Source: Auanema rhodensis
Taxonomy: Eukaryota > Animalia > Nematoda
Length of the DNA stretch: 64,000 bases
Reading direction: 5' to 3'
NCBI GenBank assembly: GCA_964057225.1
Contig: OZ059895.1
Coordinates: forward strand, 11,966,001-12,030,000
Shown one piece after another: positions 1-64,000 of this stretch (position 1 is its first letter; the number at the start of each line of letters is the position of its first letter). The translations under genes were made by a program, and so were the position numbers. The notes beneath the pieces were generated by a model. That model was not told where the DNA came from. It made no database searches and saw nothing but the letters and a program-made list of their open reading frames with translations.

Positions 1-263
1 ATTTCTATATTACAGTTATAAACCAGTAGTTTATGAACCTTCATCTTAACTTTACTGTTTCTATCTATTTCCTATTGAAACGAACATTGTTTAAACACTA
101 TACAACTGTGAAACCTTTTTTAATTTATTGTATTTGGATCTCATAAGATTTGATATCATCGAGGGATTTAGATGTTACGTAGAAAATTACATAACTAACA
201 TGAAATTGGAAAAAAAACAATAACGAGGATAAGTATGTAAATCATTGAATATCAGATATTTCC

Positions 264-382
264 GCTTACGACCATACCACGTTGAAAGTACGCCATCCCG
301 TCCGATCTGGCAAGTCAAACAACGTTGGGCCCGGTTAGTACTTGAATCGGAGACGGCTTCTGAATCCCGGGTGCCGTAAGCA
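264..382 (+). rRNA. 5S rRNA, variant B (possibly defective)
   Basis: 119 nt; G56A, GG97-98CT, T119A, plus G82A. Confidence 0.75.
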
Positions 383-397
383 TTTCAAATTTTTTTA

Positions 398-426
398 ACG
401 ATCATACCACGTTGAAAGTACGCCAT
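398..426 (+). pseudogene. 29-bp duplicate of 5S nt 5-33 downstream of the terminator (representative; present in every long unit)
   Basis: ACGATCATACCACGTTGAAAGTACGCCAT, one mismatch to the gene, offset 130 bp. Confidence 0.9.
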
Positions 427-792
427 GCAGCTGATTTTCAATTTTATCTCTTCCGTAACAAATGTTTTCAATTTTCCAGCAGTTTTACTTAGATAGCTCA
501 ACCCAAGGCATTAAAATATCTTCAATCTTATTTCTATATTACAGTTATAAACCAGTAGTTTATGAACTTTCATCTTAACTTTACTGTTTCTATCTATTTC
601 CTATTGAAACGAAGATTGTTTAAACACTATACAACTGTGAAACCTTTTTTAATTTATTGTATTTGGATCTCATAAGATTTGATATCATCGAGGGATTTAG
701 ATGTTACGTAGAAAATTACATAACTAACATGAAATTGGAAAAAAAACAATAACGAGGATAAGTATGTAGATCATTGAATATCAGATATTTTC

Positions 793-825
793 GCTTACGA
801 CCATACCACGTTGAAAGTACGCCAT
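793..825 (+). pseudogene. Truncated 5S (nt 1-33 only), representative of ~52 short units
   Basis: GCTTACGACC...CGCCAT joined directly to spacer GCAGCTG; lacks box A, intermediate element and box C. Confidence 0.9.
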
Positions 826-1191
826 GCAGCTGATTTTCAATTTTATCTCTTCCGTAACAAAAGTTTTCAATTTTCCAGCAGTTTTACTTTGATAGCTCAA
901 CCCAAGGCATTAAAATATCTTCAATCTTATTTCTATATTACAGTTATAAACCAGTAGTTTATGAACCTTAATCTTAACTTTACTGTTTCTATCTATTTCC
1001 TATTAAAACAAACGTTGTTTAAACACTATACAACTGTGAAACCTTTTTTAATTTATTGTATTTGGAGCTCATAAGATTCAATATCATCGAGGGATTTAGA
1101 TGTAACGTGGAAAATTACATAACTAACATGAAATTGGAAAAAAAACAATAACGAGGATAAGTATGTAAATCATTGAATATCAGATATTTCC

Positions 1192-1310
1192 GCTTACGAC
1201 CATACCACGTTGAAAGTACGCCATCCCGTCCGATCTGGCAAGTCAAACAACGTTGGGCCCGGTTAGTACTTGGATCGGAGACGGCTTCTGAATCCCGGGT
1301 GCCGTAAGCA
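1192..1310 (+). rRNA. 5S rRNA, variant B
   Basis: Full length, variant B changes. Confidence 0.75.
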
Positions 1311-3315
1311 TTTCAAATTTTTTTAACGATCATACCACGTTGAAAGTACGCCATGCAGCTGATTTTCAATTTTATCTCTTCCGTAACAAAAGTTTTCAAT
1401 TTTCCAGCAGTTTTACTTAGATAGCTCAACCCAAGGCATTAAAATATCTTCAATCTTATTTCTATATTACAGTTATAAACCAGTAGTTTATGAACCTTCA
1501 TCTTAACTTTACTGTTTCTATCTATTTCCTATTGAAACGAACATTGTTTAAACACTATACAACTGTGAAACCTTTTTTAATTTATTGTATTTGGATCTCA
1601 TAAGATTTGATATCATCGAGGGATTTAGATGTTACGTAGAAAATTACATAACTAACATGAAATTGGAAAAAAAACAATAACGAGGATAAGTATGTAGATC
1701 ATTGAATATCAGATATTTTCGCTTACGACCATACCACGTTGAAAGTACGCCATGCAGCTGATTTTCAATTTTATCTCTTCCGTAACAAAAGTTTTCAATT
1801 TTCCAGCAGTTTTACTTAGATAGCTCAACCCAAGGCATTAAAATATCTTCAATCTTATTTCTATATTACAGTTATAAACCAGTAGTTTATGAACCTTAAT
1901 CTTAACTTTACTGTTTCTATCTATTTCCTATTAAAACAAACGTTGTTTAAACACTATACAACTGTGAAACCTTTTTTAATTTATTGTATTTGGAGCTCAT
2001 AAGATTCAATATCATCGAGGGATTTAGATGTAACGTGGAAAATTACATAACTAACATGAAATTGGAAAAAAAACAATAACGAGGATAAGTATGTAAATCA
2101 TTGAATATCAGATATTTCCGCTTACGACCATACCACGTTGAAAGTACGCCATGCAGCTGATTTTCAATTTTATCTCTTCCGTAACAAATGTTTTCAATTT
2201 TCCAGCAGTTTTACTTAGATAGCTCAACCCAAGGCATCAAAATATCTTCAATCTTATTTCTTTATTACAGTTATAAACCAGTAGTTTATGAACCTTAATC
2301 TTAACTTTACTGTTTCTATCTATTTCCTATTAAAACAAACGTTGTTTAAACACTATACAACTGTGAAACCTTTTTTAATTTATTGTATTTGGATCTCATA
2401 AGATTTGATATCATCGAGGGATTTAGATGTTACGTAGAAAATTACATAACTAACATGAAATTGGAAAAAAAACAATAACGAGGATAAGTATGTAGATCAT
2501 TGAATATCAGATATTTTCGCTTACGACCATACCACGTTGAAAGTACGCCATGCAGCTGAATTTCAATTTTATCTTTTCCGTAACAAATGTTTTCAATTTT
2601 CCAGCAGTTTTACTTAGATAGCTCAACCCAAGGCATTAAAATATCTTCAATCTTATTTCTATATTACAGTTATAAACCAGTAGTTTATGAACCTTCATCT
2701 TAACTTTACTGTTTCTATCTATTTCCTATTGAAACAAACATTGTTTAAACACTATACAACTGTGAAACCTTTTTTAATTTATTGTATTTGGATCTCATAA
2801 GATTTGATATCATCGAGGGATTTAGATGTTACGTAGAAAATTACATAACTAACATGAAATTGGAAAAAAACAATAACGAGGATAAGTATGTAGATCATTG
2901 AATATCAGATATTTTCGCTTACGACCATACCACGTTGAAAGTACGCCATGCAGCTGATTTTCAATTTTATCTCTTCCGTAACAAAAGTTTTCAATTTTCC
3001 AGCAGTTTTACTTAGATAGCTCAACCCAAGGCATTAAAATATCTTCAATCTTATTTCTATATTACAGTTATAAACCAGTAGTTTATGAACCTTAATCTTA
3101 ACTTTACTGTTTCTATCTATTTCCTATTAAAACAAACGTTGTTTAAACACTATACAACTGTGAAACCTTTTTTAATTTATTGTATTTGGAGCTCATAAGA
3201 TTCAATATCATCGAGGGATTTAGATGTAACGTGGAAAATTACATAACTAACTTGAAATTGGAAAAAAAACAATAACGAGGATAAGTATGTAAATCATTGA
3301 ATATCAGATATTTCC

Positions 3316-3434
3316 GCTTACGACCATACCACGTTGAAAGTACGCCATCCCGTCCGATCTGGCAAGTCAAACAACGTTGGGCCCGGTTAGTACTTGGATC
3401 GGAGACGGCTTGGGAATCCCGGGTGCCGTAAGCT
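3316..3434 (+). rRNA. 5S rRNA (A/B mosaic)
   Basis: G56A but canonical 3' half and TTTT. Confidence 0.85.
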
Positions 3435-4243
3435 TTTCAAATTTTTTTAACGATCATACCACGTTGAAAGTACGCCATGCAGCTGATTTTCAATTTTATC
3501 TCTTCCGTAACAAATGTTTTCAATTTTCCAGCAGTTTTACTTAGATAGTTCAACCCAAGGCATTGAAATATCTTCAATCTTATTTCTATATTACAGTTAT
3601 AAATTAGTAGTTTATGAACCTTCATCTTAACTTTACTGTTTCTATCTATTTCCTATTGAAACAAACATTGTTTAAACACTATACAACTGTGAAACCTTTT
3701 TTAATTTATTGTATTTGGATCTCATAAGATTTGATATCATCGAGGGATTTAGATGTTACGTAGAAAATTACATAACTAACATGAAATTGGAAAAAAAACA
3801 ATAACGAGGATAAGTATGTAGATCATTGAATATCACATATTTTCGCTTACGACCATACCACGTTGAAAGTACGCCATGCAGCTGATTTTCAATTTTATCT
3901 CTTCCGTAACAAAAGTTTTCAATTTTCCAGCAGTTTTACTTAGATAGCTCAACCCAAGGCATTAAAATATCTTCAATCTTATTTCTATATTACAGTTATA
4001 AACCAGTAGTTTATGAACCTTAATCTTAACTTTACTGTTTCTATCTATTTCTTATTAAAACAAACGTTGTTTAAACACTATACAACTGTGAAACCTTTTT
4101 TAATTTATTGTATTTGGAGCTCATAAGATTCAATATCATCGAGGGATTTAGATGTAACGTGGAAAATTACATAACTAACATGAAATTGGAAAAAAAACAA
4201 TAACGAGGATAAATATGTAAATCATTGAATATCAGATATTTTC

Positions 4244-4362
4244 GCTTACGACCATACCACGTTGAAAGAACGCCATCCCGTCCGATCTGGCAAGTCAAGC
4301 AACGTTGGGCCCGGTTAGTACTTGGATCGGAGACAGCTTGGGAATCCCGGGTGCCGTAAGCT
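4244..4362 (+). rRNA. 5S rRNA, variant C
   Basis: T26A, G92A. Confidence 0.8.
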
Positions 4363-4772
4363 TTTCAAATTTTTTTAACGATCATACCACTTTGAAAGTA
4401 CGCCATGCAGCTGATTTTCAATTTTATCTCTTCCGTAACAAATGTTTTCAATTTTCCAGCAGTTTTACTTAGATAGCTCAACCCAAGCCATTAAAATATC
4501 TTCAATCTTATTTCTATATTACAGTTATAAACCAGTAGTTTATGAACCTTAATCTTAACTTTACTGTTTCTATCTATTTCCTATTGAAACAAACATTGTT
4601 TAAACACTATACAACTGTGAAACCTTTTTTAATTTATTGTATTTGGATCTCATAAGATTTGATATCATCGAGGGATTTAGATGTTACGTAGAAAATTACA
4701 TAACTAACATGAAATTGGAAAAAAAACAATAACGAGGATAAGTATGTAGATCATTGAATATCAGATATTTTC

Positions 4773-4891
4773 GCTTACGACCATACCACGTTGAAAGTAC
4801 GCCATCCCGTCCGATCTGGCAAGTCAAACAACGTTGGGCCCGGTTAGTACTTGGATCGGAGACGGCTTCTGAATCCCGGGTGCCGTAAGCA
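4773..4891 (+). rRNA. 5S rRNA, variant B
   Basis: Full length, variant B changes. Confidence 0.75.
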
Positions 4892-6498
4892 TTTCAAATT
4901 TTTTTAACGATCATACCACGTTGAAAGTACGCCATGCAGCTGATTTTCAATTTTATCTCTTCCGTAACAAAAGTTTTCAATTTTCCAGCAGTTTTACTTA
5001 GATAGCTCAACCCAAGGCATTAAAATATCTTCAATCTTATTTCTATATTACAGTTATAAACCAGTAGTTTATGAACCTTCATCTTAACTTTACTGTTTCT
5101 TTCTATTTCCTATTGAAACAAACATTGTTTAAACACTATACAACTGTGAAACCTTTTTTAATTTATTGTATTTGGATCTCATAAGATTTGATATCATCGA
5201 GGGATTTAGATGTTACGTAGAAAATTACATAACTAACATGAAATTGGAAAAAAAACAATAACGAGGATAAGTATGTAGATCATTGAATATCAGATATTTT
5301 CGCTTACGACCATACTACGTTGAAAGTACGCCATGCAGCTGATTTTCAATTTTATCTCTTCCGTAACAAAAGTTTTCAATTTTCCAGCAGTTTTACTTAG
5401 ATAGCTCAACCCAAGGCATTAAAATATCTTCAATCTTATTTCTATATTACAGTTATAAACCAGTAGTTTATGAACCTTAATCTTAACTTTACTGTTTCTA
5501 TCTATTTCCTATTAAAACAAACGTTGTTTAAACACTATACAACTGTGAAACCTTTTTTAATTTATTGTATTTGGAGCTCATAAGATTCAATATCATCGAG
5601 GGATTTAGATGTAACGTGGAAAATTACATAACTAACATGAAATTGGAAAAAAAACAATAACGAGGATAAGTATGTAAATCATTGAATATCAGATATTTCC
5701 GCTTACGACCATACCACGTTGAAAGTACGCCATGCAGCTGATTTTCAATTTTATCTCTTCCGTAACAAATGTTTTCAATTTTCCAGCAGTTTTACTTAGA
5801 TAGCTCAACCCAAGGCATTAAAATATCTTCAATCTTATTTCTATATTACAGTTATAAACCAGTAGTTTATGAACCTTAATCTCAACTTTACTGTTTCTAT
5901 CTATTTCCTATTAAAACAAACGTTGTTTAAACACTATACAACTGTGAAACCTTTTTTAATTTATTGTATTTGGAGCTCATAAGATTCAATATTATCGAGG
6001 GATTTAGATGTAACGTGGAAAATTACATAACTAACATGAAATTGGAAAAAAAACAATAACGAGGATAAATATGTAAATCATTGAATATCAGATATTTCCG
6101 CTTACAACCATACCACGTTGAAAGTACGCCATGCAGCTGATTTTCAATTTTATCTCTTCCGTAACAAATGTTTTCAATTTTCCAGCAGTTTTACTTAGAT
6201 AGCTCAACCCAAGGCATTAAAATATCTCCAATCTTATTTCTATATTACAGTTATAAACCAGTAGTTTATGAACCTTCATCTTAACTTTACTGTTTCTATC
6301 TATTTCCTATTGAAACAAACATTGTTTAAACACTATACAACTGTGAAACCTTTTTTAATTTATTGTATTTGGATCTCATAAGATTTGATATCATCGAGGG
6401 ATTTAGATGTTACGTAGAAAATTACATAACTAACATGAAATTGGAAAAAAAACAATAACGAGGATAAGTATGTAGATCATTGAATATCAGATATTTTC

Positions 6499-6617
6499 GC
6501 TTACGACCATACCACGTTGAAAGTACGCCATCCCGTCCGATCTGGCAAGTCAAACAACGTTGGGCCCGGTTAGTTCTTGGATCGGAGACGGCTTCTGAAT
6601 CCCGGGTGCCGTAAGCA
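6499..6617 (+). rRNA. 5S rRNA, variant B
   Basis: Variant B changes plus A77T. Confidence 0.7.
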
Positions 6618-7426
6618 TTTCAAATTTTTTTAACGATCATACCACGTTGAAAGTACGCCATGCAGCTGATTTTCAATTTTATCTCTTCCGTAACAAAAGT
6701 TTTCAATTTTCCAGCAGTTTTACTTAGATAGCTCAACCCAAGGCATTAAAATATCTTCAATCTTAATTCTATATTACAGTTATAAACCAGTAGTTTATGA
6801 ACCTTCATCTTAACTTTACTGTTTCTATCTATTTCCTATTGAAACGAACATTGTTTAAACACTATACAACTGTGAAACCTTTTTTAATTTATTGTATTTG
6901 GATCTCATAAGATTTGATATCATCGAGGGATTTAGATGTTACGTAGAAAATTACATAACTAACATGAAATTGGAAAAAAAACAATAACGAGGATAAGTAT
7001 GCAGATCATTGAATATCAGATATTTTCGCTTACGACCATACCACGTTGAAAGTACGCCATGCAGCTGATTTTCAATTTTATCTCTTCCGTAACAAAAGTT
7101 TTCAATTTTCCAGCAGTTTTACTTTGATAGCTCAACCCAAGGCATTAAAATATCTTCAATCTTATTTCTATATTACAGTTATAAACCAGTAGTTTATGAA
7201 CCTTAATCTTAACTTTACTGTTTCTATCTATTTCCTATTAAAACAAACGTTGTTTAAACACTATACAACTGTGAAACCTTTTTTAATTTATTGTATTTGG
7301 AGCTCATAAGATTCAATATCATCGAGGGATTTAGATGTAACGTGGAAAATTACATAACTAACATGAAATTGGAAAAAAAACAATAACGAGGATAAGTATG
7401 TAAATCATTGAATATCAGATATTTCC

Positions 7427-7545
7427 GCTTACGACCATACCACGTTGAAAGTACGCCATCCCGTCCGATCTGGCAAGTCAAACAACGTTGGGCCCGGTTA
7501 GTACTTGGATCGGAGACGGCTTCTGAATCCCGGGTGCCGTAAGCA
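7427..7545 (+). rRNA. 5S rRNA, variant B
   Basis: Full length, variant B changes. Confidence 0.75.
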
Positions 7546-8754
7546 TTTCAAATTTTTTTAACGATCATACCACGTTGAAAGTACGCCATGCAGCTGATTT
7601 TCAATTTTATCTCTTCCGTAACAAAAGTTTTCAATTTTCCAGCAGTTTTACTTAGATAGCTCAACCCAAGGCATTAAAATATCTTCAATCTTATTTCTAT
7701 ATTACAGTTATAAACCAGTAGTTTATGAACCTTCATCTTAACTTTACTGTTTCTATCTATTTCCTATTGAAACGAACATTGTTTAAACACTATACAACTG
7801 TGAAACCTTTTTTAATTTATTGTATTTGGATCTCATAAGATTTGATATCATCGAGGGATTTAGATGTTACGTAGAAAATTACATAACTAACATGAAATTG
7901 GAAAAAAAACAATAACGAGGATAAGTATGTAGATCATTGAATATCAGATATTTTCGCTTACGACCATACCACGTTGAAAGTACGCCATGCAGCTGATTTT
8001 CAATTTTATCTCTTCCGTAACAAATGTTTTCAATTTTCCAGCAGTTTTACTTAGATAGCTCAACCCAAGGCATTAAAATATCTTCAATCTTATTCCTATA
8101 TTACAGTTATAAACCAGTAGTTTATGAACCTTAATCTTAACTTTACTGTTTCTATCTATTTCCTATTAAAACAAACGTTGTTTAAACACTATACAACTGT
8201 GAAACCTTTTTTAATTTATTGTATTTGGAGCTCATAAGATTCAATATTATCGAGGGATTTAGATGTAACGTGGAAAATTACATAACTAACATGAAATTGG
8301 AAAAAAAAATAATAACGAGGATAAATATGTAAATCATTGAATATCAGATATTTCCGCTTACGACCATACCACGTTGAAAGTACGCCATGCAGCTGATTTT
8401 CAATTTTATCTCTTCCGTAACAAAAGTTTTCAATTTTCCAGCAGTTTTACTTAGATAGCTCAACCCAAGGCATTAAAATATCTTCAATCTTATTTCTATA
8501 TTACAGTTATAAACCAGTAGTTTATGAACCTTCATCTTAACTTTACTGTTTCTATCTATTTCCTATTGAAACAAACATTGTTTTAACACTATACAACTGT
8601 GAAACCTTTTTTAATTTATTGTATTTGGATCTCATAAGATTTGATATCATCGAGGGATTTAGATGTTACGTAGAAAATTACATAACTAACATGAAATTGG
8701 AAAAAAAACAATAACGAGGATAAGTATGTAGATCATTGAATATCAGATATTTTC

Positions 8755-8873
8755 GCTTACGACCATACCACGTTGAAAGTACGCCATCCCGTCCGATCTG
8801 GCAAGTCAAACAACGTTGGGCCCGGTTAGTACTTGGATCGGAGACGGCTTCTGAATCCCGGGTGCCGTAAGCA
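8755..8873 (+). rRNA. 5S rRNA, variant B
   Basis: Full length, variant B changes. Confidence 0.75.
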
Positions 8874-10082
8874 TTTCAAATTTTTTTAACGATCATACCA
8901 CGTTGAAAGTACGCCATGCAGCTGATTTTCAATTTTATCTCTTCCGTAACAAAAGTTTTCAATTTTCCAGCAGTTTTACTTAGATAGCTCAACCCAAGGC
9001 ATTAAAATATCTTCAATCTTATTTCTATATTACAGTTATAAACCAGTAGTTTATGAACCTTCATCTTAACTTTACTGTTTCTATCTATTTCCTATTGAAA
9101 CAAACATTGTTTAAACACTATACAACTGTGAAACCTTTTTTAATTTATTGTATTTGGATCTCATAAGATTTGATATCATCGAGGGATTTAGATGTTACGT
9201 AGAAAATTACATAACTAACATGAAATTGGAAAAAAAACAATAACGAGGATAAGTATGTAGATCATTGAATATCAGATATTTTCGCTTACGACCATACCAC
9301 GTTGAAAGTACGCCATGCAGCTGATTTTCAATTTTATCTCTTCCGTAACAAAAGTTTTCAATTTTCCAGCAGTTTTACTTTGATAGCTCAACCCAAGGCA
9401 TTAAAATATCTTCAATCTTATTTCTATATTACAGTTATAAACCAGTAGTTTATGAACCTTAATCTTAAATTTACTGTTTCTATCTATTTCCTATTAAAAC
9501 AAACGTTGTTTAAACACTATACAACTGTGAAACCTTTTTTAATTTATTGTATTTGGAGCTCATAAGATTCAATATTATCGAGGGATTTAGATGTAACGTG
9601 GAAAATTACATAACTAACATGAAATTGGAAAAAAAAACAATAACGAGGATAAATATGTAAATCATTGAATATCAGATATTTCCGCTTACAACCATACCAC
9701 GTTGAAAGTACGCCATGCAGCTGATTTTCAATTTTATCTCTTCCGTAACAAATGTTTTTAATTTTCCAGCAGTTTTACTTAGATAGCTCAACCCAAGGCA
9801 TTAAAATATCTTCAATCTTATTTCTATATTACAGTTATAAACCAGTAGTTTATGAACCTTCATCTTAACTTTACTGTTTCTATCTATTTCCTATTAAAAC
9901 AAACGTTGTTTAAACACTATACAACTGTGAAACCTTTTTTAATTTATTGTATTTGGATCTCATAAGATTTGATATCATCGAGGGATTTAGATGTTACGTA
10001 GAAAATTACATAACTAACATGAAATTGGAAAAAAAACAATAACGAGGATAAGTATGTAGATCATTGAATATCAGATATTTTC

Positions 10083-10201
10083 GCTTACGACCATACCACG
10101 TTGAAAGTACGCCATCCCGTCCGATCTGGCAAGTCAAACAACGTTGGGCCCGGTTAGTACTTGGATCGGAGACGGCTTCTGAATCCCGGGTGCCGTAAGC
10201 A
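10083..10201 (+). rRNA. 5S rRNA, variant B
   Basis: Full length, variant B changes. Confidence 0.75.
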
Positions 10202-10611
10202 TTTCAAATTTTTTTAACGATCATACCACGTTGAAAGTACGCCATGCAGCTGATTTTCAATTTTATCTCTTCCGTAACAAAAGTTTTCAATTTTCCAGCA
10301 GTTTTACTTAGATAGCTCAACCCAAGGCATTAAAATATCTTCAATCTTATTTCTATATTACAGTTATAAACCAGTAGTTTATGAACCTTCATCTTAACTT
10401 TACTGTTTCTATCTATTTCCTATTGAAACGAACATTGTTTAAACACTATACAACTGTGAAACCTTTTTTAATTTATTGTATTTGGATCTCATAAGATTTG
10501 ATATCATCGAGGGATTTAGATGTTACGTAGAAAATTACATAACTAACATGAAATTGGAAAAAAAACAATAACGAGGATAAGTATGTAGATCATTGAATAT
10601 CAGATATTTTC

Positions 10612-10730
10612 GCTTACGACCATACCACGTTGAAAGTACGCCATCCCGTCCGATCTGGCAAGTCAAACAACGTTGGGCCCGGTTAGTACTTGGATCGGAG
10701 ACGGCTTCTGAATCCCGGGTGCCGTAAGCA
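10612..10730 (+). rRNA. 5S rRNA, variant B
   Basis: Full length, variant B changes. Confidence 0.75.
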
Positions 10731-12337
10731 TTTCAAATTTTTTTAACGATCATACCACGTTGAAAGTACGCCATGCAGCTGATTTTCAATTTTATCTCTT
10801 CCGTAACAAAAGTTTTCAATTTTCCAGCAGTTTTACTTAGATAGCTCAACCCAAGGCATTAAAATATCTTCAATCTTATTTCTATATTACAGTTATAAAC
10901 CAGTAGTTTATGAACCTTCATCTTAACTTTACTGTTTCTATCTATTTCCTATTGAAACGAACATTGTTTAAACACTATACAACTGTGAAACCTTTTTTAA
11001 TTTATTGTATTTGGATCTCATAAGATTTGATATCATCGAGGGATTTAGATGTTACGTAGAAAATTACATAACTAACATGAAATTGGAAAAAAAACAATAA
11101 CGAGGATAAGTATGTAGATCATTGAATATCAGATATTTTCGCTTACGACCATACTACGTTGAAAGTACGCCATGCAGCTGATTTTCAATTTTATCTCTTC
11201 CGTAACAAAAGTTTTCAATTTTCCAGCAGTTTTTCTTAGATAGCTCAACCCAAGGCATTAAAATATCTTCAATCTTATTTCTATATTACAGTTATAAACC
11301 AGTAGTTTATGAACCTTAATCTTAACTTTACTGTTTCTATCTATTTCCTATTAAAACAAACGTTGTTTAAACACTATACAACTGTGAAACCTTTTTTAAT
11401 TTATTGTATTTGGAGCTCATAAGATTCAATATCATCGAGGGATTTAGATGTAACGTGGAAAATTACATAACTAACATGAAATTGGAAAAAAAACAATAAC
11501 GAGGATAAGTATGTAAATCATTGAATATCAGATATTTCCGCTTACGACCATACCACGTTGAAAGTACGCCATGCAGCTGATTTTCAATTTTATCTCTTCC
11601 GTAACAAATGTTTTCAATTTTCCAGCAGTTTTACTTAGATAGCTCAACCCAAGGCATTAAAATATCTTCAATCTTATTTCTATATTACAGTTATAAATCA
11701 GTAGTTTATGAACCTTAATCTTAACTTTACTGTTTCTATCTATTTCCTATTAAAACAAACGTTGTTTAAACACTATACAACTGTGAAACCTTTTTTAATT
11801 TATTGTATTTGGAGCTCATAAGATTCAATATTATCGAGGGATTTAGATGTAACGTGGAAAATTACATAACTAACATGAAATTGGAAAAAAAACAATAACG
11901 AGGATAAATATGTAAATCATTGAATATCAGATATTTCCGCTTACAACCATACCACGTTGAAAGTACGCCATGCAGCTGATTTTCAATTTTATCTCTTCCG
12001 TAACAAATGTTTTCAATTTTCCAGCAGTTTTACTTAGATAGCTCAACCCAAGGCATTAAAATATCTTCAATCTTATTTCTATATTACAGTTATAAACCAG
12101 TAGTTTATGAACCTTCATCTTAACTTTACTGTTTCTATCTATTTCCTATTGAAACAAACATTGTTTAAACACTATACAACTGTGAAACTTTTTTTAATTT
12201 ATTGTATTTGGATCTCATAAGATTTGATATCATCGAGGGATTTAGATGTTACGTAGAAAATTACATAACTAACATGAAATTGGAAAAAAAACAATAACGA
12301 GGATAAGTATGTAGATCATTGAATATCAGATATTTTC

Positions 12338-12456
12338 GCTTACGACCATACCACGTTGAAAGTACGCCATCCCGTCCGATCTGGCAAGTCAAACAACGTT
12401 GGGCCCGGTTAGTACTTGGATCGGAGACGGCTTCTGAATCCCGGGTGCCGTAAGCA
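12338..12456 (+). rRNA. 5S rRNA, variant B
   Basis: Full length, variant B changes. Confidence 0.75.
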
Positions 12457-13664
12457 TTTCAAATTTTTTTAACGATCATACCACGTTGAAAGTACGCCAT
12501 GCAGCTGATTTTCAATTTTATCTCTTCCGTAACAAAAGTTTTCAATTTTCCAGCAGTTTTACTTAGATAGCTCAACCCAAGGCATTAAAATATCTTCAAT
12601 CTTATTTCTATATTACAGTTATAAACCAGTAGTTTATGAACCTTCATCTTAACTTTACTGTTTCTATCTATTTCCTATTGAAACGAACATTGTTTAAACA
12701 CTATACAACTGTGAAACCTTTTTTAATTTATTGTATTTGGATCTCATAAGATTTGATATCATCGAGGGATTTAGATGTTACGTAGAAAATTACATAACTA
12801 ACATGAAATTGGAAAAAAAACAATAACGAGGATAAGTATGTAGATCATTGAATATCAGATATTTTCGCTTACGACCATACCACGTTGAAAGTACGCCATG
12901 CAGCTGATTTTCAATTTTATCTCTTCCGTAACAAATGTTTTCAATTTTCCAGCAGTTTTACTTAGATAGCTCAACCCAAGGCATTAAAATATCTTCAATC
13001 TTATTTCTATATTACAGTTATAAACCAGTAGTTTATGAACCTTCATCTTAACTTTACTGTTTCTATCTATTTCCTATTGAAACGAACATTGTTTAAACAC
13101 TATACAACTGTGAAACCTTTTTTAATTTATTGTATTTGGATCTCATAAGATTTGATATCATCGAGGGATTTAGATGTTACGTAGAAAATTACATAACTAA
13201 CATGAAATTGGAAAAAAAACAATAACGAGGATAAGTATGCAGATCATTGAATATCAGATATTTTCGCTTACGACCATACCACGTTGAAAGTACGCCATGC
13301 AGCTGATTTTCAATTTTATCTCTTCCGTAACAAAAGTTTTCAATTTTCCAGCAGTTTTACTTTGATAGCTCAACCCAAGGCATTAAAATATCTTCAATCT
13401 TATTTCTATATTACAGTTATAAACCAGTAGTTTATGAACCTTAATCTTAACTTTACTGTTTCTATCTATTTCCTATTAAAACAAACGTTGTTTAAACACT
13501 ATACAACTGTGAAACTTTTTTTAATTTATTGTATTTGGAGCTCATAAGATTCAATATCATCGAGGGATTTAGTTGTAACGTGGAAAATTACATAACTAAC
13601 ATGAAATTGGAAAAAAAACAATAACGAGGATAAGTATGTAAATCATTGAATATCAGATATTTCC

Positions 13665-13783
13665 GCTTACGACCATACCACGTTGAAAGTACGCCATCCC
13701 GTCCGATCTGGCAAGTCAAACAACGTTGGGCCCGGTTAGTACTTGGATCGGAGACGGCTTCTGAATCCCGGGTGCCGTAAGCA
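13665..13783 (+). rRNA. 5S rRNA, variant B
   Basis: Full length, variant B changes. Confidence 0.75.
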
Positions 13784-15789
13784 TTTCAAATTTTTTTAAC
13801 GATCATACCACGTTGAAAGTACGCCATGCAGCTGATTTTCAATTTTATCTCTTCCGTAACAAAAGTTTTCAATTTTCCAGCAGTTTTACTTAGATAGCTC
13901 AACCCAAGGCATTAAAATATCTTCAATCTTATTTCTATATTACAGTTATAAACCAGTAGTTTATGAACCTTCATCTTAACTTTACTGTTTCTATCTATTT
14001 CCTATTGAAACGAACATTGTTTAAACACTATACAACTGTGAAACCTTTTTTAATTTATTGTATTTGGATCTCATAAGATTTGATATCATCGAGGGATTTA
14101 GATGTTACGTAGAAAATTACATAACTAACATGAAATTGGAAAAAAAACAATAACGAGGATAAGTATGTAGATCATTGAATATCAGATATTTTCGCTTACG
14201 ACCATACCACGTTGAAAGTACGCCATGCAGCTGATTTTCAATTTTATCTCTTCCGTAACAAATGTTTTCAATTTTCCAGCAGTTTTACTTAGATAGCTCA
14301 ACCCAAGGCATTAAAATATCTTCAATCTTATTTCTATATTACAGTTATAAACCAGTAGTTTATGAACCTTAATCTTAACTTTACTGTTTCTATCTATTTC
14401 CTATTGAAACGAACATTGTTTAAACACTATACAACTGTGAAACCTTTTTTAATTTATTGTATTTGGATCTCATAAGATTTGATATCATCGAGGGATTTAG
14501 ATGTTACGTAGAAAATTACATAACTAACATGAAATTGGAGAAAAAACAATAACGAGGATAAGTATGTAGATCATTGAATATCAGATATTTTCGCTTACGA
14601 CCATACCACGTTGAAAGTACGCCATGCAGCTGATTTTCAATTTTATCTCTTCCGTAACAAATGTTTTCAATTTTCCAGCAGTTTTACTTAGATAGCTCAA
14701 CCCAAGGCATTAAAATATCTTCAATCTTATTTCTATATTACAGTTATAAACCAGTAGTTTATGAACCTTAATCTTAACTTTACTGTTTCTATCTATTTCC
14801 TATTGAAACGAACATTGTTTAAACACTATACAACTGTGAAACCTTTTTTAATTTATTGTATTTGGATCTCATAAGATTTGATATCATCGAGGGATTTAGA
14901 TGTTACGTAGAAAATTACATAACTAACATGAAATTGGAAAAAAAACAATAACGAGGATAAGTATGTAGATCATTGAATATCAGATATTTTCGCTTACGAC
15001 CATACCACGTTGAAAGTACGCCATGCAGCTGATTTTCAATTTTATCTCTTCCGTAACAAATGTTTTCAATTTTCCAGCAGTTTTACTTAGATAGCTCAAC
15101 CCAAGGCATTAAAATATCTTCAATCTTATTTCTATATTACAGTTATAAACCAGTAGTTTATGAACCTTAATCTTAACTTTACTGTTTCTATCTATTTCCT
15201 ATTAAAACAAACGTTGTTTAAACACTATACAACTGTGAAACCTTTTTTAATTTATTGTATTTGGAGCTCATAAGATTCAATATTATCGAGGGATTTAGAT
15301 GTAACGTGGAAAATTACATAACTAACATGAAATTGGAAAAAAAACAATAACGAGGATAAATATGTAAATCATTGAATATCAGATATTTCCGCTTACGACC
15401 ATACCACGTTGAAAGTACGCCATGCAGCTGATTTTCAATTTTATCTCTTCCGTAACAAAAGTTTTCAATTTTCCAGCAGTTTTACTTAGATAGCTCAACC
15501 CAAGGCATTAAAATATCTTCAATCTTATTTCTATATTACAGTTATAAACCAGTAGTTTATGAACCTTCATCTTAACTTTACTGTTTCTATCTATTTCCTA
15601 TTGAAACAAACATTGTTTAAACACTATACAACTGTGAAACCTTTTTTAATTTATTGTATTTGGATCTCATAAGATTTGATATCATCGAGGGATTTAGATG
15701 TTACGTAGAAAATTACATAACTAACATGAAATTGGAAAAAAAACAATAACGAGGATAAGTATGTAGATCATTGAATATCAGATATTTTC

Positions 15790-15908
15790 GCTTACGACCA
15801 TACCACGTTGAAAGTACGCCATCCCGTCCGATCTGGCAAGTCAAACAACGTTGGGCCCGGTTAGTACTTGGATCGGAGACGGCTTCTGAATCCCGGGTGC
15901 CGTAAGCA
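15790..15908 (+). rRNA. 5S rRNA, variant B
   Basis: Full length, variant B changes. Confidence 0.75.
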
Positions 15909-18900
15909 TTTCAAATTTTTTTAACGATCATACCACGTTGAAAGTACGCCATGCAGCTGATTTTCAATTTTATCTCTTCCGTAACAAAAGTTTTCAATTT
16001 TCCAGCAGTTTTACTTAGATAGCTCAACCCAAGGCATTAAAATATCTTCAATCTTATTTCTATATTACAGTTATAAACCAGTAGTTTATGAACCTTCATC
16101 TTAACTTTACTGTTTCTTTCTATTTCCTATTGAAACAAACATTGTTTAAACACTATACAACTGTGAAACCTTTTTTAGTTTATTGTATTTGGATCTCATA
16201 AGATTTGATATCATCGAGGGATTTAGATGTTACGTAGAAAATTACATAACTAACATGAAATTGGAAAAAAAACAATAACGAGGATAAGTATGTAGATCAT
16301 TGAATATCAGATATTTTCGCTTACGACCATACCACGTTGAAAGTACGCCATGCAGCTGATTTTCAATTTTATCTCTTCCGTAACAAAAGTTTTCAATTTT
16401 CCAGCAGTTTTACTTAGATAGCTCAACCCAAGGCATTAAAATATCTTCAATCTTATTTCTATATTACAGTTATAAACCAGTAGTTTATGAACCTTAATCT
16501 TAACTTTACTGTTTCTATCTATTTCCTATTAAAACAAACGTTGTTTAAACACTATACAACTGTGAAACCTTTTTTAATTTATTGTATTTGGAGCTCATAA
16601 GATTCAATATCATCGAGGGATTTAGATGTAACGTGGAAAATTACATAACTAACATGAAATTGGAAAAAAAACAATAACGAGGATAAGTATGTAAATCATT
16701 GAATATCAGATATTTCCGCTTACGACCATACCACGTTGAAAGTACGCCATGCAGCTGATTTTCAATTTTATCTCTTCCGTAACAAATGTTTTCAATTTTC
16801 CAGCAGTTTTACTTAGATAGCTCAACCCAAGGCATTAAAATATCTTCAATCTTATTTCTATATTACAGTTATAAACCAGTAGTTTATGAACCTTAATCTT
16901 AACTTTACTGTTTCTATCTATTTCCTATTAAAACAAACGTTGTTTAAACACTATACAACTGTGAAACCTTTTTTAATTTATTGTATTTGGAGCTCATAAG
17001 ATTCAATATTATCGAGGGATTTAGATGTAACGTGGAAAATTACATAACTAACATGAAATTGGAAAAAAAACAATAACGAGGATAAATATGTAAATCATTG
17101 AATATCAGATATTTCCGCTTACAACCATACCACGTTGAAAGTACGCCATGCAGCTGATTTTCAATTTTATCTCTTCCGTAACAAATGTTTTCAATTTTCC
17201 AGCAGTTTTACTTAGATAGCTCAACCCAAGGCATTAAAATATCTTCAATCTTATTTCTATATTACAGTTATAAACCAGTAGTTTATGAACCTTAATCTTA
17301 ACTTTACTGTTTCTATCTATTTCCTATTAAAACAAACGTTGTTTAAACACTATACAACTGTGAAACCTTTTTTAATTTATTGTATTTGGAGCTCATAAGA
17401 TTCAATATTATCGAGGGATTTAGATGTAACGTGGAAAATTACATAACTAACATGAAATTGGAAAAAAAACAATAACGAGGATAAATATGTAAATCATTGA
17501 ATATCAGATATTTCCGCTTACAACCATACCACGTGGAAAGTACGCCATGCAGCTGATTTTCAATTTTATCTCTTCCGTAACAAATGTTTTCAATTTTCCA
17601 GCAGTTTTACTTAGATAGCTCAACCCAAGGCATTAAAATATCTTCAATCTTATTTCTATATTACAGTTATAAACCAGTAGTTTATGAACCTTAATCTTAA
17701 CTTTACTGTTTCTATCTATTTCCTATTAAAACAAACGTTGTTTAAACACTATACAACTGTGAAACCTTTTTTAATTTATTGTATTTGGAGCTCATAAGAT
17801 TCAATATTATCGAGGGATTTAGATGTAACGTGGAAAATTACATAACTAACATGAAATTGGAAAAAAAACAATAACGAGGATAAATATGTAAATCATTGAA
17901 TATCAGATATTTCCGCTTACAACCATACCACGTGGAAAGTACGCCATGCAGCTGATTTTCAATTTTATCTCTTCCGTAACAAATGTTTTCAATTTTCCAG
18001 CAGTTTTACTTAGATAGCTCAACCCAAGGCATTAAAATATCTTCAATCTTATTTCTATATTACAGTTATAAACCAGTAGTTTATGAACCTTAATCTTAAC
18101 TTTACTGTTTCTATCTATTTCCTATTGAAACGAACATTGTTTAAACACTATACAACTGTGAAACCTTTTTTAATTTATTGTATTTGGATCTCATAAGATT
18201 TGATATCATCGAGGGATTTAGATGTTACGTAGAAAATTACATAACTAACATGAAATTGGAAAAAAAACAATAACGAGGATAAGTATGTAGATCATTGAAT
18301 ATCAGATATTTTCGCTTACGACCATACCACGTTGAAAGTACGCCATGCAGCTGATTTTCAATTTTATCTCTTCCGTAACAAATGTTTTCAATTTTCCAGC
18401 AGTTTTACTTAGATAGCTCAACCCAAGGCATTAAAATATCTTCAATCTTATTTCTATATTACAGTTATAAACCAGTAGTTTATGAACCTTAATCTTAACT
18501 TTACTGTTTCTATCTATTTCCTATTAAAACAAACGTTGTTTAAACACTATACAACTGTGAAACCTTTTTTAATTTATTGTATTTGGAGCTCATAAGATTC
18601 AATATTATCGAGGGATTTAGATGTAACGTGGAAAATTACATAACTAACATGAAATTGGAAAAAAAACAATAACGAGGATAAATATGTAAATCATTGAATA
18701 TCAGATATTTCCGCTTACGACCATACCACGTTGAAAGTACGCCATGCAGCTGATTTTCAATTTTATCTCTTCCGTAACAAAAGTTTTCAATTTTCCAGCA
18801 GTTTTACTTAGATAGCTCAACCCAAGGCATTAAAATATCTTCAATCTTATTTCTATATTACAGTTATAAACCAGTAGTTTATGAACCTTCATCTTAACTT

Positions 18901-19111
18901 TACTGTTTCTATCTATTTCCTATTGAAACAAACATTGTTTAAACACTATACAACTGTGAAACCTTTTTTAATTTATTGTATTTGGATCTCATAAGATTTG
19001 ATATCATCGAGGGATTTAGATGTTACGTAGAAAATTACATAACTAACATGAAATTGGAAAAAAAACAATAACGAGGATAAGTATGTAGATCATTGAATAT
19101 CAGATATTTTC

Positions 19112-19230
19112 GCTTACGACCATACCACGTTGAAAGTACGCCATCCCGTCCGATCTGGCAAGTCAAACAACGTTGGGCCCGGTTAGTACTTGGATCGGAG
19201 ACGGCTTCTGAATCCCGGGTGCCGTAAGCA
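19112..19230 (+). rRNA. 5S rRNA, variant B
   Basis: Full length, variant B changes. Confidence 0.75.
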
Positions 19231-20438
19231 TTTCAAATTTTTTTAACGATCATACCACGTTGAAAGTACGCCATGCAGCTGATTTTCAATTTTATCTCTT
19301 CCGTAACAAAAGTTTTCAATTTTCCAGCAGTTTTACTTAGATAGCTCAACCCAAGGCATTAAAATATCTTCAATCTTATTTCTATATTACAGTTATAAAC
19401 CAGTAGTTTATGAACCTTCATCTTAACTTTACTGTTTCTTCCTATTTCCTATTGAAACAAACATTGTTTAAACACTATACAACTGTGAAACCTTTTTTAG
19501 TTTATTGTATTTGGATCTCATAAGATTTGATATCATCGAGGGATTTAGATGTTACGTAGAAAATTACATAACTAACATGAAATTGGAAAAAAAACAATAA
19601 CGAGGATAAGTATGTAGATCATTGAATATCAGATATTTTCGCTTACGACCATACCACGTTGAAAGTACGCCATGCAGCTGATTTTCAATTTTATCTCTTC
19701 CGTAACAAAAGTTTTCAATTTTCCAGCAGTTTTACTTAGATAGCTCAACCCAAGGCATTAAAATATCTTCAATCTTATTTCTATATTACAGTTATAAACC
19801 AGTAGTTTATGAACCTTAATCTTAACTTTACTGTTTCTATCTATTTCCTATTAAAACAAACGTTGTTTAAACACTATACAACTGTGAAACCTTTTTTAAT
19901 TTATTGTATTTGGAGCTCATAAGATTCAATATCATCGAGGGATTTAGATGTAACGTGGAAAATTACATAACTAACATGAAATTGGAAAAAAAACAATAAC
20001 GAGGATAAGTATGTAAATCATTGAATATCAGATATTTCCGCTTACGACCATACCACGTTGAAAGTACGCCATGCAGCTGATTTTCAATTTTATCTCTTCC
20101 GTAACAAATGTTTTCAATTTTCCAGCAGTTTTACTTAGATAGCTCAACCCAAGGCATTAAAATATCTTCAATCTTATTTCTATATTACAGTTATAAACCA
20201 GTAGTTTATGAACCTTCATCTTAACTTTACTGTTTCTTTCTATTTCCTATTGAAACAAACATTGTTTAAACACTATACAACTGTGAAACCTTTTTTAGTT
20301 TATTGTATTTGGATCTCATAAGATTTGATATCATCGAGGGATTTAGATGTTACGTAGAAAATTACATAACTAACATGAAATTGGAAAAAAAACAATAACG
20401 AGGATAAGTATGTAGATCATTGAATATCAGATATTTTC

Positions 20439-20557
20439 GCTTACGACCATACCACGTTGAAAGTACGCCATCCCGTCCGATCTGGCAAGTCAAGCAACGT
20501 TGGGCCCGGTTAGTACTTGGATCGGAGACGGCTTGGGAATCCCGGGTGCCGTAAGCT
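20439..20557 (+). rRNA. 5S rRNA (consensus type A)
   Basis: Full 119 nt followed by TTTT terminator. Confidence 0.92.
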
Positions 20558-20967
20558 TTTCAAATTTTTTTAACGATCATACCACGTTGAAAGTACGCCA
20601 TGCAGCTGATTTTCAATTTTATCTCTTCCGTAACAAATGTTTTCAATTTTCCAGCAGTTTTACTTAGATAGCTCAACCCAAGGCATTAAAATATCTTCAA
20701 TCTTATTTCTATATTACAGTTATAAACCAGTAGTTTATGAACCTTCATCTTAACTTTACTGTTTCTATCTATTTCCTATTGAAACAAACATTGTTTAAAC
20801 ACTATACAACTGTGAAACCTTTTTTAATTTATTGTATTTGGATCTCATAAGATTTGATATCATCGAGGGATTTAGATGTTACGTAGAAAATTACATAACT
20901 AACATGAAATTGGAAAAAAAACAATAACGAGGATAAGTATGTAAATCATTAAATATCAGATATTTTC

Positions 20968-21085
20968 GCTTACGACCATACCACGTTGAAAGTACGCCAT
21001 CCCGTCCGATCTGGCAATCAAGCAACGTTGGGCCCGGTTAGTACTTGGATCGGAGACGGCTTGGGAATCCCGGGTGCCGTAAGCT
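20968..21085 (+). rRNA. 5S rRNA with 1-nt deletion (G51)
   Basis: GGCAATCAAGC instead of GGCAAGTCAAGC. Confidence 0.7.
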
Positions 21086-22293
21086 TTTCAAATTTTTTTA
21101 ACGATCATACCACGTTGAAAGTACGCCATGCAGCTGATTTTCAATTTTATCTCTTCCGTAACAAATGTTTTCAATTTTCCAGCAGTTTTACTTAGATAGC
21201 TCAACCCAAGGCATTAAAATATCTTCAATCTTATTTCTATATTACAGTTATAAATTAGTAGTTTATGAACCTTCATCTTAACTTTACTGTTTCTATCTAT
21301 TTCCTATTGAAACAAACATTGTTTAAACACTATACAACTGTGAAACCTTTTTTAATTTATTGTATTTGGATCTCATAAGATTTGATATCATCGAGGGATT
21401 TAGATGTTACGTAGAAAATTACATAACTAACATGAAATTGGAAAAAAAACAATAACGAGGATAAGTATGTAGATCATTGAATATCACATATTTTCGCTTA
21501 CGACCATACCACGTTGAAAGTACGCCATGCAGCTGATTTTCAATTTTATCTCTTCCGTAACAAAAGTTTTCAATTTTCCAGCAGTTTTACTTAGATAGCT
21601 CAACCCAAGGCATTAAAATATCTTCAATCTTATTTCTATATTACAGTTATAAACCAGTAGTTTATGAACCTTAATCTTAACTTTACTGTTTCTATCTATT
21701 TCCTATTAAAACAAACGTTGTTTAAACACTATACAACTGTGAAACCTTTTTTAATTTATTGTATTTGGAGCTCATAAGATTCAATATCATCGAGGGATTT
21801 AGATGTAACGTGGAAAATTACATAACTAACATGAAATTGGAAAAAAAACAATAACGAGGATAAATATGTAAATCATTGAATATCAGATATTTTCGCTTAC
21901 GACCATACCACGTTGAAAGTACGCCATGCAGCTGATTTTCAATTTTATCTCTTCCGTAACAAATGTTTCCAATTTTCCAGCAGTTTTACTTAGATAGCTC
22001 AACCCAAGGCATCAAAATATCTTCAATCTTATTTCTTTATTACAGTTATAAACCAGTAGTTTATGAACCTTCATCTTAACTTTACTGTTTCTATCTATTT
22101 CCTATTAAAACAAACGTTGTTTAAACACTATACAACTGTGAAACCTTTTTTAATTTATTGTATTTGGAGCTCATAAGATTCAATATCATCGAGGGATTTA
22201 GATGTAACGTGGAAAATTACATAACTAACATGAAATTGGAAAAAAAACAATAACGAGGATAAATATGTAAATCATTGAATATCAGATATTTTC

Positions 22294-22412
22294 GCTTACG
22301 ACCATACCACGTTGAAAGAACGCCATCCCGTCCGATCTGGCAAGTCAAGCAACGTTGGGCCCGGTTAGTACTTAGATCGGAGACGGCTTGGGAATCCCGG
22401 TTGCCGTAAGCT
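22294..22412 (+). rRNA. 5S rRNA, divergent copy
   Basis: T26A, G81A, G108T. Confidence 0.7.
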
Positions 22413-23222
22413 TTTCAAATTTTTTTAACGATCATACCACGTTGAAAGTACGCCATGCAGCTGATTTTCAATTTTATCTCTTCCGTAACAAATGTTTTCA
22501 ATTTTCCAGCAGTTTTACTTAGATAGCTCAACCCAAGGCATTAAAATATATTCAATCTTATTTCTATATTACAGTTATAAACCAGTAGTTTATGAACCTT
22601 AATCTTAACTTTACTGTTTCTATCTATTTCCTATTAAAACAAACGTTGTTTAAACACTATACAACTGTGAAACCTTTTTTAATTTATTGTATTTGGAGCT
22701 CATAAGATTCAATATCATCGAGGGATTTAGATGTAACGTGGAAAATTACATAACTAACATGAAATTGGAAAAAAAACAATAACGAGGATAAGTATGTAAA
22801 TCATTGAATATCAGATATTTCCGCTTACGACCATACCACGTTGAAAGTACGCCATGCAGCTGATTTTCAATTTTATCTCTTCCGTAACAAATGTTTTCAA
22901 TTTTCCAGCAGTTTTACTTAGATAGCTCAACCCAAGCCATTAAAATATCTTCAATCTTATTTCTATATTACAGTTATAAACCAGTAGTTTATGAACCTTC
23001 ATCTTAACTTTACTGTTTCTATCTATTTCCTATTGAAACAAACATTGTTTAAACACTATACAACTGTGAAACCTTTTTTAATTTATTGTATTTGGATCTC
23101 ATAAGATTTGATATCATCGAGGGATTTAGATGTTACGTAGAAAAGTACATAACTAACATGAAATTTGGAAAAAAAACAATAACGAGGATAAGTATGTAAA
23201 TCATTGAATATCAGATATTTTC

Positions 23223-23341
23223 GCTTACAACCATACCACGTTGAAAGTACGCCATCCCGTCCGATCTGGCAAGTCAAGCAACGTTGGGCCCGGTTAGTAC
23301 TTGGATCGGAGACGGCTTGGGAATCCCGGGTGCCGTAAGCT
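23223..23341 (+). rRNA. 5S rRNA (G7A)
   Basis: Full length. Confidence 0.85.
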
Positions 23342-24149
23342 TTTCAATTTTTTTAACGATCATACCACGTTGAAAGTACGCCATGCAGCTGATTTTCAAT
23401 TTTATCTCTTCCGTAACAAATGTTTTCAATTTTCCAGCAGTTTTACTTAGATAGCTCAACCCAAGGCATTAAAATATCTTCAATCTTATTTCTATATTAT
23501 AGTTATAAACCAGTAGTTTATGAACCTTAATCTTAACTTTACTGTTTCTATCTATTTCCTATTAAAACAAACGTTGTTTAAACACTATACAACTGTGAAA
23601 CCTTTTTTAATTTATTGTATTTGGATCTCATAAGATTTGATATCATCGAGGGATTTAGATGTTACGTAGAAAATTACATAACTAACATGAAATTGGAAAA
23701 AAAACAATAACGAGGATAAGTATGTAAATCATTGAATATCAGATATTTCCGCTTACGACCATACCACGTTGAAAGTACGCCATGCAGCTGATTTTCAATT
23801 TTATCTCTTCCGTAACAAATGTTTTCAATTTTCCAGCAGTTTTACTTAGATAGCTCAACCCAAGGCATCAAAATATCTTCAATCTTATTTTTTTATTACA
23901 GTTATAAACCAGTAGTTTATGAACCTTCATCTTAACTTTACTGTTTCTATCTATTTCCTATTAAAACAAACGTTGTTTAAACACTATACAACTGTGAAAC
24001 CTTTTTTAATTTATTGTATTTGGAGCTCATAAGATTCAATATCATCGAGGGATTTAGATGAAACGTGGAAAATTACATAACTAACATGAAATTGGAAAAA
24101 AAACAATAACGAGGATAAGTATGTAAATCATTGAATATCAGATATTTTC

Positions 24150-24268
24150 GCTTACAACCATACCACGTTGAAAGTACGCCATCCCGTCCGATCTGGCAAG
24201 TCAAGCAACGTTGGGCCCGGTTAGTACTTGGATCGGAGACGGCTTGGGAATCCCGGGTGCCGTAAGCT
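24150..24268 (+). rRNA. 5S rRNA (G7A)
   Basis: Full length. Confidence 0.85.
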
Positions 24269-25076
24269 TTTCAATTTTTTTAACGATCATACCACGTTGA
24301 AAGTACGCCATGCAGCTGATTTTCAATTTTATCTCTTCCGTAACAAATGTTTTCAATTTTCCAGCAGTTTTACTTAGATAGCTCAACCCAAGGCATTAAA
24401 ATATCTTCAATCTTATTTCTATATTATAGTTATAAACCAGTAGTTTATGAACCTTAATCTTAACTTTACTGTTTCTATCTATTTCCTATTAAAACAAACG
24501 TTGTTTAAACACTATACAACTGTGAAACCTTTTTTAATTTATTGTATTTGGATCTCATAAGATTTGATATCATCGAGGGATTTAGATGTTACGTAGAAAA
24601 TTACATAACTAACATGAAATTGGAAAAAAAACAATAACGAGGATAAGTATGTAAATCATTGAATATCAGATATTTCCGCTTACGACCATACCACGTTGAA
24701 AGTACGCCATGCAGCTGATTTTCAATTTTATCTCTTCCGTAACAAATGTTTTCAATTTTCCAGCAGTTTTACTTAGATAGCTCAACCCAAGGCATCAAAA
24801 TATCTTCAATCTTATTTTTTTATTACAGTTATAAACCAGTAGTTTATGAACCTTCATCTTAACTTTACTGTTTCTATCTATTTCCTATTAAAACAAACGT
24901 TGTTTAAACACTATACAACTGTGAAACCTTTTTTAATTTATTGTATTTGGAGCTCATAAGATTCAATATCATCGAGGGATTTAGATGAAACGTGGAAAAT
25001 TACATAACTAACATGAAATTGGAAAAAAAACAATAACGAGGATAAATATGTAAATCATTCAATATCAGATATTTTC

Positions 25077-25195
25077 GCTTACGACCATACCACGTTGAAA
25101 GAACGCCATCCCGTCCGATCTGGCAAGTCAAGCAACGTTGGGCCCGGTTAGTACTTGGATCGGAGACAGCTTGGGAATCCCGGGTGCCGTAAGCT
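25077..25195 (+). rRNA. 5S rRNA, variant C
   Basis: T26A, G92A. Confidence 0.8.
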
Positions 25196-25605
25196 TTTCA
25201 ATTTTTTTTAACGATCATACCACGTTGAAAGTACGCCATGCAGCTGATTTTCAATTTTATCTCTTCCGTAACAAATGTTTTCAATTTTCCAGCAGTTTTA
25301 CTTAGATAGCTCAACCAAAGCCATTAAAATATCTTCAATCTTATTTCTATATTACAGTTATGAACCAGTAGTTTATGAACCTTCATCTTAACTTTACTGT
25401 TTCTATCTATTTCCTATTGAAACAAACATTGTTTAAACACTATACAACTGTGAAACCTTTTTTAATTTATTGTATTTGGATCTCATAAGATTTGATATCA
25501 TCGAGGGATTTAGATGTTACGTAGAAAATTACATAACTAACATGAAATTGGAAAAAAAACAATAACGAGGATAAGTATGTAAATCATTAAATATCAGATA
25601 TTTTC

Positions 25606-25724
25606 GCTTACGACCATACCACGTTGAAAGTACGCCATCCTGTCCGATCTGGCAAGTCAAGCAACGTTGGGCCCGGTTAGTACTTGGATCGGAGACGGCT
25701 TGGGAATCCCGGGTGCCGTAAGCT
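25606..25724 (+). rRNA. 5S rRNA (C36T)
   Basis: Full length. Confidence 0.85.
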
Positions 25725-26134
25725 TTTCAAATTTTTTTAACGATCATACCACGTTGAAAAAACGCCATGCAGCTGATTTTCAATTTTATCTCTTCCGTAA
25801 CAAATGTTTTCAATTTTCCAGCAGTTTTACTTAGATAGCTCAACCCAAGGCATTAAAATATCTTCAATCTTATTTCTATATTACAGTTATAAACCAGTAG
25901 TTTATGAACCTTCATCTTAACTTTACTGTTTCTATCTATTTCCTATTGAAACAAACATTGTTTAAACACTATACAACTGTGAAACCTTTTTTAATTTATT
26001 GTATTTGGATCTCATAAGATTTGATATCATCGAGGGATTTAGATGTTACGTAGAAAATTACATAACTAACATGAAATTGGAAAAAAAACAATAACGAGGA
26101 TAAGTATGTAAATCATTAAATATCAGATATTTTC

Positions 26135-26253
26135 GCTTACGACCATACCACGTTGAAAGTACGCCATCCTGTCCGATCTGGCAAGTCAAGCAACGTTGGG
26201 CCCGGTTAGTACTTGGATCGGAGACGGCTTGGGAATCCCGGGTGCCGTAAGCT
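26135..26253 (+). rRNA. 5S rRNA (C36T)
   Basis: Full length. Confidence 0.85.
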
Positions 26254-26663
26254 TTTCAAATTTTTTTAACGATCATACCACGTTGAAAGTACGCCATGCA
26301 GCTGATTTTCAATTTTATCTCTTCCGTAACAAATGTTTTCAATTTTCCAGCAGTTTTACTTAGATAGCTCAACCCAAGGCATTAAAATATCTTCAATCTT
26401 ATTTCTATATTACAGTTATAAACCAGTAGTTTATGAACCTTCATCTTAACTTTACTGTTTCTATCTATTTCCTATTGAAACAAACATTGTTTAAACACTA
26501 TACAACTGTGAAACCTTTTTTAATTTATTGTATTTGGAGCTCATAAGATTCAATATCATCGAGGGATTTAGATGTAACGTGGAAAATTACATAACTAACA
26601 TGAAATTGGAAAAAAAACAATAACGAGGATAAATATGTAAATCATTCAATATCAGATATTTTC

Positions 26664-26782
26664 GCTTACGACCATACCACGTTGAAAGAACGCCATCCCG
26701 TCCGATCTGGCAAGTCAAGCAACGTTGGGCCCGGTTAGTACTTGGATCGGAGACAGCTTGGGAATCCCGGGTGCCGTAAGCT
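26664..26782 (+). rRNA. 5S rRNA, variant C
   Basis: T26A, G92A. Confidence 0.8.
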
Positions 26783-27193
26783 TTTCAAATTTTTTTAACG
26801 ATCATACCACGTTGAAAGTACGCCATGCAGCTGATTTTCAATTTTATCTCTTCCGTAACAAATGTTTTCAATTTTCCAGCAGTTTTACTTAGATAGCTCA
26901 ACCAAAGCCATTAAAATATCTTCAATCTTATTTCTATATTACAGTTATAAACCAGTAGTTTATGAACCTTCATCTTAACTTTACTGTTTCTATCTATTTC
27001 CTATTGAAACAAACATTGTTTAAACACTATACAACTGTGAAACCTTTTTTAATTTATTGTATTTGGATCTCATAAGATTTGATATCATCGAGGGATTTAG
27101 ATGTTACGTAGAAAAGTACATAACTAACATGAAATTTGGAAAAAAAACAATAACGAGGATAAGTATGTAAATCATTGAATATCAGATATTTTC

Positions 27194-27312
27194 GCTTACA
27201 ACCATACCACGTTGAAAGTACGCCATCCCGTCCGATCTGGCAAGTCAAGCAACGTTGGGCCCGGTTAGTACTTGGATCGGAGACGGCTTGGGAATCCCGG
27301 GTGCCGTAAGCT
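27194..27312 (+). rRNA. 5S rRNA (G7A)
   Basis: Full length. Confidence 0.85.
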
Positions 27313-28128
27313 TTTCAAATTTTTTTAACGATCATACCACGTTGAAAGTACGCCATGCAGCTGATTTTCAATTTTATCTCTTCCGTAACAAATGTTTTCA
27401 ATTTTCCAGCAGTTTTACTTAGATAGCTCAACCCAAGGCATTAAAATATCTTCAATCTTATTTCTATATTATAGTTATAAACCAGTAGTTTATGAACCTT
27501 AATCTTAACTTTACTGTTTCTATCTATTTCCTATTAAAACAAACGTTGTTTAAACACTATACAACTGTGAAACCTTTTTTAATTTATTGTATTTGGATCT
27601 CATAAGATTTGATATCATCGAGGGATTTAGATGTTACGTAGAAAATTACATAACTAACATGAAATTGGAAAAAAAACAATAACGAGGATAAGTATGTAAA
27701 TCATTGAATATCAGATATTTCCGCTTACGACCATACCACGTTGAAAGTACGCCATGCAGCTGATTTTCAATTTTATCTCTTCCGTAACAAATGTTTTCAA
27801 TTTTCCAGCAGTTTTACTTAGATAGCTCAACCCAAGGCATCAAAATATCTTCAATCTTATTTTTTTATTACAGTTATAAACCAGTAGTTTATGAACCTTC
27901 ATCTTAACTTTACTGTTTCTATCTATTTCCTATTAAAACAAACGTTGTTTAAACACTATACAACTGTGAAACCTTTTTTAATTTATTGTATTTGGAGCTC
28001 ATAAGATTCAATATCATCGAGGGATTTAGATGAAACGTGGAAAATTACATAACTAACATGAAATTGGAAAAAAAACAATAACGAGGATAAATATGTAAAT
28101 TCAATATCATTCAATATCAGATATTTTC

Positions 28129-28247
28129 GCTTACGACCATACCACGTTGAAAGAACGCCATCCCGTCCGATATGGCAAGTCAAGCAACGTTGGGCCCGGT
28201 TAGTACTTGGATCGGAGACAGCTTGGGAATCCCGGGTGCCGTAAGCT
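28129..28247 (+). rRNA. 5S rRNA, variant C
   Basis: T26A, C44A, G92A. Confidence 0.75.
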
Positions 28248-28657
28248 TTTCAAATTTTTTTAACGATCATACCACGTTGAAAGTACGCCATGCAGCTGAT
28301 TTTCAATTTTATCTCTACCGTAACAAATGTTTTCAATTTTCCAGCAGTTTTACTTAGATAGCTCAACCAAAGCCATTAAAATATCTTCAATCTTATTTCT
28401 ATATTACAGTTATGAACCAGTAGTTTATGAACCTTCATCTTAACTTTACTGTTTCTATCTATTTCCTATTGAAACAAACATTGTTTAAACACTATACAAC
28501 TGTGAAACCTTTTTTAATTTATTGTATTTGGATCTCATAAGATTTGATATCATCGAGGGATTTAGATGTTACGTAGAAAATTACATAACTAACATGAAAT
28601 TGGAAAAAAAACAATAACGAGGATAAGTATGTAAATCATTAAATATCAGATATTTTC

Positions 28658-28776
28658 GCTTACGACCATACCACGTTGAAAGTACGCCATCCCGTCCGAT
28701 CTGGCAAGTCAAGCAACGTTGGGCCCGGTTAGTACTTGGATCGGAGACGGCTTGGGAATCCCGGGTGCCGTAAGCT
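28658..28776 (+). rRNA. 5S rRNA (type A)
   Basis: Consensus 119 nt plus TTTT. Confidence 0.93.
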
Positions 28777-29186
28777 TTTCAAATTTTTTTAACGATCATA
28801 CCACGTTGAAAGTACGCCATGCAGCTGATTTTCAATTTTATCTCTTCCGTAACAAATGTTTTCAATTTTCCAGCAGTTTTACTTAGATAGCTCAACCCAA
28901 GGCATTAAAATATCTTCAATCTTATTTCTATATTACAGTTATAAACCAGTAGTTTATGAACCTTCATCTTAACTTTACTGTTTCTATCTATTTCCTATTG
29001 AAACAAACATTGTTTAAACACTATACAACTGTGAAACCTTTTTTAATTTATTGTATTTGGATCTCATAAGATTTGATATCATCGAGGGATTTAGATGTTA
29101 CGTAGAAAATTACATAACTAACATGAAATTGGAAAAAAAACAATAACGAGGATAAGTATGTAAATCATTAAATATCAGATATTTTC

Positions 29187-29305
29187 GCTTACGACCATAC
29201 CACGTTGAAAGTACGCCATCCCGTCCGATCTGGCAAGTCAAGCAACGTTGGGCCCGGTTAGTACTTGGATCGGAGACGGCTTGGGAATCCCGGGTGCCGT
29301 AAGCT
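29187..29305 (+). rRNA. 5S rRNA (type A)
   Basis: Consensus. Confidence 0.93.
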
Positions 29306-29715
29306 TTTCAAATTTTTTTAACGATCATACCACGTTGAAAGTACGCCATGCAGCTGATTTTCAATTTTATTTCTTCCGTAACAAATGTTTTCAATTTTCC
29401 AGCAGTTTTACTTAGATAGCTCAACCCAAGGCATTAAAATATCTTCAATCTTATTTCTATATTACAGTTATAAACCAGTAGTTTATGAACCTTCATCTTA
29501 ACTTTACTGTTTCTATCTATTTCCTATTGAAACAAACATTGTTTAAACACTATACAACTGTGAAACCTTTTTTAATTTATTGTATTTGGAGCTCATAAGA
29601 TTCAATATCATCGAGGGATTTAGATGTAACGTGGAAAATTACATAACTAACATGAAATTGGAAAAAAAACAATAACGAGGATAAATATGTAAATCATTCA
29701 ATATCAGATATTTTC

Positions 29716-29834
29716 GCTTACGACCATACCACGTTGAAAGAACGCCATCCCGTCCGATCTGGCAAGTCAAGCAACGTTGGGCCCGGTTAGTACTTGGATC
29801 GGAGACAGCTTGGGAATCCCGGGTGCCGTAAGCT
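29716..29834 (+). rRNA. 5S rRNA, variant C
   Basis: T26A, G92A. Confidence 0.8.
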
Positions 29835-30244
29835 TTTCAAATTTTTTTAACGATCATACCACGTTGAAAGTACGCCATGCAGCTGATTTTCAATTTTATC
29901 TCTTCCGTAACAAATGTTTTCAATTTTCCAGCAGTTTTACTTAGATAGCTCAACCAAAGCCATTAAAATATCTTCAATCTTATTTCTATATTACAGTTAT
30001 AAACCAGTAGTTTATGAACCTTCATCTTAACTTTACTGTTTCTATCTATTTCCTATTGAAACAAACATTGTTTAAACACTATACAACTGTGAAACCTTTT
30101 TTAATTTATTGTATTTGGATCTCATAAGATTTGATATCATCGAGGGATTTAGATGTTACGTAGAAAATTACATAACTAACATGAAATTGGAAAAAAAACA
30201 ATAACGAGGATAAGTATGTAAATCTTTAAATATCAGATATTTTC

Positions 30245-30363
30245 GCTTACGACCATACCACGTTGAAAGTACGCCATCCCGTCCGATCTGGCAAGTCAAG
30301 CAACGTTGGGCCCGGTTAGTACTTGGATCGGAGACGGCTTGGGAATCCCGGGTGCCGTAAGCT
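30245..30363 (+). rRNA. 5S rRNA (type A)
   Basis: Consensus. Confidence 0.93.
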
Positions 30364-30773
30364 TTTCAAATTTTTTTAACGATCATACCACGTTGAAAGT
30401 ACGCCATGCAGCTGATTTTCAATTTTATCTCTTCCGTAACAAATGTTTTCAATTTTCCAGCAGTTTTACTTAGATAGCTCAACCCAAGGCATTAAAATAT
30501 CTTCAATCTTATTTCTATATTACAGTTATAAACCAGTAGTTTATGAACCTTCATCTTAACTTTACTGTTTCTATCTATTTCCTATTGAAACAAACATTGT
30601 TTAAACACTATACAACTGTGAAACCTTTTTTAATTTATTGTATTTGGATCTCATAAGATTTGATATCATCGAGGGATTTAGATGTTACGTAGAAAATTAC
30701 ATAACTAACATGAAATTGGAAAAAAAACAATAACGAGGATAAGTATGTAAATCATTAAATATCAGATATTTTC

Positions 30774-30892
30774 GCTTACGACCATACCACGTTGAAAGTA
30801 CGCCATCCCGTCCGATCTGGCAAGTCAAGCAACGTTGGGCCCGGTTAGTACTTGGATCGGAGACGGCTTGGGAATCCCGGGTGCCGTAAGCT
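30774..30892 (+). rRNA. 5S rRNA (type A)
   Basis: Consensus. Confidence 0.93.
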
Positions 30893-31302
30893 TTTCAAAT
30901 TTTTTTAACGATCATACCACGTTGAAAGTACGCCATGCAGCTGATTTTCAATTTTATTTCTTCCGTAACAAATGTTTTCAATTTTCCAGCAGTTTTACTT
31001 AGATAGCTCAACCCAAGGCATTAAAATATCTTCAATCTTATTTCTATATTACAGTTATAAACCAGTAGTTTATGAACCTTCATCTTAACTTTACTGTTTC
31101 TATCTATTTCCTATTGAAACAAACATTGTTTAAACACTATACAACTGTGAAACCTTTTTTAATTTATTGTATTTGGAGCTCATAAGATTCAATATCATCG
31201 AGGGATTTAGATGTAACGTGGAAAATTACATAACTAACATGAAATTGGAAAAAAAACAATAACGAGGATAAATATGTAAATCATTCAATATCAGATATTT
31301 TC

Positions 31303-31421
31303 GCTTACGACCATACCACGTTGAAAGAACGCCATCCCGTCCGATCTGGCAAGTCAAGCAACGTTGGGCCCGGTTAGTACTTGGATCGGAGACAGCTTGG
31401 GAATCCCGGGTGCCGTAAGCT
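31303..31421 (+). rRNA. 5S rRNA, variant C
   Basis: T26A, G92A. Confidence 0.8.
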
Positions 31422-31831
31422 TTTCAAATTTTTTTAACGATCATACCACGTTGAAAGTACGCCATGCAGCTGATTTTCAATTTTATCTCTTCCGTAACAA
31501 ATGTTTTCAATTTTCCAGCAGTTTTACTTAGATAGCTCAACCAAAGCCATTAAAATATCTTCAATCTTATTTCTATATTACAGTTATAAACCAGTAGTTT
31601 ATGAACCTTCATCTTAACTTTACTGTTTCTATCTATTTCCTATTGAAACAAACATTGTTTAAACACTATACAACTGTGAAACCTTTTTTAATTTATTGTA
31701 TTTGGATCTCATAAGATTTGATATCATCGAGGGATTTAGATGTTACGTAGAAAATTACATAACTAACATGAAATTGGAAAAAAAACAATAACGAGGATAA
31801 GTATGTAAATCATTAAATATCAGATATTTTC

Positions 31832-31950
31832 GCTTACGACCATACCACGTTGAAAGTACGCCATCCCGTCCGATCTGGCAAGTCAAGCAACGTTGGGCCC
31901 GGTTAGTACTTGGATCGGAGACGGCTTGGGAATCCCGGGTGCCGTAAGCT
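31832..31950 (+). rRNA. 5S rRNA (type A)
   Basis: Consensus. Confidence 0.93.
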
Positions 31951-32360
31951 TTTCAAATTTTTTTAACGATCATACCACGTTGAAAGTACGCCATGCAGCT
32001 GATTTTCAATTTTATCTCTTCCGTAACAAATGTTTTCAATTTTCCAGCAGTTTTACTTAGATAGCTCAACCCAAGGCATTAAAATATCTTCAATCTTATT
32101 TCTATATTACAGTTATAAACCAGTAGTTTATGAACCTTCATCTTAACTTTACTGTTTCTATCTATTTCCTATTGAAACAAACATTGTTTAAACACTATAC
32201 AACTGTGAAACCTTTTTTAATTTATTGTATTTGGATCTCATAAGATTTGATATCATCGAGGGATTTAGATGTTACGTAGAAAATTACATAACTAACATGA
32301 AATTGGAAAAAAAACAATAACGAGGATAAGTATGTAAATCATTAAATATCAGATATTTTC

Positions 32361-32479
32361 GCTTACGACCATACCACGTTGAAAGTACGCCATCCCGTCC
32401 GATCTGGCAAGTCAAGCAACGTTGGGCCCGGTTAGTACTTGGATCGGAGACGGCTTGGGAATCCCGGGTGCCGTAAGCT
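32361..32479 (+). rRNA. 5S rRNA (type A)
   Basis: Consensus. Confidence 0.93.
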
Positions 32480-32889
32480 TTTCAAATTTTTTTAACGATC
32501 ATACCACGTTGAAAGTACGCCATGCAGCTGATTTTCAATTTTATTTCTTCCGTAACAAATGTTTTCAATTTTCCAGCAGTTTTACTTAGATAGCTCAACC
32601 CAAGGCATTAAAATATCTTCAATCTTATTTCTATATTACAGTTATAAACCAGTAGTTTATGAACCTTCATCTTAACTTTACTGTTTCTATCTATTTCCTA
32701 TTGAAACAAACATTGTTTAAACACTATACAACTGTGAAACCTTTTTTAATTTATTGTATTTGGAGCTCATAAGATTCAATATCATCGAGGGATTTAGATG
32801 TAACGTGGAAAATTACATAACTAACATGAAATTGGAAAAAAAACAATAACGAGGATAAATATGTAAATCATTCAATATCAGATATTTTC

Positions 32890-33008
32890 GCTTACGACCA
32901 TACCACGTTGAAAGAACGCCATCCCGTCCGATCTGGCAAGTCAAGCAACGTTGGGCCCGGTTAGTACTTGGATCGGAGACAGCTTGGGAATCCCGGGTGC
33001 CGTAAGCT
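32890..33008 (+). rRNA. 5S rRNA, variant C
   Basis: T26A, G92A. Confidence 0.8.
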
Positions 33009-33418
33009 TTTCAAATTTTTTTAACGATCATACCACGTTGAAAGTACGCCATGCAGCTGATTTTCAATTTTATCTCTTCCGTAACAAATGTTTTCAATTT
33101 TCCAGCAGTTTTACTTAGATAGCTCAACCAAAGCCATTAAAATATCTTCAATCTTATTTCTATATTACAGTTATAAACCAGTAGTTTATGAACCTTCATC
33201 TTAACTTTACTGTTTCTATCTATTTCCTATTGAAACAAACATTGTTTAAACACTATACAACTGTGAAACCTTTTTTAATTTATTGTATTTGGATCTCATA
33301 AGATTTGATATCATCGAGGGATTTAGATGTTACGTAGAAAATTACATAACTAACATGAAATTGGAAAAAAAACAATAACGAGGATAAGTATGTAAATCAT
33401 TAAATATCAGATATTTTC

Positions 33419-33537
33419 GCTTACGACCATACCACGTTGAAAGTACGCCATCCCGTCCGATCTGGCAAGTCAAGCAACGTTGGGCCCGGTTAGTACTTGG
33501 ATCGGAGACGGCTTGGGAATCCCGGGTGCCGTAAGCT
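33419..33537 (+). rRNA. 5S rRNA (type A)
   Basis: Consensus. Confidence 0.93.
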
Positions 33538-33948
33538 TTTCAAATTTTTTTAACGATCATACCACGTTGAAAGTACGCCATGCAGCTGATTTTCAATTTT
33601 ATCTCTTCCGTAACAAATGTTTTCAATTTTCCAGCAGTTTTACTTAGATAGCTCAACCCAAGGCATTAAAATATCTTCAATCTTATTTCTATATTACAGT
33701 TATAAACCAGTAGTTTATGAACCTTCATCTTAACTTTACTGTTTCTATCTATTTCCTATTGAAACAAACATTGTTTAAACACTATACAACTGTGAAACCT
33801 TTTTTAATTTATTGTATTTGGATCTCATAAGATTTGATATCATCGAGGGATTTAGATGTTACGTAGAAAATTACATAACTAACATGAAATTTGGAAAAAA
33901 AACAATAACGAGGATAAGTATGTAAATCATTGAATATCAGATATTTTC

Positions 33949-34067
33949 GCTTACGACCATACCACGTTGAAAGTACGCCATCCCGTCCGATCTGGCAAGT
34001 CAAGCAACGTTGGGCCCGGTTAGTACTTGGATCGGAGACGGCTTGGGAATCCCGGGTGCCGTAAGCT
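33949..34067 (+). rRNA. 5S rRNA (type A)
   Basis: Consensus. Confidence 0.93.
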
Positions 34068-34477
34068 TTTCAAATTTTTTTAACGATCATACCACGTTGA
34101 AAGTACGCCATGCAGCTGATTCTCAATTTTATCTCTTCCGTAACAAATGTTTTCAATTTTCCAGCAGTTTTACTTAGATAGCTCAACCCAAGGCATTAAA
34201 ATATCTTCAATCTTATTTCTATATTACAGTTATAAACCAGTAGTTTATGAACCTTCATCTTAACTTTACTGTTTCTATCTATTTCCTATTGAAACAAACA
34301 TTGTTTAAACACTATACAACTGTGAAACCTTTTTTAATTTATTGTATTTGGATCTCATAAGATTTGATATCATCGAGGGATTTAGATGTTACGTAGAAAA
34401 TTACATAACTAACATGAAATTGGAAAAAAAACAATAACGAGGATAAATATGTAAATCATTCAATATCAGATATTTTC

Positions 34478-34596
34478 GCTTACGACCATACCACGTTGAA
34501 AGTACGCCATCCCGTCCGATCTGGCAAGTCAAGCAACGTTGGGCCCGGTTAGTACTTGGATCGGAGACGGCTTGGGAATCCCGGGTGCCGTAAGCT
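34478..34596 (+). rRNA. 5S rRNA (type A)
   Basis: Consensus. Confidence 0.93.
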
Positions 34597-35006
34597 TTTC
34601 AAATTTTTTTAACGATCATACCACGTTGAAAGTACGCCATGCAGCTGATTCTCAATTTTATCTCTTCCGTAACAAATGTTTTCAATTTTCCAGCAGTTTT
34701 ACTTAGATAGCTCAACCCAAGGCATTAAAATATCTTCAATCTTATTTCTTTATTACAGTTATAAACCAGTAGTTTATGAACCTTCATCTTAACTTTACTG
34801 TTTCTATCTATTTCCTATTGAAACAAACATTGTTTAAACACTATACAACTGTGAAACCTTTTTTAATTTATTGTATTTGGATCTCATAAGATTTGATATC
34901 ATCGAGGGATTTAGATGTTACGTAGAAAATTACATAACTAACATGAAATTGGAAAAAAAACAATAACGAGGATAAGTATGTAAATCATTAAATATCAGAT
35001 ATTTTC

Positions 35007-35125
35007 GCTTACGACCATACCACGTTGAAAGTACGCCATCCCGTCCGATCTGGCAAGTCAAGCAACGTTGGGCCCGGTTAGTACTTGGATCGGAGACGGC
35101 TTGGGAATCCCGGGTGCCGTAAGCT
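35007..35125 (+). rRNA. 5S rRNA (type A)
   Basis: Consensus. Confidence 0.93.
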
Positions 35126-35536
35126 TTTCAAATTTTTTTAACGATCATACCACGTTGAAAGTACGCCATGCAGCTGATTTTCAATTTTATTTCTTCCGTA
35201 ACAAATGTTTTCAATTTTCCAGCAGTTTTACTTAGATAGCTCAACCCAAGGCATTAAAATATCTTCAATCTTATTTCTATATTACAGTTATAAACCAGTA
35301 GTTTATGAACCTTCATCTTAACTTTACTGTTTCTATCTATTTCCTATTGAAACAAACATTGTTTAAACACTATACAACTGTGAAACCTTTTTTAATTTAT
35401 TGTATTTGGAGCTCATAAGATTCAATATCATCGAGGGATTTAGATGTAACGTGGAAAATTACATAACTAACATGAAATTGGAAAAAAAAACAATAACGAG
35501 GATAAATATGTAAATCATTCAATATCAGATATTTTC

Positions 35537-35655
35537 GCTTACGACCATACCACGTTGAAAGAACGCCATCCCGTCCGATCTGGCAAGTCAAGCAACGTTG
35601 GGCCCGGTTAGTACTTGGATCGGAGACAGCTTGGGAATCCCGGGTGCCGTAAGCT
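35537..35655 (+). rRNA. 5S rRNA, variant C
   Basis: T26A, G92A. Confidence 0.8.
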
Positions 35656-36065
35656 TTTCAAATTTTTTTAACGATCATACCACGTTGAAAGTACGCCATG
35701 CAGCTGATTTTCAATTTTATCTCTTCCGTAACAAATGTTTTCAATTTTCCAGCAGTTTTACTTAGATAGCTCAACCAAAGCCATTAAAATATCTTCAATC
35801 TTATTTCTATATTACAGTTATAAACCAGTAGTTTATGAACCTTCATCTTAACTTTACTGTTTCTATCTATTTCCTATTGAAACAAACATTGTTTAAACAC
35901 TATACAACTGTGAAACCTTTTTTAATTTATTGTATTTGGATCTCATAAGATTTGATATCATCGAGGGATTTAGATGTTACGTAGAAAATTACATAACTAA
36001 CATGAAATTGGAAAAAAAACAATAACGAGGATAAGTATGTAAATCATTAAATATCAGATATTTTC

Positions 36066-36184
36066 GCTTACGACCATACCACGTTGAAAGTACGCCATCC
36101 CGTCCGATCTGGCAAGTCAAGCAACGTTGGGCCCGGTTAGTACTTGGATCGGAGACGGCTTGGGAATCCCGGGTGCCGTAAGCT
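36066..36184 (+). rRNA. 5S rRNA (type A)
   Basis: Consensus. Confidence 0.93.
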
Positions 36185-36594
36185 TTTCAAATTTTTTTAA
36201 CGATCATACCACGTTGAAAGTACGCCATGCAGCTGATTTTCAATTTTATCTCTTCCGTAACAAATGTTTTCAATTTTCCAGCAGTTTTACTTAGATAGCT
36301 CAACCCAAGGAATTAAAATATCTTCAATCTTATTTCTATATTACAGTTATAAACCAGTAGTTTATGAACCTTCATCTTAACTTTACTGTTTCTATCTATT
36401 TCCTATTGAAACAAACATTGTTTAAACACTATACAACTGTGAAACCTTTTTTAATTTATTGTATTTGGAGCTCATAAGATTCAATATCATCGAGGGATTT
36501 AGATGTAACGTGGAAAATTACATAACTAACATGAAATTGGAAAAAAAACAATAACGAGGATAAGTATGTAAATCATTGAATATCAGATATTTTC

Positions 36595-36713
36595 GCTTAC
36601 GACCATACCACGTTGAAAGAACGCCATCCCGTCCGATCTGGCAAGTCAAGCAACGTTGGGCCCGGTTAGTACTTGGATCGGAGACGGCTTGGGAATCCCG
36701 GGTGCCGTAAGCT
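36595..36713 (+). rRNA. 5S rRNA (T26A)
   Basis: Full length. Confidence 0.85.
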
Positions 36714-37123
36714 TTTCAAATTTTTTTAACGATCATACCACGTTGAAAGTACGCCATGCAGCTGATTTTCAATTTTATCTCTTCCGTAACAAATGTTTTC
36801 AATTTTCCAGCAGTTTTACTTAGATAGCTCAACCCAAGGCATTAAAATATCTTCAATCTTATTTCTATATTACAGTTATAAACCAGTAGTTTATGAACCT
36901 TCATCTTAACTTTACTGTTTCTATCTATTTCCTATTGAAACAAACATTGTTTAAACACTATACAACTGTGAAACCTTTTTTAATTTATTGTATTTGGAGC
37001 TCATAAGATTTGATATCATCGAGGAATTCAGATGTAACGTGGAAAATTACATAACTAACATGAAATTGGAAAAAAAACAATAACGAGGATAAATATGTAA
37101 ATCATTCAATATCAGATATTTTT

Positions 37124-37242
37124 GCTTACGACCATACCACGTTGAAAGTACGCCATCCCGTCCGATCTGGCAAGTCAAGCAACGTTGGGCCCGGTTAGTA
37201 CTTGGATCGGAGACGGCTTGGGAATCCCGGGTGCCGTAAGCT
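37124..37242 (+). rRNA. 5S rRNA (type A)
   Basis: Consensus; last gene before the insertion. Confidence 0.93.
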
Positions 37243-37587
37243 TTTCAAATTTTTTTAACGATCATACCACGTTGAAAGTACGCCATGCAGCTGATTCTCA
37301 ATTTTATCTCTTCCGTAACAAATGTTTTCAATTTTCCAGCAGTTTTACTTAGATAGCTCAACCCAAGGCATTAAAATATCTTCAATCTTATTTCTATATT
37401 ACAGTTATAAACCAGTAGTTTATGAACCTTCATCTTAACTTTACTGTTTCTATCTATTTCCTATTGAAACAAACATTGTTTAAACACTATACAACTGTGA
37501 AACCTTTTTTAATTTATTGTATTTGGAGCTCATAAGATTCAATATCATCGAGGGATTTAGATGTAACGTGGAAAATTACATAACTAA

Positions 37588-37973
37588 TGTTCCATACATA
37601 ACTTATAGAGAAGGCGGTTGACTACGTCAACCGACTTTAGTTTAATCAAATAAAATAAGAAACTAGAATTCGAAAGTTTTTTTATAAAAGATTCCACGGA
37701 ATAAGGTGGAACGTAATTCTTTTTATACAAATTCATTCACTTTTTACATTCTATAGTTTGCTATATAAACCCGTAGAAAACACACTAAGAGAGATCTTCT
37801 ATCATGTAGTTTTAGACTTTAACTTTACTTGTTTGTAGTTTATAACATTTCCTATTGTAGTTTTCTCTATATAATAAAACGGTTGCTAATTTATCTACTT
37901 GTTGAACAATGAAATCCTTGCACAAAATCTATCTGAAACCCTAGTCGGAACCCTAGGGCAATCAAATGGAACG
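37588..37973 (+). repeat. 5' LTR (386 bp)
   Basis: Begins TGTTCCAT, ends ATGGAACG; matches 49044-49429 except T/C at 37638/49094 and 37930/49386. Confidence 0.96.
37762..37769 (+). promoter_or_regulatory. Putative LTR TATA box
   Basis: TATATAAA mid-LTR, ~110 bp upstream of AATAAA, consistent with a U3-R-U5 layout. Confidence 0.5.
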
Positions 37974-37991
37974 TGGAGGTTCCACCGAGAT
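37974..37991 (+). other. Primer-binding site complementary to the tRNA-Gln 3' end
   Basis: TGGAGGTTCCACCGAGAT directly after the LTR is the reverse complement of ATCTCGGTGGAACCT-CCA, the 3' end of metazoan tRNA-Gln as I recall it. Confidence 0.88.
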
Positions 37992-38944
37992 CCGTCTATA
38001 ACGGACGGATCTCTATGGACCATTTCCGCTACTTTTCGAAATCCTTTTTGTATTCAAAATCTTTTATCCTTCATATCAAAACTTTATATAATATTCAAAC
38101 TTCTATTTCTAAAATTGTCAATTTTATCTCCTAAATGTTACCCGAATTTTATCTTTACTTCATTCTTTTATTTCATATATATTAAAAGCATATAATGCAT
38201 GAAAACTCTTTTGAAACAAACAAATCAAAACATTTATTGTCATAATCTATTTATAAAATACTTTAAAAACATTTATTCATTATCATTTATAAGACATTTT
38301 CAAAAAAAAAAAAAAAAAAAATACCAAAACATATTCTTGAATCATCTATTTTTTTTTCTCTTCGTAAAACTTCCTACTCATAAACCATAAACTATTCTAT
38401 TTTATTCAAGCCCGTGAGAAACAATACCAGACTTTCTCGGGACATCGTGCGGAGGCGTACACTTTTGATATAAGACGCGCATTCATTTGAAATTAACCCT
38501 TTTTCGGTCCTATATGAGAATTACAAAACGTAATATTTTTTTGAAGTTAAGTGGTCCCACCTAGCAGAGCCCAGGGGAGCAGAAGCAACGTTAAAAGGGA
38601 ACGTCTTCTGCGGGTTCGCTTAGGCACGAGAAGTCTGGAAAAATGAGTTCGAGAAGCCTGTGTACCTGATCTTGTCCATGACTGAAAAGGCACAATACAC
38701 AGACCACTGTCTCGCATCTCATGCCTCTTCGTGAGATAAGAACCCGGTCCTTTGCTAAGGTCACACGTAGTTGCGGACTCGTGTATGAACCTGACCAGGC
38801 TATTCTCCGACTAGAGACCCGCTGCAGGCTGGCCCCCTGACAGAAACAGGAGTCGCGCATACCAACCCCATATTGTTTCTTACGTTTGTATATATAAGCT
38901 CAGTCTTCGTTGGTTAATAATTTCCTTCCAGGAAACCAACAAAA

Positions 38945-41900
38945 ATGGCTGACACAGCGAATCAAAACCCTCCGCCGGGAAATAATACCCAAAACACTAC
39001 AAATAGCTCAGAGAATACCCAGACAGTGGAAGCAGCACTGCATAGAAACCAAAGAAAAAGAGGACCACCGGATGCATTTCGACAAGATGCGAAACATCCG
39101 AAAACTAACGCTAAATCAAAGAAATTACCCCCCATTCCGGGCACACCGCTAACTGCTAAGAAACTTTATACAACTGCTATCAAAACTACTAGGCATGCGA
39201 TAAGTTTGAATAAAAATAAAGCAACATCTAGTAAATCCACGCCCAAACGCTCTTCTCACTCTCCAAAAACAGTCATTGACACCGGCACTAACACTTATCT
39301 TCCAAATCACACTTCTCCTCAACGTCCTATTCAAACCGAAAACGCGGAAATCCTCACTTCTCCTATTCCTAGAAATTCCCCCTCTTCCACTGATCAATCT
39401 TTGCATGGGCACTCTCTGTCTCCTGTCTCTTCTTCGTCAGACAATAACATAAATTTGACTTCGAATGTTACAGAGCAGAGAAGTCGCCCTCAAATGGCAA
39501 ATCAGATGGAGCAAGATAATCCTCCTATCGCGAGAGCCAACAATGTTTCTATTCGCCATCATAAACCTACGCTTTATGATGGATCCGTACCATTCAATCT
39601 CTACATGCAAAGACTAGAAGGATATTTTGACGCACTTCAAGTCCCTATTGCCGAGAGACTTTCCCATCTTTATCTACTTCTTGGAACGGACAGAGCCGCC
39701 GAAGCTCTGCGAACTATACCAGCAGAAGACTTACGCCAAGGATGGAACCACGTCAAACGTCTACTATCGGAGAAATTACAACCTCCAGAAAAGAGGGATG
39801 CTGCATTTACGAAACTCACCCATTTGAAACAAGGAGAAAACGAAACGGTACAAAATTTCGCGCAACGTTGCAGAAATCTCGCTTACGAATCATGCAACAT
39901 GGACTCAACAGCTGACGAAAGAATACTACGTGTTTCGTTCTTAGGAGGACTAAGAAAGACTTTAAGAACACACGTCAATAACCGCAGCCCTATAACCTTC
40001 GATGCAGCTGTAACTATCGCCGAAACAGTAGAAGCCGACGAAGATCCGTCGCTACATATCAACAACTTGATCAAAAACGTGGAACAATTAGAGATCAATA
40101 ACGGTCTCATAAACCACATGAGAACCTCACAACAGGACAAAACCCATGACGAATCACAAACACACCAACCAAGAACGTTTTATGGAAATCAATCAAGACC
40201 ACAACGCCCACAGGAACAATGGAATCAAAGAAGAGGAGGATACCGCCCACCAAGATACCAGGACGACCGACAAAATAACCGTCCCAACTTCAGACAAGAT
40301 AACAGAAACAATGGATACCAACGAGGATACAACAGTTATCGTAGTCCTCAACGGTACGATAGATACAACGATCGATACGATAACAGAAGAAACGACCGAT
40401 ATGATAACAGAGGAAACGATCGACATGAGCACAGAGGAAACGACCGATACAACCGCGGAAACTATCACGATCGCGGATTCCAACAAAGAAATCGCAGCAC
40501 TTCGCATGGACAACATAACAGGTACAGAGATCGTACCAGAAGCCCTAGCGTTGGTTTTCACGTTAACAAAGTGGAGAAAGAAACAGGAAAAACAAGGAAG
40601 ACACTTCCGTTCATACCGCTATTCTTATCCGTCATCGCTTTATCTTTGATACCCTGTCAGGCAGACAACACCTATCAACTCTGCATCGGCAAACGAGGAG
40701 GTATTTTCCTCGAACCACCTCGACCAACAACCTGCTCAGACTATGCACACAAAGACGGAGTCAAGATAAAAACAGTGGAACTATTTGCAGAAAATATGAA
40801 TTACAAAGAATGGGAAGCATGGAAATGCTCCAAGGAAATCTATAAAGCTTGCGCCTACGACTTATTCTTCATCAGGGAAAACAACCTCACATTACTCCGA
40901 ATAGAACCAGCCACTCCACAAGAATGCAAAACAGCCATTCAAGAGAGACGACACACGGATAACAACCTCAATCGGGAAGCTCCAGGACTATTCAAAACTC
41001 CTATGCCTACCAATACTCAATCAAAATCGTTCTGGTCATCCTCTTGCACAACAAAATCAAGATTCACATTAGAAAGAGGAATGATGACTAGCCTACACGA
41101 TGACACTATAATCTCCGACTTGTTTATCAACACTGAGGGATGCACTAAACAACAAGGTGTATGCAACACCACAAACGCAGTTATCACATGGATCCCACCC
41201 AATAACCATCGAAATTGTGATTACACAACTTTAGGAAAATTCGAAGCACTAATCAATAATGATACTGTTATAATCTCGGAAATACAAGGAGCATTCATCC
41301 TCAACGACGACACGCCAGACCCTATTGCTACAAGATGTATGAATAAGAACATCTATTCAACTGACAGCGGTACGTACATTTCCATCAACGAGTTAAAACC
41401 CCGACGTCAAAAGAGAAAAGCACCACAGGAGTACCCTACGAGATTCTTCAACATCACTATCTATCAATCACTTCGCCTCACAGACAGTTCTACAGGATTA
41501 CTACCAATGTACCAAACATATCGAAATCGTAAAAGACTGGATAGTACCTATAACCTTATAGACTACCTCAAAACATCTAGCGTACACATAGGGCTCATCA
41601 AATTCCTACAACTGGAAGCATCAAAACTAAAATATCGACTCTTATGGCACAACTACACCGATATCAACATGGTTATCCTACACACACTCGCAGAAGCCGA
41701 GATTCGACTTTCCACTGAAATCGCCATTGAACATCTATTACCATCAGAAATTACGGCAAAACTCAGCAAGCAAATCACTATCAGCGACTTTGCCACACGA
41801 TTACTAAACCACAAAGGCGACTATCTCGAACGAGCAAGACAAATAGCACTCGAAATAGCACAGACACCTACAACTCTGGCTACAGGTGAAACTATTCCAT

Positions 41901-44900
41901 CGTTGGAGGAATACTTATACCAACTTTACCCACCCAGAATGACAAAACTGCCTAGATCACGTACAGACACACAGGTCTACACCCAGATAGACGAAATACA
42001 AAAATTTCTCGAATACCTAGCTCAAAACAATCGTCTAAGCCGGATATCAAAAGAGGAAAGAGAAGCAGAAAACAAGAAATGGGCTGATCTCACAAGACAG
42101 TCAAACTCTTCAGCGATTACCTTTCCCAACTATACTCTCATCTTCAACGGACACGCACAAAACTACGGATTCCCGAAAACACTACCTACAGCCAGACCCA
42201 TCACGGAAGAAGACAGCTTATTATTTCAACAAACATATCTTCAGCTCATTGAGTCACCGGGTGCTAGTCCTACGACAACCACTACCACAACTACTACAAC
42301 TACAACAACCACTAGAACCCCTGCAACCACAGTTGACCCGACAACTACTACTTATCGGACACCTTTACCTCAATTCACAACCACACCAAGGAGATATCAT
42401 TATTACCAGAGTACAACAACTCCAGTAACTCCACCACCACGTCTTCTCACTACCACACCTCGCAGAGAACCTCCTAGGACAATTCCCACAACTCGGATTA
42501 CCACAAAACGAGCAACAACAACTCAACCGGTAGAGGAAATTAAATCTCACACAGGATCACAAGCACACCTCAATTTCCTACGAACACGAGCAGATATTAT
42601 TCAAAAATACGATGATCAACTACGACAACAAGATACAAGGTCTCACCTCCAATACTCTACGTCAAAACTCGAGGAGGAAATCTTACAAGCTTTCCAAATA
42701 ACAAAGAAAAGCGTTTGCAGAATGCAAAATAAACAGCTACTTACCTGGTGGGCAATCCTGCAAATTAATCCGACCATAGGAATTCGCACTATGCTTCGTC
42801 GACAGGACATTTCAGCCAAATTCGTCGGAGAACATCTCATCTACGTCATGCCATGCACCCCTGTACAAATAACACATGTATATTCGGATCACAAACGAGA
42901 CGATAAATGTTACCTGGAGACGCCTGTAGACACGGAACATCACGGCAAACTATTCATTACACCAGGATCAAGAGATTTGACACCATATGCTCACATCATA
43001 GCATGCGATATGGCTACATCAGATCCCTACAAAATAAACAATCAATGGATGAAAGATAATTCAACATTGAATGTAACTCACTTCTCATTTTCGGATGAAC
43101 TCACATCTGTAAAAATTGATCACATTAAGTTCAACAATTCCAACATATTTTCAAACCTCACGGAGTCAACATTTCCAATGGCACTGGCTATCTCCTACGG
43201 ATCGAGCTTAGCATCCTTACAAGCCACTCTGCCAGGAAAGCTGAAACCAGTCTTCAAACAGTCTGGATTCTCTAATCTAAATCCAATAGGCATTATAGGA
43301 GGAACAGTTGGAACGACATTAATGTTAGCAGATAACATATCAAACAACGCAGAAAAACAAATCACAAATTTCTTCGAATATGTAGGAGAATCAATTACAG
43401 CATGGATACTAAGGACACTAGCCATTATTGGAGGAATTCTCGTCGCAATAGGACTTATAACTGCTACCATCTGGGCATTAAAAATATATGCATGTACCAC
43501 AAGGATACCAATCAATCAAATAACATTCAAAGAAGAAGAAGAAGAACCAAGGCGAGAAAATAAAGAAATCGAACTTCAGCAATTACAACCACTGAATAAA
43601 TCTCAACAAAACAAATTCTATTCAAGAATCTCCCGATACGATCCCGACGCTCCACTATCAGACAACGACTTTCTAGCCTATCTACCACGATACGCCATGA
43701 AAGAATCAAGGATTAACTACATCGGAGGATCACGACTACCTTTCGTACCTCTCTCCATCCACAATCAGATCTTTACTGCTTTATGGGACACAGGAGCTTC
43801 TATATCATATATGAAGGAAAGCACATTTCAACAACTACCGGCAGCAACGATGGTTGGTGAAAAGACAACAGCTATCGTAGCAAACAAATCACGGTTTTCC
43901 TTCCTGGGCTACACAAGACTTCCAATTGTTATTGGAAAAACAGAGATTGAGCACAAAATACTGATTTCTGCCAACAACCACTGCCCAGCACCTATCTTAT
44001 TAGGAATAGACTTTATAGAAGCCCTCAGCAAAATAGGAATAAATACATCATTGCGACCACTTCAGAATTCATTGCTAGTCGGAGATACAATAGTACCTCT
44101 AGCACAAGACTACTCACCGTGGACCGAGAACCACACGATAGCTCATGTAGTAAGCCTGGAAACTAAACAGTTTTACCCAGGAGAAACCAGATCGCTCACG
44201 TTGGAAGTAGACGATCCAGCATCATACGCACAAGCTTTTATAAGAAGTTCACAACGAATAGGAAAAATGACTTTCGCCCCTACAACTTTCACGCCAACAG
44301 GATACGGGGTTCAGATATTCGCTACAAATATCTCACCCGAAACAATCAAAATTAAAACAAATCAAGGAATCGGAACTGCTTACGCTATCCCAAAAGATAT
44401 CAAAGAACAAAAAGGACAATACGTCCCACCGGAAGCAAGATGGGAAGAACAACTACCATACTTCCCAGACGACTTCATAAAGGATCTCGACGTAACAAAC
44501 ACCATCTTCACCCAATTGGAAAGACAAGAATTAAAGAAAATAGTACTTAGAAATAAGGAGGCTTTCTTGAACGAGGATCGCAATATCGGACTTTTTAAAG
44601 GACCAGTGGAACATAATATACCTATCATACCAGGAAAATTTCCATCATTTCAAATCACATACAGGATCCCTCTAACTCAACAAGAAGAAGTCGAAAAACA
44701 GGTGGAGGAAATGCTCGAACAAGGTATAATAGAACCATCAATTTCTATTACCACAAGTCCCGTTATACTCGTCAAAAAGAAGGACAAAACATACCGTTTT
44801 GTTACGGATTTTCGAGCATTAAATGCCATAACACTAAAGCAGATATACGTCATTTCAAACATACAAGATATTCTCGATCTAGCAGCAGGAGCATGCATCT

Positions 44901-47800
44901 TCACTAACTTTGATTTGGTATCAGGATTCTTCCAAATACCTCTGCGTAAAGAAGATCGACATTTAACAGCATTTACTACAACTAGTGGTACATACCAATA
45001 CTGTCGAATGCCCATGGGACTCTGTGGAGCCCCACATACATTCCAAAACGCAGTACGGTACCTACAACAACATGTACGCTGCAAACTCTTCGTATATCTA
45101 GACGATCTTCTGCTTATATCAGAATCAACCACACAACATCTTCAAGATATCGAAGAAGTTTTGAGAGTAGCAATAGAGCTAGGATTCAAAATTAAGCTGA
45201 AGAAATGCACCTTTGGACAAAGAGAAGTCAAGTTTCTCGGATTTATAGTCGGATATGAGGGAATAAAACCGGACCCTCAGAAAATTAAAGCCATCAGAGA
45301 CTACCCCAGACCAAAGTCAACAACAGGAGTCAGAGCTTTCATGGGCGTCGTTAACTACTTTCGAAGATTCATCAAAAATGCCGCGGGAATTGCCTCACCT
45401 CTCTACGACCTCACAAAAAAGGATAAAGCTTTCACATGGGGAGACAAAGAAGAAAAATCTTTCCAACACCTGAAGAAAGTCCTTTGTCAAGCACCGGTTC
45501 TTCAGGCACCTAGAGCAAAACGACCATACGTAGTTGAAAGCGACGGAAGCATAATTGCAGTAGGAGCAGTTCTATTGCAATCTGCGGATGATCAAGAACC
45601 ATTGCACCCAATAGCTTTCGCTAGCCGTAAACTAAACAAAGCAGAAAGGAACTACCCCCCGATTGAGATCGAAGCCTTAGCCCTAACTTTCGCAGTTCAT
45701 CAGTTTCGCACCTACATCTTAGGAGCACCGATCAAAATCATAACCGATCATAGACCCTTAACTAGCCTTATGACAAGAAAAGACCTCATAGGAAGACTAG
45801 CCAAATTTCAAATAGTACTCCAAGAGTATGATATTGAAATTATCTATCGCCCAGGACGTCTTAATAGCGTTTGTGACGCATTATCAAGATACTTCGAAGA
45901 CGAAATCAACGAAGCGAAGGAAAGAAAGAAGAAAACGAAAGAATCTCCCACGCATCAAATCTCTACTATTACAACTATCACGGACCTTCGGACAATTCAA
46001 GAGGAAACAGAATGGATCATGGAAACAAAAGAAAAGATTCAGAACAAAACAGCAGGAAGGCAACTAACAGATCGATATATAGTTCAAAATAATATTCTCT
46101 ATGCAAAGCCAAAAACAGCATTCCAAACACCTCGAGCCGTTCTACCCAATGATCCAACAATTACTACAGCAATAATTGATAAGTTTCATAAGGACCCATT
46201 ACTAGGAGCTCATCTAGGAATCAACAAAACACATGACTCAATTCTACGCCGTTATACATGGACAGGAATGCAAGAAGATATCACCAACTACGTCAACAGA
46301 TGTCTTCAGTGCGCAAAAAGGAAAAATAACCCGCATGAAGCAACGGTGGAACCCATGAGAAACTTTCCCACCGTTTCACAACCTTGGGAAAGAGTTCACA
46401 TGGACATTCTCGGACCACTACCACGAACACAAAACGGGAACAGATATATCTTATCAATACAGGACGCGTTCTCCAAATGGATAATAGCAACACCATTATT
46501 AAGACAAACATCAGAAGAAATCATAACAGCAATTAAGAAAAACCTGTTCTTTGTTTTCGGACCACCAAAAAGGATCATAACGGACAACGGATCCAATTTT
46601 GTTTCTCACGAATTCAAAACAATGTGCGAACAACTAGGTTCCGAGCATCATACAACTATGCCATATTACAAGAATGCAAATGGACAAGTGGAACGACTAC
46701 ACAGAACACTAGAAGAAGCACTAACGTCGTACGTAAATACGGAACAGGACAATTGGGATGATATACTACCTAAGATAGTATTCACACTCAACAGGCTACC
46801 TAATGCCACAACTCGCACACCGCCCTACGATTGTATCTTTGGTCAGGCAGCGCGACTACCAATCGACCACAACCTGGACACTCCCGCACCCACTCTCAAA
46901 CCCACAGGAGATTTACATGAGAAAATATACGAAAGGATAACAAGGAACAATGAGAAGATGAAGAAGAAATACGACGAGGCACACAAGATACAAGAACGAG
47001 AACTCTACGTGGATAACAGAGCTCTCGTCAAACGGGCAAAGCCCACCAACAAACTGCAAGCAGTCAGTGATGGACCGTACCTCATAAAAGAAATAAATAA
47101 AAATAATGTCATATTAGCAGATGACGACGGGAATAGAATACGGGCTCATAAGAATAATATAAGATATTTTCCACCCGATGACAATAACATCGAGGAAAGC
47201 GAGCACGGCAGAAATGACGCGGGATCCGCTATTTATAGCAACAGGTCCCGGCACGATCAGGTCAATACGCGCGCTCAGAACAACGGTCAAGCCACGCCCC
47301 CAATTTCTGATTCGGACAGCGATAACGAGGACGAGTTCTACGAACAAAGCCGACCTATAATAACAACTAAAGAAACAATAACACCGCAGGAAGATACGTT
47401 GGAAAGACAACAAGAAAGTTATCAATCGGAATCTGGACTAGATACAGCAGACAAGACATCTACGAACAAAGAAGAAAACAACCAATTCCAACAATTGGTC
47501 GACAAAATTGGAGAAGAAACAAGACAAGAGCTCTACGAAGAAAGACAAAAAGAGTTACCTACAATCAAAAGATGGAGCTCAGCTCTCAAATTGGCACTCG
47601 GTTTAGAAGACAAAAATCCGATTACTCCTCCAAAACCGTTTCACGTACCAATAAGGTACAACAGCGTGATACCCCCTTTAAAACCTAAAAGTAGGCTTAC
47701 ACGCTCTCAGATACCTGATGCCCATATCAATTTACCAAACACATCGGTTGAACGAAAGAAACGACCTTCAACAGTGATAGGAGGACCAACAACTATCTAA
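38945..47800 (+). CDS. Gag-Env-Pol polyprotein (2951 aa)
   Basis: Uninterrupted ORF with capsid motifs, signal peptide plus Cys-rich glycoprotein plus TM, DTGAS protease, YLDD RT, RNase H and HHCC/DDE/GPY integrase. Confidence 0.96.
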   Translation: MADTANQNPPPGNNTQNTTNSSENTQTVEAALHRNQRKRGPPDAFRQDAKHPKTNAKSKKLPPIPGTPLTAKKLYTTAIKTTRHAISLNKNKATSSKSTPKRSSHSPKTVIDTGTNTYLPNHTSPQRPIQTENAEILTSPIPRNSPSSTDQSLHGHSLSPVSSSSDNNINLTSNVTEQRSRPQMANQMEQDNPPIARANNVSIRHHKPTLYDGSVPFNLYMQRLEGYFDALQVPIAERLSHLYLLLGTDRAAEALRTIPAEDLRQGWNHVKRLLSEKLQPPEKRDAAFTKLTHLKQGENETVQNFAQRCRNLAYESCNMDSTADERILRVSFLGGLRKTLRTHVNNRSPITFDAAVTIAETVEADEDPSLHINNLIKNVEQLEINNGLINHMRTSQQDKTHDESQTHQPRTFYGNQSRPQRPQEQWNQRRGGYRPPRYQDDRQNNRPNFRQDNRNNGYQRGYNSYRSPQRYDRYNDRYDNRRNDRYDNRGNDRHEHRGNDRYNRGNYHDRGFQQRNRSTSHGQHNRYRDRTRSPSVGFHVNKVEKETGKTRKTLPFIPLFLSVIALSLIPCQADNTYQLCIGKRGGIFLEPPRPTTCSDYAHKDGVKIKTVELFAENMNYKEWEAWKCSKEIYKACAYDLFFIRENNLTLLRIEPATPQECKTAIQERRHTDNNLNREAPGLFKTPMPTNTQSKSFWSSSCTTKSRFTLERGMMTSLHDDTIISDLFINTEGCTKQQGVCNTTNAVITWIPPNNHRNCDYTTLGKFEALINNDTVIISEIQGAFILNDDTPDPIATRCMNKNIYSTDSGTYISINELKPRRQKRKAPQEYPTRFFNITIYQSLRLTDSSTGLLPMYQTYRNRKRLDSTYNLIDYLKTSSVHIGLIKFLQLEASKLKYRLLWHNYTDINMVILHTLAEAEIRLSTEIAIEHLLPSEITAKLSKQITISDFATRLLNHKGDYLERARQIALEIAQTPTTLATGETIPSLEEYLYQLYPPRMTKLPRSRTDTQVYTQIDEIQKFLEYLAQNNRLSRISKEEREAENKKWADLTRQSNSSAITFPNYTLIFNGHAQNYGFPKTLPTARPITEEDSLLFQQTYLQLIESPGASPTTTTTTTTTTTTTTRTPATTVDPTTTTYRTPLPQFTTTPRRYHYYQSTTTPVTPPPRLLTTTPRREPPRTIPTTRITTKRATTTQPVEEIKSHTGSQAHLNFLRTRADIIQKYDDQLRQQDTRSHLQYSTSKLEEEILQAFQITKKSVCRMQNKQLLTWWAILQINPTIGIRTMLRRQDISAKFVGEHLIYVMPCTPVQITHVYSDHKRDDKCYLETPVDTEHHGKLFITPGSRDLTPYAHIIACDMATSDPYKINNQWMKDNSTLNVTHFSFSDELTSVKIDHIKFNNSNIFSNLTESTFPMALAISYGSSLASLQATLPGKLKPVFKQSGFSNLNPIGIIGGTVGTTLMLADNISNNAEKQITNFFEYVGESITAWILRTLAIIGGILVAIGLITATIWALKIYACTTRIPINQITFKEEEEEPRRENKEIELQQLQPLNKSQQNKFYSRISRYDPDAPLSDNDFLAYLPRYAMKESRINYIGGSRLPFVPLSIHNQIFTALWDTGASISYMKESTFQQLPAATMVGEKTTAIVANKSRFSFLGYTRLPIVIGKTEIEHKILISANNHCPAPILLGIDFIEALSKIGINTSLRPLQNSLLVGDTIVPLAQDYSPWTENHTIAHVVSLETKQFYPGETRSLTLEVDDPASYAQAFIRSSQRIGKMTFAPTTFTPTGYGVQIFATNISPETIKIKTNQGIGTAYAIPKDIKEQKGQYVPPEARWEEQLPYFPDDFIKDLDVTNTIFTQLERQELKKIVLRNKEAFLNEDRNIGLFKGPVEHNIPIIPGKFPSFQITYRIPLTQQEEVEKQVEEMLEQGIIEPSISITTSPVILVKKKDKTYRFVTDFRALNAITLKQIYVISNIQDILDLAAGACIFTNFDLVSGFFQIPLRKEDRHLTAFTTTSGTYQYCRMPMGLCGAPHTFQNAVRYLQQHVRCKLFVYLDDLLLISESTTQHLQDIEEVLRVAIELGFKIKLKKCTFGQREVKFLGFIVGYEGIKPDPQKIKAIRDYPRPKSTTGVRAFMGVVNYFRRFIKNAAGIASPLYDLTKKDKAFTWGDKEEKSFQHLKKVLCQAPVLQAPRAKRPYVVESDGSIIAVGAVLLQSADDQEPLHPIAFASRKLNKAERNYPPIEIEALALTFAVHQFRTYILGAPIKIITDHRPLTSLMTRKDLIGRLAKFQIVLQEYDIEIIYRPGRLNSVCDALSRYFEDEINEAKERKKKTKESPTHQISTITTITDLRTIQEETEWIMETKEKIQNKTAGRQLTDRYIVQNNILYAKPKTAFQTPRAVLPNDPTITTAIIDKFHKDPLLGAHLGINKTHDSILRRYTWTGMQEDITNYVNRCLQCAKRKNNPHEATVEPMRNFPTVSQPWERVHMDILGPLPRTQNGNRYILSIQDAFSKWIIATPLLRQTSEEIITAIKKNLFFVFGPPKRIITDNGSNFVSHEFKTMCEQLGSEHHTTMPYYKNANGQVERLHRTLEEALTSYVNTEQDNWDDILPKIVFTLNRLPNATTRTPPYDCIFGQAARLPIDHNLDTPAPTLKPTGDLHEKIYERITRNNEKMKKKYDEAHKIQERELYVDNRALVKRAKPTNKLQAVSDGPYLIKEINKNNVILADDDGNRIRAHKNNIRYFPPDDNNIEESEHGRNDAGSAIYSNRSRHDQVNTRAQNNGQATPPISDSDSDNEDEFYEQSRPIITTKETITPQEDTLERQQESYQSESGLDTADKTSTNKEENNQFQQLVDKIGEETRQELYEERQKELPTIKRWSSALKLALGLEDKNPITPPKPFHVPIRYNSVIPPLKPKSRLTRSQIPDAHINLPNTSVERKKRPSTVIGGPTTI
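39566..40040 (+). other. gag: Gag capsid-like domain (aa ~208-365)
   Basis: PTLYDGS..F..Y..RLE.YF start, LKQGENETVQNFAQRCRNL major-homology-like motif, FLGGL...R...TFDAAV.IAE end, typical of Ty3/gypsy Gag. Confidence 0.85.
40367..40459 (+). repeat. Coding 24-bp tandem repeat (NDRYDNRR/NDRYDNRG/NDRHEHRG/NDRY-NRG)
   Basis: Four imperfect units starting at 40367, 40391, 40415 and 40439. Confidence 0.85.
40601..43480 (+). other. env: Envelope glycoprotein module, class III (herpes gB/chuvirus G-like), aa ~553-1512 of the polyprotein
   Basis: Internal signal LPFIPLFLSVIALSLIPCQA; many Cys and N-x-S/T sequons; furin site RQKR 41405-41416; gB-like LQY...CRMQNKQL..W....NP.....SAKFVG....CTPV...CY..P; TM TLAIIGGILVAIGLITATIWAL 43415-43480. 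Confidence 0.85.
43712..44030 (+). other. Aspartic protease domain
   Basis: ALWDTGASISYM (catalytic Asp codon at 43787) and C-terminal ILLGIDF. Confidence 0.92.
44600..45255 (+). other. Reverse transcriptase domain (Ty3/gypsy type)
   Basis: SPVILVKKKDKTYRFVTDFRALN, DLVSGFFQI, MPMGLCGAPHTFQ, YLDD at 45095-45106, KC.F....VKFLG. Confidence 0.95.
45524..45893 (+). other. RNase H domain
   Basis: VESDGSIIAVGAVLLQ, AFASRKLNKAERNY...E.EALA, TDHRPL, N.VCDALSR. Confidence 0.93.
46187..47170 (+). other. Integrase domain (HHCC, DDE, GPY)
   Basis: H..PLLGAHLG...C..C; VHMDILGPLP; IITDNGSNF; NGQVERLHRTL; DGPYLI. Confidence 0.94.
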
Positions 47801-47973
47801 AACAAGTTTGAAAATTCATTTTTTTATCATAATTACTTTATTTATACTTTTGCATCATTTTCCCATTTTTCTCATCAAACAAACAACAATAATCAGTCAT
47901 TCAAGTTTTCGAATTTTGATTTTTTTTTTGTCATCAATCACACTATCTCTCTAAAAATTCTACCTTATCTGTT

Positions 47974-47974
<1 letters not shown>

Positions 47975-48010
<36 letters not shown>

Positions 48011-48033
48011 GATTCATCACCTACAGTAACCTG

Positions 48034-48066
<33 letters not shown>

Positions 48067-48089
48067 GATTCATCACCTACAGTAACCTG

Positions 48090-48119
<30 letters not shown>
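47975..48119 (+). repeat. Poly(A)-interspersed tandem duplication (two copies of CGATTCATCACCTACAGTAACCTG between A30-35 tracts)
   Basis: Identical 24-mers at 48010-48033 and 48066-48089. Confidence 0.9.
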
Positions 48120-48123
<4 letters not shown>

Positions 48124-48202
48124 CTTTGCATGGAGCTATATAAGCTCAAAAACACCTCAAGCAAAAAAAAAAAAAAAAAAAAATTCCTCCGAATTCGACA
48201 AG

Positions 48203-48832
48203 ATGTCGCTCAACCTTCCACCTCTACCCTGCGAGACACCCATCGAAATGATCAAGGAAAAATGGATCAACATCCATTCACTCCAAATTGAGCTACAAGA
48301 GCTGGAGAAAGACAACCCCAAGAAACTAAAGATTCTTCGGTCCTTCTCGGAGAATCTATCCAGAGTGACTCTATTGATAGAAACTCTGGAAAGGTTACAA
48401 TGTTTATGTAACCATCAAGAAGACGAAATGGCCAAAATGGCAAAGAACTGGTTGTCAGCCACCGTCCGCACCAAGTTCACCATCCGCAAACTGCGTCAAG
48501 AATTAGGCTATTCAATCCCAGAATACGAAGGAAGCGCTGATCTAATCCCGAGATGGGCCGCAGAAGAAATCTACAAGAGTTGGACAGAAGAGAGTTTAAA
48601 CAAGTCCGCAAACCAGTCAATAAGGAAAGCTGGAGAACGAGTTGGCCAAGCATTGAAGATTTTAATGGCAACTGGCGCCACCACCCAGAACCAGAAAGAT
48701 ATGAAAAAGAAGATATGCAACCAGACGACAGATTTGCTGACAGATCTCAGTCTCTATCACACATGGACCGTCGCTGGGCAGCATACAGCAACCGACTTTC
48801 AAATGGGACAAATCAATGAGGAGGAAGGATGA
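48203..48832 (+). CDS. Accessory ORF2 of the retroelement, unknown function (209 aa, apparently alpha-helical)
   Basis: Intact ATG-TGA ORF between A/T-homopolymer non-coding flanks; upstream TATATAA (48137) and downstream AATAAA (48860-48865). Confidence 0.75.
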   Translation: MSLNLPPLPCETPIEMIKEKWINIHSLQIELQELEKDNPKKLKILRSFSENLSRVTLLIETLERLQCLCNHQEDEMAKMAKNWLSATVRTKFTIRKLRQELGYSIPEYEGSADLIPRWAAEEIYKSWTEESLNKSANQSIRKAGERVGQALKILMATGATTQNQKDMKKKICNQTTDLLTDLSLYHTWTVAGQHTATDFQMGQINEEEG

Positions 48833-49043
48833 AAACTGCTAAGAAAGAGGTGATGAATCAATAAAACATTTTATTTTTATTTTTTTTTATTTTTTTTCAC
48901 TCTATTATTCACTTACCTATTCTATTATTCCTATTCTTGTTTCAATTTTTTTTTTTTTTTGTTTCAAAAAAAAAAAAAAAAAAAAAAAAACACGAAATCT
49001 AATTTCTTATAGCTGAGGTCAGCTAACTTTTTCCTATAAGGCA

Positions 49044-49429
49044 TGTTCCATACATAACTTATAGAGAAGGCGGTTGACTACGTCAACCGACTTCAGTTTA
49101 ATCAAATAAAATAAGAAACTAGAATTCGAAAGTTTTTTTATAAAAGATTCCACGGAATAAGGTGGAACGTAATTCTTTTTATACAAATTCATTCACTTTT
49201 TACATTCTATAGTTTGCTATATAAACCCGTAGAAAACACACTAAGAGAGATCTTCTATCATGTAGTTTTAGACTTTAACTTTACTTGTTTGTAGTTTATA
49301 ACATTTCCTATTGTAGTTTTCTCTATATAATAAAACGGTTGCTAATTTATCTACTTGTTGAACAATGAAATCCTTGCACAAAATCCATCTGAAACCCTAG
49401 TCGGAACCCTAGGGCAATCAAATGGAACG
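49044..49429 (+). repeat. 3' LTR (386 bp)
   Basis: Direct repeat of 37588-37973, followed by TSD CTAA and the resumed 5S spacer. Confidence 0.96.
49329..49334 (+). terminator. Putative polyadenylation signal in 3' LTR
   Basis: AATAAA (equivalent to 37873-37878 in the 5' LTR). Confidence 0.5.
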
Positions 49430-49498
49430 CTAACATGAAATTGGAAAAAAAACAATAACGAGGATAAATATGTAAATCATTCAATATCAGATATTTTC

Positions 49499-49617
49499 GC
49501 TTACGACCATACCACGTTGAAAGAACGCCATCCCGTCCGATCTGGCAAGTCAAGCAACGTTGGGCCCGGTTAGTACTTGGATCGGAGACAGCTTGGGAAT
49601 CCCGGGTGCCGTAAGCT
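49499..49617 (+). rRNA. 5S rRNA, variant C
   Basis: T26A, G92A; first gene after the 3' LTR. Confidence 0.8.
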
Positions 49618-50028
49618 TTTCAAATTTTTTTAACGATCATACCACGTTGAAAGTACACCATGCAGCTGATTTTCAATTTTATCTCTTCCGTAACAAATGT
49701 TTTCAATTTTCCAGCAGTTTTACTTAGATAGCTCAACCCAAGGCATTAAAATATCTTCAATCTTATTTCTATATTACAGTTATAAACCAGTAGTTTATGA
49801 ACCTTCATCTTAACTTTACTGTTTCTATCTATTTCCTATTGAAACAAACATTGTTTAAACACTATACAACTGTGAAACCTTTTTTAATTTATTGTATTTG
49901 GATCTCATAAGATTTGATATCATCGAGGGATTTAGATGTTACGTAGAAAATTACATAACTAACATGAAATTTGGAAAAAAAACAATAACGAGGATAAGTA
50001 TGTAAATCATTGAATATCAGATATTTTC

Positions 50029-50147
50029 GCTTACGACCATACCACGTTGAAAGTACGCCATCCCGTCCGATCTGGCAAGTCAAGCAACGTTGGGCCCGGT
50101 TAGTACTTGGATCGGAGACGGCTTGGGAATCCCGGGTGCCGTAAGCT
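50029..50147 (+). rRNA. 5S rRNA (type A)
   Basis: Consensus. Confidence 0.93.
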
Positions 50148-51356
50148 TTTCAAATTTTTTTAACGATCATACCACGTTGAAAGTACGCCATGCAGCTGAT
50201 TTTCAATTTTATCTCTTCCGTAACAAATGTTTTCAATTTTCCAGCAGTTTTACTTAGATAGCTCAACCCAAGGCATTAAAATATCTTCAATCTTATTTCT
50301 ATATTACAGTTATAAACCAGTAGTTTATGAACCTTCATCTTAACTTTACTGTTTCTATCTATTTCCTATTGAAACAAACATTGTTTAAACACTATACAAC
50401 TGTGAAACCTTTTTTAATTTATTGTATTTGGAGCTCATAAGATTCAATATCATCGAGGGATTTAGATGTAACGTGGAAAATTACATAACTAACATGAAAT
50501 TGGAAAAAAAACAATAACGAGGATAAGTATGTAAATCATTGAATATCAGATATTTCCGCTTACGACCATACCACGTTGAAAGTACGCCAAGCAGCTGATT
50601 TTCAATTTTATCTCTTCCGTAACAAATGTTTTCAATTTTCCAGCAGTTTTACTTAGATAGCTCAACCCAAGGCATCAAAATATCTTCAATCTTATTTCTT
50701 TATTACAGTTATAAACCAGTAGTTTATGAACCTTCATCTTAACTTTACTGTTTCTATCTATTTCCTATTGAAACAAACATTGTTTAAACACTATACAACT
50801 GTGAAACCTTTTTTAATTTATTGTATTTGGAGCTCATAAGATTCAATATCATCGAGGGATTTAGATGTAACGTGGAAAATTACATAACTAACATGAAATT
50901 GGAAAAAAAACAATAACGAGGATAAGTATGTAAATCATTGAATATCAGATATTTCCGCTTACGACCATACCACGTTGAAAGTACGCCATGCAGCTGATTT
51001 TCAATTTTATCTCTTCCGTAACAAATGTTTTCAATTTTCCAGCAGTTTTACTTAGATAGCTCAACCCAAGGCATCAAAATATCTTCAATCTTATTTCTTT
51101 ATTACAGTTATAAACCAGTAGTTTATGAACCTTCATCTTAACTTTACTGTTTCTATCTATTTCCTATTAAAACAAACGTTGTTTAAACACTATACAACTG
51201 TGAAACCTTTTTTAATTTATTGTATTTGGATCTCATAAGATTTGATATCATCGAGGGATTTAGATGTTACGTAGAAAATTACATAACTAACATGAAATTT
51301 GGAAAAAAAACAATAACGAGGATAAGTATGTAAATCATTGAATATCAGATATTTTC

Positions 51357-51475
51357 GCTTACGACCATACCACGTTGAAAGTACGCCATCCCGTCCGATC
51401 TGGCAAGTCAAGCAACGTTGGGCCCGGTTAGTACTTGGATCGGAGACGGCTTGGGAATCCCGGGTGCCGTAAGCT
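51357..51475 (+). rRNA. 5S rRNA (type A)
   Basis: Consensus. Confidence 0.93.
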
Positions 51476-51886
51476 TTTCAATTTTTTTTAACGATCATAC
51501 CACGTTGAAAGTACGCAATGCAGCTGATTTTCAATTTTATCTCTTCCGTAACAAATGTTTTCAATTTTCTAGCAGTTTTACTTAGATAGCTCAACCCAAG
51601 GCATTAAAATATCTTCAATCTTATTTCTATATTACAGTTATAAACCAGTAGTTTATGAACCTTCATCTTAACTTTACTGTTTCTATCTATTTCCTATTGA
51701 AACAAACATTGTTTAAACACTATACAACTGTGAAACCTTTTTTAATTTATTGTATTTGGATCTCATAAGATTTGATATCATCGAGGGATTTAGATGTTAC
51801 GTAGAAAATTACATAACTAACATGAAATTTGGAAAAAAAACAATAACGAGGATAAGTATGTAAATCATTGAATATCAGATATTTTC

Positions 51887-52005
51887 GCTTACGACCATAC
51901 CACGTTGAAAGTACGCCATCCCGTCCGATCTGGCAAGTCAAGCAACGTTGGGCCCGGTTAGTACTTGGATCGGAGACGGCTTGGGAATCCCGGGTGCCGT
52001 AAGCT
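51887..52005 (+). rRNA. 5S rRNA (type A)
   Basis: Consensus. Confidence 0.93.
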
Positions 52006-52416
52006 TTTCAAATTTTTTTAACGATCATACCACGTTGAAAGTACGCCATGCAGCTGATTTTCAATTTTATCTCTTCCGTAACAAATGTTTTCAATTTTCC
52101 AGCAGTTTTACTTAGATAGCTCAACCCAAGGCATTAAAATATCTTCAATCTTATTTCTATATTACAGTTATAAACCAGTAGTTTATGAACCTTCATCTTA
52201 ACTTTACTGTTTCTATCTATTTCCTATTGAAACAAACATTGTTTAAACACTATACAACTGTGAAACCTTTTTTAATTTATTGTATTTGGATCTCATAAGA
52301 TTTGATATCATCGAGGGATTTAGATGTTACGTAGAAAATTACATAACTAACATGAAATTTGGAAAAAAAACAATAACGAGGATAAGTATGTAAATCATTA
52401 AATATCAGATATTTTC

Positions 52417-52535
52417 GCTTACGACCATACCACGTTGAAAGTACGCCATCCCGTCCGATCTGGCAAGTCAAGCAACGTTGGGCCCGGTTAGTACTTGGAT
52501 CGGAGACGGCTTGGGAATCCCGGGTGCCGTAAGCT
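52417..52535 (+). rRNA. 5S rRNA (type A)
   Basis: Consensus. Confidence 0.93.
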
Positions 52536-53744
52536 TTTCAAATTTTTTTAACGATCATACCACGTTGAAAGTACGCCATGCAGCTGATTTTCAATTTTAT
52601 CTCTTCCGTAACAAATGTTTTCAATTTTCCAGCAGTTTTACTTAGATAGCTCAACCCAAGGCATTAAAATATCTTCAATCTTATTTCTATATTACAGTTA
52701 TAAACCAGTAGTTTATGAACCTTCATCTTAACTTTACTGTTTCTATCTATTTCCTATTGAAACAAACATTGTTTAAACACTATACAACTGTGAAACCTTT
52801 TTTAATTTATTGTATTTGGAGCTCATAAGATTCAATATCATCGAGGGATTTAGATGTAACGTGGAAAATTACATAACTAACATGAAATTGGAAAAAAAAC
52901 AATAACGAGGATAAGTATGTAAATCATTGAATATCAGATATTTCCGCTTACGACCATACCACGTTGAAAGTACGCCATGCAGCTGATTTTCAATTTTATC
53001 TCTTCCGTAACAAATGTTTTCAATTTTCCAGCAGTTTTACTTAGATAGCTCAACCCAAGGCATCAAAATATCTTCAATCTTATTTCTTTATTACAGTTAT
53101 AAACCAGTAGTTTATGAACCTTCATCTTAACTTTACTGTTTCTATCTATTTCCTATTGAAACAAACATTGTTTAAACACTATACAACTGTGAAACCTTTT
53201 TTAATTTATTGTATTTGGAGCTCATAAGATTCAATATCATCGAGGGATTTAGATGTAACGTGGAAAATTACATAACTAACATGAAATTGGAAAAAAAACA
53301 ATAACGAGGATAAGTATGTAAATCATTGAATATCAGATATTTCCGCTTACGACCATACCACGTTGAAAGTACGCCATGCAGCTGATTTTCAATTTTATCT
53401 CTTCCGTAACAAATGTTTTCAATTTTCCAGCAGTTTTACTTAGATAGCTCAACCCAAGGCATCAAAATATCTTCAATCTTATTTCTTTATTACAGTTATA
53501 AACCAGTAGTTTATGAACCTTCATCTTAACTTTACTGTTTCTATCTATTTCCTATTAAAACAAACGTTGTTTAAACACTATACAACTGTGAAACCTTTTT
53601 TAATTTATTGTATTTGGATCTCATAAGATTTGATATCATCGAGGGATTTAGATGTTACGTAGAAAATTACATAACTAACATGAAATTTGGAAAAAAAACA
53701 ATAACGAGGATAAGTATGTAAATCATTGAATATCAGATATTTTC

Positions 53745-53863
53745 GCTTACGACCATACCACGTTGAAAGTACGCCATCCCGTCCGATCTGGCAAGTCAAG
53801 CAACGTTGGGCCCGGTTAGTACTTGGATCGGAGACGGCTTGGGAATCCCGGGTGCCGTAAGCT
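53745..53863 (+). rRNA. 5S rRNA (type A)
   Basis: Consensus. Confidence 0.93.
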
Positions 53864-54274
53864 TTTCAAATTTTTTTAACGATCATACCACGTTGAAAGT
53901 ACGCCATGCAGCTGATTTTCAATTTTATCTCTTCCGTAACAAATGTTTTCAATTTTCCAGCAGTTTTACTTAGATAGCTCAACCCAAGGCATTAAAATAT
54001 CTTCAATCTTATTTCTATATTACAGTTATAAACCAGTAGTTTATGAACCTTCATCTTAACTTTACTGTTTCTATCTATTTCCTATTGAAACAAACATTGT
54101 TTAAACACTATACAACTGTGAAACCTTTTTTAATTTATTGTATTTGGATCTCATAAGATTTGATATCATCGAGGGATTTAGATGTTACGTAGAAAATTAC
54201 ATAACTAACATGAAATTTGGAAAAAAAACAATAACGAGGATAAGTATGTAAATCATTAAATATCAGATATTTTC

Positions 54275-54393
54275 GCTTACGACCATACCACGTTGAAAGT
54301 ACGCCATCCCGTCCGATCTGGCAAGTCAAGCAACGTTGGGCCCGGTTAGTACTTGGATCGGAGACGGCTTGGGAATCCCGGGTGCCGTAAGCT
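54275..54393 (+). rRNA. 5S rRNA (type A)
   Basis: Consensus. Confidence 0.93.
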
Positions 54394-54803
54394 TTTCAAA
54401 TTTTTTTAACGATCATACCACGTTGAAAGTACGCCATGCAGCTGATTTTCAATTTTATCTCTTCCGTAACAAATGTTTTCAATTTTCCCGCAGTTTTACT
54501 TAGATAGCTCAACCCAAGGCATCAAAATATCTTCAATCTTATTTCTTTATTACAGTTATAAACCAGTAGTTTATGAACCTTCATCTTAACTTTACTGTTT
54601 CTATCTATTTCCTATTAAAACAAACGTTGTTTAAACACTATACAACTGTGAAACCTTTTTTAATTTATTGTATTTGGAGCTCATAAGATTCAATATCATC
54701 GAGGGATTTAGATGTAACGTGGAAAATTACATAACTAACATGAAATTGGAAAAAAAACAATAACGAGGATAAATATGTAAATCATTGAATATCAGATATT
54801 TTC

Positions 54804-54922
54804 GCTTACGACCATACAACGTTGAAAGTACGCCATCCCGTCCGATCTGGCAAGTCAAGCAACGTTGGGCCCGGTTAGTACTTGGATCGGAGACAGCTTG
54901 GGAATCCCGCGTGCCGTAAGCT
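54804..54922 (+). rRNA. 5S rRNA, divergent copy
   Basis: C15A, G92A, G107C. Confidence 0.72.
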
Positions 54923-55731
54923 TTTCAAATTTTTTTAACGATCATACCACGTTGAAAGTACGCCATGCAGCTGATTTTCAATTTTATCTCTTCCGTAACA
55001 AATGTTTTCAATTTTCCAGCAGTTTTACTTAGATAGCTCAACCCAAGCCATTAAAATATCTTCAATCTTATTTCTATATTACAGTTATAAACCAGTAGTT
55101 TATGAACCTTCATCTTAACTTTACTGTTTCTATCTATTTCCTATTGAAACAAACATTGTTTAAACACTATACAACTGTGAAACCTTTTTTAATTTATTGT
55201 ATTTGGAGCTCATAAGATTCAATATCATCGAGGGGTTTAGATGTAACGTGGAAAATTACATAACTAACATGAAATTGGAAAAAAAACAATAACGAGGATA
55301 AGTATGTAAATCATTGAATATCAGATATTTCCGCTTACGACCATACCACGTTGAAAGTACGCCATGCAGCTGATTTTCAATTTTATCTCTTCCGTAACAA
55401 ATGTTTTCAATTTTCCAGCAGTTTTACTTAGATAGCTCAACCCAAGGCATCAAAATATCTTCAATCTTATTTCTTTATTACAGTTATAAACCAGTAGTTT
55501 ATGAACCTTCATCTTAACTTTACTGTTTCTATCTATTTCCTATTAAAACAAACGTTGTTTAAACACTATACAACTGTGAAACCTTTTTTAATTTATTGTA
55601 TTTGGAGCTCATAAGATTCAATATCATCGAGGGATTTAGATGTAACGTGGAAAATTACATAACTAACATGAAATTGGAAAAAAAACAATAACGAGGATAA
55701 ATATGTAAATCATTGAATATCAGATATTTTC

Positions 55732-55850
55732 GCTTACGACCATACCACGTTGAAAGTACGCCATCCCGTCCGATCTGGCAAGTCAAGCAACGTTGGGCCC
55801 GGTTAGTACTTGGATCGGAGACAGCTTGGGAATCTCGGGTGCCGTAAGCT
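55732..55850 (+). rRNA. 5S rRNA, divergent copy
   Basis: G92A, C104T. Confidence 0.78.
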
Positions 55851-56260
55851 TTTCAAATTTTTTTAACGATCATACCACGTTGAAAGTACGCCATGCAGCT
55901 GATTTTCAATTTTATCTCTTCCGTAACAAATGTTTTCAATTTTCCAGCAGTTTTACTTAGATAGCTCAACCCAAGCCATTAAAATATCTTCAATCTTATT
56001 TTTATATTACAGTTATAAACCAGTAGTTTATGAACCTTCATCTTAACTTTACTGTTTCTATCTATTTCCTATTGAAACAAACATTGTTTAAACACTATAC
56101 AACTGTGAAACCTTTTTTAATTTATTGTATTTGGATCTCATAAGATTTGATATCATCGAGGGATTTAGATGTTACGTAGAAAATTACATAACTAACATGA
56201 AATTGGAAAAAAAACAATAACGAGGATAAGTATGTAGATCATTGAATATCAGATATTTTC

Positions 56261-56379
56261 GCTTACGACCATACCACGTTGAAAGTACGCCATCCCGTCC
56301 GATCTGGCAAGTCAAACAACGTTGGGCCCGGTTAGTACTTGGATCGGAGACGGCTTCTGAATCCCGGGTGCCGTAAGCA
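56261..56379 (+). rRNA. 5S rRNA, variant B
   Basis: Variant B changes. Confidence 0.75.
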
Positions 56380-57986
56380 TTTCAAATTTTTATAACGATC
56401 ATACCACGTTGAAAGTACGCCATGCAGCTGATTTTCAATTTTATCTCTTCCGTAACAAAAGTTTTCAATTTTCCAGAAGTTTTACTTAGATAGCTCAACC
56501 CAAGGCATTAAAATATCTTCAATCTTATTTCTATATTACAGTTATAAACCAGTAGTTTATGAACCTTCATCTTAACTTTACTGTTTCTATCTATTTCCTA
56601 TTGAAACAAACATTGTTTAAACACTATACAACTGTGAAACCTTTTTTAATTTATTGTATTTGGAGCTCATAAGATTCAATATCATCGAGGGATTTAGATG
56701 TAACGTGGAAAATTACATAACTAACATGAAATTGGAAAAAAAACAATAACGAGGATAAGTATGTAAATCATTGAATATCAGATATTTCCGCCTACGACCA
56801 TACCACGTTGAAAGTACGCCATGCAGCTGATTTTCAATTTTATCTCTTCCGTAACAAATGTTTTCAATTTTCCAGCAGTTTTACTTAGATAGCTCAACCC
56901 AAGGCATTAAAATATCTTCAATCTTATTTCTTTATTACAGTTATAAACCAGTAGTTTATGAACCTTCATCTTAACTTTACTGTTTCTATCTATTTCCTAT
57001 TAAAACAAACGTTGTTTAAACACTATACAACTGTGAAACCTTTTTTAATTTATTGTATTTGGAGCTCATAAGATTCAATATCATCGAGGGATTTAGATGT
57101 AACGTGGAAAATTACATAACTAACATGAAATTGGAAAAAAAACAATAACGAGGATAAGTATGTAAATCATTGAATATCAGATATTTCCGCTTACGACCAT
57201 ACCACGTTGAAAGTACGCCATGCAGCTGATTTTCAATTTTATCTCTTCCGTAACAAATGTTTTCAATTTTCCAGCAGTTTTACTTAGATAGCTCAACCCA
57301 AGGCATCAAAATATCTTCAATCTTATTTCTTTATTACAGTTATAAACCAGTAGTTTATGAACCTTCATCTTAACTTTACTGTTTCTATCTATTTCCCATT
57401 AAAACAAACGTTGTTTAAACACTATACAACTGTGAAACCTTTTTTAATTTATTGTATTTGGAGCTCATAAGATTCAATATCATCGAGGGATTTAGATGTA
57501 ACGTGGAAAATTACATAACTAACATGAAATTGGAAAAAAAACAATAACGAGGATAAATATGTAAATCATTGAATATCAGATATTTTCGCTTACGACCATA
57601 CCACGTTGAAAGTACGCCATGCAGCTGATTTTCAATTTTATCTCTTCCGTAACAAATGTTTTCAATTTTCCAGCAGTTTTACTTAGATAGCTCAACCCAA
57701 GGCATCAAAATATCTTCAATCTTATTTCTTTATTACAGTTATAAACCAGTAGTTTATGAACCTTCATCTTAACTTTACTGTTTCTATCTATTTCCTATTA
57801 AAACAAACGTTGTTTAAACACTATACAACTGTGAAACCTTTTTTAATTTATTGTATTTGGAGCTCATAAGATTCAATATCATCGAGGGATTTAGATGTAA
57901 CGTGGAAAATTACATAACTAACATGAAATTGGAAAAAAAACAATAACGAGGATAAATATGTAAATCATTGAATATCAGATATTTTC

Positions 57987-58105
57987 GCTTACGACCATAC
58001 CACGTTGAAAGAACGCCATCCCGTCCGATCTGGCAAGTCAAGCAACGTTGGGCCCGGTTAGTACTTGGATCGGAGACAGCTTGGGAATCCCGGGTGCCGT
58101 AAGCT
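57987..58105 (+). rRNA. 5S rRNA, variant C
   Basis: T26A, G92A. Confidence 0.8.
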
Positions 58106-58915
58106 TTTCAAATTTTTTTAACGATCATACCACGTTGAAAGTACGCCATGCAGCTGATTTTCAATTTTATCTCTTCCGTAACAAATGTTTTCAATTTTCC
58201 AGCAGTTTTACTTAGATAGCTCAACCCAAGCCATTAAAATATCTTCAATCTTATTTCTATATTACAGTTATAAACCAGTAGTTTATGAACCTTCATCTTA
58301 ACTTTACTGTTTCTATCTATTTCCTATTGAAACAAACATTGTTTAAACACTATACAACTGTGAAACCTTTTTTAATTTATTGTATTTGGAGCTCATAAGA
58401 TTCAATATCATCGAGGGATTTAGATGTAACGTGGAAAATTACATAACTAACATGAAATTGGAAAAAAAACAATAACGAGGATAAGTATGTAAATCATTGA
58501 ATATCAGATATTTCCGCTTACGACCATACCACGTTGAAAGTACGCCATGCAGCTGATTTTCAATTTTATCTCTTCCGTAACAAATGTTTTCAATTTTCCA
58601 GCAGTTTTACTTAGATAGCTCAACCCAAGGCATCAAAATATCTTCAATCTTATTTCTTTATTACAGTTATAAACCAGTAGTTTATGAACCTTCATCTTAA
58701 CTTTACTGTTTCTATCTATTTCCTATTAAAACAAACGTTGTTTAAACACTATACAACTGTGAAACCTTTTTTAATTTATTGTATTTGGATCTCATAAGAT
58801 TTGATATCATCGAGGGATTTAGATGTTACGTAGAAAATTACATAACTAACATGAAATTTGGAAAAAAAACAATAACGAGGATAAGTATGTAAATCATTGA
58901 ATATCAGATATTTTC

Positions 58916-59034
58916 GCTTACGACCATACCACGTTGAAAGTACGCCATCCCGTCCGATCTGGCAAGTCAAGCAACGTTGGGCCCGGTTAGTACTTGGATC
59001 GGAGACGGCTTGGGAATCCCGGGTGCCGTAAGCT
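58916..59034 (+). rRNA. 5S rRNA (type A)
   Basis: Consensus. Confidence 0.93.
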
Positions 59035-59445
59035 TTTCAAATTTTTTTAACGATCATACCACGTTGAAAGTACGCCATGCAGCTGATTTTCAATTTTATC
59101 TCTTCCGTAACAAATGTTTTCAATTTTCCAGCAGTTTTACTTAGATAGCTCAACCCAAGGCATTAAAATATCTTCAATCTTATTTCTATATTACAGTTAT
59201 AAACCAGTAGTTTATGAACCTTCATCTTAACTTTACTGTTTCTATCTATTTCCTATTGAAACAAACATTGTTTAAACACTATACAACTGTGAAACCTTTT
59301 TTAATTTATTGTATTTGGATCTCATAAGATTTGATATCATCGAGGGATTTAGATGTTACGTAGAAAATTACATAACTAACATGAAATTTGGAAAAAAAAC
59401 AATAACGAGGATAAGTATGTAAATCATTAAATATCAGATATTTTC

Positions 59446-59564
59446 GCTTACGACCATACCACGTTGAAAGTACGCCATCCCGTCCGATCTGGCAAGTCAA
59501 GCAACGTTGGGCCCGGTTAGTACTTGGATCGGAGACGGCTTGGGAATCCCGGGTGCCGTAAGCT
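59446..59564 (+). rRNA. 5S rRNA (type A)
   Basis: Consensus. Confidence 0.93.
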
Positions 59565-60373
59565 TTTCAAATTTTTTTAACGATCATACCACGTTGAAAG
59601 TACGCCATGCAGCTGATTTTCAATTTTATCTCTTCCGTAACAAATGTTTTCAATTTTCCAGCAGTTTTACTTAGATAGCTCAACCCAAGGCATTAAAATA
59701 TCTTCAATCTTATTTCTATATTACAGTTATAAACCAGTAGTTTATGAACCTTCATCTTAACTTTACTGTTTCTATCTATTTCCTATTGAAACAAACATTG
59801 TTTAAACACTATACAACTGTGAAACCTTTTTTAATTTATTGTATTTGGAGCTCATAAGATTCAATATCATCGTGGGATTTAGATGTAACGTGGAAAATTA
59901 CATAACTAACATGAAATTGGAAAAAAAACAATAACGAGGATAAGTATGTAAATCATTGAATATCAGATATTTCCGCTTACGACCATACCACGTTGAAAGT
60001 ACGCCATGCAGCTGATTTTCAATTTTATCTCTTCCGTAACAAATGTTTTCAATTTTCCCGCAGTTTTACTTAGATAGCTCAACCCAAGGCATCAAAATAT
60101 CTTCAATCTTATTTCTTTATTACAGTTATAAACCAGTAGTTTATGAACCTTCATCTTAACTTTACTGTTTCTATCTATTTCCTATTAAAACAAACGTTGT
60201 TTAAACACTATACAACTGTGAAACCTTTTTTAATTTATTGTATTTGGAGCTCATAAGATTCAATATCATCGAGGGATTTAGATGTAACGTGGAAAATTAC
60301 ATAACTAACATGAAATTGGAAAAAAAACAATAACGAGGATAAATATGTAAATCATTGAATATCAGATATTTTC

Positions 60374-60492
60374 GCTTACGACCATACAACGTTGAAAGTA
60401 CGCCATCCCGTCCGATCTGGCAAGTCAAGCAACGTTGGGCCCGGTTAGTACTTGGATCGGAGACAGCTTGGGAATCCCGCGTGCCGTAAGCT
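60374..60492 (+). rRNA. 5S rRNA, divergent copy
   Basis: Same changes as the 54804 copy. Confidence 0.72.
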
Positions 60493-61301
60493 TTTCAAAT
60501 TTTTTTAACGATCATACCACGTTGAAAGTACGCCATGCAGCTGATTTTCAATTTTATCTCTTCCGTAACAAATGTTTTCAATTTTCCAGCAGTTTTACTT
60601 AGATAGCTCAACCCAAGCCATTAAAATATCTTCAATCTTATTTCTATATTACAGTTATAAACCAGTAGTTTATGAACCTTCATCTTAACTTTACTGTTTC
60701 TATCTATTTCCTATTGAAACAAACATTGTTTAAACACTATACAACTGTGAAACCTTTTTTAATTTATTGTATTTGGAGCTCATAAGATTCAATATCATCG
60801 AGGGGTTTAGATGTAACGTGGAAAATTACATAACTAACATGAAATTGGAAAAAAAACAATAACGAGGATAAGTATGTAAATCATTGAATATCAGATATTT
60901 CCGCTTACGACCATACCACGTTGAAAGTACGCCATGCAGCTGATTTTCAATTTTATCTCTTCCGTAACAAATGTTTTCAATTTTCCAGCAGTTTTACTTA
61001 GATAGCTCAACCCAAGGCATCAAAATATCTTCAATCTTATTTCTTTATTACAGTTATAAACCAGTAGTTTATGAACCTTCATCTTAACTTTACTGTTTCT
61101 ATCTATTTCCTATTAAAACAAACGTTGTTTAAACACTATACAACTGTGAAACCTTTTTTAATTTATTGTATTTGGAGCTCATAAGATTCAATATCATCGA
61201 GGGATTTAGATGTAACGTGGAAAATTACATAACTAACATGAAATTGGAAAAAAAACAATAACGAGGATAAATATGTAAATCATTGAATATCAGATATTTT
61301 C

Positions 61302-61420
61302 GCTTACGACCATACCACGTTGAAAGTACGCCATCCCGTCCGATCTGGCAAGTCAAGCAACGTTGGGCCCGGTTAGTACTTGGATCGGAGACAGCTTGGG
61401 AATCTCGGGTGCCGTAAGCT
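61302..61420 (+). rRNA. 5S rRNA, divergent copy
   Basis: Same changes as the 55732 copy. Confidence 0.78.
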
Positions 61421-61830
61421 TTTCAAATTTTTTTAACGATCATACCACGTTGAAAGTACGCCATGCAGCTGATTTTCAATTTTATCTCTTCCGTAACAAA
61501 TGTTTTCAATTTTCCAGCAGTTTTACTTAGATAGCTCAACCCAAGCCATTAAAATATCTTCAATCTTATTTTTATATTACAGTTATAAACCAGTAGTTTA
61601 TGAACCTTCATCTTAACTTTACTGTTTCTATCTATTTCCTATTGAAACAAACATTGTTTAAACACTATACAACTGTGAAACCTTTTTTAATTTATTGTAT
61701 TTGGATCTCATAAGATTTGATATCATCGAGGGATTTAGATGTTACGTAGAAAATTACATAACTAACATGAAATTGGAAAAAAAACAATAACGAGGATAAG
61801 TATGTAGATCATTGAATATCAGATATTTTC

Positions 61831-61949
61831 GCTTACGACCATACCACGTTGAAAGTACGCCATCCCGTCCGATCTGGCAAGTCAAACAACGTTGGGCCCG
61901 GTTAGTACTTGGATCGGAGACGGCTTCTGAATCCCGGGTGCCGTAAGCA
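61831..61949 (+). rRNA. 5S rRNA, variant B
   Basis: Variant B changes. Confidence 0.75.
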
Positions 61950-63556
61950 TTTCAAATTTTTATAACGATCATACCACGTTGAAAGTACGCCATGCAGCTG
62001 ATTTTCAATTTTATCTCTTCCGTAACAAAAGTTTTCAATTTTCCAGAAGTTTTACTTAGATAGCTCAACCCAAGGCATTAAAATATCTTCAATCTTATTT
62101 CTATATTACAGTTATAAACCAGTAGTTTATGAACCTTCATCTTAACTTTACTGTTTCTATCTATTTCCTATTGAAACAAACATTGTTTAAACACTATACA
62201 ACTGTGAAACCTTTTTTAATTTATTGTATTTGGAGCTCATAAGATTCAATATCATCGAGGGATTTAGATGTAACGTGGAAAATTACATAACTAACATGAA
62301 ATTGGAAAAAAAACAATAACGAGGATAAGTATGTAAATCATTGAATATCAGATATTTCCGCCTACGACCATACCACGTTGAAAGTACGCCATGCAGCTGA
62401 TTTTCAATTTTATCTCTTCCGTAACAAATGTTTTCAATTTTCCAGCAGTTTTACTTAGATAGCTCAACCCAAGGCATTAAAATATCTTCAATCTTATTTC
62501 TTTATTACAGTTATAAACCAGTAGTTTATGAACCTTCATCTTAACTTTACTGTTTCTATCTATTTCCTATTAAAACAAACGTTGTTTAAACACTATACAA
62601 CTGTGAAACCTTTTTTAATTTATTGTATTTGGAGCTCATAAGATTCAATATCATCGAGGGATTTAGATGTAACGTGGAAAATTACATAACTAACATGAAA
62701 TTGGAAAAAAAACAATAACGAGGATAAGTATGTAAATCATTGAATATCAGATATTTCCGCTTACGACCATACCACGTTGAAAGTACGCCATGCAGCTGAT
62801 TTTCAATTTTATCTCTTCCGTAACAAATGTTTTCAATTTTCCAGCAGTTTTACTTAGATAGCTCAACCCAAGGCATCAAAATATCTTCAATCTTATTTCT
62901 TTATTACAGTTATAAACCAGTAGTTTATGAACCTTCATCTTAACTTTACTGTTTCTATCTATTTCCCATTAAAACAAACGTTGTTTAAACACTATACAAC
63001 TGTGAAACCTTTTTTAATTTATTGTATTTGGAGCTCATAAGATTCAATATCATCGAGGGATTTAGATGTAACGTGGAAAATTACATAACTAACATGAAAT
63101 TGGAAAAAAAACAATAACGAGGATAAGTATGTAAATCATTGAATATCAGATATTTCCGCTTACGACCATACCACGTTGAAAGTACGCCATGCAGCTGATT
63201 TTCAATTTTATCTCTTCCGTAACAAATGTTTTCAATTTTCCAGCAGTTTTACTTAGATAGCTCAACCCAAGGCATCAAAATATCTTCAATCTTATTTCTT
63301 TATTACAGTTATAAACCAGTAGTTTATGAACCTTCATCTTAACTTTACTGTTTCTATCTATTTCCTATTAAAACAAACGTTGTTTAAACACTATACAACT
63401 GTGAAACCTTTTTTAATTTATTGTATTTGGAGCTCATAAGATTCAATATCATCGAGGGATTTAGATGTAACGTGGAAAATTACATAACTAACATGAAATT
63501 GGAAAAAAAACAATAACGAGGATAAATATGTAAATCATTGAATATCAGATATTTTC

Positions 63557-63675
63557 GCTTACGACCATACCACGTTGAAAGAACGCCATCCCGTCCGATC
63601 TGGCAAGTCAAGCAACGTTGGGCCCGGTTAGTACTTGGATCGGAGACAGCTTGGGAATCCCGGGTGCCGTAAGCT
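63557..63675 (+). rRNA. 5S rRNA, variant C
   Basis: T26A, G92A. Confidence 0.8.
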
Positions 63676-64000
63676 TTTCAAATTTTTTTAACGATCATAC
63701 CACGTTGAAAGTACGCCATGCAGCTGATTTTCAATTTTATCTCTTCCGTAACAAATGTTTTCAATTTTCCAGCAGTTTTACTTAGATAGCTCAACCCAAG
63801 CCATTAAAATATCTTCAATCTTATTTCTATATTACAGTTATAAACCAGTAGTTTATGAACCTTCATCTTAACTTTACTGTTTCTATCTATTTCCTATTGA
63901 AACAAACATTGTTTAAACACTATACAACTGTGAAACCTTTTTTAATTTATTGTATTTGGATCTCATAAGATTTGATATCATCGAGGGATTTAGATGTTAC

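What the first reader, a model, noticed from the sequence alone, without database searches (positions are those of the whole stretch)
40664..43480. Env is a herpes gB/chuvirus-like class III fusogen, not the F-type env of insect errantiviruses
Seen: SHLQY(42647)...VCRMQNKQLLTWWAILQINPTIGIRTMLRRQDISAKFVGEHLIYVMPCTPV...KCYLETPV. By eye this matches the domain III/IV pattern I recall for HSV gB (LQF...WCELQNHELTLW...NP...VSAR.LGD....CVPV...CY.RP). It then continues LFITPGSRDL....IAC, a chuvirus-G-like motif. Candidate bipartite fusion loops are AYDLFF and SFWSS, and an RQKR furin site lies at 41405. A gB-like env is established for the Ascaris BEL/Pao element Tas; here it sits on a Ty3/gypsy backbone, implying independent capture or exchange (inference).
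Basis: partly seen in the sequence, partly recalled or inferred. Interest (0 to 1): 0.8.

Follow-up and report, generated by a model that had tools for sequence, protein, structure and literature searches.

The report
Nematode retroelement with herpes-gB-like envelope
A young, intact retrovirus-like jumping gene, likely of a nematode, carries a protein predicted to fold like the herpesvirus membrane-fusion protein gB between its capsid and enzyme genes; that kind of element is already published, and the only unusual part is a long insert that might serve for attachment or shielding.

Summary
Region 40604-43492 lies inside one 2951-aa gag-env-pol ORF of an intact Ty3/gypsy element. Its LTRs differ at 2 of 386 bases, with a 4-bp target duplication and a tRNA-Gln primer site, and it sits in a 5S rDNA array. 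The env scores above Pfam's cut-off for Monjiviricetes_fusion, and its model aligns to HSV-1 gB (Z 12.8, 400 residues, rmsd 7.1). Both proposed fusion loops are supported. GAG-ENV-POL gypsy elements with gB-type env are described for nematodes, bryozoans and flatworms (PMC13524379), and this scan has met them before in other genomes (flatworm elements). 'Independent capture' is not supported for this element: env and RT both group with the same Caenorhabditis japonica element. Exchange between gypsy and BEL/Pao does show deeper in the family (AU p 0.003). The unusual part is a roughly 370-aa insert after the furin site: a helical domain with no fold match plus a Thr-rich stalk. Verdict: new member of a known kind.

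The parts
37584..37587 (+). Target-site duplication CTAA (left)
   Evidence: Same 4 bases at 49430-49433; the empty site is present in 48 exact copies of the joined flanks in the array
37588..37973 (+). 5' LTR, 386 bp, TG...CG ends with an 8-bp terminal inverted repeat (1 mismatch)
   Evidence: 2 differences from the 3' LTR
37974..37991 (+). Primer-binding site, tRNA-Gln
   Evidence: Reverse complement of the first 12 nt equals the Gln_UUG_CUG 12-mer listed in PMC13524379 supplement 1
38945..40603 (+). Gag (aa 1-553): capsid domain, then an R/G/Y/D-rich nucleocapsid-like region without a CCHC knuckle
   Evidence: PF03732 aa 248-337, E 4e-6; no CCHC pattern in the polyprotein
40604..40663 (+). 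Internal signal peptide of Env (aa 554-573); predicted cleavage after CQA
   Evidence: One of only two hydrophobic segments in the 2951 aa; the cleavage site is inferred from the -3/-1 rule (own knowledge)
40664..41404 (+). Env N-terminal part: class III domains I/II plus the N-terminal strand of domain IV
   Evidence: pLDDT mostly 75-97; the family profile matches rhabdovirus G at E about 1e-5; Cys 580, 597, 628, 661, 701, 733, 740, 758, 798 conserved in about 90% of aligned rows, Cys636 in 43 of 63
40853..40873 (+). Predicted fusion loop 1 (F641-F642 at the tip of a beta hairpin)
   Evidence: DSSP turn at model residues 68-69; column 641 is 94% hydrophobic; an aromatic residue in 49 of 52 homologues against 57% background
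41027..41041 (+). Predicted fusion loop 2 (SFWSS, just before Cys701)
   Evidence: An aromatic residue in 65 of 70 homologues against 69% background
41405..41416 (+). Furin-type motif RQKR
   Evidence: an R-x-K/R-R motif lies in the linker of 36 of 88 homologues
41417..42265 (+). Helical insert domain (aa 825-1107), lineage-specific, no fold match
   Evidence: 36% identity to Auanema protein P0002 and 22% to P0003; model pLDDT 60, pTM 0.57 from 4 rows; best Z 4.2
42266..42529 (+). Thr/Pro-rich mucin-like stalk (88 aa, 45% Thr, 17% Pro)
   Evidence: Mixed Thr codons, so not a simple-repeat artefact; pLDDT below 50
42560..43390 (+). Env C-terminal part: long domain III helix, domain IV crown, domain V arm, membrane-proximal helices
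   Evidence: 69-residue helix at aa 1206-1274; Pfam hits aa 1233-1376; VIA alignment to gB
43391..43492 (+). Transmembrane anchor (aa 1483-1516)
   Evidence: Hydropathy up to 2.35
43493..47800 (+). Env tail followed in frame by Pol: protease (43739-44026), RT (44771-45250), RNase H (45437-45829), integrase (46154-46669 core)
   Evidence: Pfam; best PDB hit Ty3 Gag-Pol, E 3.6e-111
48203..48832 (+). [quoted passage not shown]
   Evidence: No Pfam hit at E up to 1; coordinates
49044..49429 (+). 3' LTR
49430..49433 (+). Target-site duplication CTAA (right); the next 5S gene starts 65 nt further on

Best explanation
The region is the envelope part of one gag-env-pol polyprotein of a young Ty3/gypsy LTR element, likely of a rhabditid nematode, and is predicted to be a gB-type class III membrane-fusion protein that was likely inherited together with pol rather than newly captured. 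Mechanism (inferred from family knowledge unless marked). During translation the internal signal peptide would thread Env into the ER. Signal peptidase would free the Env N-terminus and leave the peptide as a membrane anchor on Gag. The TM helix would return the tail and Pol to the cytosol, where the element's protease would release the enzymes. Furin would cut at RQKR, with the two halves held by disulfides. Env trimers on budded particles would insert the two aromatic loops into a target membrane and refold into the gB-like hairpin, letting particles enter neighbouring or germline cells. The helical insert and Thr-rich stalk would sit at the new N-terminus of the anchored half, as an attachment or shielding module. 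Shown: sequence anatomy, profile and fold match, loop conservation, tree placement. Inferred: processing, trimer, fusion activity, the insert's role, the host.
For: Pfam PF24664 above cut-off. A profile of 100 rows hits herpes gB at E 3e-15 and rhabdovirus G at about 1e-5. Foldseek gives HSV-1 gB at E 5e-11, and in BFVD nyami-, chu-, xinmo- and rhabdo-like G and gB at E 1e-18 to 1e-11. VIA-align gives Z 12.8, 400 aligned, rmsd 7.1 with HSV-1 gB, and Z 12.7, 403 aligned, rmsd 5.4 with HCMV gB. Loops. Signal peptide and TM. The RT-RNase H tree (13 rows) joins the query with P0005 at SH-aLRT 98, and the env tree (48 rows) puts it in a 7-row all-gypsy clade containing P0005 at 99. P0001-P0005 are from C. 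brenneri, Auanema sp. and C. japonica. The kind is published (PMC13524379).
Against: Mean pLDDT of the ectodomain model is only 63.9 (pTM 0.42), with 349 of 909 residues below 50, mostly the insert and C-terminal end. Global TM-scores to gB are at most about 0.3 by query length. PF00606 is below its curated cut-off. The loop-2 columns are gappy and not perfectly in register. The host was not identified directly because no genome is held. The trees are quick-search, without a root, and hold long branches.
Confidence: 0.88

Rival explanations
1. The env was captured recently and independently by this lineage, from a chu/nyami-like RNA virus or from a BEL/Pao element such as Tas.
For: The best predicted-structure matches are nyami- and rhabdo-like viral glycoproteins. 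BEL/Pao and gypsy envs interleave, with 3 changes on the tree and at least 2 forced by strong branches; one BEL clade is rejected at p-AU 0.003.
Against: Identity to viral proteins is 8-18% against about 30% to nematode gypsy envs. Env and RT share the same nearest relative. No BEL row falls in the query's clade.
Confidence: 0.06
2. The protein has the class III fold but no longer fuses membranes; the long insert marks a switch to another job such as adhesion, decoy or particle stabilisation.
For: The domain II-III linker is 460 aa against a median of 89.5 in 88 homologues. No activity data exist here.
Against: Both aromatic loops, all core cysteines, the furin motif, signal peptide and TM are retained in an uninterrupted ORF. 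33 of 88 homologues also have linkers of 120 aa or more.
Confidence: 0.08
3. It is an F-type (class I) env like that of insect errantiviruses.
For: A furin motif is present.
Against: No hydrophobic fusion peptide follows RQKR, and the positive matches are all class III.
Confidence: 0.01

Closest known systems
GAG-ENV-POL HSV/gB-type 'ancient errantiviruses' of Nematoda (Chary & Hayashi, eLife 2026, PMC13524379), nearest Nematoda_Chromadorea_Clat_errantivirus_4 (group Nematoda_C1)
   Same: Gene order, Ty3/gypsy Pol, gB-type env, a cysteine bridge beside the fusion loops. The tRNA-Gln primer site is shared by 8 of 36 listed nematode elements, and the identical 12-mer by Clat_4 and Ctro_1. Clat_4's domain I-II is about 80% identical by eye to P0004, which is 29% identical to the query.
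   Different: No listed element has 386-bp LTRs, and none of the 15 domain I-II rows seen matches the query by eye, so this element appears unlisted. Its linker is about 460 aa against about 220 in P0004, P0005 and P0001. The paper's main text has no occurrence of 'mucin', 'polyprotein', 'accessory' or 'rDNA'; its figures were not visible.
Non-canonical nematode ERVs (Sacco et al. 2022, J Gen Virol 103:1739)
   Same: Env placed before pol in nematode metaviruses, as described by PMC13524379 and by the title in its reference list.
   Different: Paper not held; could not compare elements or inserts.
Herpesvirus gB and Monjiviricetes/chuvirus G (class III fusogens)
   Same: Fold of domains I-V, bipartite loops, long central helix.
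   Different: 8-16% identity; below the PF00606 cut-off; embedded in a retroelement polyprotein; no gD or gH/gL partner genes in the element; large insert.
BEL/Pao elements with gB-like env (Ascaris Tas, PMC9094657 passage; mosquito elements of Dezordi 2020 as cited in PMC13524379)
   Same: Same env family: 15 of 150 hits carry BEL/Pao pol domains upstream of the env.
   Different: Different backbone and order (gag-pol-env); none falls in the query's env clade. Tas itself was not identified among the hits.

Membership tests
Class III viral fusogen (gB-like) | gB-like multi-domain fold (domains I-V) | tested here: met
   VIA Z 12.8, 400 aligned, rmsd 7.1 with HSV-1 gB 8rgz; Foldseek E 5e-11; predicted model only
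Class III viral fusogen (gB-like) | Two internal hydrophobic fusion loops at the tip of domain I | tested here: met
   Hairpin tip F641-F642; aromatics in 49 of 52 and 65 of 70 homologues against 57% and 69% background
Class III viral fusogen (gB-like) | Long central helix of domain III followed by a beta-rich domain IV | tested here: met
   Helix at model residues 633-701, strands 716-802, pLDDT about 70-96
Class III viral fusogen (gB-like) | Signal peptide and C-terminal membrane anchor | tested here: met
   Only two hydrophobic segments, aa 552-574 and 1483-1518
Class III viral fusogen (gB-like) | Homotrimer | not tested
   No trimer model was obtained
Class III viral fusogen (gB-like) | Membrane-fusion activity | not testable with these tools
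   Needs a bench assay
Pfam PF24664 Monjiviricetes_fusion | Score above the curated cut-off | tested here: met
   67-70 bits against 27, over 144 residues only
Herpesvirus gB proper (PF00606) | Score above the curated cut-off | tested here: not met
   30.5-32.5 bits against 43
F-type errantivirus env (class I) | Hydrophobic fusion peptide directly after the furin site | tested here: not met
   No 19-residue window above 1.6 between aa 575 and 1482
Ty3/gypsy (Metaviridae) | Pol order PR-RT-RNase H-IN and Ty3-like RT | tested here: met
   best PDB hit Ty3 Gag-Pol, E 3.6e-111, against 1.5e-37 for the best retroviral RT
Ty3/gypsy (Metaviridae) | LTRs, tRNA primer site, short target duplication | tested here: met
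Nematode GAG-ENV-POL gB-type errantiviruses (PMC13524379) | GAG-ENV-POL order with gB-type env | tested here: met
Nematode GAG-ENV-POL gB-type errantiviruses (PMC13524379) | Nematode host | tested here: inconclusive
   The five best env hits are from Caenorhabditis and Auanema; no genome is held for the window
Nematode GAG-ENV-POL gB-type errantiviruses (PMC13524379) | Placement in the paper's 'ancient errantivirus' Pol tree and the mini domain in the Pol bridge | not tested
Nematode GAG-ENV-POL gB-type errantiviruses (PMC13524379) | Multiple near-identical genomic copies (most, not all, members) | not testable with these tools
   No genome held
BEL/Pao (Tas-like) | Peptidase_A17, DUF1759 and DUF5641 domains and gag-pol-env order | tested here: not met
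   Absent from the query, present in BEL hits such as P0058 and P0083

The most novel reading that the evidence does not exclude
In nematode gypsy elements the furin loop of the gB-type fusogen is a swappable cargo slot. This lineage has filled it with a helical domain of undescribed fold on a mucin-like stalk that acts as a built-in receptor-binding module, doing the job that gD and gH/gL do for herpes gB. At least two unrelated insert families occupy the slot among the hits (query/P0002/P0003 and P0028/31/39/47/95/140/9/14). This would give a one-protein class III entry machine and a handle on how such elements pick their target cells.
Probability: 0.25. Interest if true: 0.6.

Novelty: new member of a known kind. 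Interest (0 to 1): 0.3.

Why it matters
It confirms with profiles and structure that a nematode-type gypsy element carries a gB-type fusogen, but this adds one element to a published group of 36 nematode members. The eLife paper says the entry mechanism of gB-type errantiviruses is unknown because they lack gD and gH/gL. The variable insert found here is a concrete candidate for the missing attachment or regulatory function. The site 65 nt upstream of a 5S gene raises, on one insertion only, the question of Pol III-gene targeting in an animal gypsy element.

Tried and rejected
Word-index protein searches found nothing at E 0.001 for the whole env, the insert or the insert alignment. This is weak evidence: the same env gave 262 hits by full HMMER. 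The insert model had no BFVD match at E 0.001, and 0 of 48,161 PDB representatives reached Z 5 (best 4.2). The Atlas gave no usable hit for homologue P0002. With a 4-row, pLDDT-60 model none of this shows a new fold. No F-protein family or structure was listed or 73 (absence only). No trimer model was obtained. A simple-repeat artefact for the Thr stretch was rejected (mixed codons). A recent env swap was rejected. Sacco 2022 is not held. Searches for a mucin-like insert in such envs and for 5S-array insertion in nematodes listed no paper on the point. The library lacks most subscription journals, and the eLife figures and the rest of its supplement 2 were not seen. No earlier notes exist for this genome or sequence.
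Full report
Observation. The finding lies in frame within a single ORF, 38921-47800 (+), 2951 aa from the first Met at 38945. Every motif quoted is present; SHLQY starts at 42641, not 42647. The window has only this ORF, two overlapping short frames and one downstream ORF above 150 aa. The rest is a tandem array of 399- and 529-bp units carrying 5S rRNA genes.

The element. Self-comparison gives LTRs at 37588-37973 and 49044-49429, 386 bp with 2 differences. A CTAA duplication flanks them, and the empty site occurs in 48 exact copies in the array. The primer site matches the tRNA-Gln 12-mer listed for Caenorhabditis elements in supplement 1 of PMC13524379. Pfam orders the polyprotein as capsid (248-337), fusion glycoprotein (1233-1376), protease, RT, RNase H, integrase. 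The best PDB match of Pol is Ty3 (E 3.6e-111). It is therefore a young, uninterrupted Ty3/gypsy insertion with gag-env-pol order.

The env. Only two hydrophobic segments exist in the polyprotein, an internal signal peptide (554-573) and a TM helix (1483-1516). PF24664 scores 67-70 bits (cut-off 27) and PF00606 scores 30-32 bits (cut-off 43). A full HMMER search gave 262 relatives at E 0.001, of which the best 150 were returned. I aligned 99 of these, mostly the shorter ones, with the query (A1). Its profile hits herpes gB at E 3e-15 and rhabdovirus G at about 1e-5. The AlphaFold2 model of aa 574-1482 has mean pLDDT 63.9 and pTM 0.42, with a confident core and a poor insert and C-terminal end. 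Foldseek ranks HSV gB first in PDB (E 5e-11; 119 matches at E 0.001) and nyami-, rhabdo-, chu-like G and gB in BFVD. VIA-align gives Z 12.8 over 400 residues at rmsd 7.1 with HSV-1 gB, and Z 12.7 over 403 at rmsd 5.4 with HCMV gB (a second look at Foldseek's hits, not an independent search). F641-F642 sits at a hairpin tip next to Cys636, and SFWSS precedes Cys701. Aromatic residues occupy these loops in 49 of 52 and 65 of 70 homologues, against 57% and 69% in background windows. No hydrophobic peptide follows RQKR, so it is not F-type. No trimer was modelled and no activity is shown.

Origin. The five best hits come from C. brenneri, Auanema sp. and C. japonica, so the host is likely a rhabditid nematode (inference; no genome is held). 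I labelled the 150 hits by backbone: 43 env-before-pol, 8 gag-env, 15 BEL/Pao, 84 unlabelled. Of the 66 labelled, 19 lacked one env half and were left out. In the 48-row env tree the query lies in a 7-row all-gypsy clade (SH-aLRT 99). In the 13-row RT-RNase H tree it is sister to P0005 (98), a member of that same clade. So the env travelled with its pol. Across the family, BEL and gypsy envs interleave (3 changes, 2 forced), and a single BEL clade is rejected (p-AU 0.003). Labels were set before the tree, but the test was chosen after seeing it; the trees are quick-search, unrooted and hold long branches. Exchange or repeated capture thus occurred at depth, direction unknown.

The insert. From Cys798 to Cys1258 the query has 460 aa, against a median of 89.5 in the 88 of 150 hits with both halves; only one is longer. 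33 of 88 have 120 aa or more, and 20 of those 33 have a T/S/P-rich window, against 0 of 55 short linkers (partly a length effect). Residues 825-1107 are 36% identical to P0002 and 22% to P0003, with a short shared helix in P0001, P0004 and P0012. A second, unrelated insert family links eight other hits. The insert model is all-helical (pLDDT 60, pTM 0.57, 4 rows) and has no convincing match. An 88-aa stretch with 45% Thr follows. After furin cleavage both would form the N-terminus of the anchored half. Attachment or shielding is my inference; a resemblance to mucin-bearing viral glycoproteins is recalled, not tested.

Mechanism. Most likely (0.88): internal signal peptide, luminal Env, TM return, protease release of Pol, furin cleavage, trimeric class III fusogen on budded particles, entry into neighbouring or germline cells. 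Anatomy and fold are shown; processing, trimer, budding and fusion are inferred from gB, rhabdovirus G and Drosophila gypsy biology (own knowledge, and the discussion of PMC13524379).

What is known. PMC13524379 (seen: abstract, sections 6, 7, 14 and 22 whole, first parts of sections 5 and 9, passages, all 36 nematode rows of supplement 1, 15 rows of supplement 2; no figures) reports that nematode, bryozoan and flatworm errantiviruses carry only gB-type env in GAG-ENV-POL order. It credits Sacco et al. 2022 (title and citation only; not held) for the nematode case. The Tas statement was seen as a passage in PMC9094657. [quoted passage not shown] Passages of PMC5911963 list Pol III-targeting windows of 1-33 bp for gypsy elements and about 1 kb for Ty1. 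Dezordi 2020 was seen as a listing only. Earlier notes of this scan describe the same layout in other genomes, one with a sugar-rich insert; these are leads, not support.

Verdict. Observation confirmed, fold interpretation right, novelty claim not. This is a new member of a known kind, interest 0.3. The best open angle is the variable insert slot (probability 0.25 of being a built-in attachment module, interest 0.6 if so).

Noticed in passing
window 1-37583 and 49434-64000: 5S rDNA array with two unit types: about 54 units of 528-530 bp with a full 5S gene plus a short partial copy, and about 51 units of 399-400 bp with only the first 33 nt or so of 5S (59 full and 110 partial matches). Nearly half the units look like 5S-deleted derivatives. 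Rfam found no other RNA family in 30000-55000.
   Followed up: partly
window 49430-49499: The element sits 65 nt upstream of a 5S gene, in the same orientation. One insertion cannot show targeting; published gypsy Pol III-targeting windows are 1-33 bp.
   Followed up: partly
window 48203-48832: ORF2, 209 aa, no Pfam hit, in the position where C. elegans Cer1 encodes part of its RNA-export protein CERV; homology not tested.
   Followed up: partly
window 47970-48125: Long poly-A runs with a duplicated unit of about 56 bp between pol and ORF2; may be a real tandem repeat or a long-read homopolymer artefact.
   Followed up: no
window 40100-40600 (Gag aa 390-550): No CCHC zinc knuckle; an R/G/Y/D-rich repetitive region instead, with one PPxY-type motif at aa 435, a possible late domain. 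No late-domain motif was found in the Env tail.
   Followed up: partly
window 37974-38944: Nearly 1 kb of leader between the primer site and the first Met, AT-rich in its first half and GC-richer in its second; possible packaging or splice signals, not examined.
   Followed up: no
P0009, P0026, P0048 (hits): Related gag-env-pol polyproteins with extras: P0009 and P0026 have two protease-like stretches, and P0048 has an RRM domain before env.
   Followed up: no
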